From positions 1 through 45,592 of IMG/VR virus record IMGVR_UViG_3300021956_000002: 45,592 nt of DNA. One strand, written 5' to 3'. Shown piece after piece: positions 1 to 45,592 of the stretch (positions are counted from its first letter, which is position 1; every line of letters starts with the position of its first letter). The notes below the pieces were generated by a model that was not told the DNA's origin, did no database searches, and was given only the letters and a program-made list of their open reading frames with translations. The stretch is from a virus. The position numbers and the translations under genes were made by a program.

Positions 1-119
1 GGGACGAAGCTATGGTGTATCGCATAGATAACGAAGAAAAGAAAGACGATGACAAGAAGGATATGAAGAAAAAGGATAGTCATCGTAAAAAAGATGACGA
101 AGAAAAATGTGACGATGAC
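1..119. repeat. Terminal direct repeat; nt 1-119 are identical to nt 45474-45592 (circular-assembly overlap or terminal redundancy)
   Basis: Read directly. gggacgaagctatggtgtatcgcatagataacgaag... occurs at both window ends and runs to the last base. Confidence 0.95.
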
Positions 120-584
120 AAAAAAGATGTTAAGAAAAAAGATAAAAAAGACAAAGATTTAGTTGAGTGGGCTAAGGAAGAAGAAAAAGAAGAAGCACAC
201 AAAGACAAAAAAGATGATGACGATGATGACGAAGAAGAGCACAAAGACACAGCTGAAAGTCGTCCAGAGAACGAGGAAGAGGAAGAAGAGGAAATAGAAG
301 AAAAAGCAGAGAAGAAAGATAAAAAGAAGAAGGATGCTAAACGTAGTCGTAAAGACAGTGACGTAATGGCTGAGATCTTAGAAACTCTAGCTAAGCTTAA
401 TGCTAAGATAGACAGCTTTGGAACTAGGATGGACTCTCTTACTTCGATAGAAAAAGAACCTGTGTCCGAAGTAGACAGAGTACTTAGTAAATTTAGTATC
501 CCTTCACAACGTAATGACTCTTCGTTCACTGAGTATAGTAGTGAGAATTACTTAGACAAACTCCTTAAGAAAGGAAAGGTATAA
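1..584 (+). CDS. 3' part of the prohead protease/scaffold-like gene that starts at 44963. The track ORF 12..584 is only its internal Met.
   Basis: The frame is continuous with 44963..45592 through the terminal repeat. About 120 aa of K/D/E-rich low complexity is followed by a coiled C-terminus (MAEILETLAKLNAKIDSF). Stop TAA at 582-584. Confidence 0.6.
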   Translation, partial: DEAMVYRIDNEEKKDDDKKDMKKKDSHRKKDDEEKCDDDKKDVKKKDKKDKDLVEWAKEEEKEEAHKDKKDDDDDDEEEHKDTAESRPENEEEEEEEIEEKAEKKDKKKKDAKRSRKDSDVMAEILETLAKLNAKIDSFGTRMDSLTSIEKEPVSEVDRVLSKFSIPSQRNDSSFTEYSSENYLDKLLKKGKV

Positions 585-585
585 T

Positions 586-1092
586 ATGCCATATACTAAG
601 AATATACAACCTTACGCATTCATTGCTGGCCAAGTTGCTGATAGTAACCCATTTTCCCAACTTTCAGCGTCCAATACTGACACTGTTATTATTCCTTTCG
701 GGATTGCAGTGAAATTGGATGGTGCTACTGCGGGATTCAAACTCCCTGCAGCAAGTGGTGATATCACAAATCGTATGTTCATTGCTTCCATCGGACAAAG
801 AGTTCGTAGTAACTATTATGATGTAAATGGCAACTTAGTAGCAGCTGACACTTATGGTGCTGCACCTGGGTCATCTATGTCTGCTTTCGAACTTGGCGAT
901 ATCGCAGTAGTTGTGGAAGAAGCTGTGTTACCAGGGGACCAAGTATTTATTAGATTCGCTACTGGTGCTGGTGGGACTCAGTTAGGCGCTTTCCGTAAAT
1001 CAGCGGATACAACAACAGCTGCGGCACACCCTTCTTGGTTCTTCCTCACTGGTGCTTCTGCCGGTGGTTTCGCAATCGTCAAAGTAGTATAA
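586..1092 (+). CDS. Head decoration / cement-like protein (DUF2190-like by position)
   Basis: 168 aa, Gly/Ala-rich. Lies between the scaffold and the major capsid gene. ATG is 2 nt after the upstream stop. Confidence 0.4.
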   Translation: MPYTKNIQPYAFIAGQVADSNPFSQLSASNTDTVIIPFGIAVKLDGATAGFKLPAASGDITNRMFIASIGQRVRSNYYDVNGNLVAADTYGAAPGSSMSAFELGDIAVVVEEAVLPGDQVFIRFATGAGGTQLGAFRKSADTTTAAAHPSWFFLTGASAGGFAIVKVV

Positions 1093-1107
1093 AAAGGAGA
1101 TAACGAT

Positions 1108-2220
1108 ATGTCAATGTTCTTAGTCAACCAGCTTGTAAATGAAGATAAAAGTGGACAGTTACGTAAGTTTTTCTCCTCTGAGAAGCGTGAAAAACGATAC
1201 GATTCTCTCTTAGTAGACTTAGCATCCAAAGTATGGGGGACCAGCTTTGGTGGGAAACGCTTTGACGCCAACTCATTGTTACAAACCTATGAAATGGCTG
1301 TAGACCTTGACCGTCGCATGGTTGAGCAAGTAGTCGAAGTTTCCTTTCTTCGTATGAATTTTGGTAACTTCCCTAATGAAAAAATGTTCTATGAGTATAC
1401 GGGAGTTGATCCTACAGCTAAGATTTATTCCCCTATCTTAGTATCCCCTACCGGTCTTGATAATACAAATAAGCAAGGTAACTTACCAGACTATGTAAAC
1501 CCGAGTGAATATCGGTTTATCAAAGCTTCTTCTCAGTTACTTCGTAGACCAATTCGCCAAGAAGTCGAAGGCTTCATGATGACTATTGGTGACTTGGAAA
1601 TCGCAGCTGCTAAGGGTATTGACTTACAAGGTATACTTAGTCGACGTGTTGCTCGTGACTTAGCTATCTCTGAACAATCTTATGCTCTATATAGCACTGT
1701 AGGGTCTACCCCGGAAGAAAAAGGTATCTTTAATAACTCCGCTGTAGGTTCTATTACTCAAGCTATGGTGAACTGGGGCTCAGCTTCTACCACTGGTCGT
1801 GCAATCATTGACAACCTCATCGCTGCTAAAGGTGAGATTATGGGTAGAACAAGGGCTACTTTTGAGACTATGAGAAACCCTTTCTGTTTCATTGTCAGTA
1901 CTCTGAACTACATGATCTTGGAAAGAACTTACTCTGACCTCATGGGTGCTTCTGCCCTAAGTTTCTTAACTGAACGTGGTTTCCGTATTGGCCAATTACC
2001 AGATATGGACAACAACACAATTCTTTTTTACTACAATGACCCAATGAACATCGAACTTAGTACAGCAAGAGTACTAGGCGCGTTGCCACAAAGTTACGAT
2101 GCTAAAACCATTGCTTACTATATGCCCTATGAAAATATTACTGCAGGGTTGACTCTTAAGAGGCCTGAAGCAGTGTACAAAGCAACTGGGATAAACCCAA
2201 GTGCACCGACAGAAGGGTAA
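1108..2220 (+). CDS. Major capsid protein (DUF2184-like by synteny)
   Basis: 370 aa. AAAGGAG RBS precedes the ATG. Position after scaffold plus decoration protein is typical for the major capsid gene. Confidence 0.6.
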   Translation: MSMFLVNQLVNEDKSGQLRKFFSSEKREKRYDSLLVDLASKVWGTSFGGKRFDANSLLQTYEMAVDLDRRMVEQVVEVSFLRMNFGNFPNEKMFYEYTGVDPTAKIYSPILVSPTGLDNTNKQGNLPDYVNPSEYRFIKASSQLLRRPIRQEVEGFMMTIGDLEIAAAKGIDLQGILSRRVARDLAISEQSYALYSTVGSTPEEKGIFNNSAVGSITQAMVNWGSASTTGRAIIDNLIAAKGEIMGRTRATFETMRNPFCFIVSTLNYMILERTYSDLMGASALSFLTERGFRIGQLPDMDNNTILFYYNDPMNIELSTARVLGALPQSYDAKTIAYYMPYENITAGLTLKRPEAVYKATGINPSAPTEG

Positions 2221-2223
2221 ACC

Positions 2224-2619
2224 ATGCCTACTTATACTGTAGCCGACGTTAGGGCATTCTTTAGCAGTGATAAACTTATTACAGCGATGTCAGACGCTAG
2301 GATACAGTATTGGATCGATGACCTAAACACAAAGAATCTATTTGAAACTAGTGTCTGGGGTGAACTACTAAAGAACGGTTACATGAACTTATTGGGTCAC
2401 TTCTTATTAGCTTATGAGACTAACACAGTAGGTTACTCAGGTCAACAGCTGGCCTCTGATTCTACTGGCGCTGTGTCTAAGTCCTGGGCAACCAACCCCA
2501 ACCTTGTAGGCTATGATAATGAATATATGCTTACTAAGTACGGGCGTATCTATCTTAGTCTACTTCGTAGGCTAGCTATTACCTATGGTGGATTCGTAAC
2601 TGTAGGTGTCTACATATGA
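2224..2619 (+). CDS. Head-tail adaptor (DUF4054-like)
   Basis: 131 aa, immediately after the capsid gene. The N-terminal pattern (VADVRAFF...WG...LLGHFL) resembles connector proteins. Confidence 0.4.
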   Translation: MPTYTVADVRAFFSSDKLITAMSDARIQYWIDDLNTKNLFETSVWGELLKNGYMNLLGHFLLAYETNTVGYSGQQLASDSTGAVSKSWATNPNLVGYDNEYMLTKYGRIYLSLLRRLAITYGGFVTVGVYI

Positions 2620-3074
2620 GATTAAGAGACTTAGAGAAATTAAAAGAATTAAGTAAGAAGCACATCACTATTGGTATTCATGGCGCAGAAGGTGAACAGA
2701 AGAAATTAGTTCGTAAAACACCGTATAATAAACCCGGACCTAAATTCGCAGTTTCTCCTACTCTCACAGTCGCTGAAGTAGCTAGCTATAATGAGTTGGG
2801 TCAAGGTGTACCTAAACGTAGCTTCATTGAAAGTACTTTCAAGAAAAATAAAGATAAGATATCCAAAAAATTTAAAGAGCTGTTATCCACTAGGCCTGAC
2901 CAGTCATTCGACTTAATAGGTATCTATATAACTAATCTCATAAAAGAAGGAATAAGAAAAGGAATAGCACCTAGTAACTCAGTAAGAACGATTTCTAGGA
3001 AAGGTAGTTCTACGCCACTTATAGATTCAGGACAACTACGTAATGCCATAACCTACAAGGTACACAATGATTAA
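2616..3074 (+). CDS. Head-tail joining protein, HK97 gp10-like
   Basis: 152 aa. The YNELGQGVPKRSFIEST segment resembles the hEfGT..PaRpF motif of the gp10 family. ATGA overlap with the upstream gene. Confidence 0.45.
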   Translation: MRLRDLEKLKELSKKHITIGIHGAEGEQKKLVRKTPYNKPGPKFAVSPTLTVAEVASYNELGQGVPKRSFIESTFKKNKDKISKKFKELLSTRPDQSFDLIGIYITNLIKEGIRKGIAPSNSVRTISRKGSSTPLIDSGQLRNAITYKVHND

Positions 3075-3948
3075 CCCTGACTTCTTAGTCCCAGTCACCT
3101 TAGTAGACTTTACAGGTTTAGTGACCTATGACAACAATGGGTATGCTATACTCCCTGCATATGTTCTTAGTACAATACTAGGTTCTGTGCAACCAGTTAC
3201 TTCTTCTCAAATTAAGTTTATGAAGGAAGGCACTCACTACTCAGACTACATAAACATGTACACAGACTATCCTCTGAAAGTAGATAGTACTGGAGTGTCT
3301 GTGTCTGACTATATTATCTTTAATAACTTAGTCTATAAAATAATAAGTGACCTTGATTATCAGCACTTAACAGCAATGCAAACTAACCACGTAGCTACGT
3401 TACTATGTAGAGACAATAGAATAAGTTACAATGGTACATCGATATCGATACCTTATCCTGAGATAGATTCTCAGTTCTTTAGCTTCTTTAATCTTATAAA
3501 GCTAGCAAAGGATACCACAGGACTTACTGCTTTGTGGGCATTCCAGCAAGAACTAAGACCAGCATTTCCTTATTGCGTCGTAAACATAGTAGACGTAGAT
3601 AACATAGAAAATACGAATTATACGACACTAGATGGCAGTGGGAACTTTGTTTACAGTAAAGCTTCGGTTGTCCAAGTAACCTTTGGGTTCTATAGCTATG
3701 ACAAAATCGAAGCATTTACATACGCTCAAATGTTCCTCGTGAAAATGGAACGTAGCCAATATATGCCCAATGACACTAAACTTAAATACATGAGTTCTAC
3801 CTTTAACACAACAGTCATAGAAGAATTATATGAGAACCGTAGTATCTTTAGATTCGAAGTTACGATGACTCTTAACGCTGTGTGTGAGTTATCTGATACT
3901 AATACCACCACTATCAATACTATCGCTTACCAATTATCAGGAGTGTAA
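3067..3948 (+). CDS. Neck / tail-terminator region structural protein (unknown family)
   Basis: 293 aa. Translationally coupled between the connector genes and the sheath. Confidence 0.35.
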   Translation: MINPDFLVPVTLVDFTGLVTYDNNGYAILPAYVLSTILGSVQPVTSSQIKFMKEGTHYSDYINMYTDYPLKVDSTGVSVSDYIIFNNLVYKIISDLDYQHLTAMQTNHVATLLCRDNRISYNGTSISIPYPEIDSQFFSFFNLIKLAKDTTGLTALWAFQQELRPAFPYCVVNIVDVDNIENTNYTTLDGSGNFVYSKASVVQVTFGFYSYDKIEAFTYAQMFLVKMERSQYMPNDTKLKYMSSTFNTTVIEELYENRSIFRFEVTMTLNAVCELSDTNTTTINTIAYQLSGV

Positions 3949-3949
3949 T

Positions 3950-5152
3950 ATGAGTGTAAATTTATCCTGGTTAGTCAATGTTAACGTCAGTCTGAATACT
4001 ACGTTGTCTCAGGCACCTAGCTTTAATGACATGATGATTGTCGGAGTATTCCCTACGGCTAGTAGACCTGCTAGATGGGGCGTCCCATTAACTAACTTAT
4101 CCTATGCCTATACTCAGTTGACAGATGTGTTATCTGACTTTCAACCCTTAGAAACAGCTGCTACAACTCAGGCAGACAAAGACAGATATCAGTTCATAAT
4201 CAATGCTGCTACTTTAGTATTTAGTCAATCACCGTCACCGAGTAGAGTATACATTGGATGCATAGACAGTAGCGCAGCTACACCTGGTGACTATGTTACT
4301 CTTCTTAATAATTTATTAACTTACAATAACAACCCATTTGCGTTGTACCTTGCTTACAAAGTAGTCGCTGCAGATATCACTGGGCTCACTGGTTGGTCAG
4401 CTGCGATGAATAATCAGGCAGCGCTAGGTAATCCTAAAGTCATGTTAATCGATGTTGATGACAATGGAGCTATTGCTACCACTGTACAAACAGCGGGTGG
4501 TTCTGACTACATTCTTATATGTAACTACAAAGGGAACCTAACTCCGATAGGGGGAGGGACTACAGCTCCTCTGTCTCTAGGAGCAGCGTGCATGGGAGAA
4601 TACTTCGTAGACTTATTTGCGTCAGGAGTTGGACTCAAACCTTTTGCAGGGATGACTCTGGCGAGTTTACCTGGTGACAACAATATCACCACTTCTAGTA
4701 TAGGCGACACAACTACTGGGCTCATTGGGACTAATAACAATATCTATCCTAGTTTTGGGAATCAAGGTTTAGCCCTTACTCAGTACGGCCTTGTATCTTC
4801 TTCTAAGCCTACAGCACTTCGTTACTTAGACCAGATTGTAGGGTCTGTGTTCCTCAAACTTAATATTCAAAATGACTTTGTTACTTTGTTAGCATCAATG
4901 CAAGGACGTGGTGGACTCCCTTATGAGGACGATGGTATACAGCTCATAATAAACACTTTTAAGGGTTCCTTGAACAAAGCCTTAGACCAAAGAATCATAG
5001 TCCCTTATAAAAATAGTGATATCTCATACAAGAACAAAGCTGATGTAGCACCAATAAACATCACTAACAGAATATACTCTGACCTCTCGGCTAACTTAAC
5101 ATTGTTATCGAGAATACAGAGAATGGTAATCAATGTGAATCTTAATATATAA
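3950..5152 (+). CDS. Tail sheath protein (DUF3383-like)
   Basis: The start is trimmed to ATG 3950, which lies after AGGAG (3936-3940) and the upstream stop at 3946-3948. About 400 aa, directly before a 142-aa tube-sized gene. Confidence 0.6.
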   Translation: MSVNLSWLVNVNVSLNTTLSQAPSFNDMMIVGVFPTASRPARWGVPLTNLSYAYTQLTDVLSDFQPLETAATTQADKDRYQFIINAATLVFSQSPSPSRVYIGCIDSSAATPGDYVTLLNNLLTYNNNPFALYLAYKVVAADITGLTGWSAAMNNQAALGNPKVMLIDVDDNGAIATTVQTAGGSDYILICNYKGNLTPIGGGTTAPLSLGAACMGEYFVDLFASGVGLKPFAGMTLASLPGDNNITTSSIGDTTTGLIGTNNNIYPSFGNQGLALTQYGLVSSSKPTALRYLDQIVGSVFLKLNIQNDFVTLLASMQGRGGLPYEDDGIQLIINTFKGSLNKALDQRIIVPYKNSDISYKNKADVAPINITNRIYSDLSANLTLLSRIQRMVINVNLNI

Positions 5153-5161
5153 GGAGTTACT

Positions 5162-5590
5162 ATGACAGCTATATCTAGGCAAACGTATAGTCCCCTCAAC
5201 CAAATAATAACAATCGGTGCTATACCTTTACAAGGTTTTGCTAGTGGGACTTTCTTAACTATAAGACCTAACACAGACTTAATTAACGAAGATGTAGGCA
5301 GTGATGCAGAGATACATACAACCTATGTAGCTAACAATACAAGCACTGCAGAGTTCCGTGTATACTATGATAACCCTAACTATAAACTTATACAAGCAGC
5401 TATGTTAGCTCAACAGACTGCAGGTGGGTTATTTATACCTTTTGCTTCCGTGAACACAGCTGACCCATTAGACACAGTTACAAGTGCTAAGTCACATTTC
5501 AAAAGATTCGATGACAGAATGTACAGCAACGTCCCAACTGATATGATTAGAACTATTACAATGTTCCTTCATAATACTTTGAGGGTATAA
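5162..5590 (+). CDS. Tail tube protein (DUF3277-like)
   Basis: 142 aa. TAAGGAG RBS. Lies immediately after the sheath. Confidence 0.55.
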   Translation: MTAISRQTYSPLNQIITIGAIPLQGFASGTFLTIRPNTDLINEDVGSDAEIHTTYVANNTSTAEFRVYYDNPNYKLIQAAMLAQQTAGGLFIPFASVNTADPLDTVTSAKSHFKRFDDRMYSNVPTDMIRTITMFLHNTLRV

Positions 5591-5934
5591 TGACTTTTAG
5601 TAAGTTAGACGTAGAGCAAGTAGAAGATGTAAGCAATGAGGGACGAGGTTCATGGAAGCTATTGTCCCCTCTAATATACAATGACATCGAAGTCCCTGTG
5701 GGTTTCGTAACAGACTTTGCTAGCGTACCTCGTATTCCTTTTGTCTTTGATTTATGTGGAGACAGAGGAAACCTGGCCTCCACTGTCCATGACTACTTAT
5801 ACTCAGTAAGGAAGTACCCTAGAAAGCAGTGTGACCAGATATTCAGAGTTGCGTTGATTGACCAAGGAGTCAAACCTTGGATAGCCAGACTTATGTACTG
5901 GGGTGTTAGACTATTTGGCGGAAGTCATTACTAA
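5590..5934 (+). CDS. DUF1353-family protein
   Basis: FVTDFASVPRIP...STVHDYLY matches the tDgaSiP...HD.lY signature of DUF1353. ATGA overlap with the tube gene. Confidence 0.55.
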   Translation: MTFSKLDVEQVEDVSNEGRGSWKLLSPLIYNDIEVPVGFVTDFASVPRIPFVFDLCGDRGNLASTVHDYLYSVRKYPRKQCDQIFRVALIDQGVKPWIARLMYWGVRLFGGSHY

Positions 5935-6564
5935 ACTCTTACTCAGTTCCTTACCGAGTTTCTTAGGGTTCGTAATTCCTTTGTTTAGCATAATTGATAC
6001 TGAAGTTTCCAAAGTCTTCCTTAGACTATCAGCTTGCTCCTTAGTCATGCTTTGTCTCATCCCTTTCTCATAGAACCCAAAAGCAGCTATGTCAGTTTCC
6101 TTGTTCAGATTAACATAATACCCTACGTGGCCTTCTTTTCCTTCCACTGTCTTTCTTACATGGTCTGCTACTGTTTGTTGTACTCTGTATAACGAAGAAT
6201 AATCGTCGTGTCTAATACGTTGTACGACGTTCTTCTTATTACTAAGTTCTTCGCGCATCTTTTTGAACTCAGCAATGTAAGCTTTCTTCCAAGTCATTGC
6301 TTCCTTACCTGTATAACCCATGAGAAGAAGCGTAGTTGCGTCTTCGTCGAGAACATACATTGGCATCTTTTTCCCTTGTGATGTCTTATAGTTAGATAGC
6401 CCAAAATTGGACTCACCTATATGTCCTTCAGAAATAAGGATTTCTAAATCACGTATTACATGTTTGTGCTCTTTCCCAGTGAACTCTGCAATTTTTAAAC
6501 TTGTAGTAGCTGGAACTTTATTTGAGGAGATGGCTTGCAAAGAAACTAAAGACGTGATACTCAT
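5911..6564 (-). CDS. rha: Rha-family phage regulatory / antirepressor-like protein, copy 1
   Basis: The N-terminus PATTSLKIAEFTGKEHKHVIRDLEILISEG is typical of Phage_pRha. It is a paralog of 44050..44670, with long near-identical nucleotide stretches such as 6290-6360 vs 44400-44468. Its 3' end overlaps the convergent DUF1353 gene by 24 nt. Confidence 0.75.
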   Translation of the reverse strand: MSITSLVSLQAISSNKVPATTSLKIAEFTGKEHKHVIRDLEILISEGHIGESNFGLSNYKTSQGKKMPMYVLDEDATTLLLMGYTGKEAMTWKKAYIAEFKKMREELSNKKNVVQRIRHDDYSSLYRVQQTVADHVRKTVEGKEGHVGYYVNLNKETDIAAFGFYEKGMRQSMTKEQADSLRKTLETSVSIMLNKGITNPKKLGKELSKSLVMTSAK

Positions 6565-6597
6565 ATAGAGTACTCCTTGTGGATTAAGGATTATGTG

Positions 6598-6631
6598 GGC
6601 CTAAGTTGAACCAATCGACTTAGGTCTTTTT
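6598..6631 (+). terminator. Rho-independent terminator for plus-strand transcripts, sited in the 5' leader of rha copy 1
   Basis: 9-bp stem (6598-6606 / 6618-6626, ggcctaagt / acttaggtc, one G-U), 11-nt loop, then TTTTT at 6627-6631. Confidence 0.6.
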
Positions 6632-6710
6632 GTTTATATACTACATCGTAGGTCCAGTCAACCAACACTTAGCTATTTCTATAGATACCCAATTACTAAA
6701 TTTAGTTGTA

Positions 6711-6982
6711 GACCTCAAAATTCTGTCTCCTAGTTTTTTTCGGAACTAATAATATACTAGTGTATCAGTTAACTAAATACCAACCAAATTCTCTCTGTCT
6801 CCTAGTCCCGTAACCTAAAACTTTCTTATGTATACCGAGCACAACCTAAATATCCTAGTTTTTAGGGGTTGGCCACAAGGATAAAAATATTTATTTATTT
6901 CTTTAAAACTTACTATATAAGCTAAAAATAGGAAATCGTGGATTATCAACGGTTTTGGACACGTCGATTTTAGGAGACAAAG
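6711..6982. repeat. Iteron-like repeats plus an AT-rich tract (candidate replication origin or regulatory region)
   Basis: CTGTCTCCTAG occurs at 6723-6733 and 6795-6805 with similar left flanks (caaa(a)ttct). An inverted copy TAGGAGACA is at 6971-6979. The inverted pair CCTAGTTTTTAGG (6854-6866) / CTAAAAATAGG (6922-6932) flanks the AT-rich tract 6881-6921. Confidence 0.45.
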
Positions 6983-7093
6983 TTCCAAAATTTAAGAGTT
7001 ATCGTTGGTATTAGCTGGGTAACTTTGATTTGTTACCTTATCGACCCTTGTTAAATTCTAAGATTTTTAACAAATGAAGATTTCTATACTTTA

Positions 7094-7135
7094 TTTGTCA
7101 TATGAGTTGACAAATGTTTCTTTGTAGTGTACTGT
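7094..7135 (+). promoter_or_regulatory. Rightward sigma70-type promoter with an overlapping palindromic operator (site 1)
   Basis: -35 TTGACA 7107-7112, 17-nt spacer, -10 TACTGT 7130-7135. Palindrome TTGTCA-N7-TGACAA at 7095-7113. Confidence 0.55.
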
Positions 7136-7157
7136 GATTACGAGGAGGTAAAGTATC

Positions 7158-7370
7158 ATGGCTACAAAGGTCATAACCAAAGTTGACAGAGGGAAGGTAC
7201 TTAGTATCAATGGGAAGATGACGATAGACCAAGTTGCGGAGTTACTAGGTGTGAGTACAAGGACTATAAGAAGATATATCAAGGACTATAGACTACCTAC
7301 TGAGTACTGTGTACTCAATAACAGAGCTGTCATAGTTATAAACCTAGAACATATAAAAGACTTGATATGA
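7158..7370 (+). CDS. Small HTH DNA-binding protein (excisionase/AlpA/MerR-like HTH_17 type)
   Basis: MTIDQVAELLGVSTRTIRRYIKD is a canonical helix-turn-helix. GAGGAGG RBS. First gene after the promoter/operator. Confidence 0.6.
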   Translation: MATKVITKVDRGKVLSINGKMTIDQVAELLGVSTRTIRRYIKDYRLPTEYCVLNNRAVIVINLEHIKDLI

Positions 7371-7422
7371 AAAAATCTAGGCTACTATGAATAACCTAGA
7401 CCAAACATGAAGGGTATATACA

Positions 7423-8976
7423 ATGAGTAACACGGTTTACGATACGGAGTCAAGTACTAAATACAAGTTCCTACTTGTAGGGAATGAAATAAAGTTAGAA
7501 GACTCCTTTGGGGCAAGATTTAAGGTAGACAAAGTTAGAATAAAGGAACTATGTGACGAATGGGAAGTTCATGAGAAAGTAGCCGCTGAGAACATAGTGA
7601 CTATAAGAGACCATCTAAAATCTCAGAAGTCCCCTACACCTAAGAGAGAAAAAGAACTTAATAAGTGGAGTCTAGCTGAGCACTATAGGCAATGTTATTT
7701 CTTCATGACTAAGAACCAAGGAGATGGGTACTTAATCGACAGAGAAGGTTACAAACACGTAACCTTGGATAAGAGCGCAATAACTAGTGTCATAGACGAA
7801 GAAGACCCTTTCTGGTCTGAGAAATTCTTCGTAGGAAAGAAGGTTTATGACCCCTATAACAACAAACTATTATTCGATGCACATGATGGTAAGTTAGCTT
7901 ATAAAGCTATGAATACCTATTCCATACCTAGTTGGAAGATAAAGGAACCTAAAAAGGTCGATATGCACCCAGTACTAGATAAGTTCTTCAGTACTCTGTT
8001 TCCTAGACCAGAGTGTAAAGAATACGTATTAGACTGGTGTGCTACGTCTATGAGGAAGAAGAATCATTGTTACTTAGTCCTCATAGGTGAGAAGGGTGTA
8101 GGTAAAGGAATCTTCGTAAGTCTAATGGCAGGTCTACATGGTAGAGAAAACTTTGAACTTAAGAGCTCAGAACAAGCTTATGACTTCTATGATGGGGGCT
8201 TAGCAGAGAAGACCTTAGTTAACTTCGATGAAATAACTGTCATGTGTCAGACTCAATACAATTACCTAAAGACCTTTGTAAATGATTATAAAACTTATAG
8301 ACCAATGCATGGTGAGTCTTTCACAGCTAAGAACTTTGCTAACTTAATAATTACTCTTAATCCAGAATCTATAATCTCAGCCTTAGACACTAACGACAGG
8401 AGGTTTGCTATACCTATGCTAAATAATACTAAATTACTTAATACATTAACTGCCAAAGAAGTAGACATGCTAGCTAATGACGAAGAGCTCTTAGAAAACT
8501 TTGTTGCTAGTATGTATCATAGAGAAGTAGTTGGGACTATGACTGATAGATATGTGAACCAAGATAAACTACATGAAATAAGTTCTCTGGCGATGCCTTC
8601 CTATATGCAAGAATTCTTTGACTTAGTCCGCCAAGCACTACTAGACGAAGTAGACTACAAACTAGGTGATGACCCTAATAAGTACTTAGACGTCTATATC
8701 TATCACAAAGATAAGTTTAGATTAAAGAAGCCAACAGACGCACATGGTGAACCTGCTAGATATGTCATCACATGGGAGACAATCTCTAGTGCTCTTAATC
8801 AAGCTTACAAATCTAAGAACCCTGATATCGCTAAGATTACAAATTACAAGATAAGAAAGTTCTTAACTGAGCATAAGGATTGTGGAAAAATCTGCGGATA
8901 TGCCGGGAACAAGAACTTTGATATCGCAACCAACAAAGACTTACTTGCATTAGACGTAGAAGACCAGGTGGACTAA
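7423..8976 (+). CDS. SF3-type replicative NTPase (D5/P4/VirE-like helicase-primase family)
   Basis: 517 aa. Walker A LIGEKGVGKG, Walker B LVNFDE. Lies directly upstream of the DNA polymerase. Confidence 0.55.
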   Translation: MSNTVYDTESSTKYKFLLVGNEIKLEDSFGARFKVDKVRIKELCDEWEVHEKVAAENIVTIRDHLKSQKSPTPKREKELNKWSLAEHYRQCYFFMTKNQGDGYLIDREGYKHVTLDKSAITSVIDEEDPFWSEKFFVGKKVYDPYNNKLLFDAHDGKLAYKAMNTYSIPSWKIKEPKKVDMHPVLDKFFSTLFPRPECKEYVLDWCATSMRKKNHCYLVLIGEKGVGKGIFVSLMAGLHGRENFELKSSEQAYDFYDGGLAEKTLVNFDEITVMCQTQYNYLKTFVNDYKTYRPMHGESFTAKNFANLIITLNPESIISALDTNDRRFAIPMLNNTKLLNTLTAKEVDMLANDEELLENFVASMYHREVVGTMTDRYVNQDKLHEISSLAMPSYMQEFFDLVRQALLDEVDYKLGDDPNKYLDVYIYHKDKFRLKKPTDAHGEPARYVITWETISSALNQAYKSKNPDIAKITNYKIRKFLTEHKDCGKICGYAGNKNFDIATNKDLLALDVEDQVD

Positions 8977-8978
8977 TC

Positions 8979-10973
8979 ATGAAAATAATATACGTGGATA
9001 CTGAGTATCGTAAAAATGACTGTACTTGGAAATACAATGGAATCTGTGCAAGCTTTGTCTCTGGGAGTGGAGTAGAGAGCTTTGACCTCAGGGGGGATTA
9101 TAAAGAGTTCAGGAGATATTGTGACCTCATAGACTTAGATAATACAGTGATAGCAGGGTATAATATCAGTGGTGCTGAGTGTCAATTGTTTTATCAATAT
9201 CTTAATAAGGATTGGATGCTAAAGTCTAAGTGGCTAGACTTATGGACTGAGTTCAAGATGCTTAGACTAACCCACAGTGACGTCTCTAAAGCCAAAGGTG
9301 ATGGTTTGTTATACGCATTAGAGTACTTCAAGATTCCTTACACTGTAGACAAAGAAGGAACAAGGGAGATTATCCTTGGAAATACTACATATACTGATGA
9401 ACAATATACGCAGATAGTTAAATACTGCGAAGAAGATACAAAAGTATTACCAATGTTAGCTAAGGCTCTGTCTAGGTTTAGTCGATATGGGATAACTTTG
9501 GAACACAGGTTACAACGAGGGGAATATTGTAAGATAGTTGCTATGTGTCAACAAGACTTCCAAGGTCTCCAAGTAGACAAAGAACTCACATCTAAGGTGT
9601 ATGAGAACAGAGTAGAGATTAAGAATAAACTAAGCGAACGTTGTAACGAAGTAACTAAGTTTGAGATCTTTAAACCTAAGTATGTTACTGACAGTAAGAA
9701 AGTAACTTTGTCTACTAAGATTAAGATCAAGAAAGACAAAGCAGGGAAATACTCTGTAATCAAAGGAAAAGAAGAAACTAAGACTGAGAAGACTAAGATC
9801 TTAACTAAGTATGGATTTTGTAATGATAACTTTGAAGAATATATAAAGTCTGTAAACTTGTATGGTGTTTGGAAGAAGACAGAGAAGAGTAATAGATTAC
9901 TATTAGAAGATGAATACCTTGATGAAATGGTGTCGATGTATAGAGACATCTTAGCACCATTTTACCACACTCGTAACACTTTGAAACAATTAAGCTCTAG
10001 GGATTTAAGAGAGATTATGGATGACAGAGGTAACATTAGACCTGACTATTGGCCTTATCATCAAAAGACTTCGAGAACTAGCCCTAAGCCTAAACAAGGT
10101 TTTATACTAAATCTAAGTCCTTGGTTACGTATGCTTATAAGGCCTGAACCAGGTGAAGCGTTGGTTGGAATAGATTATAAGTCCCAAGAAGTCCTGGTTG
10201 CAGCTGCGTTATCAAGAGACTCTTCTATGTTAGAGGATTATCTTACTGACATCTACTTAGGCCAAGGTAAGAAAACTGGGTTTATCGTAGAAGAAGCTAC
10301 CAAGAAGACACACGGTACACAACGTGACTCCTTTAAGCCAATTACACTTGGTGTGTTCTTTGGTATGATGGCGAAGTCGTTGTCTATTCGGTTCTTTAAC
10401 TTCTGGAAAGACAGTGGTGAAACTAAGTCCATAGAAGATTGCCTAAAAGACGCAGAGAGGTTTTTACTTAGGATGCGTAAAGCTTATCCAGATTACTATG
10501 CTTTCCTTGAAAGAAACGAGAGACTCGCAGATGGGAAAGGTATCATCTTCACTAAAGACTTTTGGGCTTACTTTATTACTGAGTTTACTAAGTCTAACTC
10601 TAAGAAGAATTTACCTATGCAAGGTAATGGGGCTGCGGTTCTACGTAAGGCTCAGATACTTTGTTACAAAGAAGGAATAGCCGTAGTACCCCATCACGAT
10701 GCTTTCTATTTCAGGTGCAAAGAATCAGACGCATTAAGACTAGGCGCTATCGTCTCTAGATGTATGGTCGAAGCTAGCATTGAGATACTAGGTGAACTTG
10801 GTCGTCACATGGGGACTGAAGCCAAAGTGTATACTCATGACTTACCTTACTATGATAAACGAGGTAAGGATATGTTCGACTTTGTTTGTAAAGAATTAAG
10901 TTTTGACAATGTGTGGAGTAACGGAGTAACTAAGCATACTGAGTATAAGGACCTGCACAAGGAGATTGCTTAA
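8979..10973 (+). CDS. Family A DNA polymerase with an N-terminal 3'-5' exonuclease domain
   Basis: Exo I is YVDTEY and Exo III is YCEEDTKVL. Motif A is GIDYKSQEVLVAA, motif B is RDSFKPITLGVFFG, and motif C is VVPHHDAF. Confidence 0.85.
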   Translation: MKIIYVDTEYRKNDCTWKYNGICASFVSGSGVESFDLRGDYKEFRRYCDLIDLDNTVIAGYNISGAECQLFYQYLNKDWMLKSKWLDLWTEFKMLRLTHSDVSKAKGDGLLYALEYFKIPYTVDKEGTREIILGNTTYTDEQYTQIVKYCEEDTKVLPMLAKALSRFSRYGITLEHRLQRGEYCKIVAMCQQDFQGLQVDKELTSKVYENRVEIKNKLSERCNEVTKFEIFKPKYVTDSKKVTLSTKIKIKKDKAGKYSVIKGKEETKTEKTKILTKYGFCNDNFEEYIKSVNLYGVWKKTEKSNRLLLEDEYLDEMVSMYRDILAPFYHTRNTLKQLSSRDLREIMDDRGNIRPDYWPYHQKTSRTSPKPKQGFILNLSPWLRMLIRPEPGEALVGIDYKSQEVLVAAALSRDSSMLEDYLTDIYLGQGKKTGFIVEEATKKTHGTQRDSFKPITLGVFFGMMAKSLSIRFFNFWKDSGETKSIEDCLKDAERFLLRMRKAYPDYYAFLERNERLADGKGIIFTKDFWAYFITEFTKSNSKKNLPMQGNGAAVLRKAQILCYKEGIAVVPHHDAFYFRCKESDALRLGAIVSRCMVEASIEILGELGRHMGTEAKVYTHDLPYYDKRGKDMFDFVCKELSFDNVWSNGVTKHTEYKDLHKEIA

Positions 10974-11011
10974 TCGTATTGACTTATAATCATACATAGA
11001 TTACAACAGGA

Positions 11012-11039
11012 AAGCCCCAGGATGGGTGTCCTAGGGCTT
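11012..11039. terminator. Hairpin homologous to the hairpins upstream of both rha genes; probable terminator for the minus-strand ORF 11112..11630
   Basis: Stem aagccccagg / cctagggctt (10 bp, one mismatch), loop atgggtgt. On the minus strand it is followed by a T-rich run (tcctgttgt). Confidence 0.4.
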
Positions 11040-11062
11040 AACATAGTTTAACGAGGTATATC

Positions 11063-11110
11063 ATGGATAACATACCCTTAGTTTCCTGTCAAGTAATTTC
11101 TTCAAAGAAA
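11063..11110 (+). pseudogene. rha: 5' stub of a third rha gene (about 15 codons), inverted relative to the intact copies
   Basis: atgGataacatacccttagtttcctgtcaagtaatttcttcaaa matches the reverse complement of about 44627-44670 (start of rha copy 2) with one mismatch. It encodes MDNIPLVSCQVISSK, then diverges to a stop. Confidence 0.7.
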
Positions 11111-11111
11111 A

Positions 11112-11630
11112 CTAAATATGCCCCCAAGCTTTTAAGTTAGTAAGCAAGGTACTATGTATCGTCTTCTTCTTAGCTTCCATCATCGCAGTGACGTAGTAAG
11201 GATCTGAGTTAGTGAGACCAAAGATATCATAGAATAGTTCTATGTTGTCACTCAGTATTACTTGGTAGGTCTTATTAATTTCTTCAGAAGTACCATGTAC
11301 GTCTTTGTAATCCCAGGACTTCACTGTCTTATACAAAGTATCAAAGTTCTTTATTTGCTTACTGAGTCTAGCTATATTATACCAAAAGTCATAAACATCT
11401 TCAGCATACCTAGAACTTTGTATCTTAAGCTCTATTTCAAACTCATTGCAGAACTTAAGCTTACTTTGTACTACGTTTATATTCTTTGTCCCATTACGTA
11501 GTTCCAGGATCAGTCTTTGTAAACTAAACGGTAACATGTGTCCCCCGAATACGGAAAGTACACTAGGGAAAGGATTGTAAAACCTAGTGTACTTAGAGAT
11601 AGTAAATAATTGTAGACATTGTGTCAACAT
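11112..11630 (-). CDS. Orphan minus-strand hypothetical protein (moron-like). The true start may be the internal Met at 11537.
   Basis: 172-aa ORF, the only minus-strand gene between two plus-strand operons. The internal ATG at 11537 follows GGGGGA. I recognised no family. Confidence 0.45.
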   Translation of the reverse strand: MLTQCLQLFTISKYTRFYNPFPSVLSVFGGHMLPFSLQRLILELRNGTKNINVVQSKLKFCNEFEIELKIQSSRYAEDVYDFWYNIARLSKQIKNFDTLYKTVKSWDYKDVHGTSEEINKTYQVILSDNIELFYDIFGLTNSDPYYVTAMMEAKKKTIHSTLLTNLKAWGHI

Positions 11631-11661
11631 GTATTTATACTAGTGACAAAGGAGGATTGCT

Positions 11662-12054
11662 ATGCTAGGTAGCGATGTAATGACGTTTGAAATACCTGGA
11701 CATGAGAATAAGTTCAGTGTCGACTTACTTAACTTTGATAATTTGAATGCCCTATGGCCCTTTGCACTCAATATAATAGTAAAAATCGGAGTAGGGGAGT
11801 TCGGATTTTTCCAAGACCTAAAATCTTCAGATGTCACGAGACTCCAACAAGTACTTTGTGAGTGTATCAAAGTAGATGGTAAAAATATAGAATTAGAAGA
11901 TATTGTAACTTATCGTAAACATTTTGCACTATTCCTAGGATACATGTTAGAGCATAACTTTGGAACTTTTTCCAACCCCAAGGCGATAATAAAATTATTG
12001 ACGCTTGGGGTGAATTCAGAATCGGCAGAGAAGACAAAAAAGAAATCAAAGTAA
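11662..12054 (+). CDS. Tail assembly chaperone, short (G-like) product
   Basis: 130 aa. AAAGGAGG RBS. Lies immediately upstream of the tape measure and contains the slippery heptamer near its 3' end. Confidence 0.65.
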   Translation: MLGSDVMTFEIPGHENKFSVDLLNFDNLNALWPFALNIIVKIGVGEFGFFQDLKSSDVTRLQQVLCECIKVDGKNIELEDIVTYRKHFALFLGYMLEHNFGTFSNPKAIIKLLTLGVNSESAEKTKKKSK

Positions 12055-12170
12055 ACTTTAAGGCTATAGGTATGAAACTAAGTCAACAAGGTCTGGGTAC
12101 CTATAAAGAAATAATGAATACTTGGAATATGAAAGACTACCTAACTTTCTTGGAGTCTAACCGTGGCTGA
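11662..12170 (+). CDS. Tail assembly chaperone, -1 frameshifted long (GT-like) product, about 169 aa
   Basis: After the slip at 12036-12042 the -1 frame stays open for 42 codons (EIKVNFKAIGMKLSQQGLGTYKEIMNTWNMKDYLTFLESNRG). It stops at TGA 12168-12170, overlapping the tape-measure start. Confidence 0.55.
12036..12042 (+). promoter_or_regulatory. Programmed -1 ribosomal frameshift slippery heptamer A AAA AAG
   Basis: Zero-frame codons AAA (12037-12039) and AAG (12040-12042), giving an X XXY YYZ pattern identical to the dnaX-type heptamer. Confidence 0.6.
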
Positions 12171-13332
12171 ACCATTAGACGAACTCTTAGTTAACGTAAA
12201 ATTAGATGTAAATGACAAAGAATATGAGAAACTTAAAAAGAAAGTGGATGTATTGAAGGAGGAAGGGGCTAAGGTAAAATCCCAGGTCTCAGGTACTTCT
12301 ACATCTGACAGGTCTCCTCGAGACGTTGTTAAACTACTACAACGAAGCGAGAAGCACCTTAGTGACATAGTGAATTTACTTAAAAAGTCTAGGGGGGAAA
12401 TAATACCCGAAGACAATGTGGAAGATACAGCAAAGACTCTGGCTGTGGCGGGGGGAGCCTCGTTAGGGGGAGTAGGTGCAGCAATAGGGTTAGCTCTGTC
12501 TGGGGTAGCTGCCGGAATAGTAACCCTTATGGAGTCTCTCCAACGTAAACTAACCGACAAGTTTGAGAGGGAATTAGACCTACAGAAACTTAGTCAACAG
12601 ACGGGGAAATCTGTAGAACAACTTTATAAACTTAGTAACCAAGCTCAGTTAGCTGGGACTACATTAGGTGAAATAGTAAGCGCTGGTAAGAACCTGCAAC
12701 AAGAATTACTCTTTGGGATGAGTGAACAAAAGGCTATGATGTTAATGGCCCTAGGAATAAATCCGATTGAGATACAGAAACGTAGTCACTTTGATCCAGT
12801 AAAGATAGTAACAGATATAAATAAACAAATAGAGTCTAGAACGGGAAATGTCCCTGCTGGATTAGTGACCGCACTAAAGTCAGCCCTCGGTGTATCTGAA
12901 GGGATACAATATGGTGTTTCTCATCTTAAAGATAGAGACGTTGTAGCTAACGCACAAAGAATCTCTGAGACACGAGGAAATATAGGGTCTGATGAATGGA
13001 AACAGAACTTTGTAGAGTTTAAGACAGCGTTACTTAAAACCCAAGCAGCGATAGACAAAGCTCTCAGTACAACTTTGGTTACCCAGGCAGTCCTCAAATA
13101 CATGGACGTCAAAGCTCAAGCAGTGACTATAGTAGCTGGAAGTATAGCAGGCATAAGTGAATCTTTAACTACTCCTCAAGGTCAAGCGAATTTAAGGAAG
13201 ACAATAGGGGAAGTAGTACCTACTCAAACCTCTATGCAATCTTACACCCCAGGAGAACACTTCTCGAATGCGTGGATGCCTAAGCCTGCTACGCCCCCTA
13301 GTTCTTATGCTAAGTTCGGAGGTAGCCAATGA
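12163..13332 (+). CDS. Tail tape measure protein (short, 389 aa)
   Basis: GTG start 7 nt after GGAG. Has coiled segments and a Gly/Ala hydrophobic segment (AVAGGASLGGVGAAIGLALSGVAAGIV). Lies after the frameshifted chaperone. Confidence 0.6.
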   Translation: MAEPLDELLVNVKLDVNDKEYEKLKKKVDVLKEEGAKVKSQVSGTSTSDRSPRDVVKLLQRSEKHLSDIVNLLKKSRGEIIPEDNVEDTAKTLAVAGGASLGGVGAAIGLALSGVAAGIVTLMESLQRKLTDKFERELDLQKLSQQTGKSVEQLYKLSNQAQLAGTTLGEIVSAGKNLQQELLFGMSEQKAMMLMALGINPIEIQKRSHFDPVKIVTDINKQIESRTGNVPAGLVTALKSALGVSEGIQYGVSHLKDRDVVANAQRISETRGNIGSDEWKQNFVEFKTALLKTQAAIDKALSTTLVTQAVLKYMDVKAQAVTIVAGSIAGISESLTTPQGQANLRKTIGEVVPTQTSMQSYTPGEHFSNAWMPKPATPPSSYAKFGGSQ

Positions 13333-13913
13333 TTTCTAATTACTTCCTTAACTGGTGGTATTCACCAAGTACTAAACTAGGAATATATTTCACTGGGTTC
13401 AGTACTACCCCAACCAACCAACTACAACTAAGTTCTCAGAGTAGTTCAGGGATAGACAAAGATAATGGGCTGAGTGCCTCAATAGATGAAAACCTTATAT
13501 TGGAGAATAGGCTATCCGATTACCCAGTACAAGGAGGAAGCGTAGTAACTGATAACATAATAAAGATGCCAAAAACTTTGCAGCTGACTGGGTATCTGAC
13601 TTCACTGAAAAGCTTAGTATTACTAGGTTACTTAGACTTCAACCAACTAGGGAGCGCAGTAGAGTCTCTTATCAATGCATATGAGAATAAACTAGGCATA
13701 ACCGTTGTCACAGGATTACTCTTTGGTAAGACTTATCTTAAACTAGATAACATGGTAATACAGAGATTAGAAATACCCCGTAACAACGCTGTAGGCAAGA
13801 CTGCGATTAGATTTAATCTGACTCTCAGACAGGTATTACTAGATGATTTACCCATAGGGGCAGGAAATAGTTTCAGTAGTTCTCAACCCTATAACGGGGC
13901 ATTACCATCATGA
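13329..13913 (+). CDS. Distal tail / baseplate hub-associated protein (by synteny)
   Basis: 194 aa. ATGA-type overlap with the tape-measure gene. Confidence 0.35.
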   Translation: MISNYFLNWWYSPSTKLGIYFTGFSTTPTNQLQLSSQSSSGIDKDNGLSASIDENLILENRLSDYPVQGGSVVTDNIIKMPKTLQLTGYLTSLKSLVLLGYLDFNQLGSAVESLINAYENKLGITVVTGLLFGKTYLKLDNMVIQRLEIPRNNAVGKTAIRFNLTLRQVLLDDLPIGAGNSFSSSQPYNGALPS

Positions 13914-14278
13914 GTAGCTTTTATTTTCCATTAAGTTTTGACACCGGGACAACAGAAAGAGAAGTGACAATAAATATACAAGGTAAAAGTTACATCTTGT
14001 ACTTTAATCTTAATACGATAGAAATAAGTCCAGATTATAATAACTTCCTTTCACCCTTCAGTGAGACTGCTAATAATTTGTATATGAGCTGTTATAGTAT
14101 AAATAAGAGTATTATATACTTCGGGTCTCTTAGATGTGTTACTGACCGATACATAAACAATGTAGACAATGGACTTCCTTATAAGTTCTTCTTCATTGAT
14201 ACTTCAGGAAAGAGTTATAAGACTGTCACGTTTGACGCTATTACTAATGGCGTAAATCTTTATTGCACTGCGAGATAG
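13910..14278 (+). CDS. Baseplate-region structural protein (unknown)
   Basis: 122 aa, translationally coupled within the baseplate operon. Confidence 0.35.
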   Translation: MSSFYFPLSFDTGTTEREVTINIQGKSYILYFNLNTIEISPDYNNFLSPFSETANNLYMSCYSINKSIIYFGSLRCVTDRYINNVDNGLPYKFFFIDTSGKSYKTVTFDAITNGVNLYCTAR

Positions 14279-14279
14279 A

Positions 14280-15230
14280 ATGTACACAGGCCAACTTAAT
14301 AGAAAATATAGAATAGAATTCTTTGATATTAAGGACAATACTTTAGTGCCTTACCCTGGATATATCGATGACACATTCCAAATGCAGTTTGACTATACCG
14401 TAGGGCTACATTGCTTTAATACAGCTACATTTAATATCTACAATATAAACTCAGATACTAGGTCTTTGTTTACAGGGAATAATAGTAAAAGAGGATTTAG
14501 ACTATATACTTGGTGGTACCCTAATGCTAAGGACAACTATGTCCCTAACAAGGAGCTTATATTCCAGGGTCTTACTTACAACACAATTACAAACAGAGAC
14601 TACACAGAACTTATAACTACTGTGATTGCCTGTGACGCAGTGTTTAATCTTAATTACCCTAAACCCTCTAAGACTTTCCCTAGTGGGACTTCGGGAACAG
14701 CAATCATTAATTTCCTTACTTCGTATTACAATGGAACTATGGTCTTTGTAGGAGCTGAGTACTTGACCAAAGTGTACAAAGCACCCTTTAGTATTACTAA
14801 TAAAAGTGTTCAAGATATACTAAGTGACTTATGTTCTGACAATGCTTGTACCTTTGCTTCTTATTCTGATGGTACTTATATATTTCCAAACATATACAAT
14901 AACAGTAGTGAAATAACAATAAGTGGTGGGAACGTCAAGGAGATTAATAGATTCAATGGTATGGTATATTCTCCTAGAGTCGAAGGTGTAAGTCCTCAGC
15001 TTATGCCCATAGATTATTTCTCTCAAAAGGAAGTTAATAAGAATAACCCCTTTGTTACTGTTCACACAAAACTTCGTAAGTTTTTCCCAGGGGAATTTGT
15101 AAAATTAGGTGATGTAGGAGTATTAGAACTTAACAACAAAGTATACCAAGTTTACTCTGTAAAGTACACAGGAGACCACAGAGGTCAGAATTGGATGACT
15201 TCACTTAAATTATACCCGAGGGCAAGATGA
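14280..15230 (+). CDS. Baseplate hub protein (gpD / XkdQ-like by position)
   Basis: 316 aa, lying between the tape-measure-proximal genes and the central spike. Confidence 0.4.
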   Translation: MYTGQLNRKYRIEFFDIKDNTLVPYPGYIDDTFQMQFDYTVGLHCFNTATFNIYNINSDTRSLFTGNNSKRGFRLYTWWYPNAKDNYVPNKELIFQGLTYNTITNRDYTELITTVIACDAVFNLNYPKPSKTFPSGTSGTAIINFLTSYYNGTMVFVGAEYLTKVYKAPFSITNKSVQDILSDLCSDNACTFASYSDGTYIFPNIYNNSSEITISGGNVKEINRFNGMVYSPRVEGVSPQLMPIDYFSQKEVNKNNPFVTVHTKLRKFFPGEFVKLGDVGVLELNNKVYQVYSVKYTGDHRGQNWMTSLKLYPRAR

Positions 15231-15913
15231 GTAGCTTTACACCACAAACTCCTGAGTTTAATCCTTTCTTACCAGACAGTTTTGAACAACTAAAGAGAGC
15301 TTTGTTTTCTTTTCATAACAATATACCTAAAGTTAGTATAGGGTCTGTGTCTGCGGTGAATCAAAGTACAGTCGATGTTAAACCAAGTATACAATACTTT
15401 GACAATAATGCAGGGTTCCAGGATTACGATGTTCTCCATAGCCTTCCTGTTTTCACATTGTTTAGCTCACAGCATAGTGTTAAGTTGCCAATAAACCCTG
15501 GAGATAGTGGGTTGGTCATCTGGGTCGATAGAGAAATATACACTTGGTTATCTTCATCTTCTAGTAGCTCAGCGCCACCTGAATCTGGGACTTCACATAA
15601 TGTAAACAACGCGATCTTTATACCTTGTATAACTAAGTTCTCTAATGTAACTTTGAAGAACTCAGGGATGGAGTTTCTTAGTGCTGGGATACAATTACTA
15701 GGTGAACTTATAAGTTTAGCAACTAAATTGTCTACATTTGCTAATAGCTTAGTATCGGCAGGGACTGTGCCACCATATACCTGGACTCCTGGTGCAGGAG
15801 GTAGTGCTGTTAGCCCTACTTACCAGACCCAGGTTACGTCAGCTGCTAATCAAATGCTGACTGATATGACTCAGTCTAAAAATAACTTTACTACTTTCAA
15901 GGGACAACAGTAA
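15227..15913 (+). CDS. Baseplate central spike (gpV / Gp138 N-terminal-domain-like)
   Basis: VSAVNQSTVDVKPSIQ...LHSLPVF...INPGDSGLVIWVDREI resembles the OB-fold spike N-domain pattern (G.V...tvdVqp...lp..p...GD.vlv.f.drd). Confidence 0.5.
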   Translation: MSSFTPQTPEFNPFLPDSFEQLKRALFSFHNNIPKVSIGSVSAVNQSTVDVKPSIQYFDNNAGFQDYDVLHSLPVFTLFSSQHSVKLPINPGDSGLVIWVDREIYTWLSSSSSSSAPPESGTSHNVNNAIFIPCITKFSNVTLKNSGMEFLSAGIQLLGELISLATKLSTFANSLVSAGTVPPYTWTPGAGGSAVSPTYQTQVTSAANQMLTDMTQSKNNFTTFKGQQ

Positions 15914-16266
15914 TGGCTGACTTAAAATTAATAGAAGTAAACTCAGTCCAAGGTAAGTACTATGACTTCGTGAATCAATATGAACCAGATACCAACAATG
16001 TAATATCCCAGAAAATAAAACTAAGATTGAATACATCTAAAGGAGAATGGCAAGAAGATACTGACTTCGGGATAAATACAACCTTAGTAGTTCAAAACTC
16101 TGACAACCCAGACATCGTCGGACAGATCATAGCAGACGAAGTATTAAAGGTACCTAACGTAATAAGTGTGGACATTTCCGCAGATTCGATAGATGATAGT
16201 ACCAGACAGTACTCTCTCGGTATCTCAGCTAAGACGAGTACCTCTCTCATTAGCGTGAGGATATAA
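15913..16266 (+). CDS. Baseplate wedge protein, gpW/gp25-like
   Basis: 117 aa. The size and its position between the spike and the J-like protein fit this call. Contains a GEWQEDTDFGI motif. Confidence 0.5.
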   Translation: MADLKLIEVNSVQGKYYDFVNQYEPDTNNVISQKIKLRLNTSKGEWQEDTDFGINTTLVVQNSDNPDIVGQIIADEVLKVPNVISVDISADSIDDSTRQYSLGISAKTSTSLISVRI

Positions 16267-17558
16267 TGGATTTTGATTCAAATTATGGAATAATAATAGA
16301 CAGTCTTAGTACTATAACCAGTAACTACCTTAGTGATTTTCAGAATGTATTCTCAGACGCTACAGACGCTGACAGTCCAACTTACGTCATAGCTTCAATT
16401 ACAGCGAAGTATGATAACATAATACAACAAGCTTTGCAAACTTTGTGGAATGCCCAGAATAGAGCAACTGCAAATGGTCTTGGTTTGGATATAATAAATA
16501 CATCGATAAGTAACTTGTATAGAAAAGACGTAATACCTAGTACTTGTGTGATAACTTTTACTGTGAATCTAAATCCAGGAGGAGCTACGCCAGCGATAAC
16601 TTCGTTGACGATACCTGTAACCTGGGCTGTGACTTCTAACTCTGTAAATCCCACTCCTACTTATTATCCTACCCAAAGTCATACTTATACGGCTAGTGGT
16701 ACTTATAGTATCATTGTTACAAGTACAGACATAACAACCAATGTACCTATTGGTGCACTGAACACAGCGTCTACCCTTGGTGGATATGTATCCAGTGTGA
16801 GTAACGCAGCTGCAGCGATACTAGGGTCTCCTAGACAATCTGACGCAGCATATAATGCAGCTGCTAAGTACTATATAAACATTGCTGGACAGAGTTACTA
16901 CGGCTTAGAGAAAGCTATACTAAGTCTAAACATTGCTGCCCTTAGGTCAGTGTTCGTAGTAGAGACGATTGATGTGTCGACAAGTCGTGGTGCGACTGTA
17001 TACCTTGAATACCCAGCTACACAGGCAGGAGGTACTTTTGACCTCACTGATATAAACTTACAGAATATAGCAACCGCCGTGTATGACTTTCATACTTTTG
17101 GGACTAATACTTATTCCGGAGGCACCGGTGCAACATTATTCCCAGTACAAACTCCTTATGGGGGCTATACTAGTTCTGTGTATCTCACACCTATGCAGCT
17201 AGCTAGAGTCGGTGTATCTTTGGACTTTATCTACAATGAGAATCCTTACGATGCAGGGTTTAATGGCCAAGTATTTCCATTAACTCAGTTAGCTACTTTA
17301 CGTAGTTCATTGTTGACTTTGATAAATAACTACTTCCGAAGTAAGACTTTGCCTTCAGATATCCTATATGACATAAATGAATTAAGAGTCATCATACAAA
17401 ATACATACGTCGGGTTGGTTGACCTTCGTAATTTCTTCTTCACAACTTATTCTCCAACAACGAATAACTTAGTTTATATTCGTAGACCTATAGGATACAC
17501 GTATAACTTAGCTGACGCTGACTTCACCTTTAGTGCTATAATAAAGGAGAGCGCATGA
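16266..17558 (+). CDS. Baseplate J-like wedge protein
   Basis: 430 aa, directly after the gp25-like gene. Confidence 0.5.
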   Translation: MDFDSNYGIIIDSLSTITSNYLSDFQNVFSDATDADSPTYVIASITAKYDNIIQQALQTLWNAQNRATANGLGLDIINTSISNLYRKDVIPSTCVITFTVNLNPGGATPAITSLTIPVTWAVTSNSVNPTPTYYPTQSHTYTASGTYSIIVTSTDITTNVPIGALNTASTLGGYVSSVSNAAAAILGSPRQSDAAYNAAAKYYINIAGQSYYGLEKAILSLNIAALRSVFVVETIDVSTSRGATVYLEYPATQAGGTFDLTDINLQNIATAVYDFHTFGTNTYSGGTGATLFPVQTPYGGYTSSVYLTPMQLARVGVSLDFIYNENPYDAGFNGQVFPLTQLATLRSSLLTLINNYFRSKTLPSDILYDINELRVIIQNTYVGLVDLRNFFFTTYSPTTNNLVYIRRPIGYTYNLADADFTFSAIIKESA

Positions 17559-18202
17559 TAACACCGCAACCTTTTGACAATGCTTACCCTACGGTGTTGC
17601 CTGCGTTGGACTTTGTTCAGTTGTTCAAAGGCTGGGTTCCTACAGTTTATCAGAATTCTCCTAAGTTTGTTGAGTTACTTACTGTCATAGCCCTACGTAA
17701 GCAATATTATTACGACGTCTTACGTAGTCTTATTAATGTGCTTAACTACCAACTAGCTGAAGGTGATTATCTAAAGATAGCTGCTAGTCAATTAGGGGTC
17801 CCTGTAAGTAGTACTGACACAGATATTACGATAAGGACTAATATTAACAATAGAACAATATTCATAAACTCTAGAGGAAAAATATCTGACTTCTATTCTT
17901 ATTATCAAAATAATAACATACTATCTCAATTTAACAATACAGACGTAGTAGAGTCAGGAAATGCTACAATAAGCATAAATACAACTCTGACTCCTTCTAG
18001 TGTTGCTTATAATAAATTTATATATGACCTTTCCAAACTAAAAGGCTCTGGTATAAAATTAATAGTCAACAGTACTACCCTGACCTATTACCAATTAGGT
18101 AAACCCGATTCTACCTTAGGTACAGACGGGGCTAGTGAAGCTAACTCCGATATTTCTGGAAATATAACTGGTGGTGGATTCTATAAGACAACTAACACAT
18201 AA
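17555..18202 (+). CDS. Baseplate/tail-fibre adaptor (gpI / DUF2612-like by position)
   Basis: 215 aa, after the J-like gene and before the fibre genes. Confidence 0.4.
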   Translation: MITPQPFDNAYPTVLPALDFVQLFKGWVPTVYQNSPKFVELLTVIALRKQYYYDVLRSLINVLNYQLAEGDYLKIAASQLGVPVSSTDTDITIRTNINNRTIFINSRGKISDFYSYYQNNNILSQFNNTDVVESGNATISINTTLTPSSVAYNKFIYDLSKLKGSGIKLIVNSTTLTYYQLGKPDSTLGTDGASEANSDISGNITGGGFYKTTNT

Positions 18203-18210
18203 GGATTGAT

Positions 18211-18990
18211 ATGGCAGCACCTACACAGCCTTCTCCACTTATATGGGCTAATGGAACTAATGCAATCAAGCTAGACCCTGGGAGTACTAAAAGAGCAACA
18301 GGGTGGGCTTATGACTCTACTACAGGATTCGGGGAATACCCTAAAATGGAGTGGGTTAATAACGAATTATATAATACGTCCCAATGGATAAACTATAATC
18401 AAGCAGTCGGGACTTATTTTTCTACACTTAATAATAATGGATCTTTCGGATATTCCATCTTAAGGCTTAATAGTCTTACCGACACAGTGGTTACGATAGG
18501 ATCTCGATTGCAACCTACTACTCTAATGCTCAATAACATATCTATTAATACTTCTGGAAAACCTGTATATGCTAATGGGGTATTCACTGCCCCTATTAAC
18601 GGTATATTCTCATTTGATGTAACATTGAATCTTAAGCTAGTAGGGCAAAATACTAATTACGATTCCACAGGCAGGTCTACTTACTTAAACTTATATTTCC
18701 AATCAGATGTAGTCACTAAAGGTTTGACTAAGATTAGTTATGGAAATAGATTAACTAGCTTTGGGGATTATAATAGAAACCAAGTATCAACTAATAGGAC
18801 TGCCTATACATCTATAAATTATAGAGTATATAGGAAGATGAGTCAAGGAGACACAGCTTTTGTCGGGTACTCCCTTAGTAATATAAATGTAGATTCCTCC
18901 CCAGTTCCTAATACTTATGTAGCAACTTTGTTAAAAAGTTCTCGGGTAATTGTAACTTGGGATACTTATCAATACTTTTATAACGGATAG
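18211..18990 (+). CDS. Short tail fibre paralog 1 with a C1q/TNF-like C-terminal domain
   Basis: The N-terminal anchor motif PSPLIWANGTNAIKLDPGSTKRATGWAYD is shared with the next two genes. The C-terminus has ANGVFTAPINGIFSF ... MSQGDTAFV. Confidence 0.6.
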   Translation: MAAPTQPSPLIWANGTNAIKLDPGSTKRATGWAYDSTTGFGEYPKMEWVNNELYNTSQWINYNQAVGTYFSTLNNNGSFGYSILRLNSLTDTVVTIGSRLQPTTLMLNNISINTSGKPVYANGVFTAPINGIFSFDVTLNLKLVGQNTNYDSTGRSTYLNLYFQSDVVTKGLTKISYGNRLTSFGDYNRNQVSTNRTAYTSINYRVYRKMSQGDTAFVGYSLSNINVDSSPVPNTYVATLLKSSRVIVTWDTYQYFYNG

Positions 18991-18994
18991 TCTT

Positions 18995-19834
18995 ATGAAT
19001 TTTGTTCCTCCGTCTAAGCCCTTAGTAGCTCTCCCTATATGGGCAATAGTTGCGGGTAATTCAGACATTAAAGATCCAGGACCTGCTAGGAAAGCTACTG
19101 GGATACAGTATAATGACACAACGTCCAATAAACTGGGGGAGAAATTTCCTTATCAGTTTGATAACTATCTTAGGAACCAAGTAGGCCAATGGGCCAGTTA
19201 CTCTAGTGACTTTGCTGACTACGTAACTGGGTTTTTTAACAACAACAATACGTTCACAAATTACAATTACAATTATACTTCAATCCCTACTGATAGTTAC
19301 TCATCCTTTTTTATAAACATGTCATTACTCAATGGCAAGCAAGCTATAACTTCCCCCAACAACCCTACTACTTTATTCTTTGATGCATTGCTAGCGTCTA
19401 GGTACCCTCAATATGCTATAAATATAATTAATTTAGCAACAGGGGATTTTACTTGTCCTCTTAGCGACTATTTTAATGTTGTTGTGTCAGGGTCTATCTA
19501 TGTGACTACTGATTATACTAAGGATGTAATAGGGGCTATGGGGGCTAATAATTCAGTAACCATCAGTGTATATGTGAACGGTGTCGAAGTATCCAGTAAC
19601 ATTCTTGGGGGAGAAAACATAGGGATGCCGGTAGATAATACACATACTAACCCCAATCCACTTCTTCCTATCTATTTTAATGACATAATTTATTGCAAAC
19701 AGTATGACGTCATTAATGTAAAAATAACAAATAACACCATGACTACGGGTAATTCCTTATGTCCTATGTACTATGGATTCGTTAATTCAACTTATAGTAG
19801 CCTAGAAACTTCAATATTATGGAACCTAATATGA
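18995..19834 (+). CDS. Short tail fibre paralog 2
   Basis: N-terminus LVALPIWAIVAGNSDIKDPGPARKATGIQYN. C-terminus ATGDFTCPLSDYFNVVV ... VYVNGVEV. Confidence 0.55.
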   Translation: MNFVPPSKPLVALPIWAIVAGNSDIKDPGPARKATGIQYNDTTSNKLGEKFPYQFDNYLRNQVGQWASYSSDFADYVTGFFNNNNTFTNYNYNYTSIPTDSYSSFFINMSLLNGKQAITSPNNPTTLFFDALLASRYPQYAINIINLATGDFTCPLSDYFNVVVSGSIYVTTDYTKDVIGAMGANNSVTISVYVNGVEVSSNILGGENIGMPVDNTHTNPNPLLPIYFNDIIYCKQYDVINVKITNNTMTTGNSLCPMYYGFVNSTYSSLETSILWNLI

Positions 19835-20712
19835 CTGATTCAACTAGTTTCCCAGTAAGGCCTAGTTCTATTCCTTTACCTACTTGGGCTACAGGGGGCA
19901 GCGCAGTAAAAGCAGACCCTGGAGATACTAAGAGAAAACTAGGTTGGGTATTCGATGCGACTAGGGGAGAGTGCGAAGTACAACGTATGGACTGGGTAAA
20001 CAATGAACTTTACAATTCAGGAACTTGGTATACTTATTTTGACACTTTCAACACAGCCTTAAAGAACTTATTATATCCTGTAGGTCCCGGGAACAACAGA
20101 GTTTACCCTACAGAGAGTAATGCGGGGTACCTAACTTGCAATCTTACTAAGACAACACAGAGATATGTGCAAGGTGACACAATAAAGGGGTTTGACTTAG
20201 ACCTAAGTGAGTCTAGTCTAAGTGTAACTGTTGACCCTAACACAGGGATATTCACAGTCAATAGAGACGATTCTTTAATGATAGATTTAAATCTTCATTT
20301 CTCTTTAGCGAATCTCCAAATAGAATCGAGTTTTAGTACTCTCCCCTATGACAATTTGGGGTCTGTCTCTTTCTCCATAGCAATTAATCACATTGTCAAT
20401 ACCCAAAACAATGTGTCTAAGCCTGTAGTCCAATTTAGTAGAAATTTTGGGTTTGACCATACTCCTTACTATAACCCGGATATATATGGACAAGGATATG
20501 TAAAAGTACACGCATATCAAGTACGGTCTACAATAATTAGAAATTTTAAGGCAGGTGATACTTTCTCGTTTACTGTTCCTTACCTGACTTACATTGTTAG
20601 TGAAGTTCCTCAGTACCCAGGCTTAGAACTCTCAGCGTACTCAGGCCCCTCTAATCCACCTATTATGACCACTGATAACGCTAGTTTCATTACTATAAGA
20701 TCTAAATTTTAG
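19819..20712 (+). CDS. Short tail fibre paralog 3. The start is possibly ATG 19831, which forms an ATGA overlap.
   Basis: N-terminus IPLPTWATGGSAVKADPGDTKRKLGWVFD. C-terminus NTGIFTVNRDDSLMIDL ... FKAGDTFSF. Confidence 0.55.
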   Translation: MEPNMTDSTSFPVRPSSIPLPTWATGGSAVKADPGDTKRKLGWVFDATRGECEVQRMDWVNNELYNSGTWYTYFDTFNTALKNLLYPVGPGNNRVYPTESNAGYLTCNLTKTTQRYVQGDTIKGFDLDLSESSLSVTVDPNTGIFTVNRDDSLMIDLNLHFSLANLQIESSFSTLPYDNLGSVSFSIAINHIVNTQNNVSKPVVQFSRNFGFDHTPYYNPDIYGQGYVKVHAYQVRSTIIRNFKAGDTFSFTVPYLTYIVSEVPQYPGLELSAYSGPSNPPIMTTDNASFITIRSKF

Positions 20713-20725
20713 AAGAGAGGAGTTT

Positions 20726-21109
20726 ATGAAAGCAACAGATTTTTCAGGACAAATAAGTGTAACAAGTCCTACTATGTTTGTATACAGTTTAGCTGGCGGA
20801 AATATCTCGTCAGACAGCTCAGTCAACAGTTTTGAGATACCAAAAGGGTTTAGTCTAGACATAAATAGCACATCGACTGACGCAGCAGGTGTAGTGAACT
20901 TATTCTTAACTAACGATGACCCTTCCTTGGTTACTTATACCCCGTCTCCTGCGTTTACTTTTAATATCTCGGCAGGGAAATTTGGCGGTTCAGGAAAACA
21001 AACATTTGACTCAGGATTCAGAGTCATGACAAAATACTTGGGGGTTTCTTTCACTAAGACCGCAGGTAGCAATGGTGTACTGAATATTTATGGAATAAGC
21101 ACCTATTAG
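20726..21109 (+). CDS. Small beta-rich virion-associated protein (unknown)
   Basis: 127 aa. GAGAGGAG RBS. Lies within the fibre cluster. Confidence 0.4.
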   Translation: MKATDFSGQISVTSPTMFVYSLAGGNISSDSSVNSFEIPKGFSLDINSTSTDAAGVVNLFLTNDDPSLVTYTPSPAFTFNISAGKFGGSGKQTFDSGFRVMTKYLGVSFTKTAGSNGVLNIYGISTY

Positions 21110-21117
21110 GGGGGACC

Positions 21118-21750
21118 ATGGGTTATTTAAATCCAACTTTTATAGGGGGAAGCGGCGGCGGTATAAGTCCCTCTGATAATATCACGATAACTGGGGTCTG
21201 GCAAGCAAGTGACCCCACTACAGCCCAGCAATTGGCTACTAAGAACTATGTAGACACACATAATACGCCCAACCCTAATAATGTAATAGCTGCCTGGAGT
21301 AATGCTACAGCGTACACTGTTGGTAGCTTTGTTTATACGGGGAACGCAATATGGTGTTGTAAGGTGGCTAATACGAACTCAGCGCCTACTTTGGCCAATA
21401 ATAACTGGGTGAGAGAAGCGGATACTGATACGTCTATTCGAAGAGTTTTTACTCAAAATATAAACGCTAACTATACTTGGCCTAAAGGCATATTCTGTGT
21501 AAGAGCAGCAGGACTGACAACGGATATCACAATAACCTTATCTGCTATCTCTTCTTTTGTTGATTCGGGGACGTCTAATCGCATTCAAGAGTTTATCCTA
21601 ATAAAAGCTGATAATGCCAAAAATATTTTATTAAATACGACTGAACCTGACAGATTCAGTGACGGTACTTCTTCAAAAGAAGTAATTGGAAATACAATTT
21701 TTAGATTCATTTTGGACTTTACAAGCGGTAATTGGAGGCTTAATCAATGA
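21118..21750 (+). CDS. Fibre-associated protein carrying the ATKxYVD motif
   Basis: 210 aa. DPTTAQQLATKNYVDTH is the same motif found in 21747.., 27159.. and 27917... Confidence 0.45.
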   Translation: MGYLNPTFIGGSGGGISPSDNITITGVWQASDPTTAQQLATKNYVDTHNTPNPNNVIAAWSNATAYTVGSFVYTGNAIWCCKVANTNSAPTLANNNWVREADTDTSIRRVFTQNINANYTWPKGIFCVRAAGLTTDITITLSAISSFVDSGTSNRIQEFILIKADNAKNILLNTTEPDRFSDGTSSKEVIGNTIFRFILDFTSGNWRLNQ

Positions 21751-24700
21751 CAGTAGCTAACAATAATATTAGCTATAATTTTGGCGGTATTATTAATTTT
21801 GACCAGAATATCCCTACTTGGGGTAACTATTTATATCGCTTAGACGCTACAAACCAAGACCTAACTATTATTATGCCCCCTATTCCGGATCCTAGTAACA
21901 ACTTTGACCCTGGGAGAATTGCATTTCAGAGAATAGACTCAGTGCCCAGCAGAGTGGTGACGATTACTTACGGCAATACAGGGAGCTATGTAATTCCTGT
22001 AACTACAGATGTCTTTGATTTTGTAGTTATCTTGGACCCAGATAACCCAGCAGAAGACATCGATGTCACAATAAGGAGATTATCTGCAAATACTGCAAGT
22101 CCTTCTATACAGTTGACTGGAGATGTAACCGCTCCCTCTAGTTCAAGTGGTACTCTGACTACAACGGTAGCTTCGGTAGGTGGAAAGACAGCGTCGGCTA
22201 TCGCACAAAGTGTTACAGATACAGTATCAGCGACGTCATCAAACACTAATTCCACTATTGTAAAAAGAGACGCATCTGGGAATTTCAGTACATCTCAGAT
22301 TACATTAGGAGCAGACCCCACAGCAAACTTACAAGCAGCTACTAAGCAGTACGTAGACAACAAAGGTATCGCTGCTTACCCAGCTGCATTTGTCGGCGGG
22401 ACTAACTTAAACATCGTAAAAAACTTTAACCCTACAGCTACTCCTGTCTGGAATACTGGGCATCTTTATGCAGTCCCAGCTAATACATTTAAGAATGTTG
22501 GCGACCGAATTGAGATGGAGTATTACTTAATAGCTCCCCCAGCCCCGTATTCTTTTCAGTTCTTAATTGGAATAATGGGGTATTCCCCAACTACTCCAAC
22601 ACCTTCTATACCTAATGATTCTCAAATAAAGACCAGAACTACACTGTCCATGGTTTCTCATCAGAATTTCTTAATAACAGCGGAAATGTTTGTAACCTCA
22701 GCAGACGGGAATACTCAGTATATCAGTATAGGGGAAGGACAGGGATATCCTGTCAATGAAAATTTTGAGATTGACTTTTATTGCTACTTCCTATGTTCTA
22801 AGTCAGACCAATTCACTATTTACAAGTCTCAATGGAATTTCTACCCAGCTCAAGGAACCCTGGGTTACTACCAAGCAGATGAAAAGACTATTCATCTGAG
22901 CTCAACCAACGCAACTTTGTCTAGCTTAATGCCACCTAGTAATACGTCGATTACTGCAAATATTTCTAGTTCAGACGTCAATGTCAATGTTACTTCTACT
23001 GCAGGATTCCCAACTGCGGGATATATTAAGATTGATAATGAAGTAATTATCTATACTGGGAAGACTGCCACATCTTTTACTGGGTTGTCGAGAGGACAAT
23101 TATCAACAACAGCTGCTGCACATACTTCCGGTGCTAATACCTACTTAATAGCGAACAACGTCCCCACTTCAGCCGCAGGGGCGACAGTGGTGTCTGCCAT
23201 TGTGACAGCTGCTATCCCTACAGTGGATGGGCTCTATGCCTTCAACATAGCTGGGAGTGGTGCAGCGTCGGCTGTTGCCGCAGGAGACATCGCTAGGCTG
23301 ACTTCAGGAGTTTGGGCTGTAGTTTACCCATATTCCACTATGACAGTATCCCAAGTTTATTCCTCGTCAACATCAGACTTATGGGCACTTGGCTCAGCAC
23401 AATGGTACGAAGTTCTAGGTGGGAATAACTTAACTAACTTTGTTCAGAACATTGCATTCAGTATATCTACTTTACCGAATGTGACTTGTGCCACAACTGC
23501 AAATATAACTTTGTCAGGTACTCAGACTATTGATGGCGTAGCAGTAGTCGCAGGTCAATATGTTCTAGTCAAGAATCAGACCTTACAATATAATAATGGT
23601 ATCTACCTTGTCGCAGCTGGGGCTTGGGTCCTTCAGATGTATAACTCTGGGTCTAATATTTATCAAACCCCGACAGGGACAACTTATGCGTCTCTGAATA
23701 TTAACAATGGCGTCCTCTATGTAAATTCTGGGACAGCAAATGCTAATAGTCAATTTCAATGTTCCATAGTAAACCCATCAAATACTATTGGAAATGTATT
23801 GTCAGCTGTTACTTTTACGTCTAAGAGAGTTTCTCCAAACAGAGATGTATTTAATTCATATGTATCAGTAAATGTAGGTAATAACTCTCAAAACAACGGA
23901 ACAAGTAGCTATCCTTACTTGACTCAAGCACAAGCGTTGACAGGGGCTTCGTTCCCTCATTGTATGAACTTAGCTGTGAGTGGCAGCGTGTACTCTGAAA
24001 GTCTAAGTGTAACAAGTGGGCAGAGTAACTTGTTGATCCAAGCACTAGACTCAAGTAAAAAAGGCGGTAAGTGCCAGATAAATGGTACTTATACGCTGGG
24101 GTCTAGTAACACTAGATTTAGTTTAAAAGACCTCACAGTAAACAGTGGTTCTAGTGCAGGAGTCATTTGTAGCACTGGGAACCTATATCGCCATGAATTT
24201 GAGAATATATTCTTCCAAGGTACTGGAACTTCTTTCTTAACAATTGCAAGTGACGCAGTAAACTGGATTACTTTCAGAAACATAGATGTAACTGGAGCAC
24301 CGAGTGCTAACTTAGCATTGCCTGCATTTGCAAATGCTTTCACCTTGAACATTTATGACCAAAGTTCCCGTCTACCTATTACAGGCCTCGGCGCTGTAAA
24401 TACCATTATAAATATGTATCAAGACAACCTTAACGTCAGAATATACAGAGATTTCTTAGGTACTTTGAATTATAGTGGTAATGCCTTTGACTACCCAGTC
24501 AATGGAATGATTACTTCATATCAAACATTGATGACTATGAGTCAATGGACAACTGACACAAGTTACAATGGATTATGGTTAATAGTCGGGGCTTTGCCTC
24601 CGACGATAGCGATTACTGGAACAAGTTCTTCTGGTGGGCTAGTCACTTTGTCCTTTGCTACTCTAGGATACGTCCCTGCAATAGTAGGAAGCTACTTAGT

Positions 24701-27131
24701 GTGTTCTGGGTTTTCTTCCGGAACACTCAATGGTTCTTTTCAAATTACAGCTGCGACTTCTACTTCTATAACTATTGTTAATGCGTATGCAGGTGCGACA
24801 ATTACAGGTTCCGCTACACCAAAAAGCTTTGCTGACGGAACTATTGTAGGAGTTCAAACCTTTGTGACTGTGGGTACTGAAGTATGGGTAGCTAGGGACT
24901 ATGCTAGCGCACCTGCCTTCGTTAGAACTTCTTCCGGAATTGTGTATTCTAAGAATACTGCAATTACTTGGAAAATAAATGCTGGCGAAATAAGTACCTA
25001 TTTAACTGCAGCGATGACTACAAGTTCTACAACAATCACAGCGAATGACACTACGGGGTTTCCTAGCTCAGGTGTATTGTATATAGACAATGAGGCCATT
25101 GGATACGCAGCCAAGACTCTGACCACATTTACTAGTTTGACAAGGGCGGCTAACAGCACAGTTTCAGCTGCACATAATATTGGAATTCCTGTTGGATTAC
25201 TAAGCTCAGGGTCAGGATCTTCTAGTAGCAGTGGTACTACTGGAACCGTTTGGGATATGAGTGCCCAGGATTGGAACTCTGGTACTGTAGCAATGAGTGG
25301 ACTATACCCAAGTGGGAACTTTGTCATTGGTTCAACTCAGTTATCAATCTCCTTTGTTACAGACACTGACGGAGTGGCAAGTGCTACAGTAACCTCAGTG
25401 GGGAACGTACCAGTGGGTAACGCTATCTGTGGTAGCCAAAAAGTAATCATTGATGACCTGAAATCATTTACTCGGTTGCCTATTATTAAAGCATTATTCA
25501 AAGCAGTAAGCACAAACTTGTCATTGACAAATAATACAACAGACAGTTTAGCATTTGGTTTCCTATGCTATGACGTGTCCAATACTTTCTTGGGGTTCTA
25601 TGGACCGTCGAAAGCGCCTTTTGCTTTACCTAATACTACTAAGTTTTCTGATAGTGTACTTGATACAATTCAGTTTCCACAGACTGTATATAAAGCTGCA
25701 CCCTTAGTCTATGTTCCAAATGCTATTACGGGTGCAGTTAACTTTGGACTAAAATATGTAGCGGTGTCTAAGGATTTACCAGCTACTGGGACATATCAAA
25801 CTGGTCTATTAAGCTATCAACCGGTTGTTACTAGTACTGTTGCACCTAATCCTTCATTCGCTACAGCAGTGACTACAAATGCTAAGACTTCTTATTACCA
25901 GATCATAGGTAATAGACTTAGACTCACTTGGGACTACACATTCACTGGGCCTACTTCTGGATCCAACATTGGTGGCTCAGGTGGTATCTATATTGTACCT
26001 TTACCGACAGGGCTTACTTTCAGTGCGTCTGCTTACCCCGATATTGCGTCTTCTCCTGACGTTGGATTTAATCAAAGGTACAGTGTAGGGAAATGTAAGT
26101 TTAATGCTTCAGGGTCTTATGCGACGGGGGATTGTTACATCTATAGTACAACCCAGTATTACGTTGTAGCTTCTGGGGGGTCTCCATTTACTTGGGGACA
26201 AGGGTCAAGCTATTTCGGGCTATCTGGAGTCCAATGGCAGTTTGATATTGACGCTTTCTTAGACTCTGTTCCTGTGAACTGTAGAACTAGTTCTAACGTC
26301 CCATTAGGGGAAGTATATGCGGATTACATTATACCTACTACCAGTACAACAATCCCTGGTTCACAGCCCGTAAACTACTCTTCAAAGATAGAAGATACTG
26401 GTGGGTTTGTCACAACAGGGGCCGCTTGGAAATTTACAAATACAACGGGCGCCAAACTGACTTTACAAGTAATCTTATCTGGGGTCCAAACTACAGGGTC
26501 TGCTGCGAGCCTTAGATTATTTGTTAATGGTGTTGTTTACATTTCCTCTTATTATCTCATTTCCTCTACGGGGGGTGTTCAAAGTACTTCAGTCATTATT
26601 AGATTGAATCCTGGTGATTACTTTGATGCAAGGCCGGATGGTACTACAACGGGGGTAAATACTTGGCGTATACAGTGTGTCAATATTGGCTCTAATCAAA
26701 CAATTAGTACAGAGCCAACTATAAAAGGTCAATATTTTACTAGGAATAATACTGCAACCACTAATGGTACTTTAATTTTTGAAGTAGCTGACCCTTCTAC
26801 TCCTGACAATTTTTCTGCATACAACAAGGCCACGGGTATATTCACTGCCCCCTTAAGCGGGACTTATTCATTTGGGATGAGATTCATGACAGGAGCGTTG
26901 AGTGCAGGTACTGCAGGGAATATAACTTCTACAGTGACCTCTGGAGCGTTAGTCACTTCTGTGAATTTCATGGAATCATACACGGCCACTGCAGAAAGGT
27001 GTAGGTTCTCTTTCGGTGGCTATATTCTTCCGTTAAATCAGGGGGACACAGTAAAATTTAGTTGTGGATTACCTTCTGTGATGTATGGAGACCTCAATTT
27101 CTTTTCTTTCTATCGAATTGGCAATAAATGA
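21747..27131 (+). CDS. Giant (1794 aa) multidomain tail fibre / receptor-binding protein
   Basis: ATKQYVD motif near the N-terminus. Two copies of a roughly 45-aa GFP..G.I.IDNE.I.Y..K....F..L.R......AAH motif at 22998-23135 and 25050-25184. A pectin-lyase-type beta-helix-like segment at about 23838-24370. Two tandem C1q/TNF-like domains at the C-terminus, about 26349-26690 and 26700-27128. Confidence 0.65.
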   Translation: MTVANNNISYNFGGIINFDQNIPTWGNYLYRLDATNQDLTIIMPPIPDPSNNFDPGRIAFQRIDSVPSRVVTITYGNTGSYVIPVTTDVFDFVVILDPDNPAEDIDVTIRRLSANTASPSIQLTGDVTAPSSSSGTLTTTVASVGGKTASAIAQSVTDTVSATSSNTNSTIVKRDASGNFSTSQITLGADPTANLQAATKQYVDNKGIAAYPAAFVGGTNLNIVKNFNPTATPVWNTGHLYAVPANTFKNVGDRIEMEYYLIAPPAPYSFQFLIGIMGYSPTTPTPSIPNDSQIKTRTTLSMVSHQNFLITAEMFVTSADGNTQYISIGEGQGYPVNENFEIDFYCYFLCSKSDQFTIYKSQWNFYPAQGTLGYYQADEKTIHLSSTNATLSSLMPPSNTSITANISSSDVNVNVTSTAGFPTAGYIKIDNEVIIYTGKTATSFTGLSRGQLSTTAAAHTSGANTYLIANNVPTSAAGATVVSAIVTAAIPTVDGLYAFNIAGSGAASAVAAGDIARLTSGVWAVVYPYSTMTVSQVYSSSTSDLWALGSAQWYEVLGGNNLTNFVQNIAFSISTLPNVTCATTANITLSGTQTIDGVAVVAGQYVLVKNQTLQYNNGIYLVAAGAWVLQMYNSGSNIYQTPTGTTYASLNINNGVLYVNSGTANANSQFQCSIVNPSNTIGNVLSAVTFTSKRVSPNRDVFNSYVSVNVGNNSQNNGTSSYPYLTQAQALTGASFPHCMNLAVSGSVYSESLSVTSGQSNLLIQALDSSKKGGKCQINGTYTLGSSNTRFSLKDLTVNSGSSAGVICSTGNLYRHEFENIFFQGTGTSFLTIASDAVNWITFRNIDVTGAPSANLALPAFANAFTLNIYDQSSRLPITGLGAVNTIINMYQDNLNVRIYRDFLGTLNYSGNAFDYPVNGMITSYQTLMTMSQWTTDTSYNGLWLIVGALPPTIAITGTSSSGGLVTLSFATLGYVPAIVGSYLVCSGFSSGTLNGSFQITAATSTSITIVNAYAGATITGSATPKSFADGTIVGVQTFVTVGTEVWVARDYASAPAFVRTSSGIVYSKNTAITWKINAGEISTYLTAAMTTSSTTITANDTTGFPSSGVLYIDNEAIGYAAKTLTTFTSLTRAANSTVSAAHNIGIPVGLLSSGSGSSSSSGTTGTVWDMSAQDWNSGTVAMSGLYPSGNFVIGSTQLSISFVTDTDGVASATVTSVGNVPVGNAICGSQKVIIDDLKSFTRLPIIKALFKAVSTNLSLTNNTTDSLAFGFLCYDVSNTFLGFYGPSKAPFALPNTTKFSDSVLDTIQFPQTVYKAAPLVYVPNAITGAVNFGLKYVAVSKDLPATGTYQTGLLSYQPVVTSTVAPNPSFATAVTTNAKTSYYQIIGNRLRLTWDYTFTGPTSGSNIGGSGGIYIVPLPTGLTFSASAYPDIASSPDVGFNQRYSVGKCKFNASGSYATGDCYIYSTTQYYVVASGGSPFTWGQGSSYFGLSGVQWQFDIDAFLDSVPVNCRTSSNVPLGEVYADYIIPTTSTTIPGSQPVNYSSKIEDTGGFVTTGAAWKFTNTTGAKLTLQVILSGVQTTGSAASLRLFVNGVVYISSYYLISSTGGVQSTSVIIRLNPGDYFDARPDGTTTGVNTWRIQCVNIGSNQTISTEPTIKGQYFTRNNTATTNGTLIFEVADPSTPDNFSAYNKATGIFTAPLSGTYSFGMRFMTGALSAGTAGNITSTVTSGALVTSVNFMESYTATAERCRFSFGGYILPLNQGDTVKFSCGLPSVMYGDLNFFSFYRIGNK

Positions 27132-27158
27132 CTTGTTGCCTTTGTTAAGGAGATTTTT

Positions 27159-27521
27159 ATGTCGATAGGTTTTTGGGATAATATAGATATCAGTGGAAAT
27201 AAAGTAATTAACTCAGGCGCTCCTACTTCCTCCGGGGATTTAGCAAATAAGAGCTATGTAGATGGGTTAGCACCTACGGCAGGTTCATTTATCTCAGTAA
27301 CTTCGGGGGCAGTGGCGGTAGCTCCTTTGACCGGCAGCTTTGGTGATGGAGTCCTCACTTCGTTTACAGTAAACGTACCAAACAACAACGTCATAACTGC
27401 GGTTTACAATAACTCTACTAACCAAGCAGTAAATGTAACAACAACGGTCGCTAGTAATGTAGTAACTTTTTCTTTTTTAATCGCACCAACAACAAACCAA
27501 TTTAGGTATGTAATCATATGA
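27159..27521 (+). CDS. Small fibre-like protein, paralog A
   Basis: 120 aa. ISGNKVINSGAPTSSGDLANKSYVD. Alignable with 27917..28330. Confidence 0.5.
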   Translation: MSIGFWDNIDISGNKVINSGAPTSSGDLANKSYVDGLAPTAGSFISVTSGAVAVAPLTGSFGDGVLTSFTVNVPNNNVITAVYNNSTNQAVNVTTTVASNVVTFSFLIAPTTNQFRYVII

Positions 27522-27859
27522 CTGTAGGTAATCCATTCATTACACAACTATTGCTGTCTACAGACACAGTTATCTATCTAAGTTTCGTAGATAGTTTACC
27601 AGTATCTGGGACTCTACAAATAGAGTCAGAGCTTATTTATTATTCTGGGAAGAATATAGAGACTTCAGCATTGACTGGAGTAGTCCGTGGGCTGCTCTCT
27701 ACTACACCAGTACAGCATGAGCTTTATACTGGTGTAATTGGAGTAAACCTTACTACGTCTCTAGGGTTTAGCGACGCACAAACTCTGACTATGTCAGTTA
27801 CGAACCCAGCAAGCGGGGATAAGATAATTTTATTTAATTTTGTTCAACAAGTTTCTTAA
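27518..27859 (+). CDS. Small protein carrying the third copy of the IDNE-type motif
   Basis: LPVSGTLQIESELIYYSGKNIETSALTGVVRGLLSTTPVQH at 27596-27733 resembles the two motifs inside the giant fibre. Confidence 0.45.
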   Translation: MTVGNPFITQLLLSTDTVIYLSFVDSLPVSGTLQIESELIYYSGKNIETSALTGVVRGLLSTTPVQHELYTGVIGVNLTTSLGFSDAQTLTMSVTNPASGDKIILFNFVQQVS

Positions 27860-27884
27860 TAGGTTATAGCTGCTCTAACCTATT
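27858..27884 (+). other. Intergenic hairpin (9-bp stem, no U-tract)
   Basis: aataggtta (27858-27866) / taacctatt (27876-27884), with a 9-nt loop. The stem includes the upstream stop codon. Confidence 0.4.
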
Positions 27885-27916
27885 AAGATTTCAATCTAGC
27901 AGCGGGAGAATTTATC

Positions 27917-28330
27917 ATGGATATTTTATCTAGTTTAGACCTGAAGAGTTCGCAAAAGATTATCAATGCTCCTTTGCCAATTGCGGATGGGGACTTAGCG
28001 TCAAAGAAATATGTGGATACCGCAGTTGCTGGTGTTTCTGCACCTACTGCAGGAGAGGGTATCGCTATCTCTAGCGGTGTAATTTCTATTTCCGGGAATG
28101 GTAAAACTGCACTTTTTGGGAACGGCGAGCTCACTTCATTTGTCCTTACTGGGATCAAACAAAGTTCTATTATCCAAGCGTTTTCTGTAGACGCAGGAGG
28201 TGCTCAAAGCGTTGTTTTAGTGAATGCTTCTATTGTTAGCGATGGTTCTGGTGGATTCAATGCTAACATTTCAGTAGGTCAAGCACCTGCTCCAAATAGC
28301 CTTAAGATCGTAGCTCTTTACTTGTTTTAA
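27917..28330 (+). CDS. Small fibre-like protein, paralog B
   Basis: 137 aa. LKSSQKIINAPLPIADGDLASKKYVD. GGGAGA RBS. Confidence 0.5.
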   Translation: MDILSSLDLKSSQKIINAPLPIADGDLASKKYVDTAVAGVSAPTAGEGIAISSGVISISGNGKTALFGNGELTSFVLTGIKQSSIIQAFSVDAGGAQSVVLVNASIVSDGSGGFNANISVGQAPAPNSLKIVALYLF

Positions 28331-28365
28331 TTAACTCTAAGTAAATCAGTCATTCTTCGTTCTCT

Positions 28366-28397
28366 GGCACTTTGTTATGACTAGGTAACAAAGTGTC
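28366..28397 (+). terminator. Strong hairpin ending the fibre operon (10-12 bp stem, weak U-tract)
   Basis: cactttgtta (28368-28377) / taacaaagtg (28386-28395), loop tgactagg. It is not followed by a clean T run. Confidence 0.4.
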
Positions 28398-28427
28398 CTC
28401 AACCCTAATTCTACATTAAAATTGTTC

Positions 28428-28456
28428 TTGATTCTTTAGTAGTTACGGCGTAATGT
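28428..28456 (+). promoter_or_regulatory. Candidate sigma70-type promoter for the small membrane-protein genes
   Basis: TTGATT 28428-28433, 17-nt spacer, TAATGT 28451-28456. Confidence 0.4.
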
Positions 28457-28480
28457 AGCTATATGGAGGACTACAATACA

Positions 28481-28798
28481 ATGCAATTAGCAATAAAGGT
28501 GCCTATGGATCCGATAAAGAATCTATTTCTTATTTCTTTCCGTTATAAATTTACCCCAGCTATACTGTGTGCTGTAATGGGGGTAACTTTTAATCATTTT
28601 TATCAACAAAATGACCAAGAAATCTTACAACATAATATTAATACTAAGAATGCTTTGCAATCTGCTCTCAGTAGTTACGAAGTAAAAGAAGAACAATTAG
28701 AAGTTAGAGAAAAGTCTTTCTTAGCTATCTACGAAAGTCATTGTAAACAATATGAATCTGTGATGGGAAGAGACTGTACAACTGGGAGAACTAAATGA
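28481..28798 (+). CDS. Small membrane protein (one TM plus a coiled region); i-spanin-like or holin-like candidate
   Basis: The start is trimmed to ATG 28481, 10 nt after GGAGGA (28465-28470). TM segment FTPAILCAVMGVTF. Confidence 0.4.
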   Translation: MQLAIKVPMDPIKNLFLISFRYKFTPAILCAVMGVTFNHFYQQNDQEILQHNINTKNALQSALSSYEVKEEQLEVREKSFLAIYESHCKQYESVMGRDCTTGRTK

Positions 28799-29031
28799 TA
28801 ATAAACTACACAGCCTTATTCCTAACAATGTTTCTTCTATGTTCAAACAAAATACAGATGCAAAAAGAAATCATAGCGTCAAACCAAGAGATCATAGAAC
28901 TCTTGCAACAAGGAAATGACACAGACAGAAAGTTGTTTACTTGGTATACTGTGTATAGTAAATTTAGTAAAGAGAAGATAACTCCAATGTCTAAAGTATT
29001 AGGAGCTCATAATGCCACTAATAAAGGGTAA
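28795..29031 (+). CDS. Small secreted or lipoprotein-like protein (o-spanin-like candidate)
   Basis: 78 aa. The N-terminus [19 protein letters not shown] is a hydrophobic signal ending in Cys. ATGA overlap with the upstream gene. Confidence 0.35.
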
Positions 29032-29170
29032 AAGTGAAGAAGCTTTTAAGAAAAATGTTAAAACTGAAATTGAAGCAGGTAAGCCTCAAAAGCAAGCTGT
29101 AGCTATTGCGTATTCTGTTCAACGGGAATCAAAGAGTAATGGCGACAAGAAGGCGGATAAGAAAAGATAA
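29012..29170 (+). CDS. Small basic conserved protein (52 aa), missed by the >=60-aa track
   Basis: AGGAG (29001-29005) then ATG 29012. [35 protein letters not shown] resembles a small protein motif I recall from many phage and bacterial genomes. Confidence 0.45.
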
Positions 29171-29477
29171 AGAAGGTGGGGATGGCTTGAAACTAGGTGG
29201 GCTTGAAAAAGAACTAGTTGAAAAGGGAGTTAGGTTAGATAAACTTAATTCCAACCACGTCTTCTCACTCATCGTGATAGGGATCGTGGTTGCTATGGCT
29301 TACTACAGTATCTCTATAGCACTAAGTACTATGGATAAATCTGAGAAGACTATGCTCGAAGTTGTCAGAGCTAGTAATGAAATCTCTAAGTCAGTTAATA
29401 GATTGGCTGAGATAGTAAATACGAGTAGCGGGTGTAACATAGCCCGCTCTAATTCATTGTCTGTAACTAAGGACTAA
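29139..29477 (+). CDS. Membrane protein, holin candidate
   Basis: The start is trimmed to ATG 29139 ([13 protein letters not shown]...). Hydrophobic core [23 protein letters not shown]. Its stop overlaps the stop of the convergent minus-strand gene. Confidence 0.4.
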
Positions 29478-29668
29478 TTAAGTATATTTTCTAAGTCACT
29501 TAGTTCAGGTGCTTCACTTCCATACTCAGACTCATAGCTTTCTAAGGCTTTCTCAAAGCCAGGCCATTCTCTTATACCTTGATATAACAATTCCTTAAGA
29601 AGTCTGAGATATACTACAGAAGCTTCTAAGTATTCTACCTCTACTAAAATCTTTTTATTTTTTACCAT
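29474..29668 (-). CDS. Hypothetical acidic protein, last gene of the leftward operon
   Basis: 64 aa, start coupled to the upstream gene. Confidence 0.4.
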   Translation of the reverse strand: MVKNKKILVEVEYLEASVVYLRLLKELLYQGIREWPGFEKALESYESEYGSEAPELSDLENILN

Positions 29669-30237
29669 GAATATGCTACTCCTAACTTAATTGATTTGAA
29701 TTGAAGCCCAACTAAGTCTACTGTGCTACCTATGCTAAACCCCCCAATAACTTTATAAAGATAGCCGATTTCATTACTATTAGAATGATTACTAACGTCA
29801 GGGTTAACCAGAAACATGAAAGTATTGTTATAGCTAGGGCTAGTAATAAGTATCCTTTGGACTTCCGACTCCCTGTTAATCCTACTTGTCTCATTGCTAA
29901 CAGAGTCTGTAACTTTAGATATCTCAGCAACTTTGTTCTTGTTGTCTTGGGTTCTTGTGTTTTCATGTTCTACTTCTTTCACTTTACCATCATGGTAATA
30001 CTTTACTATAGTCCTTATTTTTACTTCGTTCTTAGTCCCTAAGTCCTTAGTAACTTCGTCTTTCTTAGAAACTATGTTCTCTGTCTTCTGAGTTACTATG
30101 TTTTCCTCAGTCTTAATAGTTTCTATCTGTTTCTTAGTTCCATGCCCTCTTAGTAAACCTCCTACAATTGTGCCTAGTAAAAAAGATACTAGGCACATTA
30201 TCGAGGCAACTCTAAGACCTATAGAGTTGTTGTTCAC
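29662..30237 (-). CDS. Membrane-anchored protein downstream of the endolysin (spanin-like candidate)
   Basis: 191 aa. N-terminal TM ASIMCLVSFLLGTIVGGLL, a charged coiled middle region, and a beta-rich C-terminus ending LGVAYSW. Confidence 0.4.
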   Translation of the reverse strand: MNNNSIGLRVASIMCLVSFLLGTIVGGLLRGHGTKKQIETIKTEENIVTQKTENIVSKKDEVTKDLGTKNEVKIRTIVKYYHDGKVKEVEHENTRTQDNKNKVAEISKVTDSVSNETSRINRESEVQRILITSPSYNNTFMFLVNPDVSNHSNSNEIGYLYKVIGGFSIGSTVDLVGLQFKSIKLGVAYSW

Positions 30238-30664
30238 GCTTCCTCCTTCTAACTAAACCCCCTAGTTCTTCTCCGTCTTGATATACGTACTTAAGAAGTG
30301 CGTCATAAGCTTGTTGAAAATCTCTCTTATTGTGATATCCCAGGACAACACTTTTCTTAAAATTCCCATATCCTATATTATAGCAAAACGAAGTAAGCGC
30401 CTCTAACTGATTCGTAGAAGTAGTAACTAAGAGCTTCTTCGCTACATAGTTCCTAGCTTGAGAAAACAGTTCAGTAAAATAACTTAGTGCTTGTGCTTGA
30501 CTTATTTTGTCATCTGTAATCAGGACTTCTCTTCCACAAGGGTAATACCTCATCCCATACCCAAGGGATGCCATATTATTCTTTTTCTCATAATTCGTTG
30601 CAAAGTATGGAGACCCTCTGAATTGTTCTTCCTGTAATGCTATTTCTTCTCCTGGTGATGTCAT
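30212..30664 (-). CDS. Endolysin, GH24 (T4/lambda-type phage lysozyme)
   Basis: EEQFRGSPY...LGYG...QLEALTSFCYNIGYGNFKKS...GGLVRRRKREQQLY matches the Phage_lysozyme pattern (E..f...aY.D..G..TIGYG ... aL.sf.fN.G ... L..RR..E..lf). Confidence 0.75.
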   Translation of the reverse strand: MTSPGEEIALQEEQFRGSPYFATNYEKKNNMASLGYGMRYYPCGREVLITDDKISQAQALSYFTELFSQARNYVAKKLLVTTSTNQLEALTSFCYNIGYGNFKKSVVLGYHNKRDFQQAYDALLKYVYQDGEELGGLVRRRKREQQLYRS

Positions 30665-30879
30665 TTCTTCTCCTTACTATACACACTGCAAATCTGAGTA
30701 GTCCTAGTCTTATTCGTAGCAGTGTTTGTTATTGTGAACAGAGAGTTACTAGGCAGCTTACCCTCTATGATGGCTTTGTCTAACTTATCTTCTACGTCCA
30801 TGAAGGACTTACCATACAAAGTTATGGTTTCAAATAGGTCTGACGTAACTGTGAACTTTATCTCATTAGTTCCGTCCAT
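30661..30879 (-). CDS. Hypothetical protein
   Basis: 72 aa, overlaps its neighbours by 4 nt. Confidence 0.4.
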   Translation of the reverse strand: MDGTNEIKFTVTSDLFETITLYGKSFMDVEDKLDKAIIEGKLPSNSLFTITNTATNKTRTTQICSVYSKEKK

Positions 30880-31226
30880 CGTTTAGCATTTTCCTTTCCT
30901 GACTTAATCTTATGACAATGTTTACATAGTATTTGTAAGTTTTCATAAGCACAGAAAGTCCTAGAATAGAACTTCCAAATATCCATGTTTACCCTGGCTT
31001 CTCCTACAGGAGTTACAGGGTCTATATGGTCTACATCGAATTCTTTAGACCCAGCTAGTAGCTTTGCGCATTCATTACATCTCCATCGTCTTCCTCCTCG
31101 TCCTCCTTTCTCTTCACATACTTTTGACAAAATAAACTCTTGATATAACGAAGAATGCTTAAAGGAGTCTCTTATCGCTCTCTCTATGTACTTATCAGTC
31201 CTAGAATCAAAGTCCTTAAATTTCAT
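30858..31226 (-). CDS. HNH endonuclease
   Basis: CNEC...DVDHIDP...CKHCHKIK (CxxC ... H-N-H ... CxxC). The start is trimmed to ATG 31226, which forms an ATGA overlap with the exonuclease stop. Confidence 0.7.
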   Translation of the reverse strand: MKFKDFDSRTDKYIERAIRDSFKHSSLYQEFILSKVCEEKGGRGGRRWRCNECAKLLAGSKEFDVDHIDPVTPVGEARVNMDIWKFYSRTFCAYENLQILCKHCHKIKSGKENAKRWTELMR

Positions 31227-32134
31227 TTTAACCCCCACTTTGGTCTGTTGATAAGAATGCCTTTCTCTGTACCTTCCCACCCATTTGTTATTGCCAATGA
31301 TTTAATCTCTTTTAGGGCTTCAACATACTTTGCTGTGGCATCTTTACGGTAATCAAGGTCTATGGAAACAAGTCGATTCTGATAAGGCTCTTCTTCTTCC
31401 ACAAAGAGAAATAAAAACTTCTTGTATCTATTTGCACCTTCTATTAAATTCCCTACTCTACGGTAGTGGACGTCTTGTACCCAGTAACGTAGACTATCTA
31501 TTTGTCTTTCTATCTTAAGTTTAGTGAGTTTCTTAATTTTCTTTACGTCCAGAATAAAATCTTCGCCCCGGCAATCGTCTCTCACAGATAAGAACTCACC
31601 TGTAATATCACATTGTACAACTCCAGAAGTCTCACATTCTCCATTATCTAACAAAGACATTGCATTAGGGTTCTTATAAACATTCTTTATCATCTTACTA
31701 AGTGTCGTCATCGTATCTGGTGTAACAAAGTAATGCTCTTCTTCATTAGAAGCAATTGCTTTGATGCCTCCTTCATTAGTTATGATACAGTCCCCTATCT
31801 TCTCTTTTACGTAAGATTTGAATTCGTTGGTTGCAGTACTTGGCATAGGATAGGTATGAACTGTGTTCTCAAACACCATAGGTTCTAATAGAGCTAAGTG
31901 AGTCAAAGTCCCCATGAACATAGATTTCTTAGTAGCATCTGAAAACTCTGTCTTCATCTCTCTTGTTACATAAGTCATATACCAAGTAAGGTTAGTGTAA
32001 TTTTCTTTGTCTAAGAAAGCCTTGATTCTAGAAGCTGAAATACAATCCATGCTATGATGTTCTTTGTTTGTGATGTCTAACCTACGATTGCTAGGGTCAT
32101 CTAGATACGGTTTAGTAATTATTGCGTCCTTCAT
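31223..32134 (-). CDS. PD-(D/E)XK exonuclease (RecE/DUF3799/Cas4-like)
   Basis: VRDD...FILDVKKIK...YWVQDVHYR gives a D...(D/E)xK...QxxxY motif order. Confidence 0.55.
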   Translation of the reverse strand: MKDAIITKPYLDDPSNRRLDITNKEHHSMDCISASRIKAFLDKENYTNLTWYMTYVTREMKTEFSDATKKSMFMGTLTHLALLEPMVFENTVHTYPMPSTATNEFKSYVKEKIGDCIITNEGGIKAIASNEEEHYFVTPDTMTTLSKMIKNVYKNPNAMSLLDNGECETSGVVQCDITGEFLSVRDDCRGEDFILDVKKIKKLTKLKIERQIDSLRYWVQDVHYRRVGNLIEGANRYKKFLFLFVEEEEPYQNRLVSIDLDYRKDATAKYVEALKEIKSLAITNGWEGTEKGILINRPKWGLK

Positions 32135-32151
32135 GTTTTCTCCCTGATATT

Positions 32152-32334
32152 TTAGTATCTACCTAGACGCATAAACTTATTACCTTTTATGCAAATAGGG
32201 TTTTCACCTATAATAAGTATTTGTCCACCTATGCTGTTACAAGATTCTATATACCCAGACTGGGACCAGTTTATCAAAGCTATTATTACGTATGCTGCTA
32301 TTACAAAACTGGCTACAATAAAAAAATACTTCAT
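32152..32334 (-). CDS. Small membrane protein
   Basis: 60 aa. N-terminal TM MKYFFIVASFVIAAYVIIALI. Confidence 0.4.
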   Translation of the reverse strand: MKYFFIVASFVIAAYVIIALINWSQSGYIESCNSIGGQILIIGENPICIKGNKFMRLGRY

Positions 32335-32370
32335 GACACATCTTTCCTTATAAAGATTTACCCACTCAGA

Positions 32371-32967
32371 TTAGAATGGGTTTACGAATTCTTCGTCTTC
32401 CTTAGTAGTCATCTTCTTGGTAATTATTGGCTTACTAGGCATATTGCTCTTCTTTATCGGTGCAGAAGACATTGTGACTGGAGTATTCTTTTGAATACTT
32501 GGTTTCTCTGCTTTCTTACATCTAGAGTTACGATTCTTAGGATTAACAGATACTGGATAATCTTGACGAATAGCTTCTTCACAGAGGTCTAATACATCTT
32601 GTTCTGCTTTATACTCATCATCGCATCCAGTAAGTTGATAAAAACATTGAACTCCTACATCAGTTTCTCTGAATCCAGAGTACTTAATGCGAATAAGGTC
32701 TCCAACTTTAACAGGGTTTCCAGTAGGATTTGCCCTGGAGTCCCCGTCCATTAAGTAGTCCATTGACGAACAACGATAGATACTAATTTGTCTTTGTGGG
32801 TCTTCAGAATCTAAGAATACATAGATATCAAATCCATTCTTACTTAGTTTCACTCCAGCATAGATTACATCGATTTCTTGTCCCTTGTGACTAGGGTTAT
32901 CTCGTCCACCAAATACTGTAGATTGAGAATTAGATATAGATGCGGAAGCATAAGAAGTCATAGCCAT
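32371..32967 (-). CDS. ssDNA-binding-like protein with an acidic C-terminal tip
   Basis: The start is trimmed to ATG 32967 (MAMTSYAS...). The C-terminus ...KEDEEFVNPF resembles the SSB/gp2.5-type acidic tail ending in an aromatic residue. Lies next to the exonuclease. Confidence 0.4.
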   Translation of the reverse strand: MAMTSYASASISNSQSTVFGGRDNPSHKGQEIDVIYAGVKLSKNGFDIYVFLDSEDPQRQISIYRCSSMDYLMDGDSRANPTGNPVKVGDLIRIKYSGFRETDVGVQCFYQLTGCDDEYKAEQDVLDLCEEAIRQDYPVSVNPKNRNSRCKKAEKPSIQKNTPVTMSSAPIKKSNMPSKPIITKKMTTKEDEEFVNPF

Positions 32968-32971
32968 GATA

Positions 32972-33130
32972 TTACCCTTTCTTGAGTTGTTTACGTTTCT
33001 TTCTGATGAGGTACCAACGCCAACCGTCATACTCTTCATCAGTAAGTGTTATTATTATTTTTATTTTGTCATCAGGTGAAAGTTTATTGCTTATTAGTTT
33101 TTCATAGATTACTTTAAGCTCACTATTCAT
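32972..33130 (-). CDS. Small hypothetical protein (52 aa), below the track cutoff
   Basis: ATGAATAG overlap with the upstream stop. MNSELKVIYEKLISNKLSPDDK...RKKRKQLKKG. Fills the gap before the SSB-like gene. Confidence 0.35.
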   Translation of the reverse strand: MNSELKVIYEKLISNKLSPDDKIKIIITLTDEEYDGWRWYLIRKKRKQLKKG

Positions 33131-33359
33131 GTTTCCCTCTATTGCCATTAATCAAATACTTTATTTGACTCCTGCCTATAAATACTCCGTCACCCATGTT
33201 ATCTCCCCAAGTATCTGGTTGATAGTAATTGTTGTCATACTTATGGTCTTCGCAGATTCTATTTCCTGCATGGAGTGACGTAAAGACCTTACTACATTTT
33301 AGGCAAGTACGTAATTTCGTAGTTTTAGAATAGTCGATCATAACTTTATGCTTATCCAT
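33123..33359 (-). CDS. Small zinc-finger-like protein
   Basis: 78 aa. CLKC...H....ICEDH. Confidence 0.4.
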   Translation of the reverse strand: MDKHKVMIDYSKTTKLRTCLKCSKVFTSLHAGNRICEDHKYDNNYYQPDTWGDNMGDGVFIGRSQIKYLINGNRGKHE

Positions 33360-33389
33360 GTTTGTATTCCTTCATGTTTGTTGTTTTTG

Positions 33390-34217
33390 TTATCTAACTA
33401 GATAATTGTCTACTTCTTGAGCAAAGAGGTAATTGAGGTCAGGGCGGAAAGTTTTATCCTTCACTATCATACACATCATTCCAGGGTCATAACCATTAAA
33501 ATATAGAGATGCAAAGACCCCTTCATTTTCAAGGTACTTAGTCACTTCATCAATGTATACTTTTCCTCCTTCTTTCTTAAAAAACCTTGTGCCAAACTCA
33601 GACACAATGATGGGCTTTGAGCTAATCGCTTTAATTCTTCTCATCGGCTCAATGAAGTTAAACTCAGTTGGACCAACATTACTCCACTTATATGAGTCAA
33701 AGCCAACATAGTCTACGTCTTCTACCATGTATTCTTCGAACTTAGGTGAACTAAGGTCATTATCGTTAGCACACCAAGTAAGCTTAGCTTTAGGTAAAGC
33801 TTTACGTATCCTAGGTGCTAAATAATTCCAAACTTTTATAAAATTCTTAGGGTCATTGTAGTGTCTACCAACGACGTTAGGCTCATGATTAAGGCGAAGA
33901 TACATTTCTGATTCTGGACTAAGGGAACTTAGAAACTTTGAGATATATTCATCATAGTGACCTTGTGTTACTAAGTCACACACATTAGGTGGCGTAGTCT
34001 CTACGTTACTTGTATTGAGGTACCAAGACACCATAGGAATATAGTCATTCTGTATAACCATGTTCACCTTGTTAGAGAATGCTTCTAACATAATGTCTCT
34101 TGAGTCCCACATGGTGAACAGATTCACTATGTCTACTTTTCTATAAGCTTCACTGAAGACCTTAGTTTGTTCTAGTATCTTACCTTGTTTAGGTTCTGGT
34201 GATAAACCAAATAACAT
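33390..34217 (-). CDS. Clan GH-A glycoside hydrolase, GH26-like; no signal peptide
   Basis: The start is trimmed to ATG 34217, after AAGGAG. LRLNHEPN is the acid/base motif (R..HE.N). VDYVGFDSY is present. PIIVSEFGT is the nucleophile motif (isEfG). Confidence 0.55.
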   Translation of the reverse strand: MLFGLSPEPKQGKILEQTKVFSEAYRKVDIVNLFTMWDSRDIMLEAFSNKVNMVIQNDYIPMVSWYLNTSNVETTPPNVCDLVTQGHYDEYISKFLSSLSPESEMYLRLNHEPNVVGRHYNDPKNFIKVWNYLAPRIRKALPKAKLTWCANDNDLSSPKFEEYMVEDVDYVGFDSYKWSNVGPTEFNFIEPMRRIKAISSKPIIVSEFGTRFFKKEGGKVYIDEVTKYLENEGVFASLYFNGYDPGMMCMIVKDKTFRPDLNYLFAQEVDNYLVR

Positions 34218-34219
34218 CT

Positions 34220-34462
34220 TTACTCCTTTACTACTGTATGATTCCATTCACCGTCCTGGTGAGTTACGATTACTGAGTATTTTAACTTTTGACCACCTTC
34301 TATAATATGTAAAACTGAGTAGGGACTTAAGACTATAGATATAAACTCACTGTGTAGTCTGTCTTTAGTTAACTCAAAGTCGCAAACACCTTCCGCTATA
34401 TCATTACCTTGAGAGAATAGAGCCCAATGTTCATTGGACTTTAGTTGTATCTCTAAACTCAT
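34220..34462 (-). CDS. Hypothetical protein
   Basis: 80 aa, tightly packed in the operon. Confidence 0.4.
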   Translation of the reverse strand: MSLEIQLKSNEHWALFSQGNDIAEGVCDFELTKDRLHSEFISIVLSPYSVLHIIEGGQKLKYSVIVTHQDGEWNHTVVKE

Positions 34463-34641
34463 TCTTCGTTATCCTTTCTTACAGTCACTATTACTTTGTT
34501 GTACCTAGGGTCATACCTAAACTTAGTTATAACGAGTTGGTAACCTTCTTCAGCACAATGTACTTCGATATCTAAGTCATCTTGGTGACATATAAAAGCT
34601 TTGTTCTGCTCTAAAAGTTTACTTAGTGATTCTAATTTCAT
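34459..34641 (-). CDS. Hypothetical protein
   Basis: 60 aa. AAGGAGAAG RBS. Confidence 0.4.
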   Translation of the reverse strand: MKLESLSKLLEQNKAFICHQDDLDIEVHCAEEGYQLVITKFRYDPRYNKVIVTVRKDNEE

Positions 34642-34652
34642 AGTCTTCTCCT

Positions 34653-34820
34653 TTATCGTTGTGGTCTCCAGTAGTCCCTTATATCTTTGCCGTAGTCCCA
34701 GTTTCTATTCTTCAGTGCGTCGATAGCTTGTCTAATGTCTTCGTTGGTTGAATTCTCTCCAAGCAACCAACGTATTAAGTAACAAAGTTCGTCATAGCTA
34801 GTCGGTTGGAAGTTTATCAT
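34653..34820 (-). CDS. Small hypothetical protein (55 aa), below the track cutoff
   Basis: ATG 34820 follows AGGGGGA. MINFQPTSYDELCYLIRWLLGENSTNEDIRQAIDALKNRNWDYGKDIRDYWRPQR. Fills an otherwise empty 157-nt gap. Confidence 0.35.
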   Translation of the reverse strand: MINFQPTSYDELCYLIRWLLGENSTNEDIRQAIDALKNRNWDYGKDIRDYWRPQR

Positions 34821-35064
34821 CGCTCTTCCCCCTATCTATAAGTTCATCCCAAGCTGCATTGTATTTTGACAGAGTAAATCTTATATTCTCGATGAAGTTT
34901 TCATCCTTAGTGCAAGGCAATCTATGATAAAGTTGAGACCTCTTAGTCTCTAGGGTAGACTCTAGAGTCAAAAAGTCTAATCTGAGTTTCCCATCGCTCA
35001 GCTTCTTTAGTCCTGTTTTGTAGATTTCTATGTCATGATTAAAGTTTCTCATTTTTCCCTCCAA
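34798..35064 (-). CDS. Hypothetical protein
   Basis: 88 aa, in the operon. Confidence 0.4.
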   Translation of the reverse strand: MEGKMRNFNHDIEIYKTGLKKLSDGKLRLDFLTLESTLETKRSQLYHRLPCTKDENFIENIRFTLSKYNAAWDELIDRGKSDDKLPTD

Positions 35065-35236
35065 ATCCTGAATGAGTGGAATCTAAAATACTTTGTACAG
35101 CTTCGAGGCGTTTTACATAGTTAGCGATGTGCTTTGTACTCGCTGTTTCACTTTGTATCTCAGCTCTATAGTCCCTATACAGGGATAACAAAGTCTCGGT
35201 GGAAAAGTTTGAATAATAACGTACTAAGTTGTTCAT
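35039..35236 (-). CDS. Hypothetical protein
   Basis: 65 aa, in the operon. Confidence 0.4.
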   Translation of the reverse strand: MNNLVRYYSNFSTETLLSLYRDYRAEIQSETASTKHIANYVKRLEAVQSILDSTHSGFGGKNEKL

Positions 35237-35709
35237 TGTATACTCCTTGCAAAGTTGTCCATTAGATTGTTGTATGAGTTTTCATTGCCTACAAAGTAAA
35301 AATACGGAGTCATGACTCCGTATTTCGTATGTCCAAGATTAAAAGTACAGTGACCGATAATCTCATGAGTGATTAAAGTCTTTCTCTCAAAGTGGTTTAG
35401 ATATGCCCACTTAATCTTATTTATCTCTACGTGGTTCCCAGTATCTTGTTGACTTAGATTAAACTTTGTATCTTCACCGTCTTTATCACAGTGACCCAGT
35501 TCACGAGACGCTGGGTCTTCTGTGAATACCCAAGAGTCAACTTTGTCCCAAACAGGGGCATGTATTCCTCTTTTTTCTAAGTCTTCTAATACCTCAGTTA
35601 GTACCTGTGTTATCTCTTGATCCTTGTACTGAGATCCTCTGTTTGCCCCACAACTAACTGTGAGCAATGCTAATATAGCAATTCCAATTAACTTTCTTAT
35701 CTCTGTCAT
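35233..35709 (-). CDS. Secreted lipoprotein with a zincin-like HE-x3-H-x6-H motif
   Basis: Signal plus lipobox-like MTEIRKLIGIAILALLTVSC. The motif is THEIIGHCTFNLGH. Confidence 0.5.
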   Translation of the reverse strand: MTEIRKLIGIAILALLTVSCGANRGSQYKDQEITQVLTEVLEDLEKRGIHAPVWDKVDSWVFTEDPASRELGHCDKDGEDTKFNLSQQDTGNHVEINKIKWAYLNHFERKTLITHEIIGHCTFNLGHTKYGVMTPYFYFVGNENSYNNLMDNFARSIQ

Positions 35710-35730
35710 CCTTTGTCATCCTTAAGATGT

Positions 35731-35880
35731 TTATAGTTCTACGTATCCTGGTACGATGTAAATAGGTATAACATCGTCTATTATTCCAGGATTATCTTCG
35801 ATAATGATGTTGTTCTGAGTGTTGGTTGTACAAGCTGCATATAACGGGGTAAGAATAATCAGAAGTAAGAACTTAGTCAT
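35731..35880 (-). CDS. Small lipoprotein (49 aa), below the track cutoff
   Basis: ATGACTAA overlap with the upstream stop. MTKFLLLIILTPLYAAC is a signal plus lipobox-like Cys, followed by TTNTQNNIIIEDNPGIIDDVIPIYIVPGYVEL. Confidence 0.45.
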   Translation of the reverse strand: MTKFLLLIILTPLYAACTTNTQNNIIIEDNPGIIDDVIPIYIVPGYVEL

Positions 35881-36136
35881 AGTATCCTTCTTCCTTTGCC
35901 AAAATTCTAAGTTCAGGGTGGTCTATAAGTCTATTTGATATCTGCTCTTCTAGTGGAGACAAGAAGTGATAAAGTTCATTGATTGCATATCTTAGTTCAT
36001 CAATCTTATTTTTTATTTGAATAGCCCTGGATATTTCTATTCTTAATTGAGATTCTATGCTTCTAGACCCTGTGTGGCTATGCTTGCTCATATTTGCTAT
36101 ATATTGTCTCGCCAGTCCTTTGTTTATCTTTGCCAT
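35873..36136 (-). CDS. Hypothetical helical protein
   Basis: 87 aa. Starts from the shared AAGGAGACAAAGTATG cassette. Confidence 0.45.
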   Translation of the reverse strand: MAKINKGLARQYIANMSKHSHTGSRSIESQLRIEISRAIQIKNKIDELRYAINELYHFLSPLEEQISNRLIDHPELRILAKEEGYYD

Positions 36137-36147
36137 ACTTTGTCTCC

Positions 36148-36897
36148 TTAATTCATTTCCATTTCTAATATCTTCAGAAGTTTAGGGTAAAATTCTATTG
36201 CTCTACTCCCATCCATCTTATAAATTTCTTCTTGAGTAAAACTCTTCCACTTTTCATGATTATGTCTTTTACATCCCACTTTTATAACATCATCTATTAT
36301 TACTATAGGATATTCAAAACCAGAGATTGATTTTAATCTCTTTAATGAATGGGTAGCTCCTTCTAAGTTAGCTCTCCCTAAATCAGCTCCTTCTAAGTTA
36401 GCTCCTTCTAAGTTAGCTCCTCTTAAGTCAGCTCCTCTTAAGTCAGCTCTTTCTAAGTTAGCATTTTCTAAGTCAGCTCCTTCTAAGTTAGCTCCATATA
36501 AGTTAGCTCCTCTTAAGTCAGCTCCTCTTAAGTCAGCTCTTTCTAAGTCAGCTCCTCTTAAGTCAGCTCCATATAAGTTAGCTTTTTCTAAGTTAGCTCC
36601 ATATAAGTTAGCTTTTTCTAAGTTAGCTTTTTCTAAGTTAGCTCTTCTTAAGTTAGCCCCTCTTAAGTCAGCTCTTTCTAAGTTAGCATTTTCTAAGTCA
36701 GCTCCTTCTAAGTTAGCTCCATATAAGTTAGCTCCTTTTAAGTTAGCTCCTTCTAAGTCAGCTCTTTCTAAGTCAGCTCCTCTTAAGTCAGCTCCTTCTA
36801 AGTCAGCTCTTTCTAAGTCAGCTCTTTCTCCACCTTCTTCATTATTTAGCCATTTCTTATGTTTATCTAAAATCAGGCCTAGTTCTTCCTTAGTCAT
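36148..36897 (-). CDS. Pentapeptide-repeat protein 3: 25-aa head, 31 pentapeptides and a 69-aa C-terminal domain
   Basis: MTKEELGLILDKHKKWLNNEEGGER, then 31 uninterrupted A(D/N)LxX units, then ATHSLKRLKSISGFEYPIVIIDDVIKVGC...KLLKILEMEMN. Confidence 0.85.
   Translation of the reverse strand: MTKEELGLILDKHKKWLNNEEGGERADLERADLEGADLRGADLERADLEGANLKGANLYGANLEGADLENANLERADLRGANLRRANLEKANLEKANLYGANLEKANLYGADLRGADLERADLRGADLRGANLYGANLEGADLENANLERADLRGADLRGANLEGANLEGADLGRANLEGATHSLKRLKSISGFEYPIVIIDDVIKVGCKRHNHEKWKSFTQEEIYKMDGSRAIEFYPKLLKILEMEMN
36358..36822 (-). repeat. Coding tandem repeat with 15-nt period (31 units) inside pentapeptide-repeat gene 3
   Basis: Near-identical units such as agctcctcttaagtc / agctctttctaagtc. 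Larger internal duplications are also visible. Confidence 0.9.
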
Positions 36898-36924
36898 ACT
36901 TTGTTCTCCTTAATCCATTTCCTT

Positions 36925-37170
36925 TTATTTTTTTAGTAATTTTAACTGAAACGGATATTCTTCATGAGTATCTCCCGGTATTAACTCCCAATCATCATTT
37001 TCTTCTGTAAAAATAAATCTTAAATTAATACTCCTACCTTCCTCCATGTCATAATTTATTTCTATAATCTCACCAATTGCTATTAACGGGCTAAAAAATA
37101 TACATTGGACTATATCCCCAACTTTGAATCCTCTATTATACTCTTCTGCGGTCAATGGAATTGTCCCCAT
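36925..37170 (-). CDS. Hypothetical protein
   Basis: 81 aa. It is followed by a degenerate remnant of a pentapeptide-repeat gene 3' end (ggaaatggattaagg). Confidence 0.4.
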   Translation of the reverse strand: MGTIPLTAEEYNRGFKVGDIVQCIFFSPLIAIGEIIEINYDMEEGRSINLRFIFTEENDDWELIPGDTHEEYPFQLKLLKK

Positions 37171-37172
37171 GT

Positions 37173-37424
37173 TTACTTCACTTCACTCTTAGAATTCATC
37201 AAGGTTAATTTAGCTGTTAGTAATATAATATCATTCATATATTCATCTTTATCCATATAATAGGGACAACGTTTATGGTGGGAGAATGACCATGAAGAAC
37301 CTAACTCTTCTTTCTCATATTCATATATTTCTTCACATCTACAGCCATTATTTTCATAGTATAATATCTCTTCTATTGTTTTAATCTTATATGACAAATC
37401 ATCGATAAGCTCTTCCTTAGTCAT
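37173..37424 (-). CDS. Small Cys/His-containing hypothetical protein
   Basis: 83 aa. MTKEEL start. CRCEE...HHKRCPYY. Confidence 0.4.
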   Translation of the reverse strand: MTKEELIDDLSYKIKTIEEILYYENNGCRCEEIYEYEKEELGSSWSFSHHKRCPYYMDKDEYMNDIILLTAKLTLMNSKSEVK

Positions 37425-37689
37425 TCTTTATCCCCTTTTTTAGTTCCTTTACCTTTGTTAAAACTTCATTAAATAATTCATTTTTTCTTATAGAAAGAAT
37501 CCTATCCACATACTCTTTTATATGAATACTAAGCAGACGCTCTTCCCCCAGCAACTCTGGTTTGAACGTCATCTCTAAGAACTTATTCTCTTCAGTTTTA
37601 CGTTGTATCTTCGCCGTCACTTTTATAAACTTCGTATAGTCTACGAATGATTCTATATTTACACCGCCTAGTTCAATGTAATTATCCAT
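37417..37689 (-). CDS. Hypothetical protein
   Basis: 90 aa. Starts from the shared AAGGAGACAAAGTATG cassette. Confidence 0.4.
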   Translation of the reverse strand: MDNYIELGGVNIESFVDYTKFIKVTAKIQRKTEENKFLEMTFKPELLGEERLLSIHIKEYVDRILSIRKNELFNEVLTKVKELKKGIKND

Positions 37690-37700
37690 ACTTTGTCTCC

Positions 37701-38225
37701 TTAATTCATTTCCATTTCTAATATCTTCAGAAGTTTAGGGTAAAATTTTGTTGCTTCATTCCCGTCCATCTTATAAATTTCTTCTTGAGTAAAACTCTTC
37801 CATTGTTCATAAGTATGTGTTTGGCATCCAACTTCTATAACATCGTCTATTATTGCTATCGGGTATTCAAAACCAAAGATTGATTTTAATCTCTTTAGTG
37901 AATGGATAACTCCTCTTAAGTTAGCACCTCTTAAGTTAGCACCTCTTAAGTCAGCTAGTCTTAAGTCAGCTAGTCTTAAGTCAGCTATTCTTAAGTCAGC
38001 TAGTCTTAAGTCAGCTATTCTTAAGTCAGCTTTTTCTAAGTTAGCTCCATATAAGTTAGCCCCTCTTAAGTCAGCTAGTCTTAAGTCAGCTAGTCTTAAG
38101 TCAGCTATTCTTAAGTCAGCTTTTTCTAAGTTAGCTCCATATAAGTTAGCCCTCTCTCCTCCTTCTTCATTATTTAGCCATTTCTTATGTTTATCTAAAA
38201 TCAGGTCTAGTTCTTTCTTTGTCAT
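37701..38225 (-). CDS. Pentapeptide-repeat protein 2: 25-aa head, 16 pentapeptides and a 69-aa C-terminal domain
   Basis: MTKKELDLILDKHKKWLNNEEGGER, then 16 A(D/N)LxX units rich in ADLRI/ADLRL, then VIHSLKRLKSIFGFEYPIAIIDDVIEVGC...KLLKILEMEMN. Confidence 0.85.
   Translation of the reverse strand: MTKKELDLILDKHKKWLNNEEGGERANLYGANLEKADLRIADLRLADLRLADLRGANLYGANLEKADLRIADLRLADLRIADLRLADLRLADLRGANLRGANLRGVIHSLKRLKSIFGFEYPIAIIDDVIEVGCQTHTYEQWKSFTQEEIYKMDGNEATKFYPKLLKILEMEMN
37911..38150 (-). repeat. Coding tandem repeat with 15-nt period (16 units) inside pentapeptide-repeat gene 2
   Basis: Runs of agctagtcttaagtc / agctattcttaagtc. A 75-nt block is duplicated. Confidence 0.9.
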
Positions 38226-38418
38226 GCTTTGTTCCTTCTACATGGACTAAAATTACTGAAGACCCGAATAACGCGTATTTTGATACCCATTCACAATTCC
38301 TACATTCAAGGTAAAATGTTCTATCTTTTAACATCGAATAGATTTTTTCTTCGTCCAAAATATTTTTAGACCTTATACCACATTGGTTACAGGTAACCGA
38401 AAATTCATCTGACTTCAT
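38191..38418 (-). CDS. Small zinc-ribbon protein (two CxxC pairs)
   Basis: 75 aa. CNQC ... CRNC. Its start cassette GGAGAACAAAGTATG sits inside the 3' end of pentapeptide-repeat gene 1. Confidence 0.45.
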   Translation of the reverse strand: MKSDEFSVTCNQCGIRSKNILDEEKIYSMLKDRTFYLECRNCEWVSKYALFGSSVILVHVEGTKHDKERTRPDFR

Positions 38419-38779
38419 ACTTTGTTCTCCTCACTCCTCTTAAGTCAGCATTTTCTAAGTTAGCTCTTTCTAAGTTAGCTCTTTCTATGTTAGCCCCTCT
38501 TAAGTCAGCTCTTCCTAAGTTAGCTCCTCTTAAGTCAGCTCTTCCTAAGTTAGTCCAATATAAGTTAGCTCCTTCTAAGTTAGCTTTTTCTAAGTTAGCC
38601 CATCTTAAGTCAGCTTCTCTTAAGTCAGCTCCTCTTAAGTCAGCTTCTCTTAAGTTAGCTCTTCTTAAGTTAGCCCCTCTTAAGTCAGCTCTTTCTAAGT
38701 TAGCCCTCTCTCCTCCTTCTTCATTATTTAGCCATTTCTTATGTTTATCTAAAATCAGGTCTAGTTCTTTCTTTGTCAT
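38405..38779 (-). CDS. Pentapeptide-repeat protein 1: 25-aa head and 18 pentapeptides, lacking the C-terminal domain
   Basis: Same head as copy 2, then 18 A(D/N)LxX units, then a 9-aa tail VRRTKYEVR. First gene of the leftward operon. Confidence 0.85.
   Translation of the reverse strand: MTKKELDLILDKHKKWLNNEEGGERANLERADLRGANLRRANLREADLRGADLREADLRWANLEKANLEGANLYWTNLGRADLRGANLGRADLRGANIERANLERANLENADLRGVRRTKYEVR
38435..38704 (-). repeat. Coding tandem repeat with 15-nt period (18 units) inside pentapeptide-repeat gene 1
   Basis: Read directly, e.g. agctcttcctaagttagctcctcttaagtc occurs twice. Confidence 0.9.
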
Positions 38780-39058
38780 ACTCTGTTCTCCTTAAGATGT
38801 TAGTACCGCACTGTAAATACACTTAGTCCGAAGTTCAGAAATTTGTATTGTTTAATGTGGGAAACTGCACCACTAGCTTACTACTCATTCTAAGAGTATT
38901 TATCGTTGCAATCTAATCTTGATTGTAACTACAGACAGATCTCACTGTCATATGGTCAAAGCTCATTTAGTCGGCTTCCCCTTAACTCAACCAGGTACTG
39001 TGCGCTTGATTCCTGATTCCTCTCGGTGCTTTGGGAGAGTATCCTCTTCCATATAAAT

Positions 39059-39100
39059 AAAGTACCATGCACTAAATCATTTGTCAACTCATGTGACAGA
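39059..39100 (-). promoter_or_regulatory. Leftward sigma70-type promoter with a palindromic operator (site 2)
   Basis: On the minus strand: TCTGTCACATGAGTTGACAAATG, identical to site 1 at 21 of 23 positions. -35 TTGACA (39087-39082), 17-nt spacer, -10 TACTTT (39064-39059). This implies a leader of about 270 nt before ATG 38779. Confidence 0.55.
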
Positions 39101-39157
39101 TTATTTTGTCACCTCGTCTGATACATTGGAAACAAAGAAAAACTATGAAGAAAGAAG

Positions 39158-39187
39158 TTGACACGAGATACAAAGTAGGAGTACATT
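39158..39187 (+). promoter_or_regulatory. Rightward sigma70-type promoter, divergent from the leftward one
   Basis: TTGACA 39158-39163, 18-nt spacer, TACATT 39182-39187. Confidence 0.45.
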
Positions 39188-39390
39188 GTCCTTAGTTGAC
39201 GGAGTAAGACGTACTGACGAACAGCTCCGAACCTTCAAGCACTGGATTGAAAATTGCGGCTAGGTAATACTGGCGAACGGACGACAGTTGCTAAGACTTC
39301 TACCTTGTTTGTAGGGGCGGCACATTTGGAACTGAGAAGACTTAGTAACATAGTTTACTAGGTTTATTTGAGTTGGAGTGAACTCTAAAA

Positions 39391-39434
39391 GTCCTTGGTA
39401 TTTTGATAAAAAGTCCTTGGTATTTTGATAAAAA
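39391..39434. repeat. Perfect tandem duplication of a 22-bp unit
   Basis: gtccttggtattttgataaaaa occurs twice (39391-39412 and 39413-39434), preceded by a partial aaaa. Confidence 0.95.
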
Positions 39435-39809
39435 ATAGAGTCTAAAAATCTTTATTTACTTAGTTTACTTTGTCCGTAGATACTAAGTTTTCCTATTTTT
39501 AGGGGGGGTCGAGAATTAGCCAAGGTTCTAAGGCTCGCAACCGTTGCAGCCCAACAGCTTCTCTGTATTATCCTATTATTTTGAAACTGGTACTATTGAA
39601 ACAAATAAAAACAAAGAAGGAACTTGGTTGAGACTAGCTAACTAGGGAACAGCCAAAACCGGAAATCGATGTTTTCAAAACTTTTTAGACCTAGAGGGCC
39701 TCGATGACTCAGTTGACTAGGCCTAAAATTCACACAACATAATCTATGTTCTCAATACTGACATAATCTAAGACCTCAGAGACTAAGATTTTCCTTGTAA
39801 TCATTACTA

Positions 39810-39832
39810 TTTGTCAGTATAGTTGACAAAGA
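39810..39832 (+). promoter_or_regulatory. Palindromic operator site 3, immediately upstream of terS, with no convincing -10
   Basis: tTTGTCAgtatagtTGACAAa shares TTTGTCA and AGTTGACAAA with sites 1 and 2. No TAnnnT lies 16-18 nt downstream of TTGACA (39823-39828). Confidence 0.45.
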
Positions 39833-39855
39833 TGACTTGTAAGGAGACGAAGATT

Positions 39856-40374
39856 ATGAGTGACCTTGTGCCTAGTAACTTAGAGATGCTCAAGAGTAAA
39901 CTTAGTAGTGACTGGAAGCCTAACCACCACGTGTACAAGGCCATGGAAGAATATGGTTACTATGGCATAGACTCTACGAGGACTATGGCTTCGTTACTTA
40001 ACATACCTCACAATGACTTTCTAAAGCTAAGTATATTAGACGAAGAAATGATACGTAGGTATGAGCTAGGTAAAGCTAAGTGTAATCTCCATGTAGGTAA
40101 GACTATGACTGACGTAGCCTTAGGCATGGTTACATGTGACCCTTCTCAATACAAAGCTCTTGACTTCCTTTGTACTTCTAGGTTCAGCTATGATCCTGAG
40201 AGTGCTAAGACTAGACTCCAGGAACTAAAGATTAGCCTAGACCACAAAGTCAAACTTAAGAACATAAGACTTCGTACTAAGTACCAAGAAGAGCAAATGG
40301 AGCTTAAGACCACGGTCCTGGCTATGGGTATGACACCAGGTGACGTGGAGTACCTTAAAGGTAATACTAAGTGA
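39856..40374 (+). CDS. Terminase small subunit (by position)
   Basis: ATG 39856 lies 8 nt after AAGGAG (39841-39847 region). 172 aa. GTGA overlap with the terminase large subunit. Confidence 0.45.
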   Translation: MSDLVPSNLEMLKSKLSSDWKPNHHVYKAMEEYGYYGIDSTRTMASLLNIPHNDFLKLSILDEEMIRRYELGKAKCNLHVGKTMTDVALGMVTCDPSQYKALDFLCTSRFSYDPESAKTRLQELKISLDHKVKLKNIRLRTKYQEEQMELKTTVLAMGMTPGDVEYLKGNTK

Positions 40375-41927
40375 ATATCAACCAACGTCTCTTAGATAAA
40401 GCTCTGAGATACCATGCCCAACAAAGAAAACCTAGGGAGGTTCCTGGGTTTCTTGACTTTGTAAAACAAACTTTCTTTGCACTATATAATACTGAGTACA
40501 GAGTGACAAAGCATCATCAAGGACTTTGTGACCTCCTAGAACAATGTGCTAGAAGAGAGTTACCTGAGGGTAAGTTTATCATAGTTGTGAACATAGCACC
40601 ACGTTTCGGTAAGACCCTGATATTCACTCTCTACGTAGCGTGGTGCTATGTTCACAATGGTGGTGCTAACTTTATCTATGTCACTTATTCCAAGGAACTT
40701 AGTTTTTCTTTTTCCAGAGAAGTCAAGGATGCTCTGAAGAATGTTTGTGAGCTTAAAACTATGTTCAAGAAAGATTCAACCAACATCTGGGAAACAGCGG
40801 CACGTGGTAAGTTCCTAGCTACTACGATAAACGGCGTAGCGACAGGGTTCGCTGCAGGAGACTTAGATGGCACAGCTCATGGTGGGGACCTTATCTTTGA
40901 TGACCCTAATAAGATTAGCGATGTGTTCTATGAAGTACGCCGTAACAGCGTCTACGAGAGATTTAACTCTACGTTCAAGTCTCGGCGTAACAAGAGGACT
41001 ATGAAAGGAGGTACGCCGATAATCGTAGTCCAGCAACGTACCCACGTAGATGACCTTAGTGGAAGACTCCTCCAAGATTACAAAGACAACTGTATCCACT
41101 ACGTTGTCCCTGCCTTAGTGAACGGTGAATCTATATTCCCTGAACGTATGGACACAGCCTCTTTATTACTGGAGAAAGAGAACGACCCTTATACTTTCTA
41201 TGCTCAGTATATGCAAGACCCTCGTCCTATGACTGGCGGTTTCTTTAACATGGACAATGTGCAAGTTATTACTTCGTCTGACTTCGAGGAGATGAAGTCC
41301 CAAGTCTTAGTTTACGTAAGGTCTTGGGACTTTGCTGGCGTGGGGTCTAGTGGCTCAGTAATCAAGGAAGACGTGCTACGTAGAGACTGGACTCGAGGTG
41401 TAAAGATTGCCTTTCTTCGTGATTCCATCGTCATCATGGATATGGTTTCCCAACGAGGTCTTACAGAGTGCAATGATATCTTAGTTGATGAAACTTCGTT
41501 ACAGGATGGCTACGGAGTCATACCTTTGTTCCCTGTTGATCCTGGCGTTGCTGGTGAAGCGTTGGTTGAAACTATGAAGAAGTTACCAGGTGTACAGGGT
41601 AAGTTTGCTGAAGGTGTGAAACAGAATGGGTCTAAGATAGTCAGAGCTCAGCCTCTAAAGTTTCTAATAAACAGACGTAAAGTGTATATCATAGATGACG
41701 GTAACAGTGACAACTTTGATTCTATTATGGGCTGGCAATACCCTCTTATGAACGAAGGAGCTAATTTCCCTTTCAGTAAGAACGATGATACCATAGATGC
41801 TTTGTCGCTTGGTGTACTATGGGGCAATGAGAAATTCAAGTACTGTGACTTAGTGACTCACGTAGAAGAACAACGAGACTTTAATCGCTGTACTTTGTTT
41901 GCAGCGGAACAAGGGAGTATTATATGA
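40371..41927 (+). CDS. Terminase large subunit
   Basis: 518 aa. Walker A-like APRFGKT, Walker B DLIFDDP, and VVQQRTHVDDLSG, followed by a C-terminal nuclease-sized domain. Confidence 0.75.
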   Translation: MNINQRLLDKALRYHAQQRKPREVPGFLDFVKQTFFALYNTEYRVTKHHQGLCDLLEQCARRELPEGKFIIVVNIAPRFGKTLIFTLYVAWCYVHNGGANFIYVTYSKELSFSFSREVKDALKNVCELKTMFKKDSTNIWETAARGKFLATTINGVATGFAAGDLDGTAHGGDLIFDDPNKISDVFYEVRRNSVYERFNSTFKSRRNKRTMKGGTPIIVVQQRTHVDDLSGRLLQDYKDNCIHYVVPALVNGESIFPERMDTASLLLEKENDPYTFYAQYMQDPRPMTGGFFNMDNVQVITSSDFEEMKSQVLVYVRSWDFAGVGSSGSVIKEDVLRRDWTRGVKIAFLRDSIVIMDMVSQRGLTECNDILVDETSLQDGYGVIPLFPVDPGVAGEALVETMKKLPGVQGKFAEGVKQNGSKIVRAQPLKFLINRRKVYIIDDGNSDNFDSIMGWQYPLMNEGANFPFSKNDDTIDALSLGVLWGNEKFKYCDLVTHVEEQRDFNRCTLFAAEQGSII

Positions 41928-43435
41928 CAAGGAAGAAACATCAGAAGTCTAAGGACGATGTAAATCTAAGACTAGATTCAGTACAACAAAGTCTTAGTTT
42001 ACTAGGCTCTAGGATGGACTCAGTATACAAGAACATCTTTACTGGGATGGGCACATCTAGAGACATAACAGAGTCAACGGAGATAAAACCTTTTGAGCCA
42101 TATTCTCCGTTGACTCTGGAACATCATTATTCTATGGACCCTATAAAGCGTAAGATCATAGACACTATAGTTAAGTACATATTCAAGGATGGCTTCATTA
42201 TAGAATGCGATGACCCTGAGTATAACAAAGAATTCACTGAGCTCTTTGTTCAGAAGTACCAAGTCTGGTCTAAGTGTAAGAGGCTTGCTACCCAGGGCTA
42301 TGTCTACGGTGACGCTTTTATGTGGTTAGACGTAGAAGGGGCTAAGAAGATAGTCACTAACTATGAGAATAGTAATAGTAACATAAGGTACGTAGAAGAC
42401 ATACCCCTAGTTACTAAGGACGTCAAGGCGATTAGAAAACTTTATGTCTTGTCTAGGTACTTCTTTGCGCCTAACCCTACTGAGATGGACTTTGACTTTA
42501 ACCCTCTTAGCTACTACTTAATTACTACGCCCATCGTTGGCAATTACAATATGAACGCAGCTGAAGGTCAAGAAGCTTATCTTAAACAAATAGAAGACAT
42601 AAAACGTCTACCTAATATGATAGCGAAGTCAATACACCATTCTAGGTTACTTCGTTACTCGGGTATTCAGCTTATGCCTTTTAACTTCAGAACGAATATG
42701 CACTTCCATGATTCCTACATCCGTAAGATAGAAAATGCATCTAGGAATTATAATACTGCAATGGACAACATGGCAACTATGTTATCTAGGATTCCTTTAC
42801 CAATACATAAGATCATGGGTTTAGCTCAGTCTCTAACTAATCCTACTCAGAGACAAGCTCTCGCCGCAGCATTGGATGCTAAGAACAGAGCACGTAGTGT
42901 TCACAATGTATCGGCGATAGACATCCAGGAAGAGTTTGAGTACTACACCCCTACGTTAGCTGGGATAGCTGAGCTTACTAGGCAAGCCCAAGAGAGACTT
43001 TGTCTAGACACCGATATTCCTCATGACGTATTGTTCGGTGAGGGGAGCATAGGTCAGACTACAGGGAGGACTGAGAAGACTACGTTCCAGAGCTTTATTG
43101 ACGCTGAGAGACAAGAGAAAGTTGAACCAATTATACGGTACTTTATGGACTTATTTCAATACACTGATGGACTAAAGATGCCTAAGGAATTCAGTGTTAG
43201 CTTTGAGCACCATGAGTCACTTACTAAGTTAGAAGAAAGCCAAGTGTTTTCCCAGTTAGCTAGTGGTGTAGCTTCCCTCGAAAGTTTTGGTTATGACTGT
43301 GCTGACTTTGTTGAGTCTAGGTACCCAGAGATAACTAAGTCTGAAGAAATGTTAGCAGAGATGAGTTTAGAAGAAGAACTTAGTGGAGATAATGATGAAG
43401 AGAAGAAAGATAAAAAAGACAATAAAGGTAAGTAG
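41924..43435 (+). CDS. Portal protein (DUF1073-like by position and size)
   Basis: 503 aa, directly after terL. Acidic C-terminal tail. Confidence 0.6.
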   Translation: MTRKKHQKSKDDVNLRLDSVQQSLSLLGSRMDSVYKNIFTGMGTSRDITESTEIKPFEPYSPLTLEHHYSMDPIKRKIIDTIVKYIFKDGFIIECDDPEYNKEFTELFVQKYQVWSKCKRLATQGYVYGDAFMWLDVEGAKKIVTNYENSNSNIRYVEDIPLVTKDVKAIRKLYVLSRYFFAPNPTEMDFDFNPLSYYLITTPIVGNYNMNAAEGQEAYLKQIEDIKRLPNMIAKSIHHSRLLRYSGIQLMPFNFRTNMHFHDSYIRKIENASRNYNTAMDNMATMLSRIPLPIHKIMGLAQSLTNPTQRQALAAALDAKNRARSVHNVSAIDIQEEFEYYTPTLAGIAELTRQAQERLCLDTDIPHDVLFGEGSIGQTTGRTEKTTFQSFIDAERQEKVEPIIRYFMDLFQYTDGLKMPKEFSVSFEHHESLTKLEESQVFSQLASGVASLESFGYDCADFVESRYPEITKSEEMLAEMSLEEELSGDNDEEKKDKKDNKGK

Positions 43436-44075
43436 ATTTAGTTTAGGTCTAGAGAAGAGATACGCAGTATGGCTACGTTCTATCTATAAGTCTTTCTGGG
43501 CTTACTCTAGCGTCTACTTAGTACGAGGTCTCCAAGAAGGGAGAGACTTCGGGGACTTTGTACCTAGGGAGTTTATGAAGAAGCTAAGTTACGATGTTAT
43601 CGATGACTTAATAGCTATCTCATTTAATAAGTTACTAAAGGACTTTAAGATGTCTATCCCTGGGGTCGGAGTTGTAACCAGGTTGACTGAGTTTAGGAAG
43701 AACTCAGTAGAAAGTATAGAGAAGAACATAGAAGCTATCTACGAGAAACGTAAGACTCAGCTTACTTTGTTCCGTGAAAGTTCTTTGTTCACTGGAACAA
43801 ATTCTAAAGTCTTCTTAGAGAAGTATAAGAAACCTAAGTTCAAGTTCACTGAGACTACGTCTAGGACAGACATAAATAACCTCAATAGAGACTTATCCAT
43901 ATCTCAAGCTCAGTCTCTAGGTTTGACAGAAGGTATTTGGAGTACTTCAGGAGATGAAAGAGTGAGGAAGAGTCATCGTAAATTGCAAGGAAAGAAAGTA
44001 TCTTTTATGGACTTGCCAGTGGAGTACAATGATTACAATTGTCGATGTGTTATCTTGCCAATTGTTTCGACATAG
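43383..44075 (+). CDS. Minor head protein, Mu F / SPP1 gp7-like. The start is probably ATG 43392 or 43395.
   Basis: The C-terminal SGDERVRKSHRKLQGKKV...YNCRC resembles the D.rVR..H..l.G signature of Phage_Mu_F. Confidence 0.55.
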   Translation: MEIMMKRRKIKKTIKVSRFSLGLEKRYAVWLRSIYKSFWAYSSVYLVRGLQEGRDFGDFVPREFMKKLSYDVIDDLIAISFNKLLKDFKMSIPGVGVVTRLTEFRKNSVESIEKNIEAIYEKRKTQLTLFRESSLFTGTNSKVFLEKYKKPKFKFTETTSRTDINNLNRDLSISQAQSLGLTEGIWSTSGDERVRKSHRKLQGKKVSFMDLPVEYNDYNCRCVILPIVST

Positions 44076-44670
44076 CTTCTTTCAGTTGAGTAGGATTCGT
44101 TACACCTCGTAACATAAGGTTTATAGAACCTTGCAAGGTATAACCAAGTTTCAAGGATTGCTCAGGGGTCATGTCTCTTCTCATACCTTTCTCATGGTAA
44201 CCAAATGCAATCTCGTTGGTTGACTTTGCCAGAGAAACGTAGTAGCCCACGTGACCCTCTTTTCCTTCCAATGTTCTACGCATGTGGTCAGCTACGTTCT
44301 TTTGTACTTGGTTGAGAAAAGCAAAGTCATCACCTCTTACTCTCTTAACTTTGTTTTCTTCGCGCATTCTTTTGAACTCAGCAATGTAAGATTTTTTCCA
44401 AGTCATTGCTTCTTTACCAGTATAACCCATGAGAAGAAGCGTAGTTGCATCTTCGTCGAGAACACACATCTTTTCTTTCCTACGTGCGCCTTGATAAGTT
44501 GAGAATACAAAATTGGATTCTGAGATATGGCCCTCGGAAATAAGATTCTCCACATCTCTTAGAACTATAAAGTGCTCTTTCCCAGTGAATTCAGCAATCT
44601 TAAGGGAAGTAGTAGCTGGGACATTTTTTGAAGAAATTACTTGACAGGAAACTAAGGGTATGTTATTCAT
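44050..44670 (-). CDS. rha: Rha-family phage regulatory / antirepressor-like protein, copy 2
   Basis: PATTSLKIAEFTGKEHFIVLRDVENLISEG. Paralog of 5911..6564. Its 3' end overlaps the convergent Mu-F-like gene by 26 nt. Confidence 0.75.
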   Translation of the reverse strand: MNNIPLVSCQVISSKNVPATTSLKIAEFTGKEHFIVLRDVENLISEGHISESNFVFSTYQGARRKEKMCVLDEDATTLLLMGYTGKEAMTWKKSYIAEFKRMREENKVKRVRGDDFAFLNQVQKNVADHMRRTLEGKEGHVGYYVSLAKSTNEIAFGYHEKGMRRDMTPEQSLKLGYTLQGSINLMLRGVTNPTQLKEAMSKQLAR

Positions 44671-44695
44671 ATAACACCTTTCTGTATTATGTTGA

Positions 44696-44731
44696 TAGAA
44701 CTAGGTTACACCGGCCTAGTTCTAATTTTTT
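44696..44731 (+). terminator. Rho-independent terminator for plus-strand transcripts, sited in the 5' leader of rha copy 2
   Basis: Stem tagaactagg / cctagttcta (44696-44705 / 44715-44724), 9-nt loop, then TTTTTT at 44726-44731. Confidence 0.6.
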
Positions 44732-44830
44732 ATCACAGCAAAGTTCCTAAGTCAACCAACTTATCTTATAGAAAATACTTGACAACTACGTCATGCTATG
44801 CTAGACATAGATATACTCCTTAAAGATGTT

Positions 44831-44861
44831 GAGAGCCCAGGAAACCACTTCTTGGGTTCTT
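44831..44861 (+). other. Long hairpin (13 bp including G-U pairs) in the intergenic region before the head operon
   Basis: gagagcccaggaa / ttcttgggttctt with loop accac. A T-rich tail partly lies within the stem. Confidence 0.4.
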
Positions 44862-44917
44862 TCAGTTTACACGTAGTCTAAAATCAAATAATATTTATAC
44901 AAAGTCTAACTTTTTAC

Positions 44918-44946
44918 TTGACTAATGTTGTGACATATCTGATATT
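44918..44946 (+). promoter_or_regulatory. Candidate promoter for the head-morphogenesis operon
   Basis: TTGACT 44918-44923, 17-nt spacer, GATATT 44941-44946. The resulting leader would be very short. Confidence 0.35.
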
Positions 44947-44962
44947 GGTATTGGAGGACACT

Positions 44963-45592
44963 GTGGTAGTAAGATATGACGGTTTTAGGATAGAAAAATA
45001 CAATAGAACACCCCAAGGTTACTTAGACGTTGCAGGCGTGGTCACTAGAACTGGAGTCTTCGTTTACCACGATGGCAACGAATTACGTAGTGAATCTGAG
45101 GTGCTAAATCCCAAGTCACTTAGTACTCTCAAGGCTTTACCTGTTACTCACAATCACCCACCAGACCTATTAGACCCTGGTTCTACATCAGCCTATATGA
45201 AAGGCTATCTGGGTAGCGAAGGTTACCCAGAGAAAAATGGTGAACTTACCTTACTAAAAGTAGACCACATCATCATCACCGACCCTGTTCTTATAGACGC
45301 TATCGAGACTGAGAAGATAGGTCATATAAGCATGGGTTACAACTGTGACGTAGAACCAGCCAGCGGTGTTTTCGATGGTTTAGAATATACAAAGAAACAA
45401 GTCAACATTGTCTATAATCATTTAGCCTGCGTCGCCCACGCCAGAGGAGGCGAGGTATGCGCAATTTACAAAGGGGACGAAGCTATGGTGTATCGCATAG
45501 ATAACGAAGAAAAGAAAGACGATGACAAGAAGGATATGAAGAAAAAGGATAGTCATCGTAAAAAAGATGACGAAGAAAAATGTGACGATGAC
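44963..45592 (+). CDS. Prohead protease/scaffold-like protein (DUF2213-like), 5' part. It continues through the terminal repeat into window nt 120-584, giving 364 aa on the circle.
   Basis: GTG 44963 lies 4-5 nt after GGAGGA (44953-44958). The frame is open to the window end. VVVRYDGFRIEKYNRTPQGYLDVAGVVTRTGVFVY...LPVTHNHPP...GHISMGYNC...VYNHLACV resembles DUF2213 phage proteins. This ORF is not in the supplied track because it lacks a stop inside the window. Confidence 0.55.
   Translation, partial: MVVRYDGFRIEKYNRTPQGYLDVAGVVTRTGVFVYHDGNELRSESEVLNPKSLSTLKALPVTHNHPPDLLDPGSTSAYMKGYLGSEGYPEKNGELTLLKVDHIIITDPVLIDAIETEKIGHISMGYNCDVEPASGVFDGLEYTKKQVNIVYNHLACVAHARGGEVCAIYKGDEAMVYRIDNEEKKDDDKKDMKKKDSHRKKDDEEKCDDD
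45474..45592. repeat. Terminal direct repeat, partner of nt 1-119
   Basis: Identical over all 119 nt. Confidence 0.95.

Follow-up and report, generated by a model that had tools for sequence, protein, structure and literature searches.

Three paralogous pentapeptide-repeat genes of a phage belong to a widespread hypervariable family and may form a counter-defence array

The window, i.e. the complete 45,592-nt stretch of viral DNA analysed here, contains three minus-strand genes for pentapeptide-repeat proteins (PRPs): copy 1 (38405..38779, 124 aa), copy 2 (37701..38225, 174 aa) and copy 3 (36148..36897, 249 aa). These genes had been recognised in a preliminary description made from the sequence, and all three open reading frames are present and match Pfam PF00805 (E = 2e-37, 8e-22 and 4e-60, respectively). 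The common 25-aa head MTK(K/E)EL.LILDKHKKWLNNEEGGER and the reported counts of 18, 16 and 31 pentapeptides proved exact. In copies 2 and 3 the repeats are followed by a common tail (37701..37916, minus strand, ~70 aa in copy 2), which is identical at 191 of 216 nt and differs by 15 non-synonymous and 7 synonymous codons. As the description had stated, copy 1 is interrupted by a reused RBS-ATG cassette precisely at the boundary between repeats and tail; it diverges from copy 2 directly after '...CTTAAGAGGAGT', contains two off-consensus repeat units (TNLGR and ANIER) and ends with VRRTKYEVR. Without the family-defining tail, copy 1 may be a by-product. The three-gene layout was found again in an independent ENA assembly, in which copy 1 is identical.

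The three rods differ in composition. Copy 1 is basic (net charge +4, pI 9.7), copy 2 has a net charge of −1 and carries Leu or Ile at the exposed i+2 position of 8 of its 16 pentapeptides, and copy 3 is acidic (net charge −12, pI 5.0), its pentapeptides being rich in Glu at i+1.

At 38416..38430 (minus strand) the start cassette GGAGAACAAAGTATG cuts copy 1 short and launches a 75-aa zinc-ribbon ORF with two CxxC pairs (38191..38418, minus strand), whose final 11 codons run into the beginning of copy 2 in another frame. Two exact occurrences of the cassette and one with a single mismatch were found, a number of three that was reached in no shuffle. The recurring junction claimed before, which joins the end of a tail gene to the RBS and ATG of the next gene, is a 27-mer present exactly at 37687..37713 and 36134..36160 only (both minus strand; 0 expected by chance). 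The 13-mer leader AACATCTTAAGGA lies ahead of the starts at 38779 and 35709 as described (38789..38801, minus strand, in front of copy 1, and 35719-35731), but two matches also arose in 2 of 100 shuffles, so that by itself it is weaker evidence. In a close relative (~94% identical, L004), whose single PRP cassette follows an unrelated 78-aa ORF, the leader AACATCTTAAGGA precedes this ORF and a near-copy, AATATCTTAAGGAGAACAAAGTATG, precedes the PRP gene. Copies 1 and 2 have heads that agree at 75 of 75 nt. This identity and the single cassette in L004 support the proposal of the preliminary description that the cluster grew as cassettes were duplicated and recombined at reused RBS-ATG junctions.

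The interleaved small ORFs are less constant. The 75-aa CxxC ORF matched no family in Pfam, PHROG, NCBIfam or PADLOC; it is not conserved and is absent from L004, the closest relative, which speaks against the partner role suggested for the Cys-rich protein. Between copies 2 and 3 lie three small ORFs of 90, 83 and 81 aa (36925..37689, minus strand). In L004 the 90-aa ORF is conserved, and the other two are joined in frame by a deletion. Downstream of copy 3 follow ORFs of 87 and 49 aa (35731..36136, minus strand), and within the latter 18 nt (35767-35784) exactly repeat the tail-coding sequence ATAATAGACGATGTTATA (0 expected by chance).

Two divergent operons are separated by a non-coding gap of ~1 kb, and the PRP genes had been described as the first genes after the leftward promoter. 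The layout fits this statement. Nevertheless, the promoter itself is a candidate of chance level: a sigma-70-like element (ATGACA-18-TACAAT, 38922..38951, minus strand) ~140 nt upstream of copy 1 matches the consensus at 10 of 12 positions, and the scan as a whole was no better than the shuffle expectation. The operon encodes a RecE-like exonuclease and is not purely early, since a lysozyme gene closes it.

The predicted change in repeat number is supported by several comparisons. Nearly throughout the compared sequence the ENA genome is identical to the window, yet it lacks 225 bp (15 repeats) of copy 3; this segment (36433..36657, minus strand) is flanked by exact 78-nt direct repeats (encoding ANLYG ANLEG ADLEN ANLER ADLRG), within which its end points are arbitrary. 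Close relatives have 9, 13, 14, 16 or 31 repeats, the lengths of Salmonella homologues differ in steps of 5 aa, and the PRP genes of phages L and ST64T are one 15-bp unit apart (PMC8022706). All length variants seen are in frame. Repeat differences between metagenome assemblies could in part reflect assembly collapse, and one relative (L090) has an N-gap within the repeats. The hypervariability could also be neutral mutational noise of periodic DNA. In a broader form of this explanation, one gene would serve an unrelated role, for instance as a replication or recombination scaffold, and the other copies would be recent, redundant or decaying duplicates that the recombination system of the phage itself made from periodic DNA. 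The identical heads of copies 1 and 2, which imply a very recent duplication, the truncation of copy 1, the exonuclease gene in the operon, the frequent recombination scars (the ORF fusion in L004 and the 18-nt copy within the 49-aa ORF) and the fact that L004 gets by with one cassette are all in line with it, and the excess of non-synonymous codon differences in the tail suggests weak constraint. However, besides the in-frame length variants, every PRP copy retains a good RBS or translational coupling, the surface chemistry of the three rods differs systematically and not randomly, and tandem pairs of the same pattern recur in unrelated phages. We hold such turnover to be an unlikely explanation of the array.

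The AlphaFold2 model of copy 2 (mean pLDDT 91.7) consists of a cap helix (residues 3-17), a solenoid and a tail with strands at 112-138 and helices at 139-144 and 147-173. The best matches of the solenoid, in sequence and in structure, are consensus-type PRPs of cyanobacterial or synthetic origin (Np275/Np276, HetL, Rfr23, Alr5209 and 'beta1'), with E = 8e-57 to 4e-36 in a PDB profile search and rmsd values of 0.8-1.9 Å over 82-100 columns for the best-fitting ones in Foldseek. Copy 3 also scores above the NCBIfam cut-off for Alr5209 (140 versus 125 bits). These cellular or synthetic proteins match by their repeats alone and are without the head and tail of the window proteins. Since the match is repeat-driven, it allows no functional inference.

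The beta-helix expected in the preliminary description is thus predicted, whereas the charge expected of a DNA mimic is found in copy 3 only. According to the mimic explanation, the solenoids would be B-DNA mimics of graded length, which like Ocr/ArdA or Gam soak up restriction enzymes, RecBCD-like nucleases or BREX. Ocr and ArdA are very acidic, and their folds are unrelated to that of PRPs. They are expressed first by mobile elements and have an anti-defence role analogous to the one proposed, but the window PRPs, with their charges of +4, −1 and −12, have no sequence or structural relationship to them. In the classical view, RexAB-type systems sense protein-DNA complexes, and a decoy for such sensing is conceivable in principle. 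Furthermore, PRP solenoids are roughly DNA-sized, MfpA, Qnr, AlbG and McbG are regarded as mimics (PMC10886550), and the PRP gene of phage L adjoins ral and lies near abc1/abc2. All the same, neither copy 1 (basic) nor copy 2 (neutral) is acidic, Leu/Ile residues are exposed on copy 2, consensus-type PRPs are the nearest structures, and the solenoids of the family are near-neutral, with net charges from −13 to +11 (median −3) in 194 members. Solenoid length in the family ranges from 2 to >30 repeats; complete members with just 2-5 pentapeptides, about one coil, exist, a few have other repeats in place of the pentapeptide rod, and it is the tail rather than the rod that is conserved. Neither McbG nor QnrB had an inhibitory effect on BREX, from which it was concluded that mimicry alone is insufficient (PMC7261183). 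DNA mimicry is thus disfavoured, and we consider it improbable.

A role as Qnr/MfpA-type modulators, which bind host gyrase or topoisomerase IV and either shield it from a poison or toxin or, early in infection, throttle replication of the host, appears very unlikely. The right-handed quadrilateral beta-helix is common to Qnr, MfpA, AlbG, McbG and the window PRPs (Foldseek E = 3e-4 to 1e-2 for MfpA, QnrB1 and AlbG). Small gyrase inhibitors of phages, Igy and Gip, are known (PMC10886550), and an HHpred comparison likened a PRP from the terminal-repeat operon of Listeria phage CKA15 to such inhibitors of gyrase (PMC12282133). Nevertheless, the NCBIfam cut-offs were missed widely (Qnr at most 66 bits versus 240, MfpA at most 59 versus 360), and the nearest structures (synthetic beta1, Np275/276, HetL and Rfr) are not topoisomerase-directed. 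Moreover, the repeats are uninterrupted and without Qnr-like loops, the C-terminus is a different domain, two of the three proteins are non-acidic, and among close relatives the rod ranges from 9 to 31 repeats, which is difficult to square with a need to fit the DNA gate of gyrase.

The window genes are three paralogues of a large phage family (PHROGs 7713, 37032 and 31567) whose members consist of a cap helix, a variable solenoid and an alpha/beta tail of ~65-70 aa. The tail matches phrog_37032 and phrog_31567 and has no Pfam family; modelled alone it was predicted with a pLDDT of 84, and a comparison with PDB folds gave no match (best E = 1.4). Invariant in the tail are G133-C134, W142, I150, M153 and A158, and near-invariant are H137, D154 and F161. 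An exhaustive search with a tail profile yielded 2,871 clusters (50% identity), with the tail at the C-terminus in every case.

P22-like Salmonella, Edwardsiella, Rheinheimera, Providencia and Vibrio phages encode full-length homologues with 44-54% identity. The preliminary description knew of no phage system with this architecture, which is wrong for the single gene: annotations of it exist for P22-like, Edwardsiella, Rheinheimera and Vibrio phages as well as in PHROGs. Tandem pairs that have head and tail in common and differ in their repeat arrays are likewise known from other phages; unusual is only the diversified trio. The P22-like homologues (ST64T orf232, ST104 ORF19, phage L, epsilon34 gp42 and g341c gp37) align with copy 2 over residues 1-171 of 174 (44-50% identity) and are encoded at an equivalent place, close to where the leftward early operon begins (the PL operon in ST64T and phage L). 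In phage L the order is N - ral - PRP - gene 17 - cIII - kil - erf - abc. At 80 IMG/VR loci, CI-like repressors and regulators were found upstream of the PRP gene, and Erf/RecT/Bet annealases, RecE-like exonucleases, SSB, Kil and a methyltransferase downstream. In one relative (L088), a Gad2-family gene lies in the same operon as the PRP gene. The P22-like phages are temperate and lambdoid with a single PRP copy, whereas the window phage has a contractile tail and three copies, and is probably virulent rather than a lysogen-former because no integrase or CI-type repressor was seen in it. A search for prophage relatives found none.

The sole tested member of the family is 24_60 of Vibrio phage 24 (SBVc24_0060, KJ572844.2). 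It shares 45% identity with copy 2 (E = 1e-27), and hhalign matches it to the tail profile with 99% probability. Like the window proteins it has a helix-cap head with an H..(W/F) motif and uninterrupted A(N/D)LxG repeats, and its tail is of the same subtype (..AGCQ..EEW..MDG..FYPRLL.. versus FYPKLL in the window). It differs in being a single gene of another phage and host, and it shares with the Salmonella proteins ~15-25 residues beyond the tail, while the window proteins stop right after it. Its neighbours are small early-type genes, adjoining methylases and a regulator. 24_60 was reported to counter the RexAB-like abortive-infection system Sucellos, the mechanism not being given; six of six Sucellos escapers carried Y112R plus N110N/N115D in 24_60, its deletion strongly increased protection by Sucellos, and assembly trouble was reported for its repeat region (preprint, bioRxiv 10.1101/2024.07.02.601686), which is unstable as in the window family. 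As judged from the sequence, the escaper residues appear to fall in the register A-N-L-Y-G-A-N, and so at exposed sites of two neighbouring repeats. The matching positions vary among the window repeats.

The earlier guess of an anti-defence function thus gains support from homology, to which the place of the genes in the operon adds circumstantial evidence. Because the only tested relative is reported to aid a Vibrio phage in escaping a RexAB-like suicide defence, counter-defence is more probable than DNA mimicry, and that the array in the window is a counter-defence battery has, by analogy, about an even chance of being correct. We infer that the proteins would neutralise an abortive-infection sensor of the host or a prophage by direct protein-protein binding. 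Side chains exposed on the rod at i−1, i+1 and i+2 may provide a long, evolvable binding surface, and the invariant tail may contribute something constant, for example docking or dimerisation. Near-perfect 15-nt periodicity and reused RBS-ATG junctions would permit fast change of repeat number and composition as well as duplication of whole cassettes. The outcome would be a battery of three rods with basic, Leu/Ile-striped and acidic surfaces.

Defence may also be turned the other way, the PRPs being sieB- or rexAB-like exclusion morons directed against other phages. The slot between N and cIII of lambdoid phages also houses sieB (phage Oslo; phage L paper), hypervariability and paralogy are typical of defence genes too, and one component of the Hailong defence system has a pentapeptide-repeat domain (PMC13586616). 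This possibility is quite unlikely: PADLOC gave no matches, the PRP genes are co-oriented in the operon and not on a divergent promoter of their own, the lack of a visible integrase or CI-type repressor fits poorly, and deletion of 24_60 made the phage more sensitive to a host defence. In one relative (L088), a Gad2-family gene lies in the same operon as the PRP gene.

Three pentapeptide-repeat protein (PRP) genes lie on the minus strand of the window: copy 1 at 38405..38779 (124 aa; PF00805 E = 2e-37), copy 2 at 37701..38225 (174 aa; E = 8e-22) and copy 3 at 36148..36897 (249 aa; E = 4e-60). With 77-199 bits against a Pfam cut-off of 20.2 all three are members of PF00805. Each protein starts with a common 25-aa head, MTK(K/E)EL.LILDKHKKWLNNEEGGER, which is followed by 18, 16 and 31 pentapeptides, respectively, in unbroken register. 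The preliminary description of three minus-strand genes with a common head and these repeat numbers is thus borne out by ORF calls, PF00805 matches and register, as is the C-terminal tail of about 70 aa that it ascribed to copies 2 and 3 (191 of 216 nt identical). Copy 1 diverges from copy 2 directly past the final repeat and, since it has no tail, is regarded as a truncated derivative. As had been described, a reused start cassette cuts copy 1 at this boundary: GGAGAACAAAGTATG at the point of divergence forms the start of a 75-aa ORF with two CxxC pairs (38191..38418, minus strand), the 3′ end of which extends, in another reading frame, into the start of copy 2. This Zn-ribbon ORF had been taken as a Cys-rich partner protein; we rejected a role as conserved partner, since the ORF is missing from the closest relative, L004 (~94% identical, one PRP cassette), and has no family matches. 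A plus-strand ORF at 38487..38795 (102 aa, …LAPLKSALPKL…) was also rejected as a gene, being an antisense reading of the copy 1 repeats; such antisense ORFs face PRP genes at many loci.

The 27-nt junction GGAAATGAATTAAGGAGACAAAGTATG occurs exactly at two sites (expected 0), and the start cassette is found twice exactly and once more with one mismatch. The 13-mer leader occurs twice in the window, as stated before, and the same three-gene layout is present in an independent ENA assembly (ERZ27251979). The genes had further been called the first ones after a leftward promoter. The layout fits this, because a non-coding gap of about 1 kb divides the divergent operons, but a promoter scan gave nothing above chance, the best candidate matching the consensus at 10 of 12 positions.

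For the single gene, the earlier statement that no phage system with this architecture had been described is wrong. Among the PHROGs phage protein families, phrog_7713 covers the head plus repeats, while phrog_37032 and phrog_31567 cover the tail; the function of all three is unknown. Full-length tblastn alignments (44-54% identity over residues 1-171 of 174) were obtained with P22-like Salmonella phages (ST64T orf232, ST104 ORF19, phage L, g341c, ST160), phage Oslo, Edwardsiella phages, Rheinheimera phages (n = 110) and a Providencia phage. A tails-only profile was applied in an exhaustive search of 1.84 billion representative proteins and matched 2,871 clusters at E ≤ 1e-3, of which 1,585 reached E ≤ 1e-10. 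All matches are short proteins (63-309 aa) that carry the tail at the C-terminus, and at least two pentapeptides precede it in 126 of the 147 best scorable ones; a few family members have hexapeptide-like or Cys-rich repeats instead of pentapeptides. Copies 2 and 3 end in a tail of about 65 aa with the invariant pattern G-C...W...I..M(D)...A..F(Y/W) and match both the tail HMM (E = 1.6e-33 and 6.3e-33) and phrog_37032 (E = 1e-15 and 1.5e-18), while the tail HMM confirmed that the tail is absent from copy 1. All three copies carry a head cap with the motif ..L..H..W.. directly before the first repeat (head HMM, E ~1e-12 to 3e-13); in the wider family the head is exchanged for several different N-terminal caps. 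The family is thus defined by its tail, with rods that vary and heads that can be exchanged.

Copies 1-3 are thus members of a widespread phage head-solenoid-tail family. The tails of copies 2 and 3 are of the 'FYP(K/R)LL' subtype, like those of the Salmonella proteins and of 24_60, a gene product of Vibrio phage 24, to which they are ~40-44% identical, compared to ~25-31% for most tails of the 'FW..WK' subtype. What is unusual within this family is an array of three chemically diversified genes, one of them truncated: tandem pairs with common head and tail and different repeat arrays were present at 5 of 80 viral loci, triple arrays at none of them. A word-indexed search with the 70-aa tail alone gave no candidates, and DNA probes for the junction (23-mer) and the head (35-mer) detected nothing in IMG/VR or JGI metagenome contigs. 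Stand-alone 'tail-only' proteins (P0135, P0139 and similar) were rejected as a separate architecture and attributed to gene-calling or assembly artefacts, because at one locus (L089) the repeat ORF runs uninterrupted upstream and another (L090) has an N-run inside the repeats.

AlphaFold2, applied to copy 2 with 36 homologues, yielded a model with a mean pLDDT of 91.7. In it, residues 3-17 are predicted to form a capping helix, and each pentapeptide contributes one short strand to the solenoid. The tail is predicted to fold into four strands (112-138), after which a short helix (139-144) and a long terminal one (147-173) follow. Foldseek aligned the model to solved PRPs with rmsd down to 0.8-1.9 Å, in line with the quadrilateral beta-helix anticipated for these proteins. 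The best PDB matches were consensus-type PRPs (synthetic 'beta1', Np275/276, HetL, Rfr23); MfpA, QnrB1 and AlbG matched more weakly, and a BFVD search returned many uncharacterised phage PRPs. The non-repeat domain modelled alone (pLDDT 84) had no significant fold match in the PDB (best E = 1.4), its sequence gave only noise against the PDB, and no Pfam family was matched, also by 40 diverse tails. Invariant tail positions are G133-C134, W142, I150, M153 and A158 (copy 2 numbering), and H137, D154 and F161 are nearly so.

The array had been interpreted as a set of DNA mimics, a reading that our data leave weak. Calculated from sequence, net charge and pI are +4 and 9.7 for copy 1, −1 and 6.3 for copy 2 and −12 and 5.0 for copy 3, and copy 2 exposes Leu or Ile at 8 of its 16 i+2 positions. 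Solenoid net charge varies from −13 to +11 in 194 family members (median about −3), and some complete members have no more than 2-5 pentapeptides, which make up about one coil. The phosphate-backbone mimics Ocr and ArdA, in contrast to the three proteins with their scattered pI values, have a very high negative charge density, and no sequence or fold relationship to the window PRPs was found. McbG and QnrB, both considered PRP 'mimics', failed to inhibit BREX, and mimicry was judged not to suffice by itself (PMC7261183). DNA mimicry is a possible function, but one in conflict with at least one of the tested features.

The same applies to gyrase modulation, for which Qnr, MfpA, AlbG and McbG are the models. 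These proteins have a fixed rod length and dimerise by a C-terminal helix into a rod of ~100 Å that fits gyrase, whereas close relatives of the window genes have 9-31 repeats and the family ranges from 2 to more than 30. The window tail, too, is predicted to end in a long helix (147-173), by which it might dimerise. Copies 1-3 reached at most 66.2 bits with the NCBIfam Qnr equivalog (cut-off 240) and at most 59 bits with MfpA (cut-off 360), and stayed far under the cut-offs of all Qnr subfamily models. The sole model passed in this comparison was the Alr5209 'equivalog', by copy 3, which we do not regard as meaningful because the match consists of two repeat-driven stretches.

A counter-defence precedent is provided by 24_60, the single tested member of the family. 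Sucellos (SclA/SclB), located in the chromosomal integron of V. cholerae, is an abortive-infection cassette with a predicted structure like that of RexAB (10.1101/2024.07.02.601686). All six phage-24 escapers (6/6) carried Y112R together with N110N/N115D in 24_60, 'a pentapeptide repeats containing protein', and deletion of 24_60 led to very high Sucellos protection; on the basis of these mutations and the deletion phenotype the authors postulate that 24_60 is an anti-defence protein (10.1101/2024.07.02.601686). The window tail matches this gene (SBVc24_0060) by tblastn with E = 4e-8. The GenBank protein consists of a helix-cap head, A(N/D)LxG repeats and a tail, ...RAGCQSYTIEEWFKFTKSDIENMDGYKALSFYPRLL..., is 45% identical to copy 2 (BLASTP, E = 1e-27) and aligns to the tail profile with 99% probability (hhalign). 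Judged by these alignments, 24_60 belongs to the same head-solenoid-tail family as copies 1-3. The escaper residues appear to fit the register A-N110-L-Y112-G-A-N115, which would make N110, Y112 and N115 the outward-facing i−1 and i+1 residues of adjacent repeats. Relative to GenBank N40/Y42/N45 the numbering would be offset by 70 residues, equivalent to 14 repeats, in agreement with the authors, who mention a mis-assembly of the 24_60 repeats (10.1101/2024.07.02.601686). As the escaper numbering implies about 14 repeats more than the 8 of the deposited gene (KJ572844.2 12900-13322, L091 4800-5222), the GenBank sequence is probably collapsed within the repeat array. In copies 1-3, too, the repeats are distinguished by these outward-facing positions, with N/D at i−1 and R/E/Y at i+1.

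The most likely mechanism, in our opinion, is a protein-protein neutralisation of an abortive-infection-type sensor. The evolvable rod surface would bind and neutralise the sensor, and the tail would supply a constant function. Superinfection exclusion is a possible alternative role, but it disagrees with at least one of the features tested.

The genomic context, as analysed here, supports an accessory, conflict-related role. By position, the window array lies near the start of a leftward, putatively early accessory operon, upstream of recombination genes, its members being the first genes past the 1-kb gap and upstream of a RecE-like exonuclease. In phage L the PL operon has the order N - ral - PRP - gene 17 - cIII - kil - erf - abc1/abc2, which includes the anti-restriction gene ral and the anti-RecBCD genes abc1/abc2, and the arrangement in phage Oslo is similar. 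At the 80 IMG/VR loci the genes flanking the PRP gene mostly share its strand. CI-like repressors and regulators are over-represented at the two upstream positions, and downstream neighbours encode Erf/RecT/Bet annealases, RecE-like exonucleases, SSB, Kil and a methyltransferase. In Vibrio phage 24, 24_60 follows two methylases and a regulator, and a distant 44-kb relative (L088; Logan SRR20217213) has a Gad2-family gene in the equivalent operon. PADLOC-DB gave no defence-system match for the three PRPs or the interleaved ORFs; one marginal match (E = 0.002) concerned the 87-aa ORF directly downstream of copy 3. In the distant relative a single PRP-tail gene (10956-11558) is located directly after PolA, and the operon with the Gad2-family (anti-Gabija, PF26128) protein also encodes a dGTP-diphosphohydrolase-like protein.

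Repeat numbers change between otherwise identical genomes. The ENA contig is 100% identical to the window over ~21 kb and nearly all of the other ~17 kb compared is identical as well, differences being confined to the copy 3 repeats and to a site near 28.4 kb. Copy 3 differs by an indel of 225 bp, or 15 repeats, which has exact 78-nt repeats at its boundaries. Close relatives possess 9 (P0006), 13 (P0004), 14 (P0003), 16 or 31 repeats with copy-2-type or copy-3-type tails, more than 100 Salmonella homologues vary in length by steps of exactly 5 aa, and phages L and ST64T, which are >99.9% identical, are one 15-bp unit apart (PMC8022706). A change of repeat number, as suggested before, is thus supported, and all length variants seen are in frame, although some length differences between metagenome contigs could be artefacts because repeat arrays are hard to assemble. 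At the site near 28.4 kb (window ~27700-28410 vs. L006 19592-20307) similarity stops below, close to the end of the ENA contig, and a third dataset, SRR7109015 (L093), equals the window at 100% over 15747-29578; the difference reflects either an artefact at the end of the assembly or the swap of a segment.

Whole cassettes vary as well. L004 has the same leader, followed by an unrelated 78-aa ORF and one PRP gene, the region of which shows a match of only 88% to copy 2. In the window, copies 1 and 2 share all 75 of 75 nt of the head. At 35767-35784, inside an unrelated 49-aa ORF, the tail-coding ATAATAGACGATGTTATA (IIDDVI) recurs as an exact 18-nt copy (expected 0), which looks like a recombination scar. 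Together with the fusion of two ORFs in L004, these observations show that the reused RBS-ATG cassettes serve as recombination joints, and agree with the suggested growth of the cluster by cassette duplication and recombination. Downstream of the PRP gene in L004 an 83-aa and an 81-aa ORF are fused in frame: at 10772-10871 the first 19 codons of the former are joined to the body of the latter (…KIKTIEE|YNRGFKVGD…), a deletion at a short AGAAGAG microhomology.

Neutral repeat turnover is a possible explanation, but it is at odds with at least one tested feature. We also consider, as a rather unlikely reading, that the array is a phage contingency locus in which repeat DNA and cassette duplication diversify specialised counter-defence paralogues with a common tail function. 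Intragenic recombination and slippage among near-identical 15-nt units would then continually create new rod surfaces and lengths, and whole cassettes would duplicate at the reused RBS-ATG joints. The basic, Leu/Ile-striped and acidic paralogues would inhibit different abortive-infection or other defence sensors, and the invariant tail, a fold without known relative, would give a common docking or dimerisation function. If true, the locus would be a built-in diversity generator for counter-defence.

The head-solenoid-tail protein is among the commoner accessory genes of tailed phages, with thousands of sequence clusters including classic P22-like phages, yet the family has no mechanism, its tail has neither a Pfam family nor a structural relative, and one preprint links a member to escape from RexAB-like abortive infection. 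If the role of 24_60 generalises, the family would be a widespread class of counter-defence proteins, and phage pentapeptide solenoids should no longer be annotated as 'quinolone resistance' or 'gyrase inhibitor' by analogy to Qnr. The window represents a natural experiment, with three surface chemistries on one head and tail and otherwise-identical genomes 15 repeats apart, so that the contributions of rod length, rod surface and tail can be tested directly.

An exact terminal overlap of 119 bp (1-119 = 45474-45592) indicates a complete genome of ~45.47 kb, circularly closed or permuted. Megablast against sequenced phage genomes gave no nucleotide match, and the large terminase shares only ~30% identity with those of Acinetobacter phages. 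Structural genes encode E217/Pa193-like capsid and tail proteins, a sheath initiator and a tail terminator. For replication the phage has its own PolA and a primase-like protein (DUF5906/VapE), encoded at 7423-10973 (plus strand) between head/neck and tail genes on the structural strand, which is an unusual placement. In the leftward operon the three PRP genes are followed by many small ORFs and by genes for a RecE-like (DUF3799) exonuclease, an HNH protein and a lysozyme. Since neither an integrase nor a CI-type repressor was seen in the gene content, the phage is probably virulent; a search of 185,579 species-representative genomes with the portal protein gave no prophage relatives. The window also encodes two Rha/anti-repressor-like paralogues (5911-6564 and 44050-44670, both minus strand), which are ~78% identical over ~330 nt and embedded among plus-strand structural genes.

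Directly downstream of the array a 158-aa ORF (35233-35709) and the 49-aa ORF (35731-35880), both on the minus strand, have by eye hydrophobic, lipoprotein-like signal starts (…LLTVSCG… and …LYAACTT…). Neither has family matches, and a motif of the larger one, HEIIGH…GH, is similar to the zincin HExxH, yet does not match it. From their sequences the products may be envelope-acting accessory proteins. The non-coding gap between the divergent leftward and rightward operons (38800-39822) had no Rfam matches and contains a perfect 2 x 22-nt tandem repeat, AAAAGTCCTTGGTATTTTGATA, at 39387-39430, besides other short direct and inverted repeats. The 22-mer pair has no exact match in L004 and is present in the ENA contig; the gap with this repeat could be an operator, an origin or a packaging site.
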